From assembly GCA_965247115.1 (NCBI GenBank), contig CBDFGR010000003.1, positions 736,001-800,000 of the forward strand: DNA of 64,000 nucleotides, given 5' to 3'. Position 1 is the first letter of the stretch, and each line of letters begins with the position of its first letter. The DNA comes from Myxococcota bacterium. GTDB taxonomy: Bacteria; Myxococcota_A; UBA9160; SZUA-336. A model generated the notes under the pieces. That model made no database searches. It saw only the letters and a list, made by a program, of their open reading frames with translations, and was not told the origin of the DNA. This document shows, piece by piece, positions 1 to 64,000 of the stretch. Both the position numbers and the translations under genes were made by a program.

Positions 1-43
1 CCGATTCTCAAGAACGCTAAGTACGGCCCGCGCCGCGTCAAGC

Positions 44-1240
44 GTGAAATTCAACTGCGCACTCCACACCGCAGGAGTAGAATGCCAGCGAGTGGCCCAC
101 TCCCGTTGCATACAGCATTTGCGTGACTACGTTGCGATCCCGTCCGTCAATCCGATGCGACGGACAGACATCCCGCCGGAGATCGCATGCGAGCGACGCT
201 ACGCGGAGCACATGCGTGAGCAGCTTCGGCACCTGGGACTGGACGCGGAGCTGGTCGGAGACCCCGAACGACCGTCTGTGATCGCCGAGGCGCGTCCGCA
301 AGGAGCGACACGTACGCTGCTCGTCGCCTCGCACCTCGACACCGTGCCGGTAGACGGAATGGAGATCGAGCCCTTCGATCCTCGGCTCGAGGGCGGGCGT
401 CTCTACGGGCGAGGCTCGTGCGACACAAAGGCCGGCATGGCCGCGCTCATCGACGCGCTGGAGGTCGCGCTCCATCAGGACAGCTTGCGCTGCAACCTGA
501 TCGTGGTCGGAGAGGCGGACGAGGAGCTCGGAAGTGCCGGGGCTCAGGCCGTCTTACACCACCTGGAGTCGAGACCGCCGGACTGGATGATCGCCACGGA
601 GCCCACCGACTTGCGCGTGGTGACACATCACAAGGGAATCGCGCTGGCAGGCCTGGTAGCACGGGGTGTCGCCTGCCACAGCTCGAACCCGGCGCTGGGC
701 CGGAACGCAATCGTCTCGCTCTCGCACGCGGTCGTCGCGCTGGAGAAGCTCGCCTCCGAGATCTCGGAACGAAGAGACCCTGTCCTAGGACGACCGACGC
801 TGTCGATCGGGGTGGTTGGTGGTGGTCACTCGCCGAACATCGTCCCGGATCACGCCTGGCTGACGCTGGATCGACGCTTGCTCCCGGGAGAAGCCCCGGA
901 GTCCGTGCGAGCCGAAATCGAGAGCTGCCTGCAGAAGTACGAGCTCGATAACGTGGAGGTCGACTGGTGCTCGCTGGAGAAGCCCGCGCTGGCCACCGAC
1001 GCGGAGTCGCTCGCAGTCCGCGCCTGCCAGCGTGCTCTCGTTGAAGAGCCACTCCCGAGCGACGCGGCAGCGGTCGCGTTCGGGACGGACGCCGGCCTCT
1101 TCGCCCAGAGTGGCATCCCTAGCGTCGTGATGGGACCCGGCTCGATCGAGCAGGCGCACACGTCACGAGAGTGGGTCGATGTGGCACAGGTCGAGACCAT
1201 GGCACGCCTGTTCCGCCGCATGCTCGAAGACCCCAGCTAG
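44..1240 (+). CDS. M20 family metallopeptidase/deacylase (ArgE/DapE-like)
   Basis: Motifs SHLDTVP, YGRGSCDTKAG, DEE, TEPT, HSS, GPGSIEQAH; true start may be slightly downstream. Confidence 0.9.
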   Translation: MKFNCALHTAGVECQRVAHSRCIQHLRDYVAIPSVNPMRRTDIPPEIACERRYAEHMREQLRHLGLDAELVGDPERPSVIAEARPQGATRTLLVASHLDTVPVDGMEIEPFDPRLEGGRLYGRGSCDTKAGMAALIDALEVALHQDSLRCNLIVVGEADEELGSAGAQAVLHHLESRPPDWMIATEPTDLRVVTHHKGIALAGLVARGVACHSSNPALGRNAIVSLSHAVVALEKLASEISERRDPVLGRPTLSIGVVGGGHSPNIVPDHAWLTLDRRLLPGEAPESVRAEIESCLQKYELDNVEVDWCSLEKPALATDAESLAVRACQRALVEEPLPSDAAAVAFGTDAGLFAQSGIPSVVMGPGSIEQAHTSREWVDVAQVETMARLFRRMLEDPS

Positions 1241-1264
1241 CCGTTGCAGCTCAGGAGGCCAACA

Positions 1265-3652
1265 ATGAAGAAGAAGCACCGTCTCGGTTCTGTCCAGTTG
1301 AGTTTGTTGCTGATTTTGGTTGGCTGCTCGGACGGCTCGGAACATGCGCAGGAGACCGGACAGAATGTCACGAGCGCCCGGGGCGCGCCGTACCGCACGG
1401 TCTTGCCGCTTCCTGACCCGGAATACCCAAAGATCACCGAGCTGGATGCCCGCAATGCAGAGGCCCCGCCTCCGCTATTGATAAGCGCCCCGGAAGGTGC
1501 ACCCAACGTTGTCATCGTGCTGATCGACGACATCGGTTTCGGGGCCGCGGCGGGATTCGGTGGCGCCATCCAGACGCCGACCTTGGATCGCCTTGCGCAA
1601 GACGGGTTGCGCTACAACCAGTTCCACACCACGGCGCTTTGCTCGCCTACCCGCATGGCAATCCTGACCGGGCGCAATCATCACTCGGCAAACACGGGCT
1701 CGGTCATGGAAGTGGCGACCGGATTTCCCGGGAACAGGGGCCAGCGTCCGCAAAGCGTTGCACCACTCGCCGAGATGCTGCGCTTGAACGGCTACAGCAC
1801 AGCGGCTTTCGGCAAGTACCACGAGACGGCGCCGTGGGAGGTGAGCGTATCGGGCCCGTTCGACCGCTGGCCGACCAATTCCGGCTTCGACAAGTTTTAT
1901 GGCTTCATCGGAGGTGAGACCAATCATTTCGCGCCCGTCCTTCACGACGGCACGACACCGGTGGAGCTGGCCGACGATCCCAACTACCACTTCACCACGG
2001 ACATGACCAATCAGGCAATTACCTGGGCGCGTTCCCAACAGTCGCTCACGCCGGACAAGCCGTTCTTCCTCTACTTCGCCACCGGAGCCACCCACGCACC
2101 GCACCACGTACCTGCGGATTGGGTGGACCGGTACAAGGGCAAGTTTGACGACGGCTGGGATGCATACAGGGAACAGACGCTCGCACGTCAAATAGCGCTG
2201 GGTGTCGTACCGCCGGGTACCAAGATGGCGAGCAAGCCAGCGGATATCGCCGACTGGGATGCGTTGTCTGCGGAGAAGAAACGACTCTACGCCCGCCAGA
2301 TGGAGGTTTTCGCGGCCTTTGCAGAACACACCGACTACGAGGTCGGCCGGCTGGCCGCTGCCATCGAGGCGATGGGGGAGATGGACAACACGCTCTTCAT
2401 GTACGTCTTCGGTGACAACGGTTCGAGTGCCGAAGGAGGGCTGACCGGGACGTTCAACGAGACCATCGTGCTCAACGGCTTGTCGGACCCGGTCGAGGAT
2501 CAGTTGGAGCACCTGGATGAGTGGGGCGGTTCCAAGTCATACCCGCACTTCCAGGCGGGCTGGGCCGTGGCCACCAACACGCCCTTCCAGTGGACCAAGC
2601 AGGTGGCCTCGCACTACGGCGGCACCCGCAACCCGCTGGTCGTACACTGGCCCGAAGGCATCAAGGCGAAGGGCGAGATTCGCTCGCAGTGGCACCACGT
2701 GACAGACCTTGCCCCGACCGTGATGGAGGCAGCGGGGCTGCCGTTTCCAAACTCGGTCAATGGCGCAGTTCAAAAGCCCTTTGAAGGTGTGAGCCTGATC
2801 TATTCTTTCGATGCTCCGGATGCTGCGGATCGACACACCACGCAGTACTTCGAAATGTTCGGTAACCGAGCGATCTACGATGACGGCTGGGTGGCTGCCA
2901 CCAAACACCGGACGCCGTGGGCGGCGGCGCCGGATGGACCGCTCGACCAGGACAAGTGGGAGCTGTATCACGTTGCCGAGGACTTCAGTCAGTCAAACGA
3001 CCTCGCCGCCTCGAACCCGGACAAGCTTGAGGAGCTGCAGGATCTCTTCATCGAGGAAGCAATCAAATACAACGTTCTGCCGCTGGACGATCGCGTCTTC
3101 GAGCGCTTCAACGCCGCGATCGCGGGCAGGCCGGATCTGATGGGCGACCGCACATCCCTCACGGTGTATCCCGGCATGACCCATATGACGGAGAACGCCT
3201 TCGTCAATGTCAAGAATCGCTCACACACGATCACGGCACAGGTCGAGATTCCACAAGGTGGTGGGGAAGGCGTGATTCTGGCTCAGGGCGGGCGCTTCGC
3301 CGGCTGGAGTCTCTATATGAAGGAAGGCAAGGTTTCCTACGTGCATAACTGGGTCGGCAAGGAGCGGTACACCATCACCGCGCCGGAGCCAGTGATCCCC
3401 GGTAAGGCGACGATCCGCTACCGGTTCTCGTACGAGGGCGACAAGCCCGGTTCGGGCGGTACGGGAACGATCTCCGTGAACGGGCAGAAGGTGGCAGAGG
3501 GCCGGATCGGGAACACCACGCCGTTCCTCTTTTCTGCTGACGAGACCGCCGATGTGGGCATGGACAAGGCCACTCCCGTGACCGAAGACTATGCCGAGGG
3601 CGACAACGACTTCACTGGAAAGATCGAGAAGGTGACGGTGGAGCTGCTGTAG
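1265..3652 (+). CDS. Arylsulfatase (AtsA-like), probable lipoprotein
   Basis: Sulfatase signature CSPTR, GKYH, HAPHH; lipobox-like LVGC; AGGAGG RBS upstream of ATG 1265. Confidence 0.93.
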   Translation: MKKKHRLGSVQLSLLLILVGCSDGSEHAQETGQNVTSARGAPYRTVLPLPDPEYPKITELDARNAEAPPPLLISAPEGAPNVVIVLIDDIGFGAAAGFGGAIQTPTLDRLAQDGLRYNQFHTTALCSPTRMAILTGRNHHSANTGSVMEVATGFPGNRGQRPQSVAPLAEMLRLNGYSTAAFGKYHETAPWEVSVSGPFDRWPTNSGFDKFYGFIGGETNHFAPVLHDGTTPVELADDPNYHFTTDMTNQAITWARSQQSLTPDKPFFLYFATGATHAPHHVPADWVDRYKGKFDDGWDAYREQTLARQIALGVVPPGTKMASKPADIADWDALSAEKKRLYARQMEVFAAFAEHTDYEVGRLAAAIEAMGEMDNTLFMYVFGDNGSSAEGGLTGTFNETIVLNGLSDPVEDQLEHLDEWGGSKSYPHFQAGWAVATNTPFQWTKQVASHYGGTRNPLVVHWPEGIKAKGEIRSQWHHVTDLAPTVMEAAGLPFPNSVNGAVQKPFEGVSLIYSFDAPDAADRHTTQYFEMFGNRAIYDDGWVAATKHRTPWAAAPDGPLDQDKWELYHVAEDFSQSNDLAASNPDKLEELQDLFIEEAIKYNVLPLDDRVFERFNAAIAGRPDLMGDRTSLTVYPGMTHMTENAFVNVKNRSHTITAQVEIPQGGGEGVILAQGGRFAGWSLYMKEGKVSYVHNWVGKERYTITAPEPVIPGKATIRYRFSYEGDKPGSGGTGTISVNGQKVAEGRIGNTTPFLFSADETADVGMDKATPVTEDYAEGDNDFTGKIEKVTVELL

Positions 3653-3697
3653 GCGCGATCATTTGCGCCCGGCGGGATCTCGGCCGAACCTGTCCGG

Positions 3698-5533
3698 ATG
3701 AATGCGCCGCTCCTGCTTCCGGCTCCGCGCAGCCTCGAGCTCTCCTCCGGCACCCTCGCGCTTCCCGACCCCTGCACGGTCGGAGGAAGCGACGGGCTCG
3801 CCATGGATCGGGTGCTCGACAGCGTGGCCAGACGAGCGGGGGTACGTGCAGTGCGAGGCGATTCGCGAGCCAGCGTGCGGCTCGTCCAGGGAACCGGACT
3901 TCCTCCCGAGGGACACCGTGTGCACATCAGCGACTCGATCGAGCTCCAGGCTGCCGACCAGAGCGGTCTGCTCTGGGCGGCAACCGCGCTGGATCAGCTT
4001 CTCTCCCAGTACGGCCGCGAGCTTCCGCACCTCAGGATCGAGGACTGGCCGGACTTTCCCGTGCGCGGCTACATGCTCGACATCAGCCGGGACCGGGTGC
4101 CGACGAGCTCCTGGCTTCACGAGCTGGTGCGAACACTCTCCAGCCTTCGATTCAATCAGCTCCAGCTCTACACGGAGCACACCTTCGCCTACCGCGAGCA
4201 CGAGATCGTATGGCGCGATGCGTCCCCGCTAAGCCCGGAGGACGTGCGCGCACTCGACGCACACTGCAGGGCCAACGGGATCGAGCTCGTTCCCAACCAG
4301 AACAGCTTCGGCCACATGGAACGCTGGCTGCGCCACCCGTCCTACGCCCCGCTCGGCGAGCTCGGAGCAGACGAGATCGAGGGGCGCACCCCCGCCTGCC
4401 TCGCGCCGGGTGCGGAGAGCGCCGCCTTTGCTCGGGGGCTGTACGCCGAGCTGCTGCCCTGCTTCGGCAGCCGTACCCTGAACATCGGCTGCGACGAGAC
4501 CGCCGAGCTCGGGCGCGGCCGCAGTCGAGAGGCGTGCGAGCGTTCGGGACGGGGCCGCGTCTACATGGACCACCTGCTGGGATTGATCACCGGTCTCCAG
4601 GAAGAGGGCTACACCGTTCAGTTTTGGGCAGACATGGTCGCTCAGTACCCGGAGCTGATCGGGGAGCTACCGAGGGCCGGGGCAATCGCTCTCGCCTGGG
4701 GATACGAGGCGCCGCAGGACACTGCCAGCGTCCCCGCCGAGGTCCTGGAACGCCTGACTCGGGCCGGCGTCGATCCGGAGAACCTGCTCTCTGGCTTCGA
4801 ACAACGCGTACGACCGTTCGCCGCTGCAGGCCTTCCTTACTTCGTCTGTCCGGGGACGTCGAGCTGGAACAGCCTCGTCGGTCGCTGGCCGAACGCCCGC
4901 GCCAACCTGCAGGACGCCGCAGAGGTCGGCCTCGCGAACGGAGCCTCGGGCTACCTGGTCACGGATTGGGGCGACAATGGTCACCTGCAGCCGCCGTCCG
5001 TGAGCCTGGCACCCATCGCCTACGGCGCCGCGCTGGCGTGGTGCGGGGAGAGCGCGCGCAGTCTCGAGCTCGAGGGGGCGCTCGACGCCCTTCTGCTCGA
5101 CGGCGAAGCGGACGGTTCTGCTGCGACGCTGCTGCAGCTCGGAACGCTCTACGAGGACATCGGCCTGCGCTCGCTGAACTCGACCGGCCTCTTCCACGGG
5201 CTGCTCCGTCCGCTCGGCAGCGACCTGCCTTGCTGGGGCCAGACGGACAGGCCCCGCCTGGAACGCGTGGTGACGGCGCTCGACGAGGCGCGCGCGAAGC
5301 TGGGCCGGGACACTGCGCTCGCGCGGGAGCTCTCTCAGGCCGCCGGTCTGGCGCGCCACGGCGCCCGGCGACTCGGCCTCCGCTGGCTCGACTCGGAGGC
5401 GGAGCGTTCACGGCTGCGCGAGGACCTGGAAGAGCTGATCGAGGAGCAGGCCGCAGTGTGGAGCCTGAGGAGCCGGACCGGCGGGCTCAGCGACAGCCTG
5501 GAACGGCTGCACCGCGCTCTCTCAGACTACTGA
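3698..5533 (+). CDS. Glycoside hydrolase family 20 (beta-N-acetylhexosaminidase-like)
   Basis: DWPDFPVRGYMLDISR, QLYTEHTF, NSFGH, catalytic NIGCDET, TDWGDNGH. Confidence 0.9.
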   Translation: MNAPLLLPAPRSLELSSGTLALPDPCTVGGSDGLAMDRVLDSVARRAGVRAVRGDSRASVRLVQGTGLPPEGHRVHISDSIELQAADQSGLLWAATALDQLLSQYGRELPHLRIEDWPDFPVRGYMLDISRDRVPTSSWLHELVRTLSSLRFNQLQLYTEHTFAYREHEIVWRDASPLSPEDVRALDAHCRANGIELVPNQNSFGHMERWLRHPSYAPLGELGADEIEGRTPACLAPGAESAAFARGLYAELLPCFGSRTLNIGCDETAELGRGRSREACERSGRGRVYMDHLLGLITGLQEEGYTVQFWADMVAQYPELIGELPRAGAIALAWGYEAPQDTASVPAEVLERLTRAGVDPENLLSGFEQRVRPFAAAGLPYFVCPGTSSWNSLVGRWPNARANLQDAAEVGLANGASGYLVTDWGDNGHLQPPSVSLAPIAYGAALAWCGESARSLELEGALDALLLDGEADGSAATLLQLGTLYEDIGLRSLNSTGLFHGLLRPLGSDLPCWGQTDRPRLERVVTALDEARAKLGRDTALARELSQAAGLARHGARRLGLRWLDSEAERSRLREDLEELIEEQAAVWSLRSRTGGLSDSLERLHRALSDY

Positions 5534-6771
5534 CTTCGCGGGGCTCCGAGGGCCGGGAGCTGGCTGCCAGTGACGAGTAGCAAGACCCTTGCGCCCGCAC
5601 TCACGACGCCGCGCGAGCGCAGGAGCCGCAGCGCGCTCAGGGTTGCGGCGCTCTCGTAGCCGGCCGCAATGCCGAACCCGCCCATTACCTTGAAGTCCCG
5701 CTCGATTGCAGCCTCGGACACGCCCACCGCCGTGCCGTCCGACTCGCGCAGACTGCGTAGGATGGCGTGCCCCATGATGGCAGCCGGAACGTCCAGGCCG
5801 TCCGCGATCGTGCCCCTCGAAACGACGGGCTCGACACGATCGAGACCGCGCTCCAGGGCTGCCACCACGGGTGCGCAGTTCTCTGACTGGACAGCGACCA
5901 GTCGGGGCAGCCTGTGCTCCTGCAGATCGATCAGGCCGAGCCCGCACAGCTCGCGAAGCGCCTTCCAGATTCCCACGAGACCGGTACCCCCGCCCGTCGG
6001 GTAGACGATCAGCTCTGGCAGCTCGGCCGCACCAAAGTGCTCGAAGATCTCGAGGCCCAGCGTTTTCTTCCCCTCGAGGCGCCCCGGCTCGAAGAAGGTC
6101 GAAATATCGAGAACGCTTCCGCTCGCGAGCTCTGCAGCGCAGGCTGCGCGTAGTGCGCTCCCGGCCTCTGCAATGTTGGAGCCCGCGAAACGCACCTGCG
6201 CGCCAAAGTGCTCCGCCGCCAGCTGATAGCTGCTGCCACGGTGTGAGCTGGGCATGTAGACCAGGCACGGCGGAAGTCCCAGGCGCGAGCAGAAGAGCGA
6301 GGCCGCTACGCCTGCGTTCCCCTGCGTGGGCAGGCAGAAGCGCTCCGCACCGAGTGCGCGTCCCAGTGCGATACCGACGGAAAGGCCGCGATCCTTGAAG
6401 CTGCCCGAGGGGTTCGACGCCTCGACCTTGAGATGGAGATCCACTCCGAGCTCTCGGCTGAGCCGCCCGTGTCGGAGGATCGGCGTCCGTCCCACGTCTG
6501 CGGCGTACGCGTGTGAGACCCCGTGCACCGGGAGCAGCGGCGAGTAACGCCAGAGCCCGGGCCCATTGCCGTCGCGAAACAGACTCGAGGGGGCTCCGGC
6601 GAGCGAGGTCAAGTCGTAGTCCAGCACCAGGGGGCTCCCCGGCGCTGGGCAGCATCCGCATAGTCCGAGCGGGGCGCGGCGTTCCGCAACGCTGCCATCG
6701 ACTTCGCGTCCCGTGAGCGAGCAGCGCGCTCCGCGAACGTGCGGGTTGAGAGTCAGGCCGCCCTTCGCCAC
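5527..6771 (-). CDS. thrC: Threonine synthase-like PLP enzyme
   Basis: NPSGSFKDRG PLP-lysine motif, TQGNAG, RLEGKKT, PTGGGTG. Confidence 0.75.
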   Translation of the reverse strand: MAKGGLTLNPHVRGARCSLTGREVDGSVAERRAPLGLCGCCPAPGSPLVLDYDLTSLAGAPSSLFRDGNGPGLWRYSPLLPVHGVSHAYAADVGRTPILRHGRLSRELGVDLHLKVEASNPSGSFKDRGLSVGIALGRALGAERFCLPTQGNAGVAASLFCSRLGLPPCLVYMPSSHRGSSYQLAAEHFGAQVRFAGSNIAEAGSALRAACAAELASGSVLDISTFFEPGRLEGKKTLGLEIFEHFGAAELPELIVYPTGGGTGLVGIWKALRELCGLGLIDLQEHRLPRLVAVQSENCAPVVAALERGLDRVEPVVSRGTIADGLDVPAAIMGHAILRSLRESDGTAVGVSEAAIERDFKVMGGFGIAAGYESAATLSALRLLRSRGVVSAGARVLLLVTGSQLPALGAPRSQ

Positions 6772-6780
6772 CGCCCGTCC

Positions 6781-7662
6781 CTACTCGCGCTGCGCGAACG
6801 GTCGGCCGAGGTCCGCGGGCGACGTCACGCGGCCCGCGAGCAGCGCCAGCACGGCCAGCGTCAGAACGTAGGGCGTCATCAGCAGCAGGTTGTACGGGAT
6901 CTCCGCGCCCATCGCCTGCAGCCGAAACTGCAGTGCACTCGCGCCACCGAACAGCAGCGCCCCGACGACAATCCGGGCCGGGCGATAGCCACCAAAGAGC
7001 ACGAGCGCGAGGGCAATAAAGCCGCGGCCTGTGGTCATTCCTTCCACGAAGGTATCGGACAACCAGAGCACGAGGCTGGCGCCAGCGAGCCCCGCACAGA
7101 GCCCACCGACGATACAGGCCGCCCAGCGGATCGGCAGCACGCTCACGCCCTGCGCGTGCGCTGCCTCGGCACGCTCCCCGACCGCGCGGACCGCGAGACC
7201 CCAGCGTGTCCGTGCGAGGAACAGGCCAACCGCGAGGACGAGGAGCACGGCCAGCAGCACGAACGCGTTGAGCCCAGGGAGAACGTCCGGCATCTGGGGT
7301 GAGCTCAGCGGGGGGCTACCGGGCGGAAGGAGCAGCCTGTAGCCGCTTCCCGTAGCTCCGAGGGCCAGCACGTTGACGGCCGTTCCGCAGACGATCGGGT
7401 CGGCATTTCGCCCGAGCACGAAGAGCGCGAAGAGCGCAGCGAGTCCTGCACCGGCGAGCATTCCCGCGCCGAGTGCGAGGACGATGGAGCCGCTTGTGGC
7501 AGCCACGCAGAAGGCGGCGAAGGCTCCACTCAGCATCATCCCCTCGATGCCGATATTCAGCACCCCGGCCCGTTCGGAGACCAGCTCGCCCATAGCCGCG
7601 ATCGTGAGCGGGACAGAGAGCCTGAGCGTTGCCAGCAGCAGTGGCAGTCCGAGCAGGTCCAC
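6781..7662 (-). CDS. ABC transporter permease (nucleoside/sugar type)
   Basis: SERAGVLNIGIEG, GRGFIALA; GTG start after GGAGGAG RBS. Confidence 0.9.
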   Translation of the reverse strand: MDLLGLPLLLATLRLSVPLTIAAMGELVSERAGVLNIGIEGMMLSGAFAAFCVAATSGSIVLALGAGMLAGAGLAALFALFVLGRNADPIVCGTAVNVLALGATGSGYRLLLPPGSPPLSSPQMPDVLPGLNAFVLLAVLLVLAVGLFLARTRWGLAVRAVGERAEAAHAQGVSVLPIRWAACIVGGLCAGLAGASLVLWLSDTFVEGMTTGRGFIALALVLFGGYRPARIVVGALLFGGASALQFRLQAMGAEIPYNLLLMTPYVLTLAVLALLAGRVTSPADLGRPFAQRE

Positions 7663-7664
7663 GC

Positions 7665-8678
7665 CTAGCTCCTCCTCCAGCTGAGCGCGAAGCCGACGGA
7701 AAGAAAGATCACGAGGGCCTCGATGATCTGTACCGTGACTCCGGGTACGCCCGCGAGTCGTTGCATCGAGCCGCTCCCGCTGGCGAGCGCCGCAAAGAAC
7801 AGGGCCGCGGGCAGCACGCCGATCGGATGCAGACGGGCCAGCAGCGAGACGGCGATCGCGGTGAAGCCGTAGCCCGGCGACAGGTTCTCGAACAGCCGCC
7901 CCGTCACGCCGGCGATCTCGATCGCCCCGGCGAGTCCCGCCAGGCCGCCCGAGAGCAGCAAGACCCGAAGCGTCTCGCGTGCTGGAAGGACCCCGGCGTA
8001 GCGGGCAGCAGCAGGCGCGGAGCCCACCGCCCGCAGGCGCAAGCCCGCGGCCGTCCGGAACACCACAACCCACATCAGAAACGGCAGGAGCAGCGCGAGC
8101 AGCAGGCCGCTGTGCATCCGCAAGGCGCCGGGCAGCAGCGCGAGACGCGCCCCGGCGGGCAGGGCATCGCTCTGCGGGTACGACATGGCAGTTTCCTGCA
8201 AGGGTCCGTGCACCGCAAAGGCCACGCCGAGGACGGCGATGAAGTTGAGCAGGATCGTGGAGAGCACCTCCGATACGCCTCGCTGGGTCTTCAGCACCGC
8301 GGCGATCCCCGCCCAGAGGGCGCCCCCGAGGGCACCGCTTCCCAGCACGATGGGAATCAATAGCGGCGCCGGGGCTTCGGGCAGGACCCGCGTGGCGAGC
8401 GCCGTAGCCGCGAGAGCACCAACGTAGAGCTGCCCCTCACCTCCGATGTTCCACACGCCGCAACGAAACGCGATCGACACCCCCAGTCCGATCAGGGCCA
8501 GCGGCCCCAGGCGTACCATGGTGTTCTCCAGCGCAAGCCGGTCACCGAACGCACCGGTTGCGAGTGCTGAGAGCGCACGCCCAGGGCTCGCGCCGAGCAG
8601 GACCAGAAGCAGGCTCGCGCAGCCCAATGCGATGGCGGCGGCCGCAATCGCCTCTAGCCAGGGCTTCCAGCGCCTCAC
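7665..8678 (-). CDS. ABC transporter permease (nucleoside/sugar type)
   Basis: WNIGGEGQ, GYGFTAIAVSLLARL; GTGA overlap with the ATPase stop. Confidence 0.9.
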   Translation of the reverse strand: MRRWKPWLEAIAAAAIALGCASLLLVLLGASPGRALSALATGAFGDRLALENTMVRLGPLALIGLGVSIAFRCGVWNIGGEGQLYVGALAATALATRVLPEAPAPLLIPIVLGSGALGGALWAGIAAVLKTQRGVSEVLSTILLNFIAVLGVAFAVHGPLQETAMSYPQSDALPAGARLALLPGALRMHSGLLLALLLPFLMWVVVFRTAAGLRLRAVGSAPAAARYAGVLPARETLRVLLLSGGLAGLAGAIEIAGVTGRLFENLSPGYGFTAIAVSLLARLHPIGVLPAALFFAALASGSGSMQRLAGVPGVTVQIIEALVIFLSVGFALSWRRS

Positions 8679-10123
8679 GTCTGTCCCCCTCCCAGCATCA
8701 GCTCGCCGACGCGTTCGCGTGTACGACGCCCCGGCTCGACCGCCAGGAGTCGCCCGCGAAACAGCACACTGATCCGGTTCCCGAGCTCCAGGATCTCGTC
8801 GAGATCCGTCGAGATCAGCAGGATCGCCGTGCCGGTCCGCGCTCGCTCGCGGATCTCCTGGCGCACCGCGGCCGTAGCCGCAACGTCGAGTCCGCGTGTC
8901 GGATTCACCGCCACCATCACTCCCGGCGCTCCACGTAGAGCGCGGGCCACGCACAGCTTCTGCTGGTTTCCGCCAGAGAGGGCGCGGGCCGGCGTCGTCG
9001 GATCGCCGCGAATCTCGAAACGCGCGATCGCCTCGCGCGCGGCATAGCGCAGCTGCTTGCTGCGCAGAAAGCCGCGCCGGAACAGGCGCTCCGCACCGCG
9101 GCCGGCAGCCTCTGGCAGGGCCAGATTCTCGGCGATGGAGAAGTCGAGCACGAGGCCCGTGTGTTGCCGATCGGCAGAGAGGACCGCGAGCGGTGGACGT
9201 AGCAGCTCGATCGACCCGGAGTCGATCCGGGTCACTCCGGCCAGGACCTCCTCGAGCGGCCCCTGGCCGTTTCCGTCGATGCCTGCGAGCGCCAGCACCT
9301 CGCCCTGGTGCAGCGCAAGATCGATGCTGTCGAGTCCCTCCGCGCGCAGCGCGCGCAGATGGAGCGCGGGGCCACCGCGTCTGCCGTCTGGCGGACGTCC
9401 GGGCGGGGGCAGCTCCTCCCCGACCATCCACCGACCCAGCTCCCCGGCCTCGAGCCCGGCTACTGTACGACTGGCGACGGTGCGCCCGGAGCGCAGCACC
9501 GTTACGCGATCGCAGACGGCACTGATCTCCTCCAGCTTGTGGGAGATCAGCAGCACCGCGGTGCCGCGGTCGCGCAAGCGCGTGAGCAGCGCCAGGAGCC
9601 CGTCCACCTCCGAGGGGGCCAGCACTGCCGTTGGCTCGTCGAGAATCAAGAGCTCCACGCCGCGCGACAGGGCACGCACGATCTCGAGTCGCTGGCGTTC
9701 CGCGACGGCGAGCGTCGCCGCAAGCGCGTCGGGCTCCAGGCGCAAGCCGTAGGTCTCCAGGATCTCGAGCCCGTGCGCCCGCAGCACCGAGCGCGGGAGA
9801 ATGGGTCCCAGTGGCTCGCCCAGCGCCAGGTTCTCCGCGACCGAAAGCGCCGGTACGAGCATGAAGTGCTGGTGCACGAGTCCGATGCCCAGCTCGAGAG
9901 CGCGCCTGGGGCTCGAGATCTCGTGGGCCTCACCGTCGATCATGATCTGTCCCCGGTCGGGGCGGACCATGCCGTACAACGTCCGAACCAGGGTCGTCTT
10001 TCCCGCGCCATTCTCGCCGAGGAGGGCGTGGATCTGGCCGCTCTCGAGCTCGAGCTGCGCGCCCCGCAGCGCAGGTGTGCTGCCGAAGGACTTGTGGATG
10101 TCGCGAAGGGCGACGAGCCTCAT
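8675..10123 (-). CDS. ABC transporter ATP-binding protein (two NBDs)
   Basis: GENGAGKT, LDEPT, LSGGNQQK. Confidence 0.95.
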   Translation of the reverse strand: MRLVALRDIHKSFGSTPALRGAQLELESGQIHALLGENGAGKTTLVRTLYGMVRPDRGQIMIDGEAHEISSPRRALELGIGLVHQHFMLVPALSVAENLALGEPLGPILPRSVLRAHGLEILETYGLRLEPDALAATLAVAERQRLEIVRALSRGVELLILDEPTAVLAPSEVDGLLALLTRLRDRGTAVLLISHKLEEISAVCDRVTVLRSGRTVASRTVAGLEAGELGRWMVGEELPPPGRPPDGRRGGPALHLRALRAEGLDSIDLALHQGEVLALAGIDGNGQGPLEEVLAGVTRIDSGSIELLRPPLAVLSADRQHTGLVLDFSIAENLALPEAAGRGAERLFRRGFLRSKQLRYAAREAIARFEIRGDPTTPARALSGGNQQKLCVARALRGAPGVMVAVNPTRGLDVAATAAVRQEIRERARTGTAILLISTDLDEILELGNRISVLFRGRLLAVEPGRRTRERVGELMLGGGQT

Positions 10124-10127
10124 CCGC

Positions 10128-11189
10128 TCAGAACCCCGCGCGCGGAACCTCTAGGGCACCGGTTTCGATCGCGTGGACGAGACTGCCCACCCGCTCCCAA
10201 ACCGGGGCAGGCACACGGGCTCGCAGCGCCTCGTTCCAGGCAATCGCGACGACCTGGTCACGAAGCCCGAAGCGGATGGAACGTGCCAGGAAAGTCTCGG
10301 ATTTGACCTCCTCTGCGACAAGCAGCAGCGCCTGCGGAACGTCCAGGACGGCCGACGCGAGCACAGAGTTCGGCGCCAGGGCGTTCTGATCCTTGTTCGT
10401 CCCGAAGGCGAGCACTCCCGGTCGCTCCTCCACGGCCTTGAAGAAGCCATGCGCCGCCTCGTTCGCGTTGTGGATCAGCACGTCGGCACCCTCTTCGATC
10501 ATCGCGCGGGTGGCCTCCCTGGCGGCTGCGACGTCGGTCCAGCTCCCGATGTAGGACACAGTCAGGTTCGCTCCCGTTCCCGCAGCCCTGGCCCCCGCCT
10601 CGAAGGCGCTGAAGGTGCTCGCCACCGAAGGGATCTTGATGCCACCGAGCGCACCCATGCGCGCCTCGCGCGAGAGCGACGCGCCGACGTAGCCGAGCAC
10701 GTACGTCGCCTGTTCCAATTCGAACACGATCGGTGCCAGATTCGGTTTGATCGTGGAGCCGCTGGTCGTGATGAAGACCGTCCCCGGATACTCCTCCGAG
10801 ACTATCGCGGCGGCGTCCTGGAACTCGAAGCCGTGTCCGAACACGAGACCGAAGCCGCGGGCGGCGAAATCCCGAAAGCCCGCCTCGAACTCCTGGGGTG
10901 TGCGGGTCTCCTGGTGGGCAACCTCCGCGTCGAGCTCATCGCGGATGCGGATCAGGCCCTCGTAAGCGCCCTGGTTCCAGCCGCCGTCCCGGATGGAGCC
11001 GGGCGTGAGGAGTGCAACCCGAAAGGCATCGGGATTCGGGGGATCACTTGGAACGCAGGCGGCAACGATCGCCAACAGGAGCGACGCACCCAGCCACCCG
11101 CTCCTCGTTTGCCTCTGGCGCTGCTTTCGACACACGCACGCTCGCTCGGGGCCGGCCTTCGCTGCGCGCGCCGCTTTCACGGCGCGCAC
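10128..11189 (-). CDS. BMP family ABC substrate-binding lipoprotein
   Basis: DGGWNQGAYEG, GHGFEF, lipobox VAAC; start uncertain. Confidence 0.9.
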   Translation of the reverse strand: MRAVKAARAAKAGPERACVCRKQRQRQTRSGWLGASLLLAIVAACVPSDPPNPDAFRVALLTPGSIRDGGWNQGAYEGLIRIRDELDAEVAHQETRTPQEFEAGFRDFAARGFGLVFGHGFEFQDAAAIVSEEYPGTVFITTSGSTIKPNLAPIVFELEQATYVLGYVGASLSREARMGALGGIKIPSVASTFSAFEAGARAAGTGANLTVSYIGSWTDVAAAREATRAMIEEGADVLIHNANEAAHGFFKAVEERPGVLAFGTNKDQNALAPNSVLASAVLDVPQALLLVAEEVKSETFLARSIRFGLRDQVVAIAWNEALRARVPAPVWERVGSLVHAIETGALEVPRAGF

Positions 11190-11245
11190 TATATCGGGAC
11201 CTCGATGGCGAGAAAAGCGCGGGTATCATCCTGGGCCGGTAGAGA

Positions 11246-11980
11246 GTGCTGAAGCTCGACACACCCCTTCATACGGTCACCTTCGACTGCTGGGAGACGC
11301 TGATCTTCCAGCCGGATCCCCCCGCCTCTGGTGCCAGGCGCGCGTCCCTGCTCGCACGGATGGTACGGGACGCGGGCCACGCGGTCTCGGAGGCGAGTGC
11401 CACGAACGCGCTCGACCTTGGCTGGGCCCGCCACTATCAGACCTGGCGCAGCGGCGGCTCCAGCGGCGCCCCCGAGATCGTGGCATTCGCACTGGCCAGC
11501 CTCGACGTGGCCGATCGGGGCCTGGCCGAGAAGATCGCCTCGGCCATCCAGGAGGTCGCGCTCGGCGAGGACATTTTGGTCGTCGACGGAGCGCGACAGA
11601 GCCTGGAATGGCTGGCCGAGCGGGGGATTCGTCGCGCGCTGATCTGTGACACGGGCTTCACGCCCGGACCTGTCGTGGCCAAGCTGCTCGAGCGCGTGGG
11701 TCTCCGGGATCTGCTCGAGACGCTGATCTTCTCGGACGAGGTAGGCGTGCCCAAGCCCGATGCGCGCATGTTCCACGCCGCGCTCGAAGCGCTCGGATCG
11801 CGGCCCGCGGGAGCCGTCCATGTGGGTGACCTGCGCAGCACCGACATCGCCGGTGCCCGAGCGGTCGGGATGAGCTCCGTCCGGCTGCGCTGGCGCCACG
11901 ACGACAGCGAAGACCTGCCGGATGGTGACGCCGTCGCCGACTCGCACGCACACCTGCTGGAGATCCTGGGCTCACAGTAG
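11246..11980 (+). CDS. HAD family hydrolase
   Basis: FDCWETL, KPDARMF, HVGD...DIAGA. Confidence 0.9.
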   Translation: MLKLDTPLHTVTFDCWETLIFQPDPPASGARRASLLARMVRDAGHAVSEASATNALDLGWARHYQTWRSGGSSGAPEIVAFALASLDVADRGLAEKIASAIQEVALGEDILVVDGARQSLEWLAERGIRRALICDTGFTPGPVVAKLLERVGLRDLLETLIFSDEVGVPKPDARMFHAALEALGSRPAGAVHVGDLRSTDIAGARAVGMSSVRLRWRHDDSEDLPDGDAVADSHAHLLEILGSQ

Positions 11981-12814
11981 ACGATCGATCTCGTCCACCA
12001 GGCTGAGAACGTGAAGGATGCGTTCGTCGGAGACGTACCCGCGAGCACCGGAGCGGATGCGGGAGACGAAGCAGTCCAGGTCGCGAGCGAACAAGCCGCC
12101 GGGCGGAGCCGTCGCCGGGCTCAGCAGGCTGCCGCGCTCGCAGCGGATATCCCAGCTCGTTTCACGCGAAAGCCCGGGCGCACGCTCCTCGATCAGGAGC
12201 ACCCCTCCGCCGGCTCCAAAGCGCAGCTCCACCTCGAGGCGATAGCCAGCGTCGCGTGGGGTCTCGAAGCGGGCGGCCTCGGCACGAGCTCGGCCGAAGA
12301 GGTCCACCAGCCGGTGTAGCCGTGCCAGTGCGCGCAGGGCGGGGGATCCGGCGAGCGATGCGTCTCCGATCCACCCCTCGCTCGACCCGCGGAAGTGCAG
12401 ACTGCCCCCCCGAGGGCGACCCAGCGGACGGGCCAGCTCGCGCAGCCGCGCCTGCGCGGGCGACAGCAGCTCGATGTGCGCCACATGCAGGACCCGCTGC
12501 CGCGCCCGCGCCAGCTCGAAGAGGGCGCCCCCCTCGGAGTTGCTGGAGGCGAGTGGATACTCGACGGCGACGTGCTTGCCGGCCTCCAGCGCCGCCTGCG
12601 CAGCCTGTCCGTGAAGGAGATTCGGCGTGCATAGCATGAGCGCATCGATCGAGGGATCCGCGAGCAGCGACTCGAGAGTCGGCTGGTCCGCCTCGGGCTC
12701 CCGCGGGACGACGGCCGCGAGCTGCGTGTCTCCGTGCTCCTCGAGAGCCCGCAACCGGGCACGGCCCGCCCGGCCGGGCCCGATCAGCGCAACGGCGATC
12801 GGCGAATCCGTCAA
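11972..12814 (-). CDS. Gfo/Idh/MocA oxidoreductase, biliverdin reductase-like
   Basis: GPGRAG, CTPNLLH, AGKHVAVEYPLA, HVAHIELL; probable TTG start 12814. Confidence 0.8.
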   Translation of the reverse strand: MTDSPIAVALIGPGRAGRARLRALEEHGDTQLAAVVPREPEADQPTLESLLADPSIDALMLCTPNLLHGQAAQAALEAGKHVAVEYPLASSNSEGGALFELARARQRVLHVAHIELLSPAQARLRELARPLGRPRGGSLHFRGSSEGWIGDASLAGSPALRALARLHRLVDLFGRARAEAARFETPRDAGYRLEVELRFGAGGGVLLIEERAPGLSRETSWDIRCERGSLLSPATAPPGGLFARDLDCFVSRIRSGARGYVSDERILHVLSLVDEIDRLL

Positions 12815-12818
12815 ACCG

Positions 12819-13475
12819 TCAGGGGAGCTTGCGCACGAGCGTGAGGCCGTCGGAAACGGCGAGCATGACCGACTGCACGCGCGCATCGTTCGCGATCCGA
12901 TCGTTCAGCGCTCGGATCGCGAGGGTGCTCGGATCGTCGTATTCGGGCAGCACGACGCGTCCACCCCAGAACACGTTGTCGAGTGCGATCAGACCTCCTG
13001 GACGCAGGCGACGCAGGGTCTCCTCGTAGTAGGCCCCCTGGTTCTCCTTGTCCGCGTCGACGAAGACGAAGTCGAAGGCCTCCTCGGTGGGAAGTGAACG
13101 GAGGGTTACGAGCGCCGGACCGAGGCGGAGCTCGATCCGATCGGAGAGTCCGGCCTGCTTCCAGAAGCGACGTGCGATCGAGGTGAACTCCTCGCTCACG
13201 TCACAGGCGAGAAGACGACCCTCCGGCGGCAGCGCCCTGGCCATGCAGAGGGCGCTGTAGCCGGTGAAAGTCCCCACCTCGAGTACACGACGCGCTCCGG
13301 TCGCGGCGACCAGCAGCCCGAGCAAGGTGCCCTGCTCTGCAGCCACCTGCATACGCGCCAGGCTGCCGGTCTTCGCTTCCGTCTCGCGCCGCAGCTCCGA
13401 CAGGATCGCGTCGTCCGGCGTCCGGTGTGCAACCTGGTACTCATGCAGCGTCTCGTCGACGCGAGTGATCTTCAA
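12819..13475 (-). CDS. SAM-dependent O-methyltransferase (caffeoyl-CoA OMT family)
   Basis: LEVGTFTGYS, FVDADK, DNVFWGG. Confidence 0.92.
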   Translation of the reverse strand: MKITRVDETLHEYQVAHRTPDDAILSELRRETEAKTGSLARMQVAAEQGTLLGLLVAATGARRVLEVGTFTGYSALCMARALPPEGRLLACDVSEEFTSIARRFWKQAGLSDRIELRLGPALVTLRSLPTEEAFDFVFVDADKENQGAYYEETLRRLRPGGLIALDNVFWGGRVVLPEYDDPSTLAIRALNDRIANDARVQSVMLAVSDGLTLVRKLP

Positions 13476-13566
13476 CCTGAGCCTCCCCTGACGACTCTCC
13501 CGGCAACCACCGACGAAACAGCGAGCGATCTCATGACGCCACTGCTAGTATCACTCCACTCTCGAC

Positions 13567-14244
13567 ATGGGGAGACCCGCAATGGCAACGCGTAAGAAGA
13601 CTACGAAGAAAGCCACGCGGAAGAAAGCTGCCTCGAAGGCGTCGCCTCGCAAGAGGGCCGCGCAATCGGGACCCAAGGCAGGGGCCAAACAAAAGGCGGG
13701 CGGGCGCGTGACGCAGAAGCTCACGCCGGCCGAGGCTCTTGCCCGCAGGATCGTGCGGCTCGCAAACCAGCCAGGAAAACTGGATCTCACCGAGACCTAC
13801 GCGGAGGCCTGCGTCTCGCGCGAGCCACAGGGACCCCCGGTCTCCGGGATCGCCGGGTTGCGCGAGAAGTACGCGGACTGGGGGTCCATCGTCGAGAGTC
13901 AGCGCTGGACCGCGAAAAACACGTTCGTGAAAGGCAACCGGATCTGCATCGAGTGGCACTGCGACATGACGCTGCAGGACGGTCGCGAGCTCGCGCTCGA
14001 AGAGGTCGCGCTGCACGAGGTACGCGGCGGCAAGATCGTCTCCGAGCGCTACTACTACGATCCGAGCGTGCTGGACGCACCGGCGGAGGCGGAGGCTGCT
14101 CCGACCCCAGAGGAAGCTCCGACCCAGGTGCTCCCGGCTGCGAGCCCCGACGAGGCCCCGGAGCTGGCCGCAGAGCTGGCCGCTCCAGCTCCGGAGGAGA
14201 CGATTGTGCCGGGGACTTCGCCCCTGGACCCCCTGGATCTCTAG
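13567..14244 (+). CDS. SnoaL/NTF2-like protein with Lys/Ala-rich N-terminus and acidic Pro-rich tail
   Basis: EEVALHEVRGGKIVSERYYY SnoaL-type C-terminal strands; KKA repeats. Confidence 0.75.
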   Translation: MGRPAMATRKKTTKKATRKKAASKASPRKRAAQSGPKAGAKQKAGGRVTQKLTPAEALARRIVRLANQPGKLDLTETYAEACVSREPQGPPVSGIAGLREKYADWGSIVESQRWTAKNTFVKGNRICIEWHCDMTLQDGRELALEEVALHEVRGGKIVSERYYYDPSVLDAPAEAEAAPTPEEAPTQVLPAASPDEAPELAAELAAPAPEETIVPGTSPLDPLDL

Positions 14245-15245
14245 CCGCGCGGAGCCCCCACCCCGCACGCGTCCTTCACGGCCTCCAGTAGCGGGATGGC
14301 TCGCTCGCGCGCGCGTTGCGCGCCGTCGCGCAGCACGTCTTCGACAGCATCGAGGTCTTGTTCGAGCTCCTCGCGCCGCGCGCGCGCAGGACCGAAGTAT
14401 TCGAGCAGCCGCGCCACGATGTCCTGCTTGAGATCTCCGTAGCCCACGCCGCCCTTGCGGAAGCGAGCTGCCATCTCGAGCTTCTCCTGCTCGCTCGCGA
14501 ACAGACACCATATTGCGTAGGCGTGCGAGGTATCCGGGTCCTTCGAGCACTCGACCGGAGTGGAGTCGCTCACGATCCGCATGACCTGCTTCTTCAGCAT
14601 CTTCTCGGCCGCGAACATCTCGATACCGTTTTTGTAGGACTTGCTCATCTTGCGTCCGTCCGTGCCCGGGACGATCGCGACCTCCTTTTGGATGTACGCC
14701 TCTGGAAGGTGCAGGACCTCGCGGTGGGTCTGGTTGAACTTGGCGGCGATGTCGCGCGTAACCTCGATGTGCTGCTTCTGGTCCTGGCCTACGGGAACAA
14801 GATCCGCCGAATGAATCAGAATGTCGGCCGCCATGAGAACGGGGTACGCGAAGAGACCCAGGTCCGGCTTGTCCCCCGCCGCGACCGCGTCCTTGTAGGC
14901 GTGGCACCGAGCGAGCAGCCCCATCGGCGTGACGGTGCCGAGGATCCAGCCGAGCTCGGTGACTTCGGGTAGGTCGCTCTGCCGGTAGAGGATCGAGCGC
15001 TCCGGGTCCAGCCCGAGTGCGAGATAGTCGAGCGCCACCCCCCAGCTGAGGGCCCGCAGCCGCTCCGCGTCGCGAATCGAGTTGAGGGTGTGCAGGTCGG
15101 CAATGAAGTAGGCGGCTTCGTTCGCGTCCTGCAGAGCGATGTACTGGCGGATGGCTCCGAAGTAGTTCCCGATGTGAAGCACGCCGGTCGGCTGTGATCC
15201 CGACAGCACGCGCTTGCCTGTCGGCGCCTCCGCTGCCTCCGTCAT
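14241..15245 (-). CDS. trpS: Tryptophan--tRNA ligase
   Basis: HIGN, YPVLMAADIL, VPVGQDQKQH, KMSKS. Confidence 0.97.
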   Translation of the reverse strand: MTEAAEAPTGKRVLSGSQPTGVLHIGNYFGAIRQYIALQDANEAAYFIADLHTLNSIRDAERLRALSWGVALDYLALGLDPERSILYRQSDLPEVTELGWILGTVTPMGLLARCHAYKDAVAAGDKPDLGLFAYPVLMAADILIHSADLVPVGQDQKQHIEVTRDIAAKFNQTHREVLHLPEAYIQKEVAIVPGTDGRKMSKSYKNGIEMFAAEKMLKKQVMRIVSDSTPVECSKDPDTSHAYAIWCLFASEQEKLEMAARFRKGGVGYGDLKQDIVARLLEYFGPARARREELEQDLDAVEDVLRDGAQRARERAIPLLEAVKDACGVGAPRG

Positions 15246-15254
15246 CCTCTCATC

Positions 15255-16175
15255 TCAGATTTTCTGCAGCCACTTTGGAGAGAAGCGCAGATCCTCGCCC
15301 GCGAGCATGCGCTCGAATCGTCCCATCAACTGCTTGCTGACCGGCCCCGGCACGGGCGTCGGAAGAGACGTCTCGTCGATCCGTTCGATCGGCCAGATGT
15401 TCGTCGTGGTTCCGGTCAGAAACGCCTCATCGGCGGCCTCGATCAGCCGTCGGGGCAATGTCTCCACCTTGACGTCGAAGCCCTCGTCCCTCGCGAGATC
15501 GATCACGGCCCGCCGCGTGATTCCGGCAAGCACAACGTCGAGCGGAGCGGTTCGCAGTACGTTCTCGCAAACGACAAAGAAGCTCTGCGTCGACGACTCT
15601 GCCAGGTCACCGCTCTCGTCCAGCAACAAGACGTCGTGAAACCCGTCCGTGCGCGCCTGCCTCTTTGCAACGGCGGCCGCGGTGTACCCGGCCGCGATCT
15701 TCACCTGTGGCGACAGGACCGAAGAGGGCATCTTCCGAGTCCGGGCGACCTGCAGGCGCGCCGTGGGCGACCTCCCCAGCTTCGAGTCCGGATCGACGTC
15801 GGCAAACGAGAGAGCCGCGATGGCGACACTCGCGCGAGTGTCCAGCGGCAGCACATCGAGCGCGACCCCGCGGTGGTATGCGCTCAGCTTGACGACCTCG
15901 CAGCCAGGGTTCGCATGCACAACCGCGCCGATCCCTTCGAGGAGACCGTCCAGATCGATGCTGAGATCCATCTGGTTGAGACGCGCGGAGTTCAGAAAGC
16001 GCTCGGCGTGTTCGCTCAGACCGAAGATCGCGATGCCTGCGTCGGTCTCGTAAACGGGCATCACGTCGAACACCAGGCTTCCCCGCTGAATCGACTGGGA
16101 GAGTACGTGGACGGTCGCCTCGACCCAGGGGACGAGCTCGCCGTCGAGCCAGATCTTGCGGGCTTCGAGCGCCAT
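15255..16175 (-). CDS. Class IV aminotransferase (branched-chain type, IlvE-like)
   Basis: IWLDGELVPW, K...Y PLP region, LAGITR, EAFLTGT. Confidence 0.88.
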   Translation of the reverse strand: MALEARKIWLDGELVPWVEATVHVLSQSIQRGSLVFDVMPVYETDAGIAIFGLSEHAERFLNSARLNQMDLSIDLDGLLEGIGAVVHANPGCEVVKLSAYHRGVALDVLPLDTRASVAIAALSFADVDPDSKLGRSPTARLQVARTRKMPSSVLSPQVKIAAGYTAAAVAKRQARTDGFHDVLLLDESGDLAESSTQSFFVVCENVLRTAPLDVVLAGITRRAVIDLARDEGFDVKVETLPRRLIEAADEAFLTGTTTNIWPIERIDETSLPTPVPGPVSKQLMGRFERMLAGEDLRFSPKWLQKI

Positions 16176-16305
16176 GGTCGGCCGAGTGTAACGTCTCTTG
16201 CGGGGGAGTTCCTGCTCAGGAATGCCAGCGAGCTTGCGGAACAGAACGCGTTCTCCGAGCTTCCAAACCCCGGGTTGTGTAGGCTATCCTCCACTGGCGA
16301 GGGGG

Positions 16306-17247
16306 GTGGACACGTTGAAGCAGCCCTACGTGCTCGTGAACGCGCTCGCAGCCCGGGTGGCGCGCGATCTCGAGCTGCTGAACAGCGTGAGACGCCTGGT
16401 TCCGAGTGACAGGCTGGGCGTCACGCACAGTCCCCACGAAGTCGATGCGGCCGTGCGGGACGCGGCAGCGGCTGGCGTCGACACTCTCGTCATCGTCGGA
16501 GGAGACGGCAGCATCACCGCCACCCTGACCCCCTTGCTGCGCAGCTGGCGCGAAGGGGAGCTCCCGAGCCTCGTGCTGGCGGGTGGCGGGCGCCGGAACG
16601 CGATCGCGCGGGCACTCGGGACTCGCGGGACACCCGATGAGGTCCTGGCACGACTCATTGCAGAAGAGCAGCCGCCAGAGACCGTCTTCCGACGCGTCCT
16701 GCGTATCCAGCCGGCGGCGCTCGGAACACGCTACGGACTGACCTTGTGCGTGGGCCTGCCGGCGCGCTGGCTCGCGGAGTCCACACGCACGTCCGGACGG
16801 GGTCTCGCAGGAGGCCTGTTCGTGACCACGCGCGCCCTCTCCTCCGCACTCCTCGGCGGCCAGCTGGCACGAGAGCTCGCCGCTCCGATCGAAGCGGAGC
16901 TCCGCGTCGACGGCGAGCCAAGCGTGACGGAGTCCATCGCCGGGCTCGTGGCCGGAACCATCGAAGAGCTCGGCTTGCCCGCGAGCCCGCTCTCGTCGAC
17001 GCCGCCAGACTCCGACCGCTTCTCGTTCGCCCTCAGCAGGGCGGGGACCGCGCGTGCGGGACTCGCGTCGGCCCTGCTCGGCCTCGGTCTTCCCCCGATC
17101 TCTGACACGATCGAGAGACAGCAGGTACGATCGCTCGAGCTTCGCTTCGCCGATCGCGCCGCATACGCCGTCGACACGGACGCCTTCCCCGCAACGGGGC
17201 TGCTCAGCGTGGAACTCGGACCAGCGCTCCGCTTCCTCTGTCCTTGA
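16306..17247 (+). CDS. Diacylglycerol kinase family protein (divergent)
   Basis: VGGDGS, GGGRRNAIAR; start 16306 or 16315. Confidence 0.75.
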   Translation: MDTLKQPYVLVNALAARVARDLELLNSVRRLVPSDRLGVTHSPHEVDAAVRDAAAAGVDTLVIVGGDGSITATLTPLLRSWREGELPSLVLAGGGRRNAIARALGTRGTPDEVLARLIAEEQPPETVFRRVLRIQPAALGTRYGLTLCVGLPARWLAESTRTSGRGLAGGLFVTTRALSSALLGGQLARELAAPIEAELRVDGEPSVTESIAGLVAGTIEELGLPASPLSSTPPDSDRFSFALSRAGTARAGLASALLGLGLPPISDTIERQQVRSLELRFADRAAYAVDTDAFPATGLLSVELGPALRFLCP

Positions 17248-18179
17248 CGGGGCCGCACCGCATCGGAGTGCTGGTCAACATGCGTGCGCGCGCGCCCCGC
17301 CGCGATCCACAGCTGGTCGAACGTCTGCGTGCGATGCTCGGACACGAGAGCGTGAGGGCGACGCACAAGCTCGAGGAGATGGGCGACGCGCTACGCGACT
17401 TCCAAGAGCGCTGTGTGGAGACGCTGGTCCTCGTCGGCGGTGACGGCACGGTCGGCGTCACCCTGACTCGTGCGGTCGAGCTGTGGGCGTCCGATCTGCT
17501 TCCCCGAGTCGCACTCGCTGGCGGCGGCACGGTCTCCACACTTGCAAAGTCCTTCCGAGCACGAGGCGATCCCGATCGCACCATCCGGCGCCTGCTCGAG
17601 CGAAACCCCACGGAGCGCTGCCGTCCGCTGGTCGGGGTCCAGGCGCAGGGTCGTGCCCTCCGCTACGGAATGATCTTCGCAATGGGTGGGGCGACCCGCT
17701 TCCTCGAGCGCTACTACAACGAGGGCGGCCGCGGGGCTGCCGCTGCGGCCGCAGCCGTGCTCCAGGTGCTGGGCTCTTCCGCGCTTGGCGGTCCGCTCTC
17801 GAGACAGATCTTCGAGGCGATCCGCACGCACGTCGAGGTCGACGGCAAGGCCTTGGATCTGAACACGGTGACCCTCCTCGGAGCCTCCACCGTGCGCGAC
17901 GTTGGTCTCGGCTTCCGACCCTTTGCGAGCGCTGGGTCGGACCCGTCGCGCATCCACTTTCTGGCTGGCAACGTGTCAGGGACGCGTCTCGCCGCGGAGC
18001 TTCCAGCCCTCCGCCTGGGGCGATCCGCCCGAACGTCCTGCTTCACCCACGCGAGCGCAGCAAGAGTGGCTCTTCACTTCGAAGCCCCCCAACCATGGAG
18101 CTTGGACGCAGAGCTCTACCCGCCGGCCTCCGAGCTGGAGATCTTTGCGGGTCCGACCGTGCGCTTCCTCGAGCCGTAA
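17244..18179 (+). CDS. Diacylglycerol kinase family protein
   Basis: VGGDGT, GGGTVSTLA; tandem paralog overlapping the previous stop. Confidence 0.8.
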   Translation: MTGPHRIGVLVNMRARAPRRDPQLVERLRAMLGHESVRATHKLEEMGDALRDFQERCVETLVLVGGDGTVGVTLTRAVELWASDLLPRVALAGGGTVSTLAKSFRARGDPDRTIRRLLERNPTERCRPLVGVQAQGRALRYGMIFAMGGATRFLERYYNEGGRGAAAAAAAVLQVLGSSALGGPLSRQIFEAIRTHVEVDGKALDLNTVTLLGASTVRDVGLGFRPFASAGSDPSRIHFLAGNVSGTRLAAELPALRLGRSARTSCFTHASAARVALHFEAPQPWSLDAELYPPASELEIFAGPTVRFLEP

Positions 18180-18218
18180 CCGTCAGATGAGACCCTCTTC
18201 TCGCTAGCGGCAAGCAGC

Positions 18219-19397
18219 GTGTCGATTTCGACGATTGCCCGTCCATTCTTCCTGACGGCGCCGCTGGCTCTTCTTGGCGCTGGGCTGCTCCTCACCATCG
18301 AGGGAGATGTTGCGTTCCGGTCCAGCTGGGACCCCGTGACGCTCGCACTCGCGCACCTGGGAACGCTCGGATTCCTGGCACTCGTCATGCTCGGCCTCGC
18401 CTACCAGGTGATCGCCTCGCTCACGAAATCCCCACCTTCCTCACGCCTTGCTTACGCGGTGAACGCACTGCTGGTGCTGGGCATCATCTCGCTCGTCTGG
18501 AGCCTGCGCGCGAACGCAACCTGGTCAGTGCTCACATCCCTCTCCGCTCTGGGGCTCGGGCTGATCGGCTTCATCGTGCCAGGCGCCCTGTCGCTACGTC
18601 CGCGCTGGCGAGAGACCCTGCCAGCGGCCCTGCTTCTCGCTCTGGTGAGCTTGCTCGTTACGGCCTTCCTGGGTCTGTGGATGCTGCACGGGCACGGGGG
18701 GATGAGCTTTCCCGGACCGCGTGGGCTCTGGGTTCAGGTCCACCTGTGCGTCGGTCTCCTGGGCTGGGTCGGGTGCCTGCAGACCGCGCTCTGCTGGCAC
18801 CTGCTGCTCGTCACACGTCCGCGCGCGGGCACGGAAGAGCGCGCTGCACGCGTCGGCCTGGCGCTGGTCGGCGTCGGTGTCCTGCTGGCCATCCTTGTCC
18901 TCGTCCTCGATTGGCTCGACGTCTTGCGCGCAGCAGGTATCTCCGGGCGCGGGCTTGCCTTCGTGGCCGTCCTTCCTGCTGCGGCGGCCGTCTGGACGCT
19001 GCAACCGCTGCAGAACCTGCGTCGTCTCTCCGGGGGCGGTCCACCGGATCTCAAGGGCGCCACCCTGTTTCTGAAAACGGGCTTCGCCCTTTCCCCCCTG
19101 ACCGGCCTCGCTGCGCTCACTGCGGCACTCGCCGACGAGGGACCCTGGGGTCTCCTACTCGGATGGTTGGGGATCTGGGGCTGGGCGGGCCTGCTCGCGC
19201 ACGGGCTGCTGCTGCACGCATCCGCGCGTCCGGGTTCTACTCCGACAGGCGTTCCGTTGAGCTTTGGTCTCCACCTCGCCTCGCTGATCGCGGGAGCCAC
19301 GGCGATCGCCACCGGGATCCCGTGGCTCGTTCGCGGTACCGGACTGCTCCTCGTCGCGACCGCATTCAATCTGGGGCGCCGCCAGCTTCGTCTCTGA
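18219..19397 (+). CDS. Polytopic membrane protein with conserved-looking His residues
   Basis: About 11-12 hydrophobic segments; ALAHLGTLG, QVHLCVGLLGW. Confidence 0.65.
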   Translation: MSISTIARPFFLTAPLALLGAGLLLTIEGDVAFRSSWDPVTLALAHLGTLGFLALVMLGLAYQVIASLTKSPPSSRLAYAVNALLVLGIISLVWSLRANATWSVLTSLSALGLGLIGFIVPGALSLRPRWRETLPAALLLALVSLLVTAFLGLWMLHGHGGMSFPGPRGLWVQVHLCVGLLGWVGCLQTALCWHLLLVTRPRAGTEERAARVGLALVGVGVLLAILVLVLDWLDVLRAAGISGRGLAFVAVLPAAAAVWTLQPLQNLRRLSGGGPPDLKGATLFLKTGFALSPLTGLAALTAALADEGPWGLLLGWLGIWGWAGLLAHGLLLHASARPGSTPTGVPLSFGLHLASLIAGATAIATGIPWLVRGTGLLLVATAFNLGRRQLRL

Positions 19398-19449
19398 CGC
19401 CGGTCCTACCGAGGGGAGCACTTCGACTACACGCCCTGAGGCGGATGGG

Positions 19450-21039
19450 TCAGTAGTCGATCTGAAAGCGCATCTGGAACAGGTTCGAGGTCACGCTGTT
19501 CCTCAGGTGCGCGCGCACAAAGTTCGCCATGAGGCGGACGCGCGGGGACACGTACCAGTTCAGTCCCAGAGTGACGTCGTTCAGGTTTCCACCGCGGATG
19601 TTCCCGTCGTCCAGATCGAGGTACGAGAGGCGCGCCGCGACCTCCCAGGCCCCCCAGGTTCGGCTCTTCCAGCTGAAGCGCGTCCGGAGGCGCACTCGGC
19701 CGAACGTCGCTCTGCTTCGGGCGTAGGGTCGCTGCTCTCCGGTCAGGAAGTAGCTGATCTGCAGGTAGGCTCCGGAGAACGTCGCCGCACCTCCCCTACC
19801 GGCGAGCCGGCTACGAGATCCGACGAATTCGGACTGGAATGAGAGCGGACCTCGTTTGCCCGCGAGCTCCAGCGCCAGGAGGTCGACCCCATCCACAGGG
19901 AACTTCCCAGTGTCGACGAAACGATCCCCCAGGCTGGTCTCCGGGCGGCTCCGGTACCGCAGGCTGAAGGCATCGCGAAACTGGTGGCTGTACGAGGCTC
20001 CCACATGGAGGAGAACACGGTCATTGTCAGCGGCAAACGGAAGGGCCGTCACGCGCGCGGAGAGATTGAGTCGATCGCTGCCCGCGCCGTCTCCCGAGTA
20101 GCGGAAGGCACCGAAGCGCCAGGTAACGGCCTCGTCTTGCGTCTCGTTCCTCAGCATGATCCCGAGGTTGTAGGACGGGACAAGCGCCTGGGGCAGTGCC
20201 CTCTCCATGAAGGTAGTCACCAGACTGCCCGTGCCGTCCCCGATAGTGAAGGGCTCCTTGAAGATGCCCACAAACACACCGCGCAACGAACCGGGAGCCG
20301 TGTAGGCAACATAGGTCTGCCGGAAGTAACGGTTTCGTCCCTCGCCCCGGTCGGACTCACCCTCCATGTCGATCTGCACCCTGTAGAGGATCCGACCTCC
20401 GTAGGTCCCGGTGAGCTCGGTCCAGCCCCTGCGCAGCTCGTTGAAGAAACCGGTCTTGAACTGTTGGGCGAGCTCGCTGCCGCCATGGATCCAGGCCGTG
20501 TCGTACATCACCCGGCCGCCGAGCTTGATTCGATAGAGAAGATCGTTTCTCTGGATTCGGATGCCGCGATCAAAGGTCACGGTGCGCGCGGTCGGGTCGA
20601 CGGCTTCTGCCGGGGCGGGCGCCCCCTCCCGCTCGCGATCAGGCTCGGGGTCCGTCGGAGCTACCGGCCTCGCAGCCGAGGGCGCTTTGGGAGGCTCAGC
20701 GGGCTCGGCCCTCCGGACGGGCTCAGGTGACCCAACAGGCTCGTCCTCCTTCATGGATGGCGGCGGAGGCTCCTCCACCTCGACGGCCTCCTCCGTGACA
20801 TCGCGGAACGTCTCCTCGCTGTGTACCTCGGTAGGCTCGGTCGGGGCGACCTCGCCGGGTGCTGGCTCGGCTTCCAGCTTCGGCGCTGGCTCAGCCGGCG
20901 CGAGCTCGGAGTGCTGGGCTTCTGTCTCGGGCGGAGCGGTGGGGTCCTGAGCCGCACCGTTGCTCGCGAGGAGCACCACCGCAGAGCTCAGGACCACGAG
21001 CCGGAGGAACCATGCGCTCCCCTGCTCCCGACGCCTCAC
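19450..21039 (-). CDS. OprO/OprP family porin with Pro/Glu-rich N-terminal extension
   Basis: FMERAL, YRSRPE, YFLTGEQRPY, GAWEVAARLS, TLGLNWY, C-terminal QIDY. Confidence 0.9.
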   Translation of the reverse strand: MRRREQGSAWFLRLVVLSSAVVLLASNGAAQDPTAPPETEAQHSELAPAEPAPKLEAEPAPGEVAPTEPTEVHSEETFRDVTEEAVEVEEPPPPSMKEDEPVGSPEPVRRAEPAEPPKAPSAARPVAPTDPEPDREREGAPAPAEAVDPTARTVTFDRGIRIQRNDLLYRIKLGGRVMYDTAWIHGGSELAQQFKTGFFNELRRGWTELTGTYGGRILYRVQIDMEGESDRGEGRNRYFRQTYVAYTAPGSLRGVFVGIFKEPFTIGDGTGSLVTTFMERALPQALVPSYNLGIMLRNETQDEAVTWRFGAFRYSGDGAGSDRLNLSARVTALPFAADNDRVLLHVGASYSHQFRDAFSLRYRSRPETSLGDRFVDTGKFPVDGVDLLALELAGKRGPLSFQSEFVGSRSRLAGRGGAATFSGAYLQISYFLTGEQRPYARSRATFGRVRLRTRFSWKSRTWGAWEVAARLSYLDLDDGNIRGGNLNDVTLGLNWYVSPRVRLMANFVRAHLRNSVTSNLFQMRFQIDY

Positions 21040-21164
21040 GCGCGCTGACCTCCGGAGCCAATCATGTCAGTACTCTGGTCAGTTCGCCAACCTCACGAGC
21101 AGAGAGAGCGATGGGCCCGCTACAATGACGTGGGCGTGTACGGCAAAGATGAGGAGAAGATTCG

Positions 21165-21788
21165 ATGGCCAGTGCAGATCGTCACACAATCCACACGACA
21201 GAAGAGCTTCACGAGCTTGTCGGCGAGCCGGACGAACTCACTCGTCTCAAGGTCTTCAACGAGCTCGAGGATACGGCGCGAAACTTCATCGGGCGATCAC
21301 CGTTCCTCTTGCTCTCGACCTCCGACTCCGTCGGAAACCAGGACGTCTCTCCGAAGGGAGACCCGCCGGGCTTCGTCGAGATCGAGAACGACAGGACGCT
21401 CTTGATCCCGGATCGACCCGGGAACAAGCTCCTGTTCGGGCTCGCGAACATCCTGTCGAACTCCCACGTCGGAATCCTGTTCATGATACCTGGCACCGGC
21501 GAGACTCTGAGGGTGAACGGGCGAGCGGAGATCACACGCGATCCCGAGCTAATGCAGCGACTGCTGGCCCGAGGCAAGCCGGCCCGACTCGCCATCCGCG
21601 TCTTCATCGACGAGTGGTTCTTCCACTGCCCAAAGGCCTTCATGCGTTCCAAGCTCTGGGAGGCTTCCAGCTGGCCGGAGCGCCAGCGCATCTCGTTCGG
21701 GAAGCTGTTCGCGAAGAAGCTCGACAAGGGCAAGGACTTCGCGGACCGAATCGACGCCGGCCTGGAGGAGCGGCGACAGGAGCTGTGA
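21165..21788 (+). CDS. Pyridoxamine 5'-phosphate oxidase family FMN-binding protein
   Basis: DVSPKGDPPGF, PDRPGN, ETLRVNGRA, FHCPKAFMRS. Confidence 0.9.
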   Translation: MASADRHTIHTTEELHELVGEPDELTRLKVFNELEDTARNFIGRSPFLLLSTSDSVGNQDVSPKGDPPGFVEIENDRTLLIPDRPGNKLLFGLANILSNSHVGILFMIPGTGETLRVNGRAEITRDPELMQRLLARGKPARLAIRVFIDEWFFHCPKAFMRSKLWEASSWPERQRISFGKLFAKKLDKGKDFADRIDAGLEERRQEL

Positions 21789-22976
21789 CCCCACCGCCTC
21801 TGACTCAGGTCGGTTCTCATGTCCCGATGCAACGATCGGTGGGAGCGGCGGGACGGGACTTCGGCGGCCCCTCGTATCCAGGACGCTGAAACGTCCATCG
21901 ACGATCTCCAGGGCCTGCTCGACGCCGCCGGGATAGAACGGGGCGTTGAGCATCCCGCTGTCGATCAGGAACACACTGCCGCCGGTCCGGCTGCGGATCC
22001 CTCCGGAGAGCTGCGGTGTGTGTCCAATCACAAAGTGACTGGCACCGTAGGACGCGAGCAGCGCGGGAATCTGCTTCTCCGCTTCTACGTCGGGCCATAG
22101 GGCCAGGCCCCGGAACCAGAGCGGTCCGTTGGGATGTGACACGAGCCAGCTCGCGTACGCCGCCAACAGGTCGAGGTGCCTGCGATCCTGCGCGCTGATC
22201 CTGACGTCGGAGTTGAGCTCGGCGCGCGCCGCGGCCAGGATCTGATCCAGGTTGGCGGATGGCAGGATCATGCGACGACGCACGAGGTAGTCGCGGGCAG
22301 CGTCGAATACCTGAAGCTCTCTCTTGATCTGATCGTTGAGCTGCTTCAAGCCACGAACAGGCAAGTCTGGGGAGATTCCGCCGTGCAGGAAAACCACGCT
22401 GCCGAGCTGGACGACCGCCTGACGCCTCCGCAGCCAGGCGCCAATCGCTCCGCTGGGTGCAAAGGCGTTGGCGTGCTCCAGGTAGCCCTTCGGGTGTTCC
22501 TCGTCGAAGCGCTGGCGAGACACGACCGAGGCCGTCTCGCCCTGCCAGCCGAGCTTCGCCTGTTCGGCATAGGCCGCATCCACGCGTTCCTGCCAGTCGT
22601 CGTCCGCGAAACTCGCGAACGATTCGCGCGATACGTAGCGAAGATCTCCGTGCAGGTTCATCACCTCGTGGTTCCCCAGGAGGGAAATCACACGGCCGCC
22701 GCTGCGATCGGCCTCCTGCTCGAGTCGCATGATCAGCTCGAGGACCATGCGATCGTCGGAACCGCGATCGATCAGGTCACCCACCTGCACCAGCGTGGCC
22801 GTACCTCCAATCCAGTGCCCGGAGGCGTCTGAAATGCCGGCGCCCTCGAGCACCCTGAGCAGGGCGTCGTAGCCACCGTGGACGTCTCCGATCGCGACCA
22901 CGCGCGATGACTCCAGCGGCGTTGCGGCACATGCACCAACCGAGAGCGTCACCCCGAGCAAGGAGAGTGTCAGCAT
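21549..22976 (-). CDS. Calcineurin-like metallophosphoesterase, secreted/lipoprotein
   Basis: GDVHG, GDLIDRG, GNHE, HGG, GHT; last ~240 bp overlap the convergent gene, so the 3' end is suspect. Confidence 0.85.
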   Translation of the reverse strand: MLTLSLLGVTLSVGACAATPLESSRVVAIGDVHGGYDALLRVLEGAGISDASGHWIGGTATLVQVGDLIDRGSDDRMVLELIMRLEQEADRSGGRVISLLGNHEVMNLHGDLRYVSRESFASFADDDWQERVDAAYAEQAKLGWQGETASVVSRQRFDEEHPKGYLEHANAFAPSGAIGAWLRRRQAVVQLGSVVFLHGGISPDLPVRGLKQLNDQIKRELQVFDAARDYLVRRRMILPSANLDQILAAARAELNSDVRISAQDRRHLDLLAAYASWLVSHPNGPLWFRGLALWPDVEAEKQIPALLASYGASHFVIGHTPQLSGGIRSRTGGSVFLIDSGMLNAPFYPGGVEQALEIVDGRFSVLDTRGRRSPVPPLPPIVASGHENRPESEAVGSQLLSPLLQAGVDSVREVLALVELLREQLPERDALALRPAGSLPELGTHEGLWAVEEPLVDEDADGESGRLASGQQSLH

Positions 22977-23056
22977 GAGTCGACGCGCTGAGCACGCGAG
23001 AGGTTTGTTCAATCTGAGCCTCTTTCTCGGATCCGTCGCGATGTAGAATCGCACAA

Positions 23057-24184
23057 ATGCGAGGGAGCTTGCGCAGGCCGTCCGCCGTGGTCTTGGGACT
23101 GGCATTCGGGACGCTGCTCGCCTGTGCACCCAGCACCGAACCCCGCTCCCAAGAACCCATGCCAGCACCGGTTGCCCCACCGCAGCCCCCGGCACGTTCC
23201 GAGCGCCCCGCTTTGTCTGCCGTGTTCGAGAGCGAGCGGACGCTCCGGCTCGAGCTCGAGGCCCCGCTCGCGTCAGTGTGACGCCAGCGGCGGGGCGAGC
23301 GGAGCTATCTACCGGCAAGGCTCATCTACGAGAACGAGGAAGGCCGGCCCGTTGCCGTCAATACGGCGGTCAGACTGCGGGGCAAGTCCAGGGCGACCAG
23401 TGGAGATTGCAGCTTCCCGCTGCTGGACCTGCGCTTCTCCCCCGAAGTGAGCGCGAAGACCATCTTCGCAGATCTGCCGCTCCTCAGGATGATCACCCAC
23501 TGCCGCGCTTCTACTGCGTCCCAGCAGCACGTTCTGCTGGAGTATCTCGCGTTCAGGAGCTTCGTCGTGCTCACGGGTCTGAGCTATCGCGTACGGTTGG
23601 CGCGCGTACGCTACACGGACTCCGAGCGCGAGAGGGACCCACTCACACGCTACGCGTTCTTCACCGAGCCGGAAGGAGAGATGGCCGCACGCAACGGCTG
23701 GGAGACCCTCTCGCTGCGAGGAGTATCTCGCTCGCAGCTCGAGCTCAACCAGCTGAGCCTCGTCGAAGTCTTCCAGTACATGATCGGAAACACGGATTGG
23801 TCTGCCATTGGCGCGCCGTCCGACGAGCACTGCTGCCACAACATGCAGCTGATCGGCGGTCCCGGGTTCGCCGTCATCCCGGTGCCCTACGACTTCGACC
23901 AGACGGGTCTCGTCGACCCGCCCTACGCGACGCCCACCCCGGCTCTCGGCATTACCAGCGTCCGCACGAGGGTCTATCGGGGCATCTGCAAGCATCCGGG
24001 GTACATGGATCGGACACTCGACGTTTTCCTGGCGAAGAGAGCCGCTCTCTACGCGCTATACCGGCAGCAAGAGGGGCTCGAGGAAAGACGGCGGAACAAG
24101 GCGATCGACTACCTCGATGCGTTCTACGAGACGCTTGACGATCCGGACCAGGTGCGGCGAAAGCTCAGCGAGCAGTGTCGCTGA
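23057..24184 (+). pseudogene. CotH-kinase-like lipoprotein interrupted by an in-frame TGA at 23279-23281
   Basis: ORFs 23057-23281 and 23447-24184 share a frame; the intervening codons are open (RLRGKSR...CSFP); FQYMIGNTDWS, HN, PYDFD. Confidence 0.75.
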
Positions 24185-24766
24185 TCACTGCGCCGCGGTA
24201 TTGCTGTACGGGAAGGGGTCGAGGATCGCACCCACCGCCTCGTTGATGGTGGCCTCGCGCTTCGCCTGGTCCGTCTGTGAGCTCAGGCGTTTCGAGGCCC
24301 AGCCGTGCCAGACCGCCTGCTTGGAAGCAACGTCGAAGAAGTCGATCGCGAGGGTCCCCTCCGTGTAGCTCCGGGCGGTGGTCTGCATCCCCCCACCCCA
24401 GGCGCCGTAGCGTCCGGAGCGATAGCCACCGGCAGGGGAGGAATCGATCTGGATCTTGTCTTGCGTTCCGATCGAGAACGAGACCACGAGACTTGCCGAC
24501 TGCGGGTTCGCGGCCATGCGATAGCCCTTCGCGAAAAGCTCCCGCTCTACGGCCCGACGCAGCGTGGACTCCATCACGCCACTGATCCTGGGATTCCGGC
24601 CCGAGGCTACACCCGGGGTCGGGCGGAGCAGTGGGTCGGACGTGATCCAGGCAAAGCTCGAGTAGGAGGCGAAGGGAGCACCGCGGTCGAACTCGTGGTG
24701 TCCCTGGATGGTCGTCTGACAACCAGCGAGAGCGAGAGCTGCCACCACAAGAATGAGGTGTTTCAT
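24185..24766 (-). CDS. DUF4136 family lipoprotein
   Basis: Lipobox LAGC, YTEGTLAIDFFD...VWHGWA; GGAG RBS. Confidence 0.85.
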   Translation of the reverse strand: MKHLILVVAALALAGCQTTIQGHHEFDRGAPFASYSSFAWITSDPLLRPTPGVASGRNPRISGVMESTLRRAVERELFAKGYRMAANPQSASLVVSFSIGTQDKIQIDSSPAGGYRSGRYGAWGGGMQTTARSYTEGTLAIDFFDVASKQAVWHGWASKRLSSQTDQAKREATINEAVGAILDPFPYSNTAAQ

Positions 24767-24909
24767 GTCCATCTCCAAGAAGGAATATGGATCCCATTCT
24801 CCGGGGAACAGGTTGACGGCGTCAAGCCGAGCATCCGCGCTGCTCCACTCGCCGGTCGCGAACTCGCTGCGAGCATGAGATACTCGATCCACTACCGGAG
24901 GAGAGCTAC

Positions 24910-25599
24910 GTGCGTACGTTCTGCATCGCCGCAATCGTCCTGCTGGTCGCTGCGTGTGCAACACCCCCGCCTAAGCCGGCTGCCCCCGAGGCTCCGCCTC
25001 CCCGCGAGCTCGTCGAGTTCGAATTCCACGGCGTGGTGGAAACGGTGGATTCTTCAAGTGCGCCGATGCGGGCGGCCATCGCTCCGGGCGACGAGATCGT
25101 GGGAGCCTTTCGCTGGTCCCGCGACACCCGCGCGATCGTGGGGGGCTCGCCAGAGCTCACCGTCTACCTGGTCAGCGGCGAGGACGTGGGACAGGAGCTC
25201 CGGATCGGCAACCTCGAGCTGTGCTCGTACGCGCAGAGGCCGAGCTCGACCGCTACCGTGCGGCGCAACGACCCTGAGGATGGCGATCGGCTGATCGTGG
25301 CGCAGGACTGCGTCCAGCCACCTGAGATCGATGCGGGCTCGAACTACGTCGAAGGCATCATCGCACTCGAGTTCACCAGCCCCACGCCGGGCACATCGCT
25401 CGACTTGCTTGCCGGTGAGCTCAGCTTCGATCAGCTCGAGTCGGCAGAGGTCACGATCGCCGCCTACCCCACCGAACGCGCCGTGCCCAGCGTCCCGCTC
25501 ATCTCGTTGCGCACAGAGAAGGAGCTTTACCGGATCCGCGGGCGCCTCGACTCGCTGACCAGGGTTGGCGCGCCACCCGTCAGCGCGCCCGGACCGTGA
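24910..25599 (+). CDS. Hypothetical lipoprotein
   Basis: Signal peptide with lipobox VAAC, host-like codon usage. Confidence 0.65.
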   Translation: MRTFCIAAIVLLVAACATPPPKPAAPEAPPPRELVEFEFHGVVETVDSSSAPMRAAIAPGDEIVGAFRWSRDTRAIVGGSPELTVYLVSGEDVGQELRIGNLELCSYAQRPSSTATVRRNDPEDGDRLIVAQDCVQPPEIDAGSNYVEGIIALEFTSPTPGTSLDLLAGELSFDQLESAEVTIAAYPTERAVPSVPLISLRTEKELYRIRGRLDSLTRVGAPPVSAPGP

Positions 25600-25655
25600 T
25601 CGGCGCTTCGGCGGCGGCTGCTCCCACGAGCGTCTAGAATACGGGCTTCGAGCAG

Positions 25656-26660
25656 TTGGCAAGCTTCGGGATAGCCATGCGATTCGTCGAGGGTCTCCTC
25701 CAACCCACCCAGCGCGCAGGAAAGCTCGCCCGCGCCGCGGGCATGCTCGTCTGCCTGGCCATCCTGGGCCCCGGCCCCGGCCTCGCCGACGACGTCGACG
25801 AAGACACCCAGCTGCAGGGCGTGCAGCCGTCGGAGGGCAGCCCGGTGCTGACCGACCCAGCGACGCTGTGGGACATGGAGGACGCCGAGCTACAGGTCGA
25901 GCTCGAGGCGGCGCTGGAGCGCCTTGGCCTCACGCGGGCCGCACGCAAGGGCCAGCTCTGCGTCGCCCTCGTCGACATCAACCAGCGGGAGCGGCCGAGG
26001 GTGGCCGCCGTCAACGGCGACACCATGATGTACGCGGCCAGCTTGCCAAAGATCGCAGTCTTGCTGGCGGCGTTCGAGCAGGTCGCACAGGGCGAGCTGG
26101 CCCTCGACAGCGGTACCCAGACCTCGCTCGAGCAGATGATCCGCCGCTCATCGAACAGCGCCGCCACGCAGATCATCCATCTCGTGGGCAAGGAGAACAT
26201 CGCCAGGATCCTCTCTTCGCCGCGCTACCGCCTCTACGACCCGGAGCACAACGGAGGACTCTGGGTCGGCAAGGACTACGCCAAGGGCGGTCTCTGGCGA
26301 CGCGACCCGCTCGCCAACCTGTCGCACGGTGCTACGGCCATGCAGGTCGCCCGCTTTTACTACTTGTTGGAGACCGGCCAGCTCGTGAGCCCGGAACACA
26401 GCGAGAATATGAAGGCGATCCTGGCCAACACACAGCTGCGACACAAGTTCGCCAGGGCGCTGCTCGAGGTCGACCCGGATGCCACTCTGTACCGCAAGTC
26501 CGGGTCCTGGCGCACCTACCACTCCGACAGCGCGCTCGTGGAAGACGTCGACCGCACCTACATTGCCGTGGCACTCATCAACCACCCTGACGGCGGCAAG
26601 TGGCTGATCGAGATCGCCAAGGCACTCGACGCGATCATGATGCGGCGAACGCTGGGCTAA
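25656..26660 (+). CDS. Class A beta-lactamase-related serine hydrolase
   Basis: AASLPK (SxxK), SSN (SxN), KSG; start uncertain. Confidence 0.88.
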   Translation: MASFGIAMRFVEGLLQPTQRAGKLARAAGMLVCLAILGPGPGLADDVDEDTQLQGVQPSEGSPVLTDPATLWDMEDAELQVELEAALERLGLTRAARKGQLCVALVDINQRERPRVAAVNGDTMMYAASLPKIAVLLAAFEQVAQGELALDSGTQTSLEQMIRRSSNSAATQIIHLVGKENIARILSSPRYRLYDPEHNGGLWVGKDYAKGGLWRRDPLANLSHGATAMQVARFYYLLETGQLVSPEHSENMKAILANTQLRHKFARALLEVDPDATLYRKSGSWRTYHSDSALVEDVDRTYIAVALINHPDGGKWLIEIAKALDAIMMRRTLG

Positions 26661-26667
26661 CGGCGAG

Positions 26668-26985
26668 CTAATCAGCCCCGGGGCCACTCGGGGCCCCGAC
26701 CGCGCTCGGGGCCGTCAGGGGGTGCTGCGACCGGACGATCTGGTGGATGCGCGCCGCCAGCGCGCGGTGCTCATGAACCGAGTTCTTGCGTAGCACGTTC
26801 GAGAGCACCGCCACCAGGTAGTGGAGCTCCCGGCCGTTCTCCTCGGTCTCGATGATCGCCACGGAGTTCATGAAGTTCAAGCGGTTCCCAGCGTTCCGCT
26901 GACACGTGAAGCCCGGCTCTGGCCGGCACGAGTAGAGCGAACCGGATTTGAAGAAGACCGCCGCGTTGTGGAGAGCGGGGGAGGA
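26668..26985 (-). pseudogene. 3' fragment of a second serine-hydrolase-type gene
   Basis: Open frame SSPALHNAAVFFKSGSLYSC...NFMNSVAIIE; no start codon, joined to the PpiC fragment. Confidence 0.65.
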
Positions 26986-27326
26986 TCTCTCTCGACCAGC
27001 CCATCGTACAGGAACTCCATCTTCTGGCGCATGCGCCGGCGTACCACGAGGTCGTCGCGGTCAAGGCCCAGGGCCAGCGCCTCGCGGTAGAGCACCTCTT
27101 CGGTCACGTAGTCGTCGATCAGGCCCTGGAGTTCGGACTCCGTCGGGGATCGCATCCAGGTGCGCTCGAAGGACCTGCCGAGCATGTCGACGCGCTGCTC
27201 GCTCACGACGATCCGGCCCGGGCGCTCGGATTCGGGTCCGGCCACCCAGCCGTACACGAGGAAGAGGACCGCACCGCCCAGCAGGAAGTGGACGAGCGGC
27301 TCTCGAAGCAGACCCCTCACCCTCAC
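26983..27326 (-). pseudogene. 5' fragment of PpiC-type peptidylprolyl isomerase
   Basis: LREPLVHFLLGG, EEVLYREALALGLDRDD.VVRRRMRQKMEFL; similarity ends at about 26985. Confidence 0.8.
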
Positions 27327-29227
27327 CTCCTGGGCGAATACCAGATCGGTGAAGTATATGCGCGGTCCTGAACAGTCATCCTTACCGCTTCTTGCATCTC
27401 GATGCCGAAGCGCTTTGCATCGTAAGCGGTCCATCGCGGAGTTGGGATCTCGATCACCCGAACGTAGTAGAAGGCGCGCTCAGCGGCATCGAATTCCGGA
27501 TCTCTCCAGTAGGCCATCAGGAGGGCATCGCCGATGGAGTTCGTGTAGTCGGCGTTGGCCACATCAACAGTACTTCCAACCGGTGCCTTGCAGCGGCCAT
27601 CGGCGCCGATGACACGCCCGTCGGAAACCGCAACATCATAAACGCGCTCGCGTGTTCGCCCCCTGGCGTCCAGCCAGCCCTTGATGATCTGGATGCGGTC
27701 GAGGTTGGCGCCGTCGGGATCGCGCAGCGCACGTACCATAAAGGCCGGTCCCTTACCCGCGGGGGGCTGGCGAAGGTCGCCGCCCATGGGTACCCCGCGT
27801 TTGTAGCCCTGCTCAGCAAAATCCGGGCGTTCTACTTCATCTGCCTCGAAATTCCATCCGGCAAATACGCGTACAGTGATGCGGCTGCCGGTAGTGGCGT
27901 AAACTTCCTTACGAGCCATGGCATCAAACAAGGATTCTCGAGTGTTTTCGTCCGCCCAAACACCGGTGAGACCGGAAGCGCTTGTCTCCCATGAAGAGAC
28001 TGCGGGTGTTCCGTCCGCTTTTATCACCATGGCTTCCTGGGTACGCTCTGGACCCGGTAGCAGGTTGGGCAGTTTTCCAAAATAGTTTTCTTCTCTGGTT
28101 GTTGACAGGCTGACGTGGCTGTCGGTGCCTCCGACCATGCCGAACTTGAAAGGATTGACCCCCAGCCTGTCCTGATGTTTCAATCCCCATCGAAGAACGG
28201 AGCGAGCGTATTCAAACTGCAGCATGTTGTCCTGCTTCGGCGTCATTGGCGAACCGGCGTTTCCGAAATCCCAGGTCTCAAAATCTGCAAACTCATCCTC
28301 GGTGGATATGAACGGATGAGCCTCGCCATCTCCCTTCGCTTGCGTGACTTCAAGCAAGGGTTCCCACAAAGCACGCTTCTCGGCATATCCCCGAGTAAGT
28401 CGTCTGCCGTTGCTCATGGTCTCTGCAAACATCACACCGTTGCTGATGTTGGCGTTGTGGGGAATCGCCAGTACCTGCCCACCAGTCTTTTCTTCGTAGC
28501 TGGCCAAAAACTCCCAGAGTCGCTCAGGCTCGTCGCTATCAAATGCCGAGAATGGAACAATTTGCTTTACGCGCTCCGGCCCGTCACGAAAAATCACAAC
28601 GCGGTGCAGGTTGTTGCCGGTAGGAGCGGATGTCCACTCGTAGCCATTGATAGCAGTGAATGTCCCCGGCTCATTGTACTTGGAAGCAATATCCACCACG
28701 CTTTCCCAAACACTCCGAGTGACTTTGGGATCTTCGAAGCGTGGCTTCCCTATGTCGAAGTCCTTCATCATGCTGACGACAAACAGCCAGGCTTTTTCCC
28801 CACCGGCGGCGTAACCTTCGACCATCTCCCTTCCGCCTTGGGTGGCCATCAGACGGGGATCGGCACTGGTTATCAAATCAGTAAACCCAAGGTATGCGGC
28901 GTGATCGGAGACCACCAGAAAGTCCAGCGGTCGAATCAGCTTGGCTCTCACTTCATTGGTCGCAACGACCTCCTCGCCTCGGGCGAATCGGAACGACTCC
29001 TCCGGCCCAAGTGTGTTTCCGAACATGCCGGAGTCGAAGGAATAGGACGAGTGGTGGTGTGTATCCCCCAAGTACACCCGTTGCGGGAAATGCCGTTCGA
29101 CGTAGGGTGAATATGCCGGTTTTCTCTCCCGCCTCTGTTCTTGCTGGGGCGTCCACTCCTGAGCCATCACGGAATTGGGCGCGATGAAAATGAGCCATAT
29201 AGCAGCGGCTATCGATCTAGGTTTCAC
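27323..29227 (-). CDS. DUF3604 domain protein (PHP-like)
   Basis: GDTHHHSSYSFD, SDHA, NNLHRVV, IPHN, GTDSH, RAYTSPIWY; visibly lower GC than the flanks. Confidence 0.9.
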   Translation of the reverse strand: MKPRSIAAAIWLIFIAPNSVMAQEWTPQQEQRRERKPAYSPYVERHFPQRVYLGDTHHHSSYSFDSGMFGNTLGPEESFRFARGEEVVATNEVRAKLIRPLDFLVVSDHAAYLGFTDLITSADPRLMATQGGREMVEGYAAGGEKAWLFVVSMMKDFDIGKPRFEDPKVTRSVWESVVDIASKYNEPGTFTAINGYEWTSAPTGNNLHRVVIFRDGPERVKQIVPFSAFDSDEPERLWEFLASYEEKTGGQVLAIPHNANISNGVMFAETMSNGRRLTRGYAEKRALWEPLLEVTQAKGDGEAHPFISTEDEFADFETWDFGNAGSPMTPKQDNMLQFEYARSVLRWGLKHQDRLGVNPFKFGMVGGTDSHVSLSTTREENYFGKLPNLLPGPERTQEAMVIKADGTPAVSSWETSASGLTGVWADENTRESLFDAMARKEVYATTGSRITVRVFAGWNFEADEVERPDFAEQGYKRGVPMGGDLRQPPAGKGPAFMVRALRDPDGANLDRIQIIKGWLDARGRTRERVYDVAVSDGRVIGADGRCKAPVGSTVDVANADYTNSIGDALLMAYWRDPEFDAAERAFYYVRVIEIPTPRWTAYDAKRFGIEMQEAVRMTVQDRAYTSPIWYSPRR

Positions 29228-29434
29228 ACTTTCCTCCGTATCAATAAGAGATATGCGGGCAATTCAGCTGCGAGATGGCCTGGGCCCCTACGATCGAGCA
29301 CGAGAGACTGACTTCTGTAACGGTGGAAGGCGGTCTTCGGCTACGCCCTACTCGACCCCGAGCTGCAGCGGGTTTGAGCCGGATGTCCGTCTCGATGGCC
29401 TCACGATCGGATTCGAGCAGCGCTTCTGAGTGAC

Positions 29435-29758
29435 TTACGGCCACAGGCCACACTTTTGCTTGATCTCTACGATCTTAGAGTCGAGGTCCTCATTGTAGTT
29501 TCCGCTCACGACGCGGGCCCGATTGCCGTAATCGCCGCCAAGAATACCCACTACGGCCGCAACCGGAACGATCATCCGTACCCCCGAAGCCACCTGCTTC
29601 CCAACAGACGCCTTCTCAGCCTCAAGTGTTGCGATATCGTTCTCAGCCGTTTCGCAGTTGACAGGTTCAGCGAGATCCGCCTTCGCTTCATCCGAGATCG
29701 TACGACACCCTGCGACGAGACCAAGACAGAGCACAAACGGAAACAGCACCTTTGACAC
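29435..29758 (-). CDS. Small hypothetical lipoprotein
   Basis: GTG start after AAGGAG RBS; lipobox VAGC. Confidence 0.7.
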   Translation of the reverse strand: MSKVLFPFVLCLGLVAGCRTISDEAKADLAEPVNCETAENDIATLEAEKASVGKQVASGVRMIVPVAAVVGILGGDYGNRARVVSGNYNEDLDSKIVEIKQKCGLWP

Positions 29759-30284
29759 GGTGAACTCCTTCTCTGAGACGTGGCCGTAGTGGTCGCCTCC
29801 GGCCCATGGACGAGATGAGAGGGTGCAAGCCCCTCCTGTGTGAGAAACGGGTGCCGATTTTACGCGGACTTCTCGGGTTCTGACAATGTGCCTGGGGCAC
29901 GAGGCGATCGTCGCGAACGCGCGCCGCGTTCGGCTCATCGCGGAGAACGACTAGAAATTTACTGGGTTAATGCGGAGCTGCTCGCGCTTTCTCGGGAGGC
30001 CCGTGCGGGCCCGGACGCAGCTGGTGAACCAGCTGCGGGACTGCCGGGAAGCGGAGGCCCTCACGTTCCTGGCGTTCCGGTGACCTGCGTCCCGTCGGGT
30101 CGGCGAGCATGTGTTGGTCCAGGTCGCATTCTCCACGTCCACGGTGTCCCGTCGCGGGTGCAGCGATCGTTAGCGTCGCGAAACGCATGCTAGCGGTCCT
30201 GGGCCGTCTCCTCCCATATTTCTGGTGCCGACCAAGCGATTGCGCGGTAGCCGAGCAGCTCAGGTCAAGACTCCGCGGGCTGTT

Positions 30285-30432
30285 TCAAGCGCTCGCTGCA
30301 AAGCTCGGAGTCCATCCTGCGGTGGTTGCCGGGCGAATTCGTCACGACTCGCGGAACTACCGAGTCCTCAACCAGCTGATTGGTGAGGGAGAGGTGAGGC
30401 GCCTCTTCCCAGATTGCAACTGGCTCACCTGA
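30285..30432 (+). pseudogene. C-terminal remnant of a HigA/ImmA-IrrE-type regulator
   Basis: LAAKLGVHPAVVAGRIRHDSRNY...EVRRLF resembles the C-terminus of this family. Confidence 0.6.
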
Positions 30433-30439
30433 GGTTCTC

Positions 30440-31200
30440 GTGATCGAAAAGATCGGGTACATCCCAATCCTGAAGTCCCGAGAGGGGAGAATTCCGTGCG
30501 CTCCGCTCAATCGGACTGAGGAACCGATCGCACCCTCTTCCGCTGATCGACCTAGTACCACCACCCTGGGACTTCGAGGCGGAAGCACCGACTCGATCAA
30601 TGGACGAGCACGCTGCTCTGATCGCGCCTCGTCTATGGAAGTTCTGGGGCCCCGACACGCCCCTACTGATCGACTCGCAGAAACCTCTCGCTGAGAGCGT
30701 ACTCAACAGCCTGCGCAAGCTCCCTTGGATAAGAGACTGGCGCTCTCTGGTCCTCTCCGGCTCAGCGTTCCCTGAGAATCTTGCGAGCTTGCCTCCCGAC
30801 AGCACGTCCACAATACCCCGCGTTGAGTGGACCCTGGGAAAGATGATTCACTCGAGACGGCGAGCACTCGTAAGGTGTCCGACCTTCGGAGATTATGGGG
30901 TCGCACATCCGATTCCAGTAGAGATCGATCCGCTCGGTATGAATGAGCGCGAATCTCCGATACACGCGCGACAATTCGGGACCGTGCTCCGGGCACGGAA
31001 CGTGCCGGAATTCGGGACTGGCCAGTTCACTAGGCTCTGCCGAGCTCGTGTCGAGTGAGAACTACTGTGGAGTCGACTTCTCCGCCGACGACGGCCGAAT
31101 TGAGCAGTGCGCGAAGGGAATCGTTGGCCCAGGAGTGCCACGACCTGGCGCGAGATAGGGACATCGCACCACATCCGCTTTGTGCTGAACCAGCTCTACG
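30440..31200 (+). pseudogene. Beta family protein (T4 beta-like), multiply frameshifted
   Basis: Fragments in different frames: YIPILKSREG, WRSLVLSGSAFPENL, PTFGDYGVAHP, SANLRYT, YCGVDFS, TTWREIGTSHHI. Confidence 0.7.
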
Positions 31201-31397
31201 CCTACCTCCTGCGCACACGATCTGAAGAGTCGGCACTGAGTCGCCCCCTAGCGCAAAGGATCAGCCCCGGAGAATCTCTTCAGTTCTGGTTGAAGGCGCG
31301 GGAAACGAGCTCGCTTCCGGATCGCCGGCGACCCCTCGCTATCAGTGGATCACTAGCCCCAGGAATCGCCGCAGAGGTCCAGCGTGACTCTATCGCT

Positions 31398-32803
31398 GGT
31401 GACGTCCGGGGTTTGCTGGAAACAAAGGGGGGATGCAACCTCGCGTGAATCAAACAAAACCCGCCGGACCTTCCGGCCACGCGAGGAGACATCCCCTTGG
31501 CAACGAGAGTACTGAGCAGCGAGAGGACGAGCCAGAAGATCCGTGAGCTGATCCAGGAGCTGGAGGAAGGAGACGGCCTGGAGGGGCTGCTCCAGCTCGC
31601 GATGCGCAAGATCATCGAGGAGGCGCTGGAAGCCGAGGTCAGCGATGTCCTGGGCCGAGGCCACTACGCGCGGCGACGCGAGGGGCAAAAGGGCTACCGC
31701 AATGGATCGCGACCGGCGCGGGTGAAGAGCGCCGAAGGTCCGATCGAGTACCGGGCTCCGCAGGTGAGCGACACCGACGAACCCTTCCGTTCCGGGATCC
31801 GTCCCGAACTCGAGAAGCGGACGCGCGCCCTGGAAGAGCTGGCGGTGGAGATGTACGCGAGAGGACTCTCGACCCGCGACATCGAGGCCACCTTTCGAGG
31901 CGAGGACGGACGGTCCTTGCTTTCGCGGACAGCCGTGAGTGAGGTCACGGAGCAGCTCTGGGAAGAGTACGAGGCCTTTGCGACCCGGGACCTCTCCGAG
32001 TTCAAGCTCCTGTACCTGTTCGTGGATGGCGTCGCCGAGCGCCTGCACACCGGTCAGCGTCGCGAGATGGTGCTGTGTGCCTGGGGCATCACCGACGAGG
32101 GCGAGAAGGTTCTCCTGCACCTGAGTCCGGGCACGAAGGAGGACACGGCGAGTTGCACGGCCTTCTTCCAGGACCTCAAACGTCGCGGCCTCGAGGATCC
32201 GCTCCTCGTCGTCACGGATGGAGCCCCCGGTCTGATCCGCGCGGTCGAGGAGTGCTTTCCCCGGGCGGAGCGACAACGCTGTTTGGCCCATCGGATGCGC
32301 AACCTCGCCTCCAAGATCTCCGAGCCCGACTGGCCGGAGTTTCGCGCCCACGCCAAGGCCTGTTACGAGGGACCCTCGCAAGAGGTCGCTCGTCTCCTGC
32401 GCGACGACCTGGTCCGACGCTACGAGAAGACGTTACCTACGGCCGTGCAGTGCTTCATGGATGATTTTGAAGCCTGCATCGCCCACTTGCGCTTCCCGGT
32501 AAAACACCGTCGCGTGATTCGGACGACGAACTTACTCGAGCGCCTCTTCCTCGAAGAGCGCCGTCGCATGAAGGCGGTCGTACACGCCTTCGGAGAGCGT
32601 GCGGTCTTGAAGCTGATGTATGCTGCGTTGATCCGGAGCGCCGAGTCCTGGCGGGGCATCGCGATCAGCGCCTTTGAAGCCCGACAGCTCTCTGTGATTC
32701 GGGAAGAGCTTGACCAGAACCACGAACGCCGTCAGGCTCCCGCCATCCCGTCACGCGAAGCCAATCCCCGGTCCCGCGTTTCCAGCAAGAACCGGACGTG
32801 ACC
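31398..32803 (+). mobile_element. IS256 family insertion sequence
   Basis: IRL GGTGACGTCCGGGGTTTGCTGGAAAC (31398-31423) vs reverse-complemented IRR GGTCACGTCCGGTTCTTGCTGGAAAC (32778-32803), 22/26 identical. Confidence 0.92.
31497..32801 (+). CDS. IS256 family transposase
   Basis: GYRNG, MYARGLSTRDI, LFVDG, VTDGAPGL, QRCLAH, RTTNLLER. Confidence 0.96.
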   Translation: MATRVLSSERTSQKIRELIQELEEGDGLEGLLQLAMRKIIEEALEAEVSDVLGRGHYARRREGQKGYRNGSRPARVKSAEGPIEYRAPQVSDTDEPFRSGIRPELEKRTRALEELAVEMYARGLSTRDIEATFRGEDGRSLLSRTAVSEVTEQLWEEYEAFATRDLSEFKLLYLFVDGVAERLHTGQRREMVLCAWGITDEGEKVLLHLSPGTKEDTASCTAFFQDLKRRGLEDPLLVVTDGAPGLIRAVEECFPRAERQRCLAHRMRNLASKISEPDWPEFRAHAKACYEGPSQEVARLLRDDLVRRYEKTLPTAVQCFMDDFEACIAHLRFPVKHRRVIRTTNLLERLFLEERRRMKAVVHAFGERAVLKLMYAALIRSAESWRGIAISAFEARQLSVIREELDQNHERRQAPAIPSREANPRSRVSSKNRT

Positions 32804-32813
32804 CAGGCCAGTT

Positions 32814-33423
32814 CTACCAGCGTGCGGGTTTTGTGAGCGCGCGGCCTCCTGGTAGCACCAGTGGATCGGGGAACTGGTGCTGGAGATAGCGAGGGGACTT
32901 AAGCTTGAACGTGTGTCCCGGGATCAGCTTTTGGAGTTCTTGGTTCTGTCTTGCGAAGGGGAATGCGAAGAAGATCGATTTCTCAGGATAGAGAGCTTGG
33001 GCAGTCCGCACGGCAGGGGCTAGATCCGTGTCGCCAGTCACCAGCACTGCGATATCACATTGGTCTGCATCGAAGATCTCAAGAAGCCTGCAGGCGATTG
33101 CTACATCGGTTTCCTTTTCTTCGTATGCAGGTCTTGAACTTGAACCGCCCAAGCTTGACACGCACACCCGTGGATTTGAGCGCTTCAATATATAGTTGGT
33201 GTCGAGCGGTCGAACCCGGTCGATAGTGGTCTCTGTGGTGAGCGAGCGCTGAGAAGTAGTAGATCCTCTCAAGGGTCGCAGTTCGTCCGATCACGGGGAG
33301 ACACGACTCGAGCAACGATCTGAGATTCAGCCACCGCGTGGATGGATGCTGAGGCAACCTCCGCTCGATCTCCTTGGCGGAGTGATAGACGTTGAAGCCG
33401 TCAACGAGGAAGACGGTCCGCAC
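32814..33423 (-). pseudogene. NYN (LabA/DUF88, PIN-like) nuclease, frameshifted near 33127
   Basis: N-half VDGFNVYH...YYFSA; C-half EEKETDVAIA...VTGDTDLAP in another frame. Confidence 0.85.
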
Positions 33424-33445
33424 GCTAGCCCCTTAAATCGAGAAA

Positions 33446-33496
33446 CCCCCCAGGCCTTAGCCTGAGGGGGACCAGCGCGCCCGTAGGCCCGGCTGG
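33446..33496 (-). ncRNA. Two-hairpin structured leader upstream of the NYN gene
   Basis: CCAGC/GCUGG stem with inner GCC-UACG-GGC (UNCG tetraloop); CCCCC(U)CAGGC-UAAG-GCCUGGGGGG. Confidence 0.5.
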
Positions 33497-33554
33497 GGAT
33501 GATGTATATTACTTATCGTCCCAACGCTGCGGAAGTCAAGTGGGGATTTCACCG

Positions 33555-33591
33555 AACTCTGCTAAACGGGTAGTCACCGTTTAGCAGAGTT
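33555..33591. repeat. Perfect 15-bp inverted repeat with 7-bp spacer
   Basis: AACTCTGCTAAACGG-GTAGTCA-CCGTTTAGCAGAGTT. Confidence 0.9.
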
Positions 33592-33664
33592 TTAAGCCCG
33601 TAACACGCGAAAAACTGGCGTATTGACGCCAGGGAACCGATAATACGGCCGAGTCTTAACCGGG

Positions 33665-33752
33665 TCCCCCGGGAGGGGGCTCGAACCCTCAAGACGCGGA
33701 TAGCGTCGCCCGGTTCCAGACCGGGTGCGTTTGCCAATTCCGCCACCGGGGG
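33665..33752 (-). tRNA. Atypical tRNA: Leu-type (long variable arm) body with UGG (Pro) anticodon; possibly a pseudo-tRNA
   Basis: CCCCCGG TG GCG GAATTGGCAAA CGC A CCCGG TCTGGAA CCGGG CGACGCTATCCGCGTCTT GAGGG TTCGAGCC CCCTC CCGGGGG A; CCA not encoded. Confidence 0.8.
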
Positions 33753-33864
33753 GTGTCCTAGGCGGATCCGGGGAACGGAGAAGTGGGTGGCCAACCTGAG
33801 CCTCTTCGCCCCCGGACCCTTGGGATCAGGGACGACTAGACGCCCCACGGCCCCTCGCCCGACC

Positions 33865-33873
33865 TGCTATGCT
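33865..33873 (+). promoter_or_regulatory. Putative extended -10 promoter for the moron genes
   Basis: TG-C-TATGCT 11 bp upstream of ATG 33885. Confidence 0.45.
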
Positions 33874-33884
33874 CAGGGCACCCC

Positions 33885-34157
33885 ATGCAGTGCTTTCTTG
33901 TGGCCATTCCACCGGGTAGCTCCATTAAGGCCCCGTCCATCGGCGAGACGTTTCCCGAACACCATCAGATCATTCCAGGTCTGGTATGGGCCGTGGCAGG
34001 CGACCAACGCACCTGCGTCGATGTGTGCGAAGCACTCGGCATAGGCTCAAAAGAGGGGCCCGAGACGCTCGGAGTGGTTGTCAGGATGGACGAGTACAAC
34101 GGGTTCGCCGACCGTGCTCTGTGGGAAAAGCTGAATGCATGGGAGACGCATGAATAG
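33885..34157 (+). CDS. Hypothetical moron protein
   Basis: 90-aa ORF opposite to the phage late operon, overlapping the next gene. Confidence 0.6.
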   Translation: MQCFLVAIPPGSSIKAPSIGETFPEHHQIIPGLVWAVAGDQRTCVDVCEALGIGSKEGPETLGVVVRMDEYNGFADRALWEKLNAWETHE

Positions 34158-34374
34158 TCCCGTCGTCCCCATTCAGCCCCGCGGCAGACCGAGCGGAGGC
34201 AATGGCGGCGGCGATTCCATCGAGGGGCGCTTGCGCGCGGTGGAGCAGCAACTCGCTCGGATCGAAGCCGAACTGCGCCATGTCGCCACAAAGACCTGGG
34301 TGCTCGGCGGCCTGCTCGGTGGCATGGGATTCGCCGCTATGTTGACGATCGCCATCATGAAGCTGTTCCTCTAG
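34150..34374 (+). CDS. Small coiled-coil protein with C-terminal TM helix (moron)
   Basis: IEGRLRAVEQQLARIEAEL...TKTWVLGGLLGG; GGAG RBS. Confidence 0.7.
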   Translation: MNSPVVPIQPRGRPSGGNGGGDSIEGRLRAVEQQLARIEAELRHVATKTWVLGGLLGGMGFAAMLTIAIMKLFL

Positions 34375-34757
34375 ACCGAGCCCCCACGGGGTCGCCCGAC
34401 ACGAGTCTCGCGGCTGTGCGGCGCCTCCCCGTACTTCCAGCCCTGGACATGGAGCCGCGTAGGCTCGTAGTCCTGGCCGACGTACGTGTGGTACTCAGGC
34501 CGCTCGTGCTCGGTCCGCTCGATCGCCATCTGCCGTCCCTCGGGCGTGTCGAAAACGATATCGATCGCCTCCCCCCACCCGGACCCGAACTGGTGCTTGC
34601 TCTTCTCGTGACCGCCCACAAGGGCGTTCCGCTTCTCGGTGCGGCATCCACCCGTCACCGATCCGCCGTACCAGCAGCAGAGCTGCCAGCACCAGAGGAC
34701 GAACTCGCCTACATCGACCCAATCGATCTGGTGCGGCTCCGAGAGAGGTAGGCTCAT
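34371..34757 (-). CDS. Peptidase M15-like (second endolysin-like protein)
   Basis: R...SKH...AIDI...LHVQ Zn-binding pattern. Confidence 0.6.
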   Translation of the reverse strand: MSLPLSEPHQIDWVDVGEFVLWCWQLCCWYGGSVTGGCRTEKRNALVGGHEKSKHQFGSGWGEAIDIVFDTPEGRQMAIERTEHERPEYHTYVGQDYEPTRLHVQGWKYGEAPHSRETRVGRPRGGSV

Positions 34758-35164
34758 GGCGCCAGCGAACGCATCATCCAGCCCGGCTTCCTCTTGTTGT
34801 GCCGGCAGCGCAGGCCCGCTTCCGGGCCGCAGGTATCGTAGGCGCCGAAGTTTCCGCCCACGAAGACCGCGCGGTGGTAGAGGAACCGGACCCAGCGCCA
34901 GCGCCACGGCAGGGATGTGCGGATGTTCTCCTTGAGCTCCCCATCGGCGTCGTTCTTGCGCTGCCACGTCATCGAGCCGGCCGGGTGACAGCGGGTGCAG
35001 TACCTCCAGTCGTGGATCCGGCAGGCCCAGCGGAAGTCGAAGCCGAAGAGATCGTCTGGTGAGCTCGAACAGCCGTCGTCCTGGAAGTGCTCCGGGATCT
35101 CTGCAAGCGTCCGCTTCGCCTCCTCCGGGATCGGCCGCTGCAGTCGGCCGTCTAGGAGCCCCAT
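34754..35164 (-). CDS. Phospholipase A2-like phage protein
   Basis: DGCSSSPD...ACRIHDWRY...AD motif. Confidence 0.55.
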   Translation of the reverse strand: MGLLDGRLQRPIPEEAKRTLAEIPEHFQDDGCSSSPDDLFGFDFRWACRIHDWRYCTRCHPAGSMTWQRKNDADGELKENIRTSLPWRWRWVRFLYHRAVFVGGNFGAYDTCGPEAGLRCRHNKRKPGWMMRSLAP

Positions 35165-35182
35165 TCCCTTCTCACCCCCCGC

Positions 35183-35461
35183 TCACTCATCGACCTTGAC
35201 GCGGACCGTGATCGGGACCTCGTCCGTTACAGCAGCGGATTTGTCGCTGCATCCGACCCGCGGGACCTCGTCCGCCACGGCAGCGGGTTTGTCGCTGTCG
35301 CTGCATCCGACCCGCAGGGCGTTGCCCATGACCTCGAGCTCGGCCTCGGCGCCGCCTTCAAAGCCGCAGACATCCCACATCACCCAGCCGTGCTCCCCTG
35401 GCCCGATATGCATCGCACAGGCGGGCAGGAGCAGCAGCAACGCGATCATCGCGAGCCCCAT
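35183..35461 (-). CDS. Small lipoprotein (possible spanin-like lysis component)
   Basis: Lipobox LPAC; lies within the lysis cassette; internal tandem duplication. Confidence 0.55.
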   Translation of the reverse strand: MGLAMIALLLLLPACAMHIGPGEHGWVMWDVCGFEGGAEAELEVMGNALRVGCSDSDKPAAVADEVPRVGCSDKSAAVTDEVPITVRVKVDE

Positions 35462-35881
35462 TTATGATCCCTCCGATACGGCCGACTTGTCGTCGAATTC
35501 CAGATGAACGTGACCGACAAGGACGCGCTCTCCCTTACGTTCTCCGGTCCGGATCTCATGCAGGTGCTCTTCGTAGACGACGTCGTACCGGCGCTTGCCG
35601 TGCTTCGCCTCGAGGCGCCCCTGGATCCGGCCAGCCCATGCCGGGCCCTCGATCTCCCACGGCCTAACGATGTTCCACACTCGGATGTCGAAGGCCTGGT
35701 CGTCGTAGTGCCGGCTACCCTTCTTGTGCTTCCCATCGTTCGCGCTCGTGATCACGATGCGGCCGTCGGTCATCACGGGGGCGGTGTCCTGCGCCGCGTG
35801 GAGCATCGCAACCACCTCGGGCTCGAAGTGGCCAGCGTTCAGCTGCACGTCGCCGTTCTTGATCTGGAGCATGGACCGCAT
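35462..35881 (-). CDS. Peptidase M15/Hedgehog-fold endolysin
   Basis: ITSANDGKH..GSRHY...AFDIR...HVHLEFD; GGAGG RBS. Confidence 0.75.
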   Translation of the reverse strand: MRSMLQIKNGDVQLNAGHFEPEVVAMLHAAQDTAPVMTDGRIVITSANDGKHKKGSRHYDDQAFDIRVWNIVRPWEIEGPAWAGRIQGRLEAKHGKRRYDVVYEEHLHEIRTGERKGERVLVGHVHLEFDDKSAVSEGS

Positions 35882-35928
35882 GGAGCACCTCCTGGTCGAG
35901 CACGCCTCAGCCGGAAGCGGCGATCAGA

Positions 35929-36219
35929 TCACCGCGGTTGAAGGCACTCCTGCCACGTGCGCCCCGTCTCCAGCACGCACTCCTCCGCCTCGTCTAGCAT
36001 CTTCTGGCGCATCTTCTGCTGCTCGATGTAGGTCATCACCTCGCCGAAGACCTTGTTCTGGACTTCGGCCTGGGAGGCGAGAGCCCCGCCGATCTGCTCG
36101 TGCACCTTCGCCGCGGACTCTTCGAAGGCAACGCGCTGCCCACCCCAGTAGAAGAGGCTTCCCGTCGGCGTGATGATCGCGAACGCCGCGCCCACGACCT
36201 TTCCCCATCCGTTCAGCAT
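35929..36219 (-). CDS. Holin-like membrane protein
   Basis: N-terminal TM segment plus helical tail, GGAGG RBS, directly upstream of the endolysin. Confidence 0.5.
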   Translation of the reverse strand: MLNGWGKVVGAAFAIITPTGSLFYWGGQRVAFEESAAKVHEQIGGALASQAEVQNKVFGEVMTYIEQQKMRQKMLDEAEECVLETGRTWQECLQPR

Positions 36220-36265
36220 GTCCGCCTCCCTCGTCGGTCCTGCTGCATGAGCCTTGCCGCAGGAT

Positions 36266-36573
36266 CTAGGGTCCTGGAATCTTCGTAATGAGGGCCGCGA
36301 TGAGTTGCCCTCGGGTCTTCCCTGTCTCGTCCGCCAGCCCGTCGATGAGGCCGCTGATGAACTCACCGAGCCCAACGCAAGCGCACGTGTAAACGAGAGA
36401 TTGGTGCGCGATGGGCCTGGGTCAATCGTGGCAACTCGCCGGCGCCCTTTGTCGCTCCGAGAGCACCATGGCATGTCCCGAGCGTCTCGTTTCTGGACCG
36501 AGTATCAGAATTACGGACTCGGACGGGACGATCGCAGCCACCATCAATGGAGTGGTCGCGCTGAGTCGATCAT
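36266..36573 (-). pseudogene. Decayed small tail-fibre-associated gene
   Basis: Terminal frame LIDGLADETGKTRGQLIAAL resembles LVDELATATGQTRDQIKTK of 38499-38747; upstream part has stops and frameshifts. Confidence 0.55.
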
Positions 36574-38498
36574 CAGAGCTCCGCGTCGACGTCGATGTAA
36601 GCGCCGTTCGTATTCGACCGAAAGTGAGACCCGTGCCCAGCAACGAAAGGAGTACCACTCACGTCAACTGCGACCCTAAGACGGTCGAACGGGGCCGTGT
36701 TTCCCAGGGCCAGTGTAATGGCGGTCGACACCACCGCTACCGACAGATGCTGAACCTCAAAGTCTGTTGCACTCGACACACTCGCAGTTGGCTGGACTCT
36801 TTTTGGTCGAAAGAGAAGGACGTAGAACCCTGTGTTGGTGTCCTGACAATAGCCATTAGCCAGAACGTCGTTCGCATCACCATTAATTCGCTCAAAGTAT
36901 CTCACTGAATCACGGAATTCCTCGTCCCAGCTCTTGAACTCGAACTCCGTCGCCCTACGGCCTACTTCCAGCTGGACGCGAGACCAACGCATGTCGGCAG
37001 TCCCGCTGGCCAGCAGATTCGCCTGATTGGAGGTCGCCAGCAGATTTCCTGCCTGCCATCCAACGCTGCCGTGAAATGTCGTTCCGCTAGCGACGGCGAA
37101 TGCAACGCCCAGCCCTATCCCCTCGTCTTGCAACCACGTCCCAGCTACATCCCCCGGGATCACGATGGTCTTGTATTCCCAGGTACTAGCTGCGTCGATC
37201 GTGTACTCGGCGAGGTACGTTCGATCCGCCGCACCGTTATGAAGCGAGACGCAGTACGTCCCGGTCAGCGTAGAGTGCGCCCAGAAGCTCAGTGTTGCGG
37301 TCTTCGCACCAGCAGCGCCATACGCAAGGCGATTGACGATGTGACCTTCGATCCGTTGCTGCCACGCAAAGGCGTCGCCCGCCGCCATGGATGCCTGGGC
37401 GGTATCGACGTCGCAGATCATGGAGTGTTCTGACTGTTCATCCGGCGTCAGCGTGGATTGGTTCAGGTCTATCAGGCCAGCGCCGGATGTGAAGGTAAGC
37501 GCAAAGATTCGATCAGGACCGAAGGCGTTGTTCGCGATCTGGTTGAATGCCGTCCCGCGTTGCCAGAGGTCGAAGTTCCCATTCATGAAGAGGTTGCGAC
37601 CGCGCTCGAGCGGGGCGCCGCCAGACTGCGCCGCTGCGAACTCGACCTTCCCCCACGCGTGGTAGTTCGTGCCGTCGTAGTAGAAGTAGGCGATGTTGAC
37701 CGCGTTCGCGGAGGTGTCCCAGCCAGGCTCGACGCCTCCCTCCCAGCGCACGGTCGCCGGCCAGGTGACAGCCCTCCCACCCGTCGCGTCTTGCGTCATC
37801 CGGACGGCCAGAAGCGCCGGTCCCCTCGGAGCTGTGAAGGTGAAGGACACGGCTTCGGTCAGCGTGATCTTCGCCTTGTGACCGACCTTGAAGTCGATCG
37901 TCGCGGCGCCGCCTGAGAACGTGATGGTCTGCTCGTTCAGCAGTGTCTGCGTGAGCGCGGTATCGAGTTGGTCCGCAAGCTCCCCGAGGAAGGTCAATGC
38001 CTCGAGATCCCCGACCCTCACCTTGTTGAAGTTTAGGAGCGTCGAGAAGTCCGTCACGATGGCGTACTCGCGCTCGTTGAGCGTGGACTCCTGGTAGTTC
38101 CCGGTAAGGGTGAAGTTGTCCGTCCCGATCGTGCTCGAGAGGTAGTAGAGGATTCCGGAGTTCTCGATCGAGAAGGGATCCCCGGCGGCGACGCTCGACG
38201 AGAAATCTAGCCCGTTGGACGCGGTCGCCAGCGTGTCGATGACGACCGTCGTCCCCGACCCTCCCCCCGTAATCGTATCGCCGGCAGCAGGGAGCGCTCC
38301 GGAGGCTCGGTAGAAGAAGAGCTGCGAGCCGCCCGTGTCGTCGCGGACGAAGACGCCAACTCCATCCACACCCCAGGACAGGGCTTCGGCTGCAGTGAAG
38401 GGGCCGCCGACCTTCGAGAGGTAGTCGACCGTCCAGATGTGGCGCACGACAGCCGAGCCGTTCTGGACGCGGACCGTACCTTGGTTGAGCTGTGCCAT
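36573..38498 (-). CDS. Tail fibre/receptor-binding protein
   Basis: QDATGGRAVTWP module; RNLFMNGNFDLWQRGT...VQLEVG...RYFER carbohydrate-binding-like domain. Confidence 0.8.
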   Translation of the reverse strand: MAQLNQGTVRVQNGSAVVRHIWTVDYLSKVGGPFTAAEALSWGVDGVGVFVRDDTGGSQLFFYRASGALPAAGDTITGGGSGTTVVIDTLATASNGLDFSSSVAAGDPFSIENSGILYYLSSTIGTDNFTLTGNYQESTLNEREYAIVTDFSTLLNFNKVRVGDLEALTFLGELADQLDTALTQTLLNEQTITFSGGAATIDFKVGHKAKITLTEAVSFTFTAPRGPALLAVRMTQDATGGRAVTWPATVRWEGGVEPGWDTSANAVNIAYFYYDGTNYHAWGKVEFAAAQSGGAPLERGRNLFMNGNFDLWQRGTAFNQIANNAFGPDRIFALTFTSGAGLIDLNQSTLTPDEQSEHSMICDVDTAQASMAAGDAFAWQQRIEGHIVNRLAYGAAGAKTATLSFWAHSTLTGTYCVSLHNGAADRTYLAEYTIDAASTWEYKTIVIPGDVAGTWLQDEGIGLGVAFAVASGTTFHGSVGWQAGNLLATSNQANLLASGTADMRWSRVQLEVGRRATEFEFKSWDEEFRDSVRYFERINGDANDVLANGYCQDTNTGFYVLLFRPKRVQPTASVSSATDFEVQHLSVAVVSTAITLALGNTAPFDRLRVAVDVSGTPFVAGHGSHFRSNTNGAYIDVDAEL

Positions 38499-38747
38499 CT
38501 ACGGGGTCCTTGCTCTCGGCCTACGGCGGTTCCTGATCTTCGTCTTGATCTGGTCCCTCGTCTGCCCGGTAGCCGTGGCCAATTCGTCGACGAGGACGTC
38601 CAAGACGGCGTACCCTTCTAGGTCCTCGTCTGTGGCATCGGTGGTGAGGAGGAGATTCGCGGTCCACTCCGCCTCGATCTCGTCGATCTCGGCCTGCCTA
38701 AGATTGACGCGAATCCCGTTTACCATCCTGTGAGTGGCGGTGGCCAC
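38499..38747 (-). CDS. Small tail-fibre-associated protein
   Basis: HRMVNGIRVNL...EIDEIEA; lies between fibre genes. Confidence 0.6.
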   Translation of the reverse strand: MATATHRMVNGIRVNLRQAEIDEIEAEWTANLLLTTDATDEDLEGYAVLDVLVDELATATGQTRDQIKTKIRNRRRPRARTP

Positions 38748-38749
38748 GA

Positions 38750-40015
38750 TCAGGGTCCTCCGATCCCGAACAGCCGAATGCGTCCCGAGCTCATGTTGCC
38801 CGAGCTCATCAGGATCCGGATGTCCGTGATCTGGGACCCGCTGCTCTGATTACCGCCAAAGAGCGAAGTCTGCGAGGTGTTGCCCGCCGCGTCCTGCACA
38901 CCCGTCCCGATGATCCCGAAGCACGGTCCTCCTGACGCCATCCCGTATATCTGGAACTTACAGTTCCAGCCCTCGCCCGTAGCCGTGCCCACTCCCTCAT
39001 TCACCGTACTGCCATTGAGGGCAATTGCGGTGGCACTGTTAAGCTGTCGAGTACCCAACCCGAATTCGTTGTGGTTCAGGCACCGCCAACTATACGTAGT
39101 GGTCGTGAGAAAATTGCTGCCACCATCAGTACTGACACGTACCCACACGAACGTATCATCAGTAGCCGGTACAAGATCCTCGATGAAGACCTCATAGGCA
39201 CCGTACCCCTGGTCGATGTCGAAGTCCGCAGTAGCCGTGCTGCTCAGAGCGGTGTTAACGAGTTGCTCGCCCTGAGTCATCTTGATCATCTCGTCCAGGC
39301 TGAGCGTGCCCAACGTGATGCGATCGGCTGTGATGGTTCGGGAGGCTATATCTCCCGCAACGATGGTCGCTGCCGCAATCTGAGTTGTGGTGATCGTTCC
39401 AGCGACGAGCTTTCCACCTGTGATCGTCGCGCTGGCGATGTTGGCGGCCTGAATCGTGTTCGCCGCGATTTGCGTGGTGGTGATCGTCGCGGCCGCGATC
39501 TCTGTGGCAGTGATCGTATTCGCTGCGATCTTGGCGGCGGTAATCGTGTTGGCGGCGATCTCGCCAGCGGTGATCGTGAGGGCCGCGATCTCGGCCGCCG
39601 TGACCGCATTCGCCTGGATCTTGGGCGTGGAGATCGAGTCATCGGCGATCTTCGTCTCGTCGATGATCGGGATGTCCGGGAGCTCGAGAATCGCTGTCGA
39701 GTGCGTGAGCTCGGAGCTGACGTTCAGCAGCGCCGGGGTCTCGGTGAAGTCGTCGTAGGCGGCGACCTTCAGGTAGTAGGTCGTCCCCGGCTCGACATCG
39801 ATGATCGCCGGCTTCGCGTTCCCCCGGTAGACGAGAGTCGTCTCGTCGGTGGCAAAGCCCGGGCTCTTGCTCATCCAGACCAGGATCCCGGCCCAGTCCG
39901 CGTCCACGGGTGTCGCGTAGCGGAGGAAGAGCGTCTCGAACGTCGAGGTGATCTGGACGTTGCTGAGCGCCCGCGGTGCCGGGTTCTGCACCGTCAGGAG
40001 CGTGAACTCGCTCAT
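38750..40015 (-). CDS. Tail tip/fibre protein with FN3-like domain and 10-aa ITAxxIAAxT repeats (possibly the C-terminal part of gpJ)
   Basis: YYLKVAAYDDF; about 10 decapeptide repeats; ATGA overlap with the upstream gene. Confidence 0.75.
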   Translation of the reverse strand: MSEFTLLTVQNPAPRALSNVQITSTFETLFLRYATPVDADWAGILVWMSKSPGFATDETTLVYRGNAKPAIIDVEPGTTYYLKVAAYDDFTETPALLNVSSELTHSTAILELPDIPIIDETKIADDSISTPKIQANAVTAAEIAALTITAGEIAANTITAAKIAANTITATEIAAATITTTQIAANTIQAANIASATITGGKLVAGTITTTQIAAATIVAGDIASRTITADRITLGTLSLDEMIKMTQGEQLVNTALSSTATADFDIDQGYGAYEVFIEDLVPATDDTFVWVRVSTDGGSNFLTTTTYSWRCLNHNEFGLGTRQLNSATAIALNGSTVNEGVGTATGEGWNCKFQIYGMASGGPCFGIIGTGVQDAAGNTSQTSLFGGNQSSGSQITDIRILMSSGNMSSGRIRLFGIGGP

Positions 40016-43000
40016 CCCAAGGCGCCGCGATGTCGATAGCCGACCTGGATCTGGAACTGGCGCAGGATCGTCTTGCCCCGACGCGCAGCGTCCGCTCGCT
40101 GCTTCTCGATCGTGTAGGTGTACTCGGGGTTCCGAACGCTGTCCTCGCGAACGATCTCGTCCGCGCCGGCCAGGTCGACGATCCGGACCAGGTAGGAACT
40201 CCGGGAGTCGAACGGGAGGTCGTCGCCGCCAGGCTGGGCGATCGGGTCAGGGATTCCGTCCGGGGCGTTGAGACGCCACGTGAAGTGCGCGTCCCGCCCC
40301 TCGAAGTCCGTATCGTTCCCTTGCCCCAGGAGCTGCAGGCCCGTCACCTTGAACGTGGGAGTGGGGACTTCCGCGCTATTGAACGAAACCTCCGTCTTCG
40401 TCACGAAGGCAGAGAAGACACCGCCTGGCGAGAGCGAGCGAGCGCGCACGTCGTAGCGGGATCCATCGACCAATGGTCCGATGCGCACGTGGTCCGCAGT
40501 CCCTGGTAAGAGCGGTTCGACCGTCCACTCGCCAGGCAATTCCGGCGGGATCGGGTGCTCACGCCACTGGATCTGCACGTGAGCCGCTTCGATGCCGGTC
40601 TTGGAGGTCGGGATCGAGATCTCCACGAGAAGTCGGTCTCCCGCCACTACAGCGTTGCCAAGCGTCGGGACCGGAGGGGCATCAAACTTGTCGTGGCTGA
40701 TCTGCGACTCGAGCTCCGGGATGGGGCCGGTATCCGAGTCGTAGACAGCCTCGGCGTAGGGGATCAGCACAAGCTTCGCGCGAACTCCGTCGAGCGGCTC
40801 GATGCGCTTGAGGAGCATCGGAAAGGTCCCGATCACGGTCTCCACGACGTAGACCTGGTCCCCGACGACGGGCTGGTCCTCTGTGTTGGGAATCGGTGTG
40901 GAGAAGGTGACGAGCGTCCCCGGGGTCGCCGGGTTCGTGATGCCCTGGAGCGCCGTTGCCCCGGGAGGGCTCGAGGCCGAGAGTTGGAGTCGTGCCGAAT
41001 AGGTCTTCGCCGCCTCGTACTGGATCTCCTCATCGAGCACGACCGACACGACGTCCGTCCCCGAGGTGTTCACGGTCTGGATCCGGCCGTAGCCGACGCC
41101 CACCTTCATGACGTCGTCCACGAGCTCGACACGGTCGCCGACCTGGGCAGTGAGGTATTCCCAGTCCATTTCCCGCTCGACGCGTTCCGAGCGGAGCCGG
41201 CCCTGAGCGATGTGAAAGCGGCCGTGGCGCCAGAGACGGGCCGGGTTGGTCTGTCCCGGCACGCGGATGACCTCGAATTTGGAGGCGACGGTCGTGCCGC
41301 CGGCGCCATCCTCCGAGAAGCCGTCGTCGTACACGACGAGCTCGTCCGGCTCGTACTCCTTCTCCTCGTTCAGGAACGGTAGCTTGACGGCATGGGGCAG
41401 GTCCACGAAGTCCCGCTGGCCTCCCGTCCCGGCTGTGTTCCGGGGAGACACGTGCATCGAGGCGACGGGCTTCTTCTCGTCGATCGCGACGGAGTACTTC
41501 CCGTCGATCTGCGTGAAGAACCCTCGGCCCGCCGACATGATCTGGCGCAGCGACTCGATCCGCCGGCGCTCGACGTCGTGCACGGCGTCGTAGCGCCAGT
41601 TTTCGGCCTCACAGAAGGCCGCCCAGGACTGGAGCTTCGTGAGATCGACCCGCGAGAGAGGCACAGGGCGGGAGTTCGAGGAGCCACGCAGGACCTCGAG
41701 CGCCGCCCAGGCGGGGTTCCCGCCGAACTCGACGAGCGGAGCCGTGATGCCCTCCGCATCCGCGGTCGGGTGGGTGGGGTCGTAGGCGGGCAGCATCGCG
41801 CGCGCGAGGCAGTTAAAACTCTCGATCGTTCCCGAGAGCTGGTCGGTCGCCTTGATGCGCAGCGCGATCTTCGCGAGCCCGTCGAGCTTGATCGGGTCCT
41901 CGCTGCGGATCGAGCGCAGCACGACCCAGATCGCCTCGTCGTTCTCCACCCCAGAGGCCACGGCGGAGAAGGTCGAGCGGACCCGGACGTCGTACTGCCC
42001 CGAGGCCACGTCCCACGTGAACCCGATCGAGAAGGGCGTGTCTGTCTGTCGGACGATCTCCCAGGTGTCATGGATCGCGAGGCCCCCGATGCGGGGCGAG
42101 CCCTGCCCCGCCGGGATGCGCTGGACGCCTGCGGGCGTGCCCTTGATCGAGGACACGTCCTCCCAGGGATCCCCGCTCCCGGTGAGCCGAAACTGCAGCT
42201 CGAACCAGCGCCAGCCGAAGCCGACGGTCCCCCGGTTGTTCCTGCGGCTGAGACCCCGCAAAAAACGGACGTCGACCCCGATCTGGTCCACTGCGATGTC
42301 CGTGGTGCGCGTGTGCCAAGGCCCGCCGATCGCCGCCTGCACGCCGAGCGTCGTCTGGTTGTCCTGGAGCTTGACTCCGACGCCCTCCTCCTCGATCTGG
42401 GACGAGTAGAGCGTGATGGGCGGCGCGCCGGGGAAGCCCTGCCGCACCTCGGTCTCGACGTCGTCGTAGTCGCTGAGCGCGGTCTTCCCGATCCGGAACT
42501 GGTCTTCCGGCAGCTCGAGCGGGCCGAAGCCGGGAACGAACAGCAGCCGGAGGTAGTGGTCGTCGCCGACCACCTCCGTCACCGGGTTCAGGAACCACGG
42601 CTTGATCCGATTCGTGCCGAAGTGGCTCCAGATTGGGCCGCGGTTCGCGAGTTGATTCTTCGCACCTGAGAGTGTCGGGCTACCGCGTTGATCGGTCCCG
42701 TCGCCACCATCGTCTGGGCGTGAGAGGGCGTTGGTGATGAGCTGCGTAGTGAGAGTAAGCGCACCAGCGATGGCTACGTCGACAACGGCCCCCGTGATCG
42801 CTGCGGCGGTTCCACCTTGAGAGAATCCGAAGAGGTTGACCAGGAATGCTGTGATCGGTTCCGAGGCCGGCTGCGCGATGACGCCAACGAGGGATCCTGG
42901 TGCGGGCTTCAGCTCCTCAGCTCCTGGGAGAATCGGAAGATCGTCGATGGCGAATCGCAGCTGACTCGGTGGCACAGTGCCGAAGCCCACATGCTGCGCG

Positions 43001-43119
43001 ATCTCGCGCAGGCTCAGTCCCGGTTCAAGATCGAAAAATGCGCGCTGGGAGGTGAGCGGATGCTCGACCGCTACGACTCTGACCGTATCCGGATGTACTC
43101 GTGGATCATCGGTTCCCAC
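40012..43119 (-). CDS. Host-specificity/central tail tip protein (gpJ-like)
   Basis: ALRIKATDQLSG, NPAW, FN3-like C-terminus; follows NlpC/P60. Confidence 0.88.
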   Translation of the reverse strand: MGTDDPRVHPDTVRVVAVEHPLTSQRAFFDLEPGLSLREIAQHVGFGTVPPSQLRFAIDDLPILPGAEELKPAPGSLVGVIAQPASEPITAFLVNLFGFSQGGTAAAITGAVVDVAIAGALTLTTQLITNALSRPDDGGDGTDQRGSPTLSGAKNQLANRGPIWSHFGTNRIKPWFLNPVTEVVGDDHYLRLLFVPGFGPLELPEDQFRIGKTALSDYDDVETEVRQGFPGAPPITLYSSQIEEEGVGVKLQDNQTTLGVQAAIGGPWHTRTTDIAVDQIGVDVRFLRGLSRRNNRGTVGFGWRWFELQFRLTGSGDPWEDVSSIKGTPAGVQRIPAGQGSPRIGGLAIHDTWEIVRQTDTPFSIGFTWDVASGQYDVRVRSTFSAVASGVENDEAIWVVLRSIRSEDPIKLDGLAKIALRIKATDQLSGTIESFNCLARAMLPAYDPTHPTADAEGITAPLVEFGGNPAWAALEVLRGSSNSRPVPLSRVDLTKLQSWAAFCEAENWRYDAVHDVERRRIESLRQIMSAGRGFFTQIDGKYSVAIDEKKPVASMHVSPRNTAGTGGQRDFVDLPHAVKLPFLNEEKEYEPDELVVYDDGFSEDGAGGTTVASKFEVIRVPGQTNPARLWRHGRFHIAQGRLRSERVEREMDWEYLTAQVGDRVELVDDVMKVGVGYGRIQTVNTSGTDVVSVVLDEEIQYEAAKTYSARLQLSASSPPGATALQGITNPATPGTLVTFSTPIPNTEDQPVVGDQVYVVETVIGTFPMLLKRIEPLDGVRAKLVLIPYAEAVYDSDTGPIPELESQISHDKFDAPPVPTLGNAVVAGDRLLVEISIPTSKTGIEAAHVQIQWREHPIPPELPGEWTVEPLLPGTADHVRIGPLVDGSRYDVRARSLSPGGVFSAFVTKTEVSFNSAEVPTPTFKVTGLQLLGQGNDTDFEGRDAHFTWRLNAPDGIPDPIAQPGGDDLPFDSRSSYLVRIVDLAGADEIVREDSVRNPEYTYTIEKQRADAARRGKTILRQFQIQVGYRHRGALG

Positions 43120-43466
43120 AGACGCGTCCTATACGGCTCGAGCACGGAGCCCGCGGCCTTTCTGGAGTGCAGCATCAGATTCTCTGCCACGACCAGGCCC
43201 AGGTGAGAGATCCAGCCGTGGGCCTTGAAGGTGACGAGATCACAGAGATCCGGGATGTCGACTATCTCGTAGGCCTGAGCCTTGTTCGAGATCAGATCGT
43301 GCAGCGCGGAGCGATCGTCGATGTTGTAGTCGAAGCTTGGAAGGCGGACGCCGAGCTGATCCCCGACGACCAGACGCACGAGCTGCCAGCAATCGGCCGT
43401 TTCAAACGGGATCCCGACGTACTGGCTCACCCATTCGGGCGGATGCCGGGACGGGACCACACTCAA
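43071..43466 (-). CDS. NlpC/P60 tail assembly protein
   Basis: YVGIPF..DCWQLV...HLGL...MLHS. Confidence 0.85.
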   Translation of the reverse strand: MSVVPSRHPPEWVSQYVGIPFETADCWQLVRLVVGDQLGVRLPSFDYNIDDRSALHDLISNKAQAYEIVDIPDLCDLVTFKAHGWISHLGLVVAENLMLHSRKAAGSVLEPYRTRLWEPMIHEYIRIRSES

Positions 43467-43930
43467 AACGCTCCCGGCGTGGTCTTGGGATCAAATCGGT
43501 AGCCGGGATAGGCGTCGTTCAAGAAGTCATCCACGAGGAGGTCGACCTCGACGCCGAGCTCCGAGTACCGCGCCTGGCCCCACTGGAAAAGAAAAGGGCC
43601 GTGCTGGACCGTCGTCGGGTCCGAGATCGAGACGAAGTCGATCTGGGTCGTAGGCGCAGAGGAAGTGCTGCGGATCGCGTCGATCAGATCTCGCAGGACA
43701 TTGTCGACCACGAGCGTGCCGCGTGGCTCCCCCTCGGAGAAGTCGGCAGGCAGCGTGATGGCGACGTTGCGCGCAATCCATGTCTCGCCACCGGGTCCGA
43801 CCACGTCCTCGGTGTTGTCCACCAGCCGCACCGGCTCTGGGAGCTCGTCGTGTGTGATCGTGACGAGGGTCAGGATTCCCTCCGTGGAGCGCGGCTTCAG
43901 CGTCTCCCGGGTGAACGCGTCGGTGGGCAT
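43463..43930 (-). CDS. DUF1833-like minor tail protein
   Basis: LVTITHDELPEPVRLVDNTED...FDPKTTPGAF; synteny. Confidence 0.8.
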   Translation of the reverse strand: MPTDAFTRETLKPRSTEGILTLVTITHDELPEPVRLVDNTEDVVGPGGETWIARNVAITLPADFSEGEPRGTLVVDNVLRDLIDAIRSTSSAPTTQIDFVSISDPTTVQHGPFLFQWGQARYSELGVEVDLLVDDFLNDAYPGYRFDPKTTPGAF

Positions 43931-43932
43931 CG

Positions 43933-44298
43933 CTATGCCGGCAGCCTGACGACAGCGAACTCGATGTTGACGTTGTCGGCCTCGAAGTGGAGCTTGTTGG
44001 TGGTCTGCCTCCAGCCAGAGGTCTTGTAGGGTCCGAAGATCCGGATGCCCGGGCGTCCCCCTACCGCAGCGGGCACAGAGGCGGTGGCATCGCGCGTACG
44101 GTGCAGCGAGTCCGGGATCGACGTGATCGTCACGTTGTGCGCGCCGCCCGTATCGACATTCTGGGCGATGATCATCTCGGTTCCGGTGAGCGCCGTCTCC
44201 TCCTTGTTCGTGACATCGGCCGCGACAAAGGGGAGATTCTTGCCTGTATAGTCGACATTCCCGACTGCAACGACGGCAATGTGATTCTGGCGCAGCAT
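43933..44298 (-). CDS. Hypothetical virion protein, paralog of 47868-48218
   Basis: Full-length similarity to the 47868 protein. Confidence 0.65.
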   Translation of the reverse strand: MLRQNHIAVVAVGNVDYTGKNLPFVAADVTNKEETALTGTEMIIAQNVDTGGAHNVTITSIPDSLHRTRDATASVPAAVGGRPGIRIFGPYKTSGWRQTTNKLHFEADNVNIEFAVVRLPA

Positions 44299-44311
44299 TG
44301 CATGCCCCCCG

Positions 44312-44671
44312 TTACGGCAGGATCAGGAGCGACATGACGCTCTGCCAGATCGGCCCATTGCTGTCTACACCGATGGACGTCCACTCAGACGGAGCCAGGA
44401 AAGCAAACGACACTGTCGTGCCATCGATGGGATCCTTCCAATCGAAGGAGTCAGAGCCCTCTTTCAGCGTCGTGATGTAGAACGTCTTGAAGGTCGACCT
44501 CTGCGCGTTCGTGAGCTTGATCAGCACGCCGGTCGGTTCCGAAGCAACTGTCGCCCGCCGCCTGGTCTTGAATGGTCCCACGGAGACGGGGGAACGCAGA
44601 ACCGCGTCAACCCGCGAGTGTCGGACTCCGACGAATATGTCCTGAGGAAGCGTCGCCGGCCAGGTGGGCAT
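44312..44671 (-). CDS. Distal/minor tail protein
   Basis: WPATLPQ...GPFKTRRR...FY..TLKEGS..FDWKDP; follows tape measure. Confidence 0.75.
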   Translation of the reverse strand: MPTWPATLPQDIFVGVRHSRVDAVLRSPVSVGPFKTRRRATVASEPTGVLIKLTNAQRSTFKTFYITTLKEGSDSFDWKDPIDGTTVSFAFLAPSEWTSIGVDSNGPIWQSVMSLLILP

Positions 44672-46699
44672 TCACCGTCTCGTGGCGCGTCGCGGTACGT
44701 CGAAAGTCTGCTCCATTGTCTGGCCCAGCCGGCCTGTCTGCATGCTCCGTGAAGCGACGCTCTCGATCACGATCTCGATGTCGCGGTCGAAGGCGGACTG
44801 TCGCTCTCGGGCGGACTGCACGTCGACGGGCTGGCCGTTATTGATGACCGTCACATTGAGTCCCCTGCCGCCGCCGCCCGCGAACATGGAGAGCGGAATC
44901 ACAGCTTCCGGCCCACGCTCCCCGATCATCGCAAACGTAGGGCGACGCACAACGCCACCCTCTGCGAGGCCCAAGATCTTGCCCAACGCCCCCACTAGGC
45001 CGCCCGTGCCAGTTCCTCCAGCTCCTCCAGTTGCGGTAGCACCGCTAGAGCCCGCCGCGACGCCGGCCTGGATAAGCCGCTGCGTCGTGATTTGCTTCTC
45101 GATGGCTAGGAGCTCCTTCCGCGTCTGGATCTCGTCCTTGAAGAACTTCCCAAGGGTCCGCTCGATGATGAGCTCCGCTGACTTGGCAGCGATCAGCTGC
45201 AAGACGTTCTGCAGGAGTAGCTGTCCCGCCTCGCCGGCTTCCAAGCTCCCAGACAGAAGACCTTGGAGAGGGCCCTGCACGATGCCCTCGAGGTCGCTTC
45301 GCATCGTTTCGTACTGTTCGATCTGGGTTTCGAGCTCGTCCCTGATGAGCCGATCCGTCTCCGCCTGCCACTCCTTCTCAAGGGTGATCTGTCGCGCCTG
45401 CTCCAGCTGGCCGACGGTTGCGGCTCTCGCGCGTTCGATCTCCGCGGCGCTCTTGCCAGCAGCCTCACCCCACTTCTCGAGCTCCTCGGTGGTCTGCTGG
45501 ACTTTGAATTCGAACTCCCCGATCTCGAGCTTGCGGAGTTCGTCGGCAACCCGCTGGATCGTCGCCTCGAAGCGCTGGGCCGCCTTCTCCTGTTCCTTGC
45601 GGGCACGCCCGAAGGCTTGGATCTCTTTCTCGCTCAGTCCGAGGCCTGCGCTCTCCGGGGCTTCCACCGCCGCGCCCTCGCGCGCACCGAGCCTGCCGCG
45701 AAGATCGTGGAGCTTCCGCTGCGCCTCAAGCTCCTTATTGATCCGATCCTGGACCTCGGCCTTCTGGAAAATCCCGCCGAAGATCCCCACCTCGATCGGC
45801 GGCAGATCCCGCAGTCGCTCGAGCTCGGCCTCGGTCTCGGCGATCTGACGCTTGAGTGCGCTCGTACCGAGAGAATCGAGGTCGCGCATCCCTTCGATCC
45901 AGCGACCAACGGCGACCGCTGCCTCGATCGCGCTTTCAGCCCAGTCGCGGATGGTGTCAGCATTCTCCGCGATCGCGATCGAGGTCTGTATCTGTAGGAC
46001 CTGAGACAGATCGGACAGCTGGTCCTTCGCCTCGACCAGACCGTCGACCATATCCTGAGTCATCACGGCCCCGAGGTCCTGCGCCCGCTGGCGCATCCGA
46101 TTCAGCTCGTCCGAGCCGTTTTGCAGGACCTGGATCAGCCGCACGCCCTCGGAGTCGAAGAGCTTGAAGGCGAGGCGCACGCGTTGCGTCGGATCCTCGA
46201 CCTGGGAGAGCGCGTCTGCGACCTTGCCGAGAGCGTCCTCGGCCGAGAGATTCGATGCGACCAGGTCCTCTCCGAGAATGGCCTCGAGCTCTTTCAGGGC
46301 AAAGAGCGCCTCACCAGTGCCCCGACGGGCTTCGCCCAGACGACGCGTGAAACGCTGCATGCCCATGTCGAACGTGCGGATATCCACACCCGCACGCTGG
46401 GCGGCAAAGCGAAGCTCCTGGAGCGCCTCGACATTGATCCCGAGTCGCTTCGAGGCTTTGTCGATCGAGTCCGCGAGCTCAAACGCGCGCTTCGTAGCGA
46501 CAGCGAAGCCCGCACCTATGACGGCAGCGCCGGCGGCGATGACGCTGGCCGGTATGGCGGCTTTCCCGAGAGCCCTCCCGATCCGAGACATCCGGCCCTT
46601 CGCCCCGTCCAGCTCTCGCTCCACGAGCCGCAGCTGTCGCGTGAAGGGCTTCTTGTCGAGGCCCAGGACCGCGACCATGCTACCGACCGGGGTTGGCAT
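44672..46699 (-). CDS. Tail tape measure protein
   Basis: Long helical Ala/Glu-rich ORF, LQELRFAA repeats, GERGPEAVIPL. Confidence 0.9.
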   Translation of the reverse strand: MPTPVGSMVAVLGLDKKPFTRQLRLVERELDGAKGRMSRIGRALGKAAIPASVIAAGAAVIGAGFAVATKRAFELADSIDKASKRLGINVEALQELRFAAQRAGVDIRTFDMGMQRFTRRLGEARRGTGEALFALKELEAILGEDLVASNLSAEDALGKVADALSQVEDPTQRVRLAFKLFDSEGVRLIQVLQNGSDELNRMRQRAQDLGAVMTQDMVDGLVEAKDQLSDLSQVLQIQTSIAIAENADTIRDWAESAIEAAVAVGRWIEGMRDLDSLGTSALKRQIAETEAELERLRDLPPIEVGIFGGIFQKAEVQDRINKELEAQRKLHDLRGRLGAREGAAVEAPESAGLGLSEKEIQAFGRARKEQEKAAQRFEATIQRVADELRKLEIGEFEFKVQQTTEELEKWGEAAGKSAAEIERARAATVGQLEQARQITLEKEWQAETDRLIRDELETQIEQYETMRSDLEGIVQGPLQGLLSGSLEAGEAGQLLLQNVLQLIAAKSAELIIERTLGKFFKDEIQTRKELLAIEKQITTQRLIQAGVAAGSSGATATGGAGGTGTGGLVGALGKILGLAEGGVVRRPTFAMIGERGPEAVIPLSMFAGGGGRGLNVTVINNGQPVDVQSARERQSAFDRDIEIVIESVASRSMQTGRLGQTMEQTFDVPRRATRR

Positions 46700-46700
46700 C

Positions 46701-47443
46701 CTACTCGTCCTCCTTTGTGCCCTCGCCAAGCTTGTCGACAATCATGTCGCGCAATTCGTCCCCGCTCATCGGTTCCAACGGATCAAGATCCACATTGGAG
46801 AAGAACCCGATCAGGTCCGCTGGACGGAGATGCTTCTTAGAGTGCGGCCAGAGCAGGATCGTCGCCAGCGTCGCAGCGCGGTAGTCGTCGCGGCGATCGC
46901 CAAAGCCCTCGACGCGCTCAAAGGCCATCCACTCGGCGAAGAGACGTGAACTCCCGATCTCGTCGAGAAGCTGGTCGGGATCGAGCCGGCGGAAGTGTGC
47001 CGCTAGACGGAAGAGGAAACGTCGCTCGGCTGATCCTCGGAATCTTTTCCCAGCTCGTCGACGTGCTCCTCATCCAGCGCAGAGAGCCTGCCGATCACCG
47101 CAGAGATGCGCTCGATCACCTTCGGGTTCTTCCGGTTGAGAAGCTCCACGTCTTCGAGTTCGAACTTCTGCGATCCGTCCTGCTCGATCGTGCCCCGCAC
47201 TACGACGTGCGTGTCGTAATCCTTGCGCAGCCGGATTTCTCTGCCGTCGTTCAGCGTCACCACATAGCTGTCCTCGACGGAATGGTCGGCGATCGAGAGT
47301 TCTCGTAGCTCCGAGCGTTCCAGCGCCGTCAGACACCGGCATAGGATCTTGCCGCCCCATTCGGGGACTTCGACCTCCTCGCGCTCCAGGTCGTCGGCGC
47401 GCAGCACCTGGTCGCGACTCAGATAGCTACCGTTCTCAGGCAT
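46701..47443 (-). CDS. Tail assembly chaperones gpG (47003-47443) and gpGT via -1 frameshift
   Basis: Slippery G GGA AAA at 47045-47051; the -1 frame is open (RRFLFRLA...FAEWMAFERVEGFG) to the stop at 46701. Confidence 0.85.
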
Positions 47444-47451
47444 GTCGTCTC

Positions 47452-47855
47452 CTACTGGCCCGCGACCTTGAGAGTGATGTTCCCTGTGAGCTTGCCAGAC
47501 ACGGGCGAGCTCCGATCAAAGGTCGATACGATGCACGGATAGGACAGCTCGGTCGCTCCAACGTCGGGAAGGACCAGCTTGAAGTTTCGGACAGCGCCGC
47601 TCTCCTCGAGAGACTTCAGGGTGATATGGGTCGCCTGAGCGGGATCCCAGTTGATCTCACCGCTGATCTCTCCACCGTCCAGCGTTCCGGCGACATACTG
47701 TTCGATACCGCCGGGCGACTGGTGGTGGTGGTCTCGAACATGCGCCGGGCGCGTCCGGTGATGGCGAGATCGCGAATCTCGGAGATCGCGGTAAAGACCT
47801 CCGGGGTCGCGGCATCTCCGACCTGGAGCTGTGTTCCGAATGACTTGACGGACAT
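47452..47855 (-). pseudogene. Major tail tube protein with a 1-nt frameshift near 47725
   Basis: MSVKSFGTQLQVGD...FETT joins HHQSPGGIEQYVAGTLDGGE in another frame across an (ACC)4 run. Confidence 0.8.
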
Positions 47856-47867
47856 GGAGACCCCTCC

Positions 47868-48218
47868 CTAGTTGCTGAGTCGGATCACGCCGAACTTGAT
47901 TTCCGCGTGGTCCGCCTCGAAGTAGAGCTTTCCGTCGATCTGCTTCCAGCCGCTTCCGCTGAACCGGCCGAAACACCGATACTCATCTGCCGCCATCGAG
48001 ACCGCCGCGACGTTCCTCGTGCGTCCGAAGTCGTCGGCGATGCTCGTAATGGTCACTGTGTGCGCCAAGAGCCCGGTGTTGTGCGCGATGATCAGCTCGC
48101 GCCCGGTCCACGTAGCTTGCTCGTCGTTCGTCGTGTCCGCGGCCAGCATCGTTATCACGGCACCGTCGTAGTCGATCGGGCCGGGCTCGGCGACTGGCGT
48201 GTGATCTATCCGTGGCAT
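47868..48218 (-). CDS. Hypothetical virion protein, paralog of 43933-44298
   Basis: AAD..N.E...TG.E.IIA.N...HTVTITS..D...R; GW.Q..GKL.FEAD. Confidence 0.65.
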   Translation of the reverse strand: MPRIDHTPVAEPGPIDYDGAVITMLAADTTNDEQATWTGRELIIAHNTGLLAHTVTITSIADDFGRTRNVAAVSMAADEYRCFGRFSGSGWKQIDGKLYFEADHAEIKFGVIRLSN

Positions 48219-48221
48219 CGA

Positions 48222-48455
48222 TCAGTCCTCCTTGCTTGTGAGAGAGGATTTCCGAGTTGCCCTGCTTCTCGCGGCCGCGGGCGCTGCTTTCACCGTTGGC
48301 CCCGCCGCCGGGGCATAAGGCGGCGGCGGAGGCGGCTGATGGTAGTTTCGGAGGTGCGCCTCCATCGTCGCGAGGTCCAGTGTTTTCAAGGGACAGGAAT
48401 CACACTCGTAGTTGTCGTGACCGGCCCACTTCCCGACCGTGTATCCCTCTGGCAT
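48222..48455 (-). CDS. Small C2H2 zinc-finger-like protein
   Basis: Y-x-C-x2-C-x12-H-x4-H followed by a Pro/Ala/basic tail; GGAGG RBS. Confidence 0.65.
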   Translation of the reverse strand: MPEGYTVGKWAGHDNYECDSCPLKTLDLATMEAHLRNYHQPPPPPPYAPAAGPTVKAAPAAARSRATRKSSLTSKED

Positions 48456-48466
48456 CCGACCCTCCC

Positions 48467-48907
48467 TCAGATCAGAACGGAATCCGGCGATTGCGCCAGG
48501 ACCTCGTACTCGATCGCATACTGAAGTTGAACCGCGAAGAGTCGGCTCTGCTCTCCGCTCGCGGAAAAGGCGGTCTGCACGAGCATCTGATCCTTCACGC
48601 CGCTGAGGAGGCCATTGCCCATCGATTGCTCCGTCTCCAGAGACATCGCGTCGGCCTCGACTCTTGTGCGCGCGATCAAGGTGATGAAGACGGACAGCGT
48701 CCGCACCTGGGCGTGCATCCCGGGACCGCCCTCTAGATCTCGGATCTCGATGGTCTCCGGCTCACCCGGTTCGACTACTACCGCCGGAATCTGATTCTGA
48801 TTGACCGACTGGACCTGGTCCTCGAACACCGAGGCCGCGGGACTCCCGATTTCGTTCACCCGGCTGGCGATGATCTCGTCCAGGATCGTTCGACGATGAT
48901 GCGGCAC
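48467..48907 (-). CDS. Tail terminator/completion protein (putative)
   Basis: Size and position in the neck module. Confidence 0.6.
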   Translation of the reverse strand: MPHHRRTILDEIIASRVNEIGSPAASVFEDQVQSVNQNQIPAVVVEPGEPETIEIRDLEGGPGMHAQVRTLSVFITLIARTRVEADAMSLETEQSMGNGLLSGVKDQMLVQTAFSASGEQSRLFAVQLQYAIEYEVLAQSPDSVLI

Positions 48908-48911
48908 TGCT

Positions 48912-49532
48912 TCACTTTCGCGCGCGTAGTTTCTGTATCTCCCGCGTCACCTTTTTTGGGAGCTCCCGGCGCGCTGTCCGGAACGCCACCTTGAAGAACT
49001 CGAGCCGCGGCTGGAGCCTTGCGCGATCGACCAGCGCGTACAGGACACTGATCGATGAGGTTCGGCCGACCCGCTGTAGGATGACCGTCCCCCTCCGGTT
49101 GACGAAGCCTCGCCCACCCGGTTTGACGACCTCGGCGGGATGCAACCGCTTCGGCACCCGCCCGCGCTTCCCGCGCTTGACGGAGATCGGAATCGCGAGC
49201 TTGCTCCCGAACGCCAGATGATCGCCGTCGAGCGCGCTGATCGTGGAGCCGCGTTGGTGATCCTCGAGGATCTCGCCCGTCTTCTTCCTGGGGAAGAGCC
49301 TCACCTCTAGGCGACGAGGCGAGGCGCCTCGAAAGGCGAAGCCACGGTCCGCAAGGAAGGCGCGCGTGCTGGGTCCGGAGAATCGGAAGACACGCCTCAC
49401 GTGAGCCGCTTCCGCATCCCGCATCTCGAAGGCCGTCTTGTTGAGAGCGCCGGCGAGGACGCGGGGCAGATCTCGCTTGTCGAGCTCGCGCAGCGTCTTC
49501 TCGAGCGAGCGCGTATCAAGCTCGAGGCTCAC
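48912..49532 (-). CDS. Neck/tail completion protein (gpZ-like)
   Basis: Basic protein, ALNKTA motif, position. Confidence 0.6.
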   Translation of the reverse strand: MSLELDTRSLEKTLRELDKRDLPRVLAGALNKTAFEMRDAEAAHVRRVFRFSGPSTRAFLADRGFAFRGASPRRLEVRLFPRKKTGEILEDHQRGSTISALDGDHLAFGSKLAIPISVKRGKRGRVPKRLHPAEVVKPGGRGFVNRRGTVILQRVGRTSSISVLYALVDRARLQPRLEFFKVAFRTARRELPKKVTREIQKLRARK

Positions 49533-49840
49533 ATGACCTTCTCCAGGATCAGCTCCGCGCCGCCGTGCCCGTCAGGCTTGATATCTACCACCCGATAGCC
49601 CTTGCCCCGGATCGTGAACGTGTCCCCGAAGTCCGGCTTCTGATTGAAGTCGGCAAGACGGACCCCTAGCACCGGCGCGACGGAGCTCACCGGCACGCCA
49701 TCTGCAATCGAAACGATCTCGTGCGCCTCGTCGAAGATCTCACGCAGGGTCTGCATTCCCTGGACATGCGTAACGTTTTCGCCGAAGACGCGGTTTGTCG
49801 CCTTGAGTACGCGATCCGCGAGCGTCGCCCACTCGGTCAC
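49529..49840 (-). CDS. Head-tail joining protein
   Basis: FGE...IFD...GD.FTI.G..Y.V.DI.PDGHG. Confidence 0.75.
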   Translation of the reverse strand: MTEWATLADRVLKATNRVFGENVTHVQGMQTLREIFDEAHEIVSIADGVPVSSVAPVLGVRLADFNQKPDFGDTFTIRGKGYRVVDIKPDGHGGAELILEKVM

Positions 49841-49854
49841 GACAGGCGCCTAGA

Positions 49855-50871
49855 TCAGGTACGGCGCAGCGGAATCAGGACGCGCGGTCGGGTGCAGATG
49901 TTGAGGGTCTGCGTCTGAACCCGGACCGTGCGCTTGTTGTCGCCGTCCGTTCCGTCCGGATTCACCCGAGCGTATCGCGGCAGACCAACGGTGTTGACCG
50001 TATCGAAGTACTCCGCTGGCGCATACCGCGTCAGGTAGAGCTCCGGCACACCGACTGGGAAGACGTGAGCCTTGTCGTCGGCCACGTACTTCGTCCCACC
50101 AACCGCCCCGCGGTACTCCTCCCAGGTGATCCCACCGAACTCGACCCGACGCCGCGCGATGCGACCGCTGAGATCGCGGGCATCCTCGAAGTTGAGCTTG
50201 TTAGCTCGGTACTCCGCATGTGCGGTGAGACCGTCGAAGAACTGCGACGAGCACTGTGCGAAGATGTTGGTGTAGGGTAGCCCGCCGAGCTCGTCCTCAA
50301 TTAGCCGGATCACTGTGGAGCAGTGTTTCCGCAGAACTCCGGCCGCCGGCGAGGCGTTGTCGAGATCGAAGCCGAGCTCCGTCTGCGCCGTCACCCCGAA
50401 CGTGGTGAAGAGGTCGATGAGGATGCTGCCATCCGCATCGAGTACCTGGCCCTTGAGCGCGCTGATCCTCTGGTGTTCGATCGTCGCGTCGATGCTGCGC
50501 GACATGCGCAGATTGCGGCGATCCATCTCGGCGACGAGGGTATCGAGCTCGGACTCCGAACCGAACGCTCTCACGTTCTGGATCTCGTCCGCATTAACGA
50601 CATCCTCCATCGCCACCCGAGCCGTCGGAATGTCGATCAGATCACGGCCGTCCTTCACGTTCTGGATGCCCGGCGCGCCGCGCTCGGTCGTCTGCACGAG
50701 AACCAGAGTGTTCTTCTGTTTCTCGACGGACACCTTGGACGTACGGACCCCATCGTTCTCGAAGATTCCGAGTTCGCTGATCCGCGTCGGGATGTGCGGC
50801 ATGTCGATCAGCCGACTGGTCATCGACTGCATGGTGAACGCATCGTTGTCAAAGATTTCGAATCCAGGCAT
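49855..50871 (-). CDS. Major capsid protein (lambda gpE family)
   Basis: IFDNDAF, VRAFGSE, ATIEHQR..ALKG, FGGITWEEYRG, CTRPRVL. Confidence 0.92.
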   Translation of the reverse strand: MPGFEIFDNDAFTMQSMTSRLIDMPHIPTRISELGIFENDGVRTSKVSVEKQKNTLVLVQTTERGAPGIQNVKDGRDLIDIPTARVAMEDVVNADEIQNVRAFGSESELDTLVAEMDRRNLRMSRSIDATIEHQRISALKGQVLDADGSILIDLFTTFGVTAQTELGFDLDNASPAAGVLRKHCSTVIRLIEDELGGLPYTNIFAQCSSQFFDGLTAHAEYRANKLNFEDARDLSGRIARRRVEFGGITWEEYRGAVGGTKYVADDKAHVFPVGVPELYLTRYAPAEYFDTVNTVGLPRYARVNPDGTDGDNKRTVRVQTQTLNICTRPRVLIPLRRT

Positions 50872-50889
50872 GTTCCTTCTGCCTCCTCT

Positions 50890-51549
50890 CTATCGAGCGA
50901 TGATGCCCAGAGCCGCGAGCGCCTGGACCCCATTGGTTTTGTCTGCCACCGCGATCCCCGTGGGCCACACGATCTCGGCGGCGTTCACCTCGCAGTCGCG
51001 CACGAACGCGACGTCCTTGGCGTCGACGCCATCAGGGGCCGTCTTGTCGCCACGGAGGATGCCCTCGATGATCTGCGATCCATCGGTTCCGGCCCCGACG
51101 AACTGGACAAACTTCTTCGAGGCCTGCGTGACTGTGATCATGAAGAAGTCACCGGCCGCAAAGTCCGTTGCGCCATCCGCCAGCGTGAAGGCCAGACCTC
51201 CAGCGCTGAAGGCTGCCGCCACGTCCCCGGTTTCGACCAACAGGCCATCCGGATCCCGCACCTCGAAGACACCGGCATTCGCCGCCAGCTCCGTGATAGT
51301 GAGCGTGTAGGCCCCGTCTTTCGCGGATCCAGAGACCGTAATCATTCCCATCACCCCGTCACCGGTGTTACTCGCGTCCGCCACGGCAGCGGCCGTACCG
51401 GCGACGACGCGCCCAAGCACCATCCCGGCAGTCAGGACTCTAGCGGATCCGGATCCGGCAAGGATCGTGATCTCCTCACGCGATCGAGTTCCCGGCGCCT
51501 CGGAGATCAGAAAGGCTTCGGTGTGCTGTTTTTCCGTCAGAATCGTCAT
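50890..51549 (-). CDS. Head decoration protein (gpD-like, with insertion)
   Basis: FLISEA.G.RSRE...GMVLG...EVNAAEIVWP...LAALGIIAR. Confidence 0.85.
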   Translation of the reverse strand: MTILTEKQHTEAFLISEAPGTRSREEITILAGSGSARVLTAGMVLGRVVAGTAAAVADASNTGDGVMGMITVSGSAKDGAYTLTITELAANAGVFEVRDPDGLLVETGDVAAAFSAGGLAFTLADGATDFAAGDFFMITVTQASKKFVQFVGAGTDGSQIIEGILRGDKTAPDGVDAKDVAFVRDCEVNAAEIVWPTGIAVADKTNGVQALAALGIIAR

Positions 51550-52904
51550 GATGCCTGGCTCTCCTTTCTGGCGCTCTGCGCGAGCGCTTGCGGATTGTTC
51601 CAGCGCTGGTAGATCGCCCGCGTATCGAACGATACGACCTCCCCCTCGCCCACGGCCGTGCCACTCGCGGCTGTGTTCCGCGTCACGAGACGCTCGTCGT
51701 CCTCGGCGCGCATCTTGAGAATGCGCTCGCCGGCGGCCTTCGCGTCGAGGCCTTCCTCGATGAATTCCGCGGCGAGCTGGCCGACCTGCGCGAGCTTGCA
51801 GATCGCATTCACCTCAGCCATGCGATCGCGCTCCTTCTGCGCGCCGGCCTTTTCGCCTTCCGCGCGTGCCTTGTCGAGATCGATGACCTCGGCGCCCTTT
51901 TCCTTCTCGGGATCCGGAGCCGGAGCTGCGGCCGTGACTGGCTCCGGTCCCTGGATGGTCAGCTTGAGCTCCTGCGCATTCGGATTCGCGGTCGGCTCGG
52001 GGCTCGTTTCCTTCTCTTCGGACATAGTCGTGTCCCCTATCTGGGCCATGAGAGTCGGCCCCTGTTGAATGGCGATGCCGAACCTCGGCGCCGCCGCGAA
52101 AGTCTTTTCCATCCGCCCGACGAGCTCGTCGAGCGTGGCGATTCCGTCGATCAATCCCGCCTTCCGCCCTTCCTCTCCGATATAGAGCGCGGCTTCCTGC
52201 GCCTGGACATCGGCCGCGTCCATCTTGCGCGCCTGCGCGACGTGATCGAAGAACAGCCCAGCGGTTCTGTTGACCAGGCCCTGGAGGAAGGATCGGCCGC
52301 TTGGATTCAGTGGCTTGTGAGAGCTGAGGTCGGTCTTACGAGCACCCGATGCGATCTCATTGAACTTGACGCCGCGCTCTTGATCGAACTTGGATTGATC
52401 GACATGGACGACCAGAGCGCCGATACTGCCAACGACCCCGGCATCGGTGGAGAACACCTTATGCGCAGCACTCGCGATCCAGTACGCCGCCGACGCCGCC
52501 TGATCGTTCGCTAGGGCCCAGATCGGCTTTCCGCGTTTGCGGAGACTGAGCAGATGCTCGCCCAGATCTGTCAGTCCCGAGACCTGTCCACCCGGGCTAT
52601 GGATGTCCAGGATAATCCCGCGCACGTTCGGATCGTCGATCGCCGCGTCGACGTTCTGGCGGATCATGTCGTAGTCGTCGAAGAATCCCCGGAAGAGCGA
52701 TCCGACGATTCGAATGATCCGCACCGGGTCGCCTGACGGCTGAGCCTGCGGGCGGCACCAGAACATCTGAACAAACGCCTGAAGCTCCTCGGGATCCGAG
52801 CGCTCGCCAAGCTTCTCGAGCGCATCCCGGAGCGCACCCGGGCCCAGCGTCAGCGGCGCCCGGAAGACATGCTCGGAGAGATCCGGAACGACCTGATCAG
52901 GCAA
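51546..52904 (-). CDS. S49 family prohead protease/scaffold (gpC/Nu3-like)
   Basis: DIHSPGG, ASAAYWIASA, GSIG; acidic scaffold-like C-terminus. Confidence 0.92.
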   Translation of the reverse strand: MPDQVVPDLSEHVFRAPLTLGPGALRDALEKLGERSDPEELQAFVQMFWCRPQAQPSGDPVRIIRIVGSLFRGFFDDYDMIRQNVDAAIDDPNVRGIILDIHSPGGQVSGLTDLGEHLLSLRKRGKPIWALANDQAASAAYWIASAAHKVFSTDAGVVGSIGALVVHVDQSKFDQERGVKFNEIASGARKTDLSSHKPLNPSGRSFLQGLVNRTAGLFFDHVAQARKMDAADVQAQEAALYIGEEGRKAGLIDGIATLDELVGRMEKTFAAAPRFGIAIQQGPTLMAQIGDTTMSEEKETSPEPTANPNAQELKLTIQGPEPVTAAAPAPDPEKEKGAEVIDLDKARAEGEKAGAQKERDRMAEVNAICKLAQVGQLAAEFIEEGLDAKAAGERILKMRAEDDERLVTRNTAASGTAVGEGEVVSFDTRAIYQRWNNPQALAQSARKESQAS

Positions 52905-54420
52905 CGTCCTCTTCCTCCCCCGTCTCTGGATCCTCCTCCTGTTCCTGCTCGTCGGCGTCCGGCACTGAAGATTGTGGGGACGCGGCGGTGCCGAACGTCA
53001 GCCCGAGGCGGTCCGCCCGCTCATTGTCCTCGGCGATCTCCTCGTCGAGCTGCTCCGGATCCCAGCCGTGTTCGAGGATGACCTTCGAGCGGCTCGTAAA
53101 GCCGGCGCTGAGCGCACGCTCTTGGCTCTTGACCTCCTTGTCCGGATCGACGTACTGCCAGCCCGGAGTGGGCGTCCATTGCACGCGCATCAGCTGGCGG
53201 AGATTTCTGTTCCGCAAGAACGCTGCCGGGATTGTGAGCCGGCCGGCGAGGATCGCCGTCTCGAAGAATCTCGCCCACACCCGCCGGCAGAGCTGAAAGA
53301 TCACGATGTTCCGTTGGACCTGTTCGATCGCGCGGCGGAACTCGATCAATGCCACGCGCGCGCTCGAGAACGTCACGCCCTGGTAGTCGCCGGTCATCTG
53401 CTCGTAGGTCACCCCGGCGCCTGCGGCTGCCTTGCGAAGATGGAACTTCACGAAATCCGCATACGTGCTGTCCTCGGGCGGCTTCGAGAACTCCACATTC
53501 TCGCCAGGAGCGAGCTCCTGCATCGTGCCCGGCTCCATCGCCGCGATCGGGACGTCGTCCGCGTCCAGGCCCTCATCCCCGCCGGCGCCGAGCGGATTCG
53601 AGTCCGCGTCCGGCTTGGTAACGAAGCCCGCGAAGAGTGCCGCAGTTTGCTTGCGCATCAGCTCCGCGTCCTCGTACTTGTCCAGGTCATAGAGCGCCGC
53701 GAGTACGGGAGCGAGGCCGGGCACGCCGCGCAACTGGCCAGGACGCAGAAGCTGAAATAGGTGGAGGACGTTCGATGCGGGTACTTTCGTCCGGAGGCCT
53801 CGGTTGAAGTTCTGAAAGTCGCCTGGGTGGTCCTTGTAGAAGTGATATGCGCGCCGTTTCCCGATTGAGTCGAGCTCGATCCCTGCTTTGATCCTGGAGC
53901 CGCCCGTCAGATCGCGCGTGAACGACGGGTCCAACATCTCCGCTTCCATGATCTGGAGCTGAAGCGGGATCCCAAGCCGGTCACTCGCGCGACGTGGGCG
54001 AAACCGGATGAAGCAGTCCCCGCCCTCCCGGAACGATCGGACGGCCAAGGCCTGCAGACCGTAGAAGTTCTGGCAGCCATCGGCGTCGCATTCCTCGACG
54101 AACTCTTTCCACGCCTCCGTGATCTCCTCGCGGAACTCTGGATCCGGAGCCATCGAGCGCGGGATGATCCCATTCCCGACGACGTTCGCGGCGTAGCTAC
54201 CGAGACCGTGCTCCGCCCAAGCATTCTTCCGGATCATGTCCCGCGATCGCTTGCGGAGCATGTTCACGTCGCCGCCCAGGAGCGCGTTGATGTTCGAAGT
54301 CGTAGGCGCCCAGCCTCGCGCCCTGCGCCCGGAACCTGCGGCGTCCCAGGCCGCAGCCGTTGCGTTGAACTTCCGCCCGTAGCGATCGAACAGGATCACC
54401 GGCCCTCGGCGTGCCATCAC
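52897..54420 (-). CDS. Portal protein (lambda gpB family)
   Basis: LRKRSRD..R.N, RPGQLRG.P, YEQMTGD...FSSAR, VDPDKE. Confidence 0.95.
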   Translation of the reverse strand: MMARRGPVILFDRYGRKFNATAAAWDAAGSGRRARGWAPTTSNINALLGGDVNMLRKRSRDMIRKNAWAEHGLGSYAANVVGNGIIPRSMAPDPEFREEITEAWKEFVEECDADGCQNFYGLQALAVRSFREGGDCFIRFRPRRASDRLGIPLQLQIMEAEMLDPSFTRDLTGGSRIKAGIELDSIGKRRAYHFYKDHPGDFQNFNRGLRTKVPASNVLHLFQLLRPGQLRGVPGLAPVLAALYDLDKYEDAELMRKQTAALFAGFVTKPDADSNPLGAGGDEGLDADDVPIAAMEPGTMQELAPGENVEFSKPPEDSTYADFVKFHLRKAAAGAGVTYEQMTGDYQGVTFSSARVALIEFRRAIEQVQRNIVIFQLCRRVWARFFETAILAGRLTIPAAFLRNRNLRQLMRVQWTPTPGWQYVDPDKEVKSQERALSAGFTSRSKVILEHGWDPEQLDEEIAEDNERADRLGLTFGTAASPQSSVPDADEQEQEEDPETGEEEDVA

Positions 54421-54632
54421 CAGCCCTTCGTCTTCTCGACCATGCGGATCTGATTCGGGATGGCGTCAGTAGCCACAGCCGGCTTGTCGAGCTCGTTCGA
54501 GATCATCGCGAGCGCATCCTTCAGCTCTGCGATCGAGCGATAGCGTGTGCGCCGATCGCTGTACTGGACATCCAGTTCGCCCGATGCGATCGCGTCCTTG
54601 ATGGCGGTTCTATCGGCTTCGACCCATGCCAT
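54417..54632 (-). CDS. Head-tail joining protein gpW
   Basis: AIASGELDVQYSDR..RYRSIAEL. Confidence 0.85.
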   Translation of the reverse strand: MAWVEADRTAIKDAIASGELDVQYSDRRTRYRSIAELKDALAMISNELDKPAVATDAIPNQIRMVEKTKGW

Positions 54633-54643
54633 CGTTGATTCTC

Positions 54644-56599
54644 CTACCGGCGATCGAGGAAGCTGCTCGTGCTCTTGCGCCGCGTGCGCTTTCGATTCGG
54701 TCTAGGTGGGGTTGGCGCCGCGGCTGCTGGCACCTCGGCGTCGATCTCCACACCGAGGGCCTCGACTCGAGTCGCTTCCTTCTCGAGATCGAATCCCATC
54801 GTCTTCAGGCCCTCGAGCGCGGCCATCGCGTAGACCGAGAGGTCCAACGCTTCGTTGCGGCGGCCCGCGCTCTTCAGCTCCCAGGTGCGCGTCGGGAACC
54901 CAGACTTGTCCGTCCCAGGAACCGCCTTTTCTGCCGTGAGCTGCTGGAAGTACGCCTCGCCGAAGGCCTTCGGAAAGTGAATGTAGCCCGGGCCCGGCCG
55001 CTCGACTTTCTCCAGTCGCGCGTAGATCGCGTCTTTCGCGAGATCGACCTTCAGGGTATAGACCGGGATCTTGGCCTTGTTCTTGATGCTAGGAGCAATC
55101 GGCCAGAGATTCTTCCCGGGCCCGCCACTCCCCCGGATCGCAAACACGTACGCGCGCCGCCCGTCCGGTGTCGCGATGCGGTGCCGGGGACGGCAGAACT
55201 CGTACGCCCGCAACGTGTGATGTCCGCCCGTATCGACGCATGTGGCGCGAACGTAATCGACACCTCCGCGCTCGAGGCGCCTCGGCCGCGAGAGGAATTC
55301 CCAGAGATCATCCCAGACTTCGCCGCCCGAAGGATCGCCGTGCAAGACGTAATGCTCGAGCTTCCAGTTCTCCTCACCGCGTCCCCACGCTTCGACCTGC
55401 GCCTCGAGTCGATCGTCTTGCGTGTCGACGCTCGCCGTCATCACCACCGCGCCGCGCGGAACCACAGGGCGTCCTTCTCGCTCGGGGTAGGCCTCGCGGC
55501 GCGCGGCGATGTTCTCATCGTCGAGCGAGTCATACTTCGCTTCCCATGTCTCCCCGAGATCGGTGTTCACGAAGACCTGGAACTTGACCGGATCCTCTTT
55601 CGATCGGAGGAACCGCTTCGCGATTTTGCCCCACGCGGCATCCGGCGCCGGCGAGTACGCGGCCCAGATGTGGAAGCCCGCGTGTCCCTCGAAGGGCTTC
55701 TCCGCACGCCACTCTCCCTGTGCAACCATCGCCTCCTTCTCGGAATGCTCGATCTGCTCGTGGCAGTTCTCGCAGAGGTAGAAGGCCTCCTCGGGCGATC
55801 GACCATCCCATTTGATCCCGTAGTCGACGTCAGGGCCGCCCCACCGTAGCCGCTGTCCGTGATCACAATACGGGCACGGCACGAAGAAGTAACGCTGATC
55901 CGAGAACTCGAATGCAGTCTCCACCCGCGAGACCCCCGCGATCTTCGGCGAGCTTCCGATGATGTGCTTGTAGTCCCACGCCCAGGTCGTGCGCTTCTTC
56001 CCGAGCTCGATGGGATCGCCCTCACCACCCGCAGAGAGCGGGTAGGCGTCGACCTCATCAAACAGAACGATCCGCTTCGTGAGGCGCCGGAAGCCCCGAC
56101 CGCTATTCGCACCGACCATCGAGAGCACAGCACCACCAATGAAGTGCTTCTTCAGAATCGTGTTGCTCGAGTCCCGACTGCGCGGCGCCGCAATCAGCTC
56201 CTCGAGGACCTCGACGTCCCGGAGCATCGGCGCGAGCTCGTCCTTGCTGTATCCCTCGGCGTCCTCCACCGTCGGCTGCACGACCAGGATTCCGCACGGA
56301 TCATGCTGCGCGTAGTAGCCGATCGCGCAGTTCAGGATCTTCGTGTACCCAACCCTCGTCGACTTCTGGACCGTGACCTCTCGAACGTCCGGATCGGAGA
56401 TCGCGTCCATGATGCCTTTCTGGTAGGCAAGCGTTCTCCAGGTCCCCGCCTCGGCACTCGATTCGGCGGAGAGGATGTAGTTCTCGTCCGCCCACTCGCT
56501 GAGTGTCAGCTTCGGCGGCGGGGCAAAGCTCTGAAACGCTTCCCAGGCTGCGAGCTCAATCCCCTCGAGACGTGGGAACTCAAGCGCCGGTGAAGACAT
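54644..56599 (-). CDS. Terminase large subunit (GpA family)
   Basis: SEWAD, KSTRVGYT, FDEVDAY, VPCPYC, F.NT.LGE.W, RNEALD. Confidence 0.96.
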   Translation of the reverse strand: MSSPALEFPRLEGIELAAWEAFQSFAPPPKLTLSEWADENYILSAESSAEAGTWRTLAYQKGIMDAISDPDVREVTVQKSTRVGYTKILNCAIGYYAQHDPCGILVVQPTVEDAEGYSKDELAPMLRDVEVLEELIAAPRSRDSSNTILKKHFIGGAVLSMVGANSGRGFRRLTKRIVLFDEVDAYPLSAGGEGDPIELGKKRTTWAWDYKHIIGSSPKIAGVSRVETAFEFSDQRYFFVPCPYCDHGQRLRWGGPDVDYGIKWDGRSPEEAFYLCENCHEQIEHSEKEAMVAQGEWRAEKPFEGHAGFHIWAAYSPAPDAAWGKIAKRFLRSKEDPVKFQVFVNTDLGETWEAKYDSLDDENIAARREAYPEREGRPVVPRGAVVMTASVDTQDDRLEAQVEAWGRGEENWKLEHYVLHGDPSGGEVWDDLWEFLSRPRRLERGGVDYVRATCVDTGGHHTLRAYEFCRPRHRIATPDGRRAYVFAIRGSGGPGKNLWPIAPSIKNKAKIPVYTLKVDLAKDAIYARLEKVERPGPGYIHFPKAFGEAYFQQLTAEKAVPGTDKSGFPTRTWELKSAGRRNEALDLSVYAMAALEGLKTMGFDLEKEATRVEALGVEIDAEVPAAAAPTPPRPNRKRTRRKSTSSFLDRR

Positions 56600-57044
56600 C
56601 TCTCGCGAGCTCGGAGAGTGCCTCATCCACGATCGCGAGCATCGCCCTCTCGTCTCCCTGATTCAGCTTTCTCACGCGACGCCGCAGTTTCGATGGGAGC
56701 GCCCGCAGGCGATCCTTGCAGCGAAGAATCAGCTCCTGCCACCTCGCGACGACATCCTCATGTTGTAGGAGATGACCGCGTGTCTCCGCGTTCTTCAGGT
56801 CCTGCGCTTCCGCCTGGACCCGGGCTAGCTTCGCCCGCTCTCTGGATAGTTCGTCGGCGCCCTGTTCGGCGGGCTGGAAGATCAGCGGCAAGGCCTTCCG
56901 CGGGTCGTAGTAGATCGCCCGCTTCTCGCGCCTCACCGGCTCGATCTCGTGGAGCCGCTTGCGGACCGTTCGATGCGACGAGCCCGTGAGAAGAACCAGC
57001 TGCCCCATGGTCATCGCTGAGAGGCTGACCTCTGACCTCGCCAT
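56580..57044 (-). CDS. Terminase small subunit (Nu1-like)
   Basis: N-terminal HTH, ERAKLARVQAE...LKNA..RG.L; upstream of GpA. Confidence 0.85.
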   Translation of the reverse strand: MARSEVSLSAMTMGQLVLLTGSSHRTVRKRLHEIEPVRREKRAIYYDPRKALPLIFQPAEQGADELSRERAKLARVQAEAQDLKNAETRGHLLQHEDVVARWQELILRCKDRLRALPSKLRRRVRKLNQGDERAMLAIVDEALSELARDVFTGA

Positions 57045-57103
57045 TGCGGCTCACTCCCCTCCTAGCAGCGCCCCTTAAGAGGTCCGTAACTAGTGCAACT
57101 TTG

Positions 57104-57145
57104 CGCCTCGCGTTACCCGCGAGCGAGGACCGCTGGAGAGGACCC
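57104..57145 (-). other. Putative cos region (cosQ-like GGGTCCT and cosN-like 12-mer)
   Basis: GGGTCCT at 57139-57145, then CG-GGTAACGCGAGG-CG (12-mer at 57106-57117), just upstream of the small terminase. Confidence 0.55.
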
Positions 57146-57357
57146 GCGGATGTGGCCCGAGGTCACGTACCCCCGGGCCTCAGGTCTTTAGCCCCGGTTC
57201 ATCGCGTCATCTCCTACGCATCTACAGGATGGGATTTGCCTCGTTGCGTTGATCGCGATCGAGACGCGCTCCTCCGCGCCGGAGTACTCCTCGATCTCTA
57301 GCAGCTCCTCGCGGTGTGTCGCCGCCATCTCCTAGAGCTGGGTCTTGACGTCGCCGC

Positions 57358-57825
57358 TTACGCCTCCGGAGGCCACACCCAGGCGCCCTGGTCAAGCTCC
57401 TCATCCCCGTCCTGAGCGCGCTGGGAGTAGCGCGCTCGCACGAATCCAGAGTGGTCCCTGCCAGCGCCGAGCCATACCCGCGGGGCGGTGAAGGCTACGA
57501 TCCCAACGACCCCATCCACGGAATCGTAGACCTGGACGATGATTCCGGGAATCGCTTCGTCGCAACCGGATGGACGGCACTGGACGATGCGACCGATCGC
57601 GAGGCCCGGCATCGGGCCCAAAGGCTCTTCCTCCACGAGCCGCGCATTTGCATCGATCGCGCCCTTCGCGAGGAGGATCAGGCCAGCCGCTGAAGTTTCT
57701 GCATAGCCGTGAGCTTCAGAGATCTGCTCGGCTGTCGCGCCTGCGACCGCCTCGAGGGCCTCGAAGCCAATCTCCTTCAGAGCCGCCAGCTGATTTTCGG
57801 TGACCAAATCACTGAGCTGCTGCAC
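57358..57825 (-). CDS. HhH (NusA-AR/RadA-N-like) domain fused to a phage 'IGRIV...WxWPP' domain
   Basis: LAALKEIGFEALEAVAGATAEQISEAHGYAETSAAGLILLAK; GGAG RBS and GTG start. Confidence 0.6.
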   Translation of the reverse strand: MQQLSDLVTENQLAALKEIGFEALEAVAGATAEQISEAHGYAETSAAGLILLAKGAIDANARLVEEEPLGPMPGLAIGRIVQCRPSGCDEAIPGIIVQVYDSVDGVVGIVAFTAPRVWLGAGRDHSGFVRARYSQRAQDGDEELDQGAWVWPPEA

Positions 57826-57844
57826 GTTTCTTCACTCCCCTCTT

Positions 57845-58115
57845 CGACACTCCCGCACCCAGACCCGCGCGCACTCTACGAGCGGACCTCCGGCATCGAG
57901 CGTTGCAGTGACTTTTACGTCGTACGTACCCTTTGGGGCCGTACTCTTGATGCGAACTTCGCAGTCGTGGTCGTGAAGCCCGTTCCACCGAGTACGGTCG
58001 CGGAGACATCAAGACCGAAATGCCGAACTCTCCCCACAGGGCGGGCTACGGGTGTCGTGCTACGGCGACTTCTCTCCGACCGGGTCGCGGGGTGCCGTAC
58101 CGACACCACTGCGAC
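57845..58115 (-). ncRNA. Candidate large structured ncRNA in the late-operon leader
   Basis: About ten mutually compatible helices found by hand; mismatches read as G-U on the minus strand; begins about 10 nt after a promoter. Confidence 0.7.
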
Positions 58116-58124
58116 GATGAGAGA

Positions 58125-58152
58125 ATCGTGCCAAAAGTGTCGCAGACGTCAA
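58125..58152 (-). promoter_or_regulatory. Putative late promoter (pR'-like)
   Basis: -35 TTGACG (58147-58152), 16-bp spacer, extended -10 TG-G-CACGAT (58125-58130). Confidence 0.55.
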
Positions 58153-58203
58153 GGGGGGCGTATGCGCGAGAGGCGCGGAGAGGCCGCCTCGTTCTACGTG
58201 AAC

Positions 58204-58240
58204 GTGACTCCGATCTACTCGCGTCTACTCGGATCTACTC
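58204..58240. repeat. 10-bp-period direct repeats TCTACTC
   Basis: TCTACTC at 58214, 58224, 58234; degenerate in-phase GTGACTC at 58204. Confidence 0.85.
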
Positions 58241-58442
58241 AGTCGAGGAATCCGCATCGTGTACATCTCGAATCGGGTTCGAGATCACCAACTCGGATGC
58301 GGTAGATCGGCCGCTTGCCAGGCGGAGCTTCGTTCCTCGCTCGAAGCCGCTTCGACTTGATCCAGCGGTAGACCGTGTGTCGGTGTAGGCGCAGTCGCTG
58401 CGCCACCTCTTCGGGTGTCAGCAGTTCGTCGGGATCAGACAT
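58239..58442 (-). CDS. HTH_17 (Xis/BldC-like) small DNA-binding protein
   Basis: ELLTPEEVAQRLRLHRHTVYRWIKSKRLRA. Confidence 0.85.
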   Translation of the reverse strand: MSDPDELLTPEEVAQRLRLHRHTVYRWIKSKRLRARNEAPPGKRPIYRIRVGDLEPDSRCTRCGFLD

Positions 58443-59028
58443 GAATCACCCGCTCTCTCTCCGTTGCTCCGCCCCGATGTCGTAGCAACCCGGCATCGAC
58501 CATCCGCTCTGCGAAGATCGCGCGCCCCTCCGGCACCCAGCGATGCACGCGGTCCTTGTTCCATTCGAACGGCGCGCAGGGCCAAAGTTCCGCCGCGATC
58601 GCGGCGAGCTCGCGCACGCCTGAGCGCCGCGCATCCTCCGAGCACAGCTCGGCCAGGAAGTATGTACGGAACGGCCACCGAAGTCGTCGACTCGAGTAGA
58701 GCTTGCAGATGATCCGGTCGAGTTCGGCCAGCTCTAGCATGGCGATCGCGCGGTCGTGCGCGCGAGAAGCCGCTTGAGCAGCATGACCGCGACCCTTCCA
58801 CCCAAAGGTGCTGTCGACCGGCCAGAGCTCGCCGCAAGCACCGCAGATGGAAGCGTAATCGCTGTCTCGCGCGCGCATGTATCCAGTGTGCCCTTTCGCG
58901 ATGCAGACGGGGCAGAAGCCGCCGAACTGCTGGCCGATCGAGTGCACCGCACCCGCGCCTCCTTGATAGAGACGCTCCGCGCGCTCGGCGTAGTAACGAA
59001 TCGCGTTGTCGGGATGCGAGAATCTCAC
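58435..59028 (-). CDS. Zn-ribbon protein in the gpQ position (possible late regulator)
   Basis: CPVC...CGAC; helical C-terminus; synteny. Confidence 0.5.
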   Translation of the reverse strand: MRFSHPDNAIRYYAERAERLYQGGAGAVHSIGQQFGGFCPVCIAKGHTGYMRARDSDYASICGACGELWPVDSTFGWKGRGHAAQAASRAHDRAIAMLELAELDRIICKLYSSRRLRWPFRTYFLAELCSEDARRSGVRELAAIAAELWPCAPFEWNKDRVHRWVPEGRAIFAERMVDAGLLRHRGGATERERVIHV

Positions 59029-59228
59029 GCTCGTGCCCAGGTTTATCCCGCGCCTAGCCAGGCATGTCCCTACGCGCTTTCACTTCGACGTCGAACTGTC
59101 CGGGCGTCGTTGCGCCGCCCGCGGCGATCACGATCTTCACCCGATCCTCCCAGAGCGCGATCCGGTCTCGAACGGCCTCGCCGGCAGCGGCGAATCGGTA
59201 GTGACTGGGATTCTGTCTCGTGCGATTG

Positions 59229-59546
59229 TTATATCGTTCCTCCTCCGAACCATTTCATGAAAGTCTCAAGCCGCATGACGACGAGCGCGTCCTTGTCCAA
59301 CTGCTTCTTGCGCTTCACGATGCCGATCGGGATCTCGGACGGTACTGCGCTCGCCTCGGCCTGCAGAGCTGCGTTCACCGCAAGACCGTAGCTCGGCGCT
59401 TTGTTGAGCTTGCACTCGATGCTGAAGCCGTCGACGATGCAGTCGTTCTTCCCGCCAGAGCGGCCGCCGTAGTCCGCGCCACGGCGCTTGCCTCCGAATA
59501 GCCGCGCGATGCGTCGCTCGAATTGTTTCCAACCTGGATCGTTCAC
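59229..59546 (-). CDS. PD-(D/E)xK nuclease, Holliday-junction-resolvase-like
   Basis: WKQFERRIA...D......IECK. Confidence 0.75.
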   Translation of the reverse strand: MNDPGWKQFERRIARLFGGKRRGADYGGRSGGKNDCIVDGFSIECKLNKAPSYGLAVNAALQAEASAVPSEIPIGIVKRKKQLDKDALVVMRLETFMKWFGGGTI

Positions 59547-59806
59547 GCTGCTCCCTCGTCACTGCCCGGTATCTTCGGCGTCTCCATGATCCCGAACGCC
59601 TGGAGCGTGGTGATGAGATCCGTCTCTGCGGCCTTCGCGCCCTGTGCCGCGCGCTTCTCCTCTTGGACGGTGCCGAAGAGACGCGTAGCAGCAGCCGAGA
59701 CCTTCTGCACTTGCACCTTCAGAGCCGCGTTTTCCGTCTCGAGCTGCTTGATCCTCTTCTTCAGCTCCTGGTCAGAGCTTCCCTTCTTTCGCGACGCCTC
59801 ACCCAT
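59543..59806 (-). CDS. Hypothetical coiled-coil phage protein
   Basis: Overlapping start/stop with neighbours. Confidence 0.6.
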   Translation of the reverse strand: MGEASRKKGSSDQELKKRIKQLETENAALKVQVQKVSAAATRLFGTVQEEKRAAQGAKAAETDLITTLQAFGIMETPKIPGSDEGAA

Positions 59807-59993
59807 CAGCGTCGCCCGTCTCGGTGACCGTCACGTCGACGCTCGTTCCGATCTTCAGCTTGGCGATAGTGGCGACGACCAGCTGACACACGTGGCCGCT
59901 CGAGTTTCGCAGCGAGACCCGCCACTTCAGGCCGCCCCCTTCGAGGCTCTGCGCAATCTCGGAGACCTGGAAAGCTTCCCTGAACACCTCCAT
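59799..59993 (-). CDS. Hypothetical phage protein
   Basis: Coupled ORF in the early/middle operon. Confidence 0.55.
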   Translation of the reverse strand: MEVFREAFQVSEIAQSLEGGGLKWRVSLRNSSGHVCQLVVATIAKLKIGTSVDVTVTETGDADG

Positions 59994-60728
59994 CTACTCA
60001 TCTCCTTTCCGTTTGGGGATTACACACGATAGGCCCAAGCTCGAACAACGCGCACGCGCCGATCCAGAGGGTGAGGAGGAACAGCGAAGCGAAGACTCCA
60101 GGTAACGCTCCCCCCCAGTCAGCGTGAAGCCCCGGAGAGTTCCTCTTCGCTGCCCTCCTCACGAGACTCATAACGCATGATCCGGACCGTTCGTGTCGGT
60201 CCGATCGTGAATGCCGATCACATCGGCGCCGCGGTTGTCGCTCTTCGAGTCCACGAAGGCCTCGAGGTTGTCGCACAGGCGCTCGAGGGCGTTGACCAGA
60301 GGGATCGCGATCTTGCCGATTTGATTGACGATCGCCAGCACGACGACCGTGGTGCACAGCATGATCACTCCGAGGATGATCACAGCTTGACCCTCCAGCG
60401 GAGATCTCCGCTGCCCTCCACGCGTACGATGAGCTGCTCTCGTGGATGCTGGAAGAGGCCGAGCTGGTCCACGGCTACAGCAGCTCCTGGATCTCGGCAA
60501 GGTCCCGGCGACCCTTTGCGAGAAGCTGCTCACACCGGCCCAGCAGACGCTCCAAGCGAGAGACGGCCGCCTCGCACGGTCGAGGCTCCCTCTGATGCTC
60601 CTTCCAGGACCTCTGGCAGCTCATGCACCACATGGTCTCTCCAAAGCTGTGTCCGTTCGCCAGGAAGTCCCCCTTCCGTTTCCGCACATCTCGCGCGTGC
60701 TTCACAGCCCTACCCCCTCCCGTGTCCA

Positions 60729-61187
60729 TCAATGCACCGCTCGCTCGGCATCCGGCCGGAGATCCTTCGACAGCACCTCGACCCTCTCGGCACAATGGAT
60801 GCCGTAGAGCACCGAGTACACGCGCAGCCGGTCCAGATCTGCCCTGCCGTTGCCCTTGTTCTTGAAGTAGCCGCCGTTCTGGCCAACGGAGGGGAACTCG
60901 ACGAAATGGTGGACGTGATCCGGCATCCGGACTCCTAGACCAGCTCCAGCTGGTTGTTCCGCCAGCGCGCCTTGAAGATCACGGGCTCTTCCGGAACGCG
61001 GGTCCGCGCGCTGAATGTGGATCTCCGGATCCTCGTCCTCGCGTCCGGGCTTCACTGCAATCGTGATGGAGCAGAACGCTTGCCGTTGGTGCCGCCGCGC
61101 CGCGGTCTCCAATTGCGCGAAGTGCTTGAACACGATCTGCTGAACCTTCGTTCCCATCTTCTCGAGTCGTCCGGCCGTCGCGGCCAT
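60729..61187 (-). CDS. Hypothetical phage protein (N-terminus paralogous to 61740-61925)
   Basis: MAATAGRLEKMGTKVQQIVFKH. Confidence 0.5.
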   Translation of the reverse strand: MAATAGRLEKMGTKVQQIVFKHFAQLETAARRHQRQAFCSITIAVKPGREDEDPEIHIQRADPRSGRARDLQGALAEQPAGAGLGVRMPDHVHHFVEFPSVGQNGGYFKNKGNGRADLDRLRVYSVLYGIHCAERVEVLSKDLRPDAERAVH

Positions 61188-61205
61188 CGTCGGTGTGCTG
61201 CGCCC

Positions 61206-61517
61206 TCATGACTCGTCCTCCTCCTCGAGCTTCGCGCCCTGGAACAGCGCGAGCTGCCGCCCGATGTGGTGGAGCTTGATTTCTACGTCGTCGATCGGCT
61301 TCGTCTCAAGTTGGATCGACACCTTTGGGAACTTGATCGTTACGCCAAGCTCACCCGTGTCCGGGTCCGTCTTGAAGATGCATTTGGGCTTGAACTCGGC
61401 GACGGCCTTGCCGCCCTTGATCGAGTCCGAGATCAACGGAAGCTCGGGCAGGAGCTTCGTGTAGATCTCCCCCGAGATCCTTACCGCGAGCTCCTCATGG
61501 TGTTTCTGTTGCGCCAC
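61206..61517 (-). CDS. Hypothetical phage protein
   Basis: AGGAGGAG RBS, 103-aa ORF. Confidence 0.65.
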   Translation of the reverse strand: MAQQKHHEELAVRISGEIYTKLLPELPLISDSIKGGKAVAEFKPKCIFKTDPDTGELGVTIKFPKVSIQLETKPIDDVEIKLHHIGRQLALFQGAKLEEEDES

Positions 61518-61739
61518 TGCGCTCCTCCTTCTGTACCGAGCGGATCGCCCGCTCGATGGCTTCCTCGTACTCGCGCTGAGCCAGCCCGCGCGCGAGCTTG
61601 CTTCGACAACCGATCAGGTTCTGTCGCGTGCGGTACACCTCGGACGCGACCATCATCGGGACCTGGTCCAAGTGCACATCGCACATGACGACGGTGGGAC
61701 TCGGTGGTACTCGGTGGCGACCCGCTACGCGACACACGC

Positions 61740-61925
61740 TCATAGCAGCCTCGGCTGGTGCGGATCGCTGGCTCGAGCTTCGTGGATTCGCTGCCGTCGT
61801 CGTTCCGTGAAGACGTGCTCTCCCAAGCGTGCGCCTTCGGCCTCGAGCTGTGGAACGTGCTTGAACACGATCTGCTCCACCTTCATTCCCACCTCCGCCA
61901 GTCGTTCGGCCGTCGTGGCCATCAT
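61740..61925 (-). CDS. Hypothetical phage protein
   Basis: MMATTAERLAEVGMKVEQIVFKH; GAGG RBS. Confidence 0.5.
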   Translation of the reverse strand: MMATTAERLAEVGMKVEQIVFKHVPQLEAEGARLGEHVFTERRRQRIHEARASDPHQPRLL

Positions 61926-61939
61926 CCGTTTCCTCTCGG

Positions 61940-62644
61940 TCAGCCCGTCGTTTCTTGACGCAAGTCCTCTCGGTTGAGCTCGATGATCCCGCCCCCCTCG
62001 GCCAGCCGCGAGAACGAGCGTGGGTAGAGCTTCGCGAACGCATGCGGCCCGTCGCGCGGATGCAGGTTTGTCGTCACGATCGTCGGACGCAAGTTCTTCC
62101 AGCGAACGTCGACAAGGTGGTCCATCTCGGACATCGGCCACTCGTGCTCGTAGGCCGCGCCCCAGTCGTCCACGACCAAAAACGGCACACTCGCGGCACT
62201 TCGGAGCCAGTCCGCATCGCGCTGGAAGACTCGGCGGTAGGCCTCAATGGCGCTCTCGAAGATCGCCCGTTCCCAGCGCTCGGGGTCCGTGTACCAGAGC
62301 CGGAACGCCGCATAGATGGCAGCCACCGTTTTGCCGCTTCCCGTGGGACCCATGATGAGCAGACTCGTGCCCTGGGGAGCCCTGCCCGGCCAGTCCATGA
62401 CGCTGGGCGGAATCAGCTCCGTGTCGACTTCGCGATTGCGGAACATCTCGATGAAGCGCTTCCCGACGCGCAGACGAGCGAGCCACCGCAGAGCGCTCGC
62501 AAACTTCCGCTCGGCCAGGTCGTCTGCGTCGGTGGGCGCTTCGTCCGACGCCCGCGAGGCGCCGCGCCGGGCCTCCAGATCGATCAGGGTGGCGCCTACA
62601 GCCTCGCGCAACGGCTTTTCTAGCTCGGTCATGCTCTCCTCCAT
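61940..62644 (-). CDS. DnaC/IstB-like AAA+ helicase loader
   Basis: GPTGSGKT, LVVDDWG, TIVTTNL, FSRL. Confidence 0.9.
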   Translation of the reverse strand: MEESMTELEKPLREAVGATLIDLEARRGASRASDEAPTDADDLAERKFASALRWLARLRVGKRFIEMFRNREVDTELIPPSVMDWPGRAPQGTSLLIMGPTGSGKTVAAIYAAFRLWYTDPERWERAIFESAIEAYRRVFQRDADWLRSAASVPFLVVDDWGAAYEHEWPMSEMDHLVDVRWKNLRPTIVTTNLHPRDGPHAFAKLYPRSFSRLAEGGGIIELNREDLRQETTG

Positions 62645-63459
62645 GGTGCGTTCACGTCACGACTCTGGGTGCGCGGCGAGGCCCTGGCGCGGGCCATGTG
62701 CGCGCGCAGCTTCTCGTACTGATCGCGGAACTTCGGGACCGAGCGGACGTTGCCGCGCCAGAACGCGGCATCGCTGCACTCGTCTTCGAGCAGCCAGCGT
62801 AGGAGCCGGTGAGCCTCGGACGACGTCCGCTTGTCCAGCCGGAACATGAGATCTGCGGCCTGGACCCAGCCCGCGAACGCCGAAGGCGTTGGCTTGCGGA
62901 AGTCCGGCTCGCGCTTGAGAAGGCCGTCCAGAAACATCTGGGCAAAGTCGTGGCCGGATCCACCGGTGCCGTTGCTCTTGGGCGGAGCACGCGGCGCGTC
63001 GCTCGGCGGAGCCGACGACTTTTTCGCACACGACTCTGGCTCAGGCTCTGGCTCTGGCTCAGGCTCAGGCTCAGGCTCAGGCTGACGTGCGTCTCGCACG
63101 TGAGTCGCATGCGTCTCGCATGCGAATCCCTCCCTTTTCACCGCTTCGGAGCGTTTCACCGTGCTGTCCGCGTGCTTCTCCCAGTCATGGACGAGGAGCC
63201 TGTGCGCCTCGGACCGGTCGAGCCATCGTGTGGCGATCAGCGCACGCAGAAGGTCGCCCGGCTCGCCTTCCCAGGCGATGGACACGGCGATCTCCTCATC
63301 AGACCAGCGCCCGATGTCTCCACGGGGGGCCTGGGTCGCAGTGAAGTGCCAGAGGCACTCCAGGATCCCGACCGCATGGTAGCGTGGGACGTCGAGCGCG
63401 CGGCAGAGGTTCAGTAACTTGGGGCTAGCGTGCGCGTGCCTCAGCATCGTCTCTCTCAC
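62629..63459 (-). CDS. Phage replication initiator
   Basis: LWHF...HDWEKH N-domain, (EP)n linker, FWRGNVRSVPKFRDQYEKL C-domain; upstream of the DnaC-like gene. Confidence 0.85.
   Translation of the reverse strand: MRETMLRHAHASPKLLNLCRALDVPRYHAVGILECLWHFTATQAPRGDIGRWSDEEIAVSIAWEGEPGDLLRALIATRWLDRSEAHRLLVHDWEKHADSTVKRSEAVKREGFACETHATHVRDARQPEPEPEPEPEPEPEPESCAKKSSAPPSDAPRAPPKSNGTGGSGHDFAQMFLDGLLKREPDFRKPTPSAFAGWVQAADLMFRLDKRTSSEAHRLLRWLLEDECSDAAFWRGNVRSVPKFRDQYEKLRAHMARARASPRTQSRDVNAPWRRA
63034..63128. repeat. Hexamer repeat (GGCTCA/GGCTCT) and 11-bp iteron-like repeats inside the initiator gene
   Basis: About 8 hexamers at 63034-63083; GCGTCTCGCAC, GTGAGTCGCAT, GCGTCTCGCAT at 63089-63121. Confidence 0.75.
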
Positions 63460-63674
63460 CCCCCTTGGCTAGAGCTCTTTGGGTTCCTATGCGCTCCCGC
63501 GCGCCTGGTTCGGGCGTGCCAGGCACGGCGCCCGTTCGTAGAAGGTCAGCTCCACGAAATTCGACATCCCGTCTACGACCTTGGCTTCCAAGTGACGAAT
63601 CCTGGCCGAACCATGATCGAATACGCACCACAGGAACAGAACACCGACGGCGCTTAACAGTTTCGGGTAGGCCA

Positions 63675-63929
63675 TCATGTGGCTCGCTCGGTGGCGCGCT
63701 TGCGAGCTTCCGCGTCCTCGTACGCCAGGTATCTCATGTCATGACGCAGGCACTCTCTCCTCGCGTCTTCAGCCGCGAAGTAGCGCTGGGTCTCGCGGTT
63801 GTGGAAGTAGAACCAAATACGATGCGCCCACTTCGGCCGGCGCAGGTCCCAGAGCCACAGCCACAGGATGAACGCGAAGTTCAGCAGCAGGCCGACGGCT
63901 AGGAGAGTCTCGGTCGTGGAGAACGTCAT
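63675..63929 (-). CDS. Small membrane-anchored phage protein
   Basis: N-terminal TM segment. Confidence 0.5.
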   Translation of the reverse strand: MTFSTTETLLAVGLLLNFAFILWLWLWDLRRPKWAHRIWFYFHNRETQRYFAAEDARRECLRHDMRYLAYEDAEARKRATERAT

Positions 63930-64000
63930 GCAGCCTTCACCGATCTCTTTCTCATCGAGCGACTTGACGCGCTCACACCGCCTCCTTCGTGGGATCGGTC

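Follow-up and report, generated by a model that had tools for sequence, protein, structure and literature searches.

To our knowledge, lambda-like prophages outside the enterobacteria and the Firmicutes are mostly without a recognisable late regulator. In Caulobacter, according to PMC11150451, GafY binds at -123..-113 and contacts sigma-70, and GafZ binds between the -35 and -10 elements and antiterminates, with a UTR of 229 nt; the two proteins match the halves of a single Rhodobacter protein, GafA (PMC11150451 and PMC9638019). The AlpA promoter has CACGAT at -1..+5 (PMC9371919). Ltr proteins bind direct repeats that lie just beyond the end of the activator's gene and before terS, one Ltr family being sigma70_r4-like (PMC3753634), and repeats at -107..-42 are described in PMC13123087. 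BldC, acting as a repressor, occupies 9-bp direct repeats in head-to-tail order (PMC5859096), and D29 Gp36 acts as BldC does, repressing from direct repeats (PMC12266134).

The locus compared here lies in the window (the whole stretch of 64,000 nt that was analysed), in a lambda-type prophage on the minus strand that contains the interval 57358..59028. Upstream of the cassette are replication genes and a resolvase (59546-59229). Downstream, also on the minus strand, are terS (56580..57044), a Nu1-like terminase small subunit gene at the start of the lambda-type morphogenesis genes, terL (54644..56626), and portal, head and tail genes to about 34371, the co-oriented genes from 57825 to 34371 covering about 24 kb. 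A motif, GGGTCC..GCGGGTAACGCG (57109..57145, minus strand), stands ahead of terS and also occurs in relatives; from its position and conservation it is presumed to be the cos region. An integrase-like ORF, found by inspecting the sequence, lies past the window end (C3:808137-809351), two more terL loci occur elsewhere in the host genome, and contigs of one sample, possibly the source of the window, match its sequence without differences. A preliminary description had likened the interval to the lambda Q-pR'-qut slot before the terminase and had postulated a late operon of about 24 kb; the late-control position, the involvement of more than one gene and the length of the operon all hold.

A terL search of 225 genomes of the class gave 14 matches in 11 genomes, window included. 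Eight of the 13 other loci have a Zn-ribbon gene and a small HTH gene upstream (L025, L026, L027, L028, L031, L032, L033 and, as one ORF, L029); L024, L030, L034, L036 and L035, the last with a stretch of only 2.3 kb, do not. As a guard against circularity, a Zn-protein profile was built from 20 of 23 metagenomic matches, leaving out the window's own protein, the L025 protein and one 1568-aa repeat match. On this profile the window protein scores 128 bits, seven relatives score 21.7-156 and, among 26,585 host ORFs, no unrelated one exceeds 16. L029 scores 12.2 bits, its assignment resting on an hhalign value of 86.7%, and its HTH half matches weakly; it is probably a Zn-HTH fusion. The HTH label of the relatives is based on alignment A2, on the PDB matches of A2 and, for L027, on phrog_66. 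Between 59562 and 61848 the window is 98.6% identical to the second prophage of the host (L025), whereas the resolvase-to-terS block is not, which implies that the cassette swaps as a module. Mantel r values for the Zn, HTH and TerL distances (0.02, -0.12 and 0.32, none significant) are uninformative, since most distances are saturated.

Of the six parts listed in the preliminary description, which had proposed comparing prophages with related terminases, the Zn-ribbon gene, the HTH gene, the repeats and the promoter are co-inherited; the leader and the HhH gene do not travel with them. We regard as real a late-control cassette that occurs across the class and is made up of two proteins and DNA sites. 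A wider search of the class with the Zn-protein profile gave 16 matches in 14 of the 225 genomes, including four satellite-like loci with no HTH past the Zn gene (L043-L046), and a 401-genome sample of the phylum added one weak, ribbon-only match; weak ribbon-only profile matches are three in number (L048-L050). L043-L046 either adjoin an integrase or converge on capsid genes. Word-indexed homolog searches returned only the proteins themselves or already known class loci, viral-contig scans with terL and HhH gave no further cassettes, none of 37 stretches from a metagenome scan with alignment A4 was confirmed, and the 3 viral and 38 metagenome stretches from motif scans yielded no relatives. 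A literature search covering main texts, few of them from subscription journals, listed no paper on this cassette.

The first gene of the cassette (58435..59028, minus strand) encodes a 197-aa protein with an N-terminal helix, a Zn ribbon of the CxxC..CxxC type (C39, C42, C62, C65) and a sigma-4-like interrupted HTH. No gpQ had been recognised before, and we agree: none of 27 members matches a Q family (PF06530, PF03589, PF06323) in Pfam, PHROGs or NCBIfam, none matches an Ltr profile (ArpU, RinA, DUF1492, Sigma70_r4), and none has a Pfam match to DUF6456 (GafA/GafZ), assuming that this family is in the Pfam copy used. By hhalign the family reaches 0.1% against QuuD and 3.7%, over 14 columns, against lambda Q. 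The cassette fails sequence membership of every family tested. An Atlas match (rank 29, score 0.80, PF06530 in 22% of members) is a lead, and only a lead, for Q-type identity. Single-sequence AF2 gave no usable model (pLDDT 38), and Foldseek against PDB and BFVD found nothing at E<=0.001; the weaker BFVD matches include a phage protein named 'Sigma70' (prob 0.60, E 0.13), and lambda Q is not among the structure-search matches listed, an absence that does not exclude a lambda-Q fold with its four-helix body and Zn arm. The fold appears to resemble that of an ECF sigma-4 domain with interrupted HTH and a collinear N-terminal helix, its end-to-end structural alignment to Q21/AlpA being weak, and the protein is likely to be a Q21/AlpA-like antiterminator.

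With Q21 (PF06530) and AlpA the protein shares the genomic slot and perhaps this fold, and the locus shares a -10-like hexamer at -1..+5 and, in four relatives, leader hairpins; differences are the absence of sequence similarity, a Zn ribbon in the N-terminal segment, an extra HTH gene with upstream repeats and the lack of a clear terminator in the window leader. Lambda Q (PF03589) likewise combines a Zn ribbon with a C-terminal HTH in about 200 aa, in the same slot and with a similar promoter layout, but its ribbon is at residues 114-152 and not, as here, after the first helix. The preliminary description would have been abandoned for an ordinary Q or sigma-type activator that suffices alone while the other parts assort independently. 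What we find lies in between: the 197-aa protein looks sigma-4-like and is probably of Q type, and independent assortment does apply to two parts, whereas the HTH gene and the repeats travel with it.

The HTH gene (67 aa, 58239..58442, minus strand) overlaps the upstream Zn-ribbon gene by 8 nt, and its HTH_17 match (E 7e-13, above cut-off) identifies a small stand-alone MerR-like winged HTH of BldC/Xis-like type. The best natural PDB matches are BldC-DNA structures (E 3e-9 by profile, 0.007 for the protein alone); excisionase PHROGs also match, as does, by profile, RppC. Three copies of GAGTAGA and one partial copy, with a 10-bp period (58207..58240, minus strand), begin inside the HTH stop codon and lie at about -122 to -89 relative to the predicted start; of 1200 host gene ends, 2.0% attain their 16/20 matches at lag 10. 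Anchored at the HTH stops, except in L027 and L029, repeats above the 5% level occur in seven of nine cassettes with lags of 8-11 and 17-22 (chosen after looking) and in six of nine with any lag of 7-49; the corresponding figures for the HTH-less loci are 1/4 and 0/4. The repeat sequence is different in each phage. In size, best PDB match and 9-10-bp direct repeats beside its gene the protein is like BldC, with the differences that its context is that of phage late genes and that its repeat binding is a prediction; it is the likely binder of the repeats. Since BldC and D29 Gp36 both repress from direct repeats, the protein may activate or repress.

The succession of regulator gene, gene-end direct repeats, promoter and terS is that of the Ltr systems (RinA, ArpU, LtrA-C), and the repeats vary between cassettes as the phage-specific Ltr repeats do. 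One may therefore consider a scheme in which the 197-aa protein is a RinA/ArpU/LtrA-like activator that binds the repeats through its sigma-4-like domain, the HTH protein being a helper or a split-off domain, with no antitermination. The sigma70_r4-like Ltr family, the described binding just distal to the activator's gene and at -107..-42, the phage 'Sigma70' match and a window leader without terminator would all suit it. Yet 0/27 members match Ltr families, the repeats lie distal to the HTH gene and not to the sigma-4-like one, and they track the HTH gene, three of the four loci with the Zn protein alone being without them. A pause-like hexamer and the leader hairpins of the relatives would also be unexpected, and the Ltr systems described so far each rely on one protein and belong to Gram-positive phages, unlike this pair with its Zn ribbon. 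We regard this scheme as unlikely, if not strongly so.

The top mechanical promoter pick past the repeats (58125..58152, minus strand) has the -35 TTGACG (58152-58147), a 16-nt spacer and the -10 CACGAT (58130-58125), with a predicted start at 58118. A promoter-like site is where the preliminary description put one, but a strict scan finds none, the site falling below its threshold. A second -10-like hexamer, CATCGT (58114..58119, minus strand), is put at -1..+5 by canonical spacing and is a candidate sigma-dependent pause element; its offset from the -35 is 33, compared with 35 in lambda. Such a hexamer 32-34 nt past the -35 is present in four of nine cassettes by consensus pick (window, L026, L029 and L033, all CAnnnT), in four of nine by leave-one-out matrices (window, L026, L028 and L029) and in seven of nine when picked by eye. 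Host promoter-like sites have a second hexamer in 7-8% of cases and CAnnnT in about 3%, and 4/9 at a background of 8% gives p of about 0.004, calculated by hand with an offset window chosen after looking. At the sequence level, then, the regulator gene is just upstream of a predicted late promoter with a -10-like pause candidate, the HTH gene intervening. Terminator-like leader hairpins, scored with no control set, occur in four of eight relatives (L026, L029, L032, L033), irregular ones in L025 and the window, and none in L027, L028 and L031. A stricter scan detects no U-tract terminator in the window leader and none before terS, and four terminator candidates deeper in the window's late operon.

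If the 197-aa protein antiterminated unaided, the HTH protein on the repeats could be a repressor, a timer or an autoregulator, or could serve excision or packaging. Repression from direct repeats by BldC and D29 Gp36 and the matches to excisionase PHROGs and RppC fit this, and the good -35 elements speak against a need for recruitment; the Zn protein moreover has no partner in L043-L046, and in L045 a TTGACG directly follows its gene. Against it, the fixed position, the gene overlap and the probable L029 fusion bind the HTH to the cassette, and repeats 60-93 nt upstream of the -35 (window, L027, L029, L031) are far for steric repression, although BldC does repress from -50..-80. We judge such a solo role of the antiterminator unlikely as well.

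The reading that we prefer, tentatively and with slightly less than even confidence, is that of a recurring two-gene cassette with repeats and a predicted late promoter, in which a 197-aa Q21/AlpA-type antiterminator is joined by a 67-aa HTH protein controlling initiation from the repeats. The genes and their overlap, the repeats, the recurrence of these parts and the likeness in fold are what we observe; the steps that follow are proposed. Translation of the replication-side transcript would yield both proteins, their genes being translationally coupled. On the 10-bp repeats, at about -122 to -89, the small HTH would form a head-to-tail oligomer, and the DNA bending that it drives would stimulate initiation at the promoter, whose -35 is good and whose -10 is weak. 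RNA polymerase would pause at the -10-like CATCGT (-1..+5), where the 197-aa protein, its interrupted HTH on the promoter spacer, might load onto the paused enzyme and keep it transcribing past the leader and over the roughly 24 kb of virion genes. Its Zn ribbon would take the place that the exit-channel ring has in AlpA and Q21, the leader of 293 nt would be a 5' UTR that matters, if at all, through its first hairpin alone, and the HhH gene would be a passenger.

So read, the cassette would work most like GafYZ. As there, two adjacent genes are homologous to halves of one protein elsewhere, a small DNA binder sits far upstream (-123..-113 compared with a predicted -122..-89 or so) with a sigma-like HTH partner, and a head-tail cluster is driven through a long UTR (229 and 293 nt). 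In contrast, the N-terminal HTH of GafA is described as DnaA-like in PMC9638019, whereas that of our cassette is BldC/Xis-like, the GafZ model is reported to be unlike Q/AlpA, and here a whole prophage is involved, with its genes in cis. IHF sites are not enriched between the upstream site and the promoter: the window matches the IHF consensus there with 3 mismatches, as do 73% of controls, and only L026 has a site at 1 mismatch. The cassette constitutes a named, testable late-regulator family, with cis elements located to single-base precision. Should the two-step reading be true, control by an activator plus an antiterminator, a mode so far shown in a gene transfer agent, would extend to whole prophages, and a Zn ribbon would be compatible with the RNA-channel segment of the Q21/AlpA scaffold.

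Between the HTH gene and the late -35 we also found a degenerate parS-like palindrome (58190..58205, read 58205-58190; 3 mismatches in 12 fixed positions) that the earlier list of parts lacks. The motif was first noticed in these sequences and then checked against PMC7022226. A site with <=3 mismatches lies <=120 nt upstream of the -35 in five of nine cassettes (window 3 mismatches, L025 3, L031 2, L026 1, L027 1), distances being based on by-eye promoter picks for L025, L028 and L032; the host control rate is 3.0% at <=3 and 0.5% at <=2 mismatches. Four 1-mismatch sites occur in the host genome, a pair of which has parB at a distance of 1.2-1.3 kb, and the copies in L026 and L027 match as well as the host sites near parB, the window's copy being the most degenerate of the set. 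Such a site would connect late expression with a protein that the host uses in segregation. An extended scheme, which we think improbable, would have a new Q-type antiterminator family with a Zn ribbon in the exit-channel segment, wired in cis to a BldC-like activator on phased repeats and to a parS-like site by which host ParB gates or positions the late promoter, act as a three-input switch, a temperate-phage counterpart of the GafY/GafZ logic.

The untranslated leader (57826..58118, minus strand) had been taken for a large RNA at the heart of an RNA- or RNP-based switch. The 293-nt gap is there, but its MFE z is -0.25, and Rfam gives no match at gathering score or at E<0.8. Its first ~60 nt, which hold the pause-like hexamer, the base of a 5' hairpin (GTCGC/GCGAC) and a 13-nt motif (hairpin and motif at 58071..58115, minus strand), are 73% identical to the leader of L025 (z 6.6; flanking genes 54-61%), whereas the remainder has z 0.9. 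The 13-nt motif recurs in no other of the 225 class genomes and in no viral contig, its four further matches, in species genomes, being chance ones that look coding. Leader lengths range from 20 to 581 nt, no leader DNA match was found among 40 relatives, and a consensus fold of the two sequences with homologous 5' ends is patchy. On present evidence the leader does not count as a structured RNA under conservation; it may hold a short active element at its 5' end, and a large RNP scaffold is unsupported. A 17-nt inverted pair (58016-58000/57357-57341) that brackets the HhH gene was rejected as a stem, being equalled by 10 of 150 shuffles with a pairing probability of 0.06, and contigs of one sample have no joint or inversion at it; a by-eye pseudoknot clashed with MFE helices and was dropped. 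The L025 leader (oriented 8885-9000; G000:C3 about 2602000-2602120) has three CATGACG copies opposite three complements and forms a long hairpin (fold z -4.4), and the 10-bp repeats upstream of it occur in both orientations.

The first late gene here is a 155-aa ORF (57358..57825, minus strand) with a weak HhH-like N-terminus (HHH_5 E 0.069, below cut-off; Rad51 N-domain E 0.06) and a weak phrog_2293 C-terminus, so that of the earlier label the ORF is confirmed and the HhH assignment is weak. It is found in 0/8 relatives and in one of the 225 class genomes, the window's own, has no usable Atlas match and is likely to be a passenger. With leaders so variable, ~60 nt shared once and the HhH gene confined to the window, the RNA/RNP basis is wrong on present evidence. 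A complex of long leader, HhH protein and both regulators for RNA-based activation or antitermination could still draw on the shared 5' end, a put-like hairpin there and the strong fold in L025, and we hold it to be very improbable.

In six relatives the first gene past the promoter is a neck/minor-tail gene according to PHROGs, and in L032 by resemblance; L026 has a tRNA-Met inserted after the promoter, and L025 has no long ORF directly past it. In the window this neck/minor-tail gene, first in seven relatives, sits in the head-tail block (48912-49532). A 46-codon ORF with a good ribosome-binding site (57328-57188), with no family match, lies between the HhH gene and the presumed cos. An HTH frame without stop runs across the promoter into the neck gene in L027 (7972-8985), about 1.8 kb with a transposase-like gene separates the probable fusion from repeats and promoter in L029 (4652-7700), and an opposite-strand pentapeptide-repeat-like gene stands between cos-like motif and terS in L026 (oriented 6560-7950). 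The host's third terS/terL pair (L024, G000:C3:1024000-1036000) is near-identical to that of the second prophage and is followed by a short portal-like remnant, with unrelated genes and no Zn/HTH cassette upstream; it is possibly a satellite with a captured terminase. Tail-end segments at about 34400-35800 and 39700-44900 have 90-96% identical copies in several places of the genome, which suggests more prophage remnants or shuffled tail modules. Finally, a 71-nt direct repeat, 86% identical (61118-61188 and 61853-61923), marks the starts of two related small genes of the replication region.
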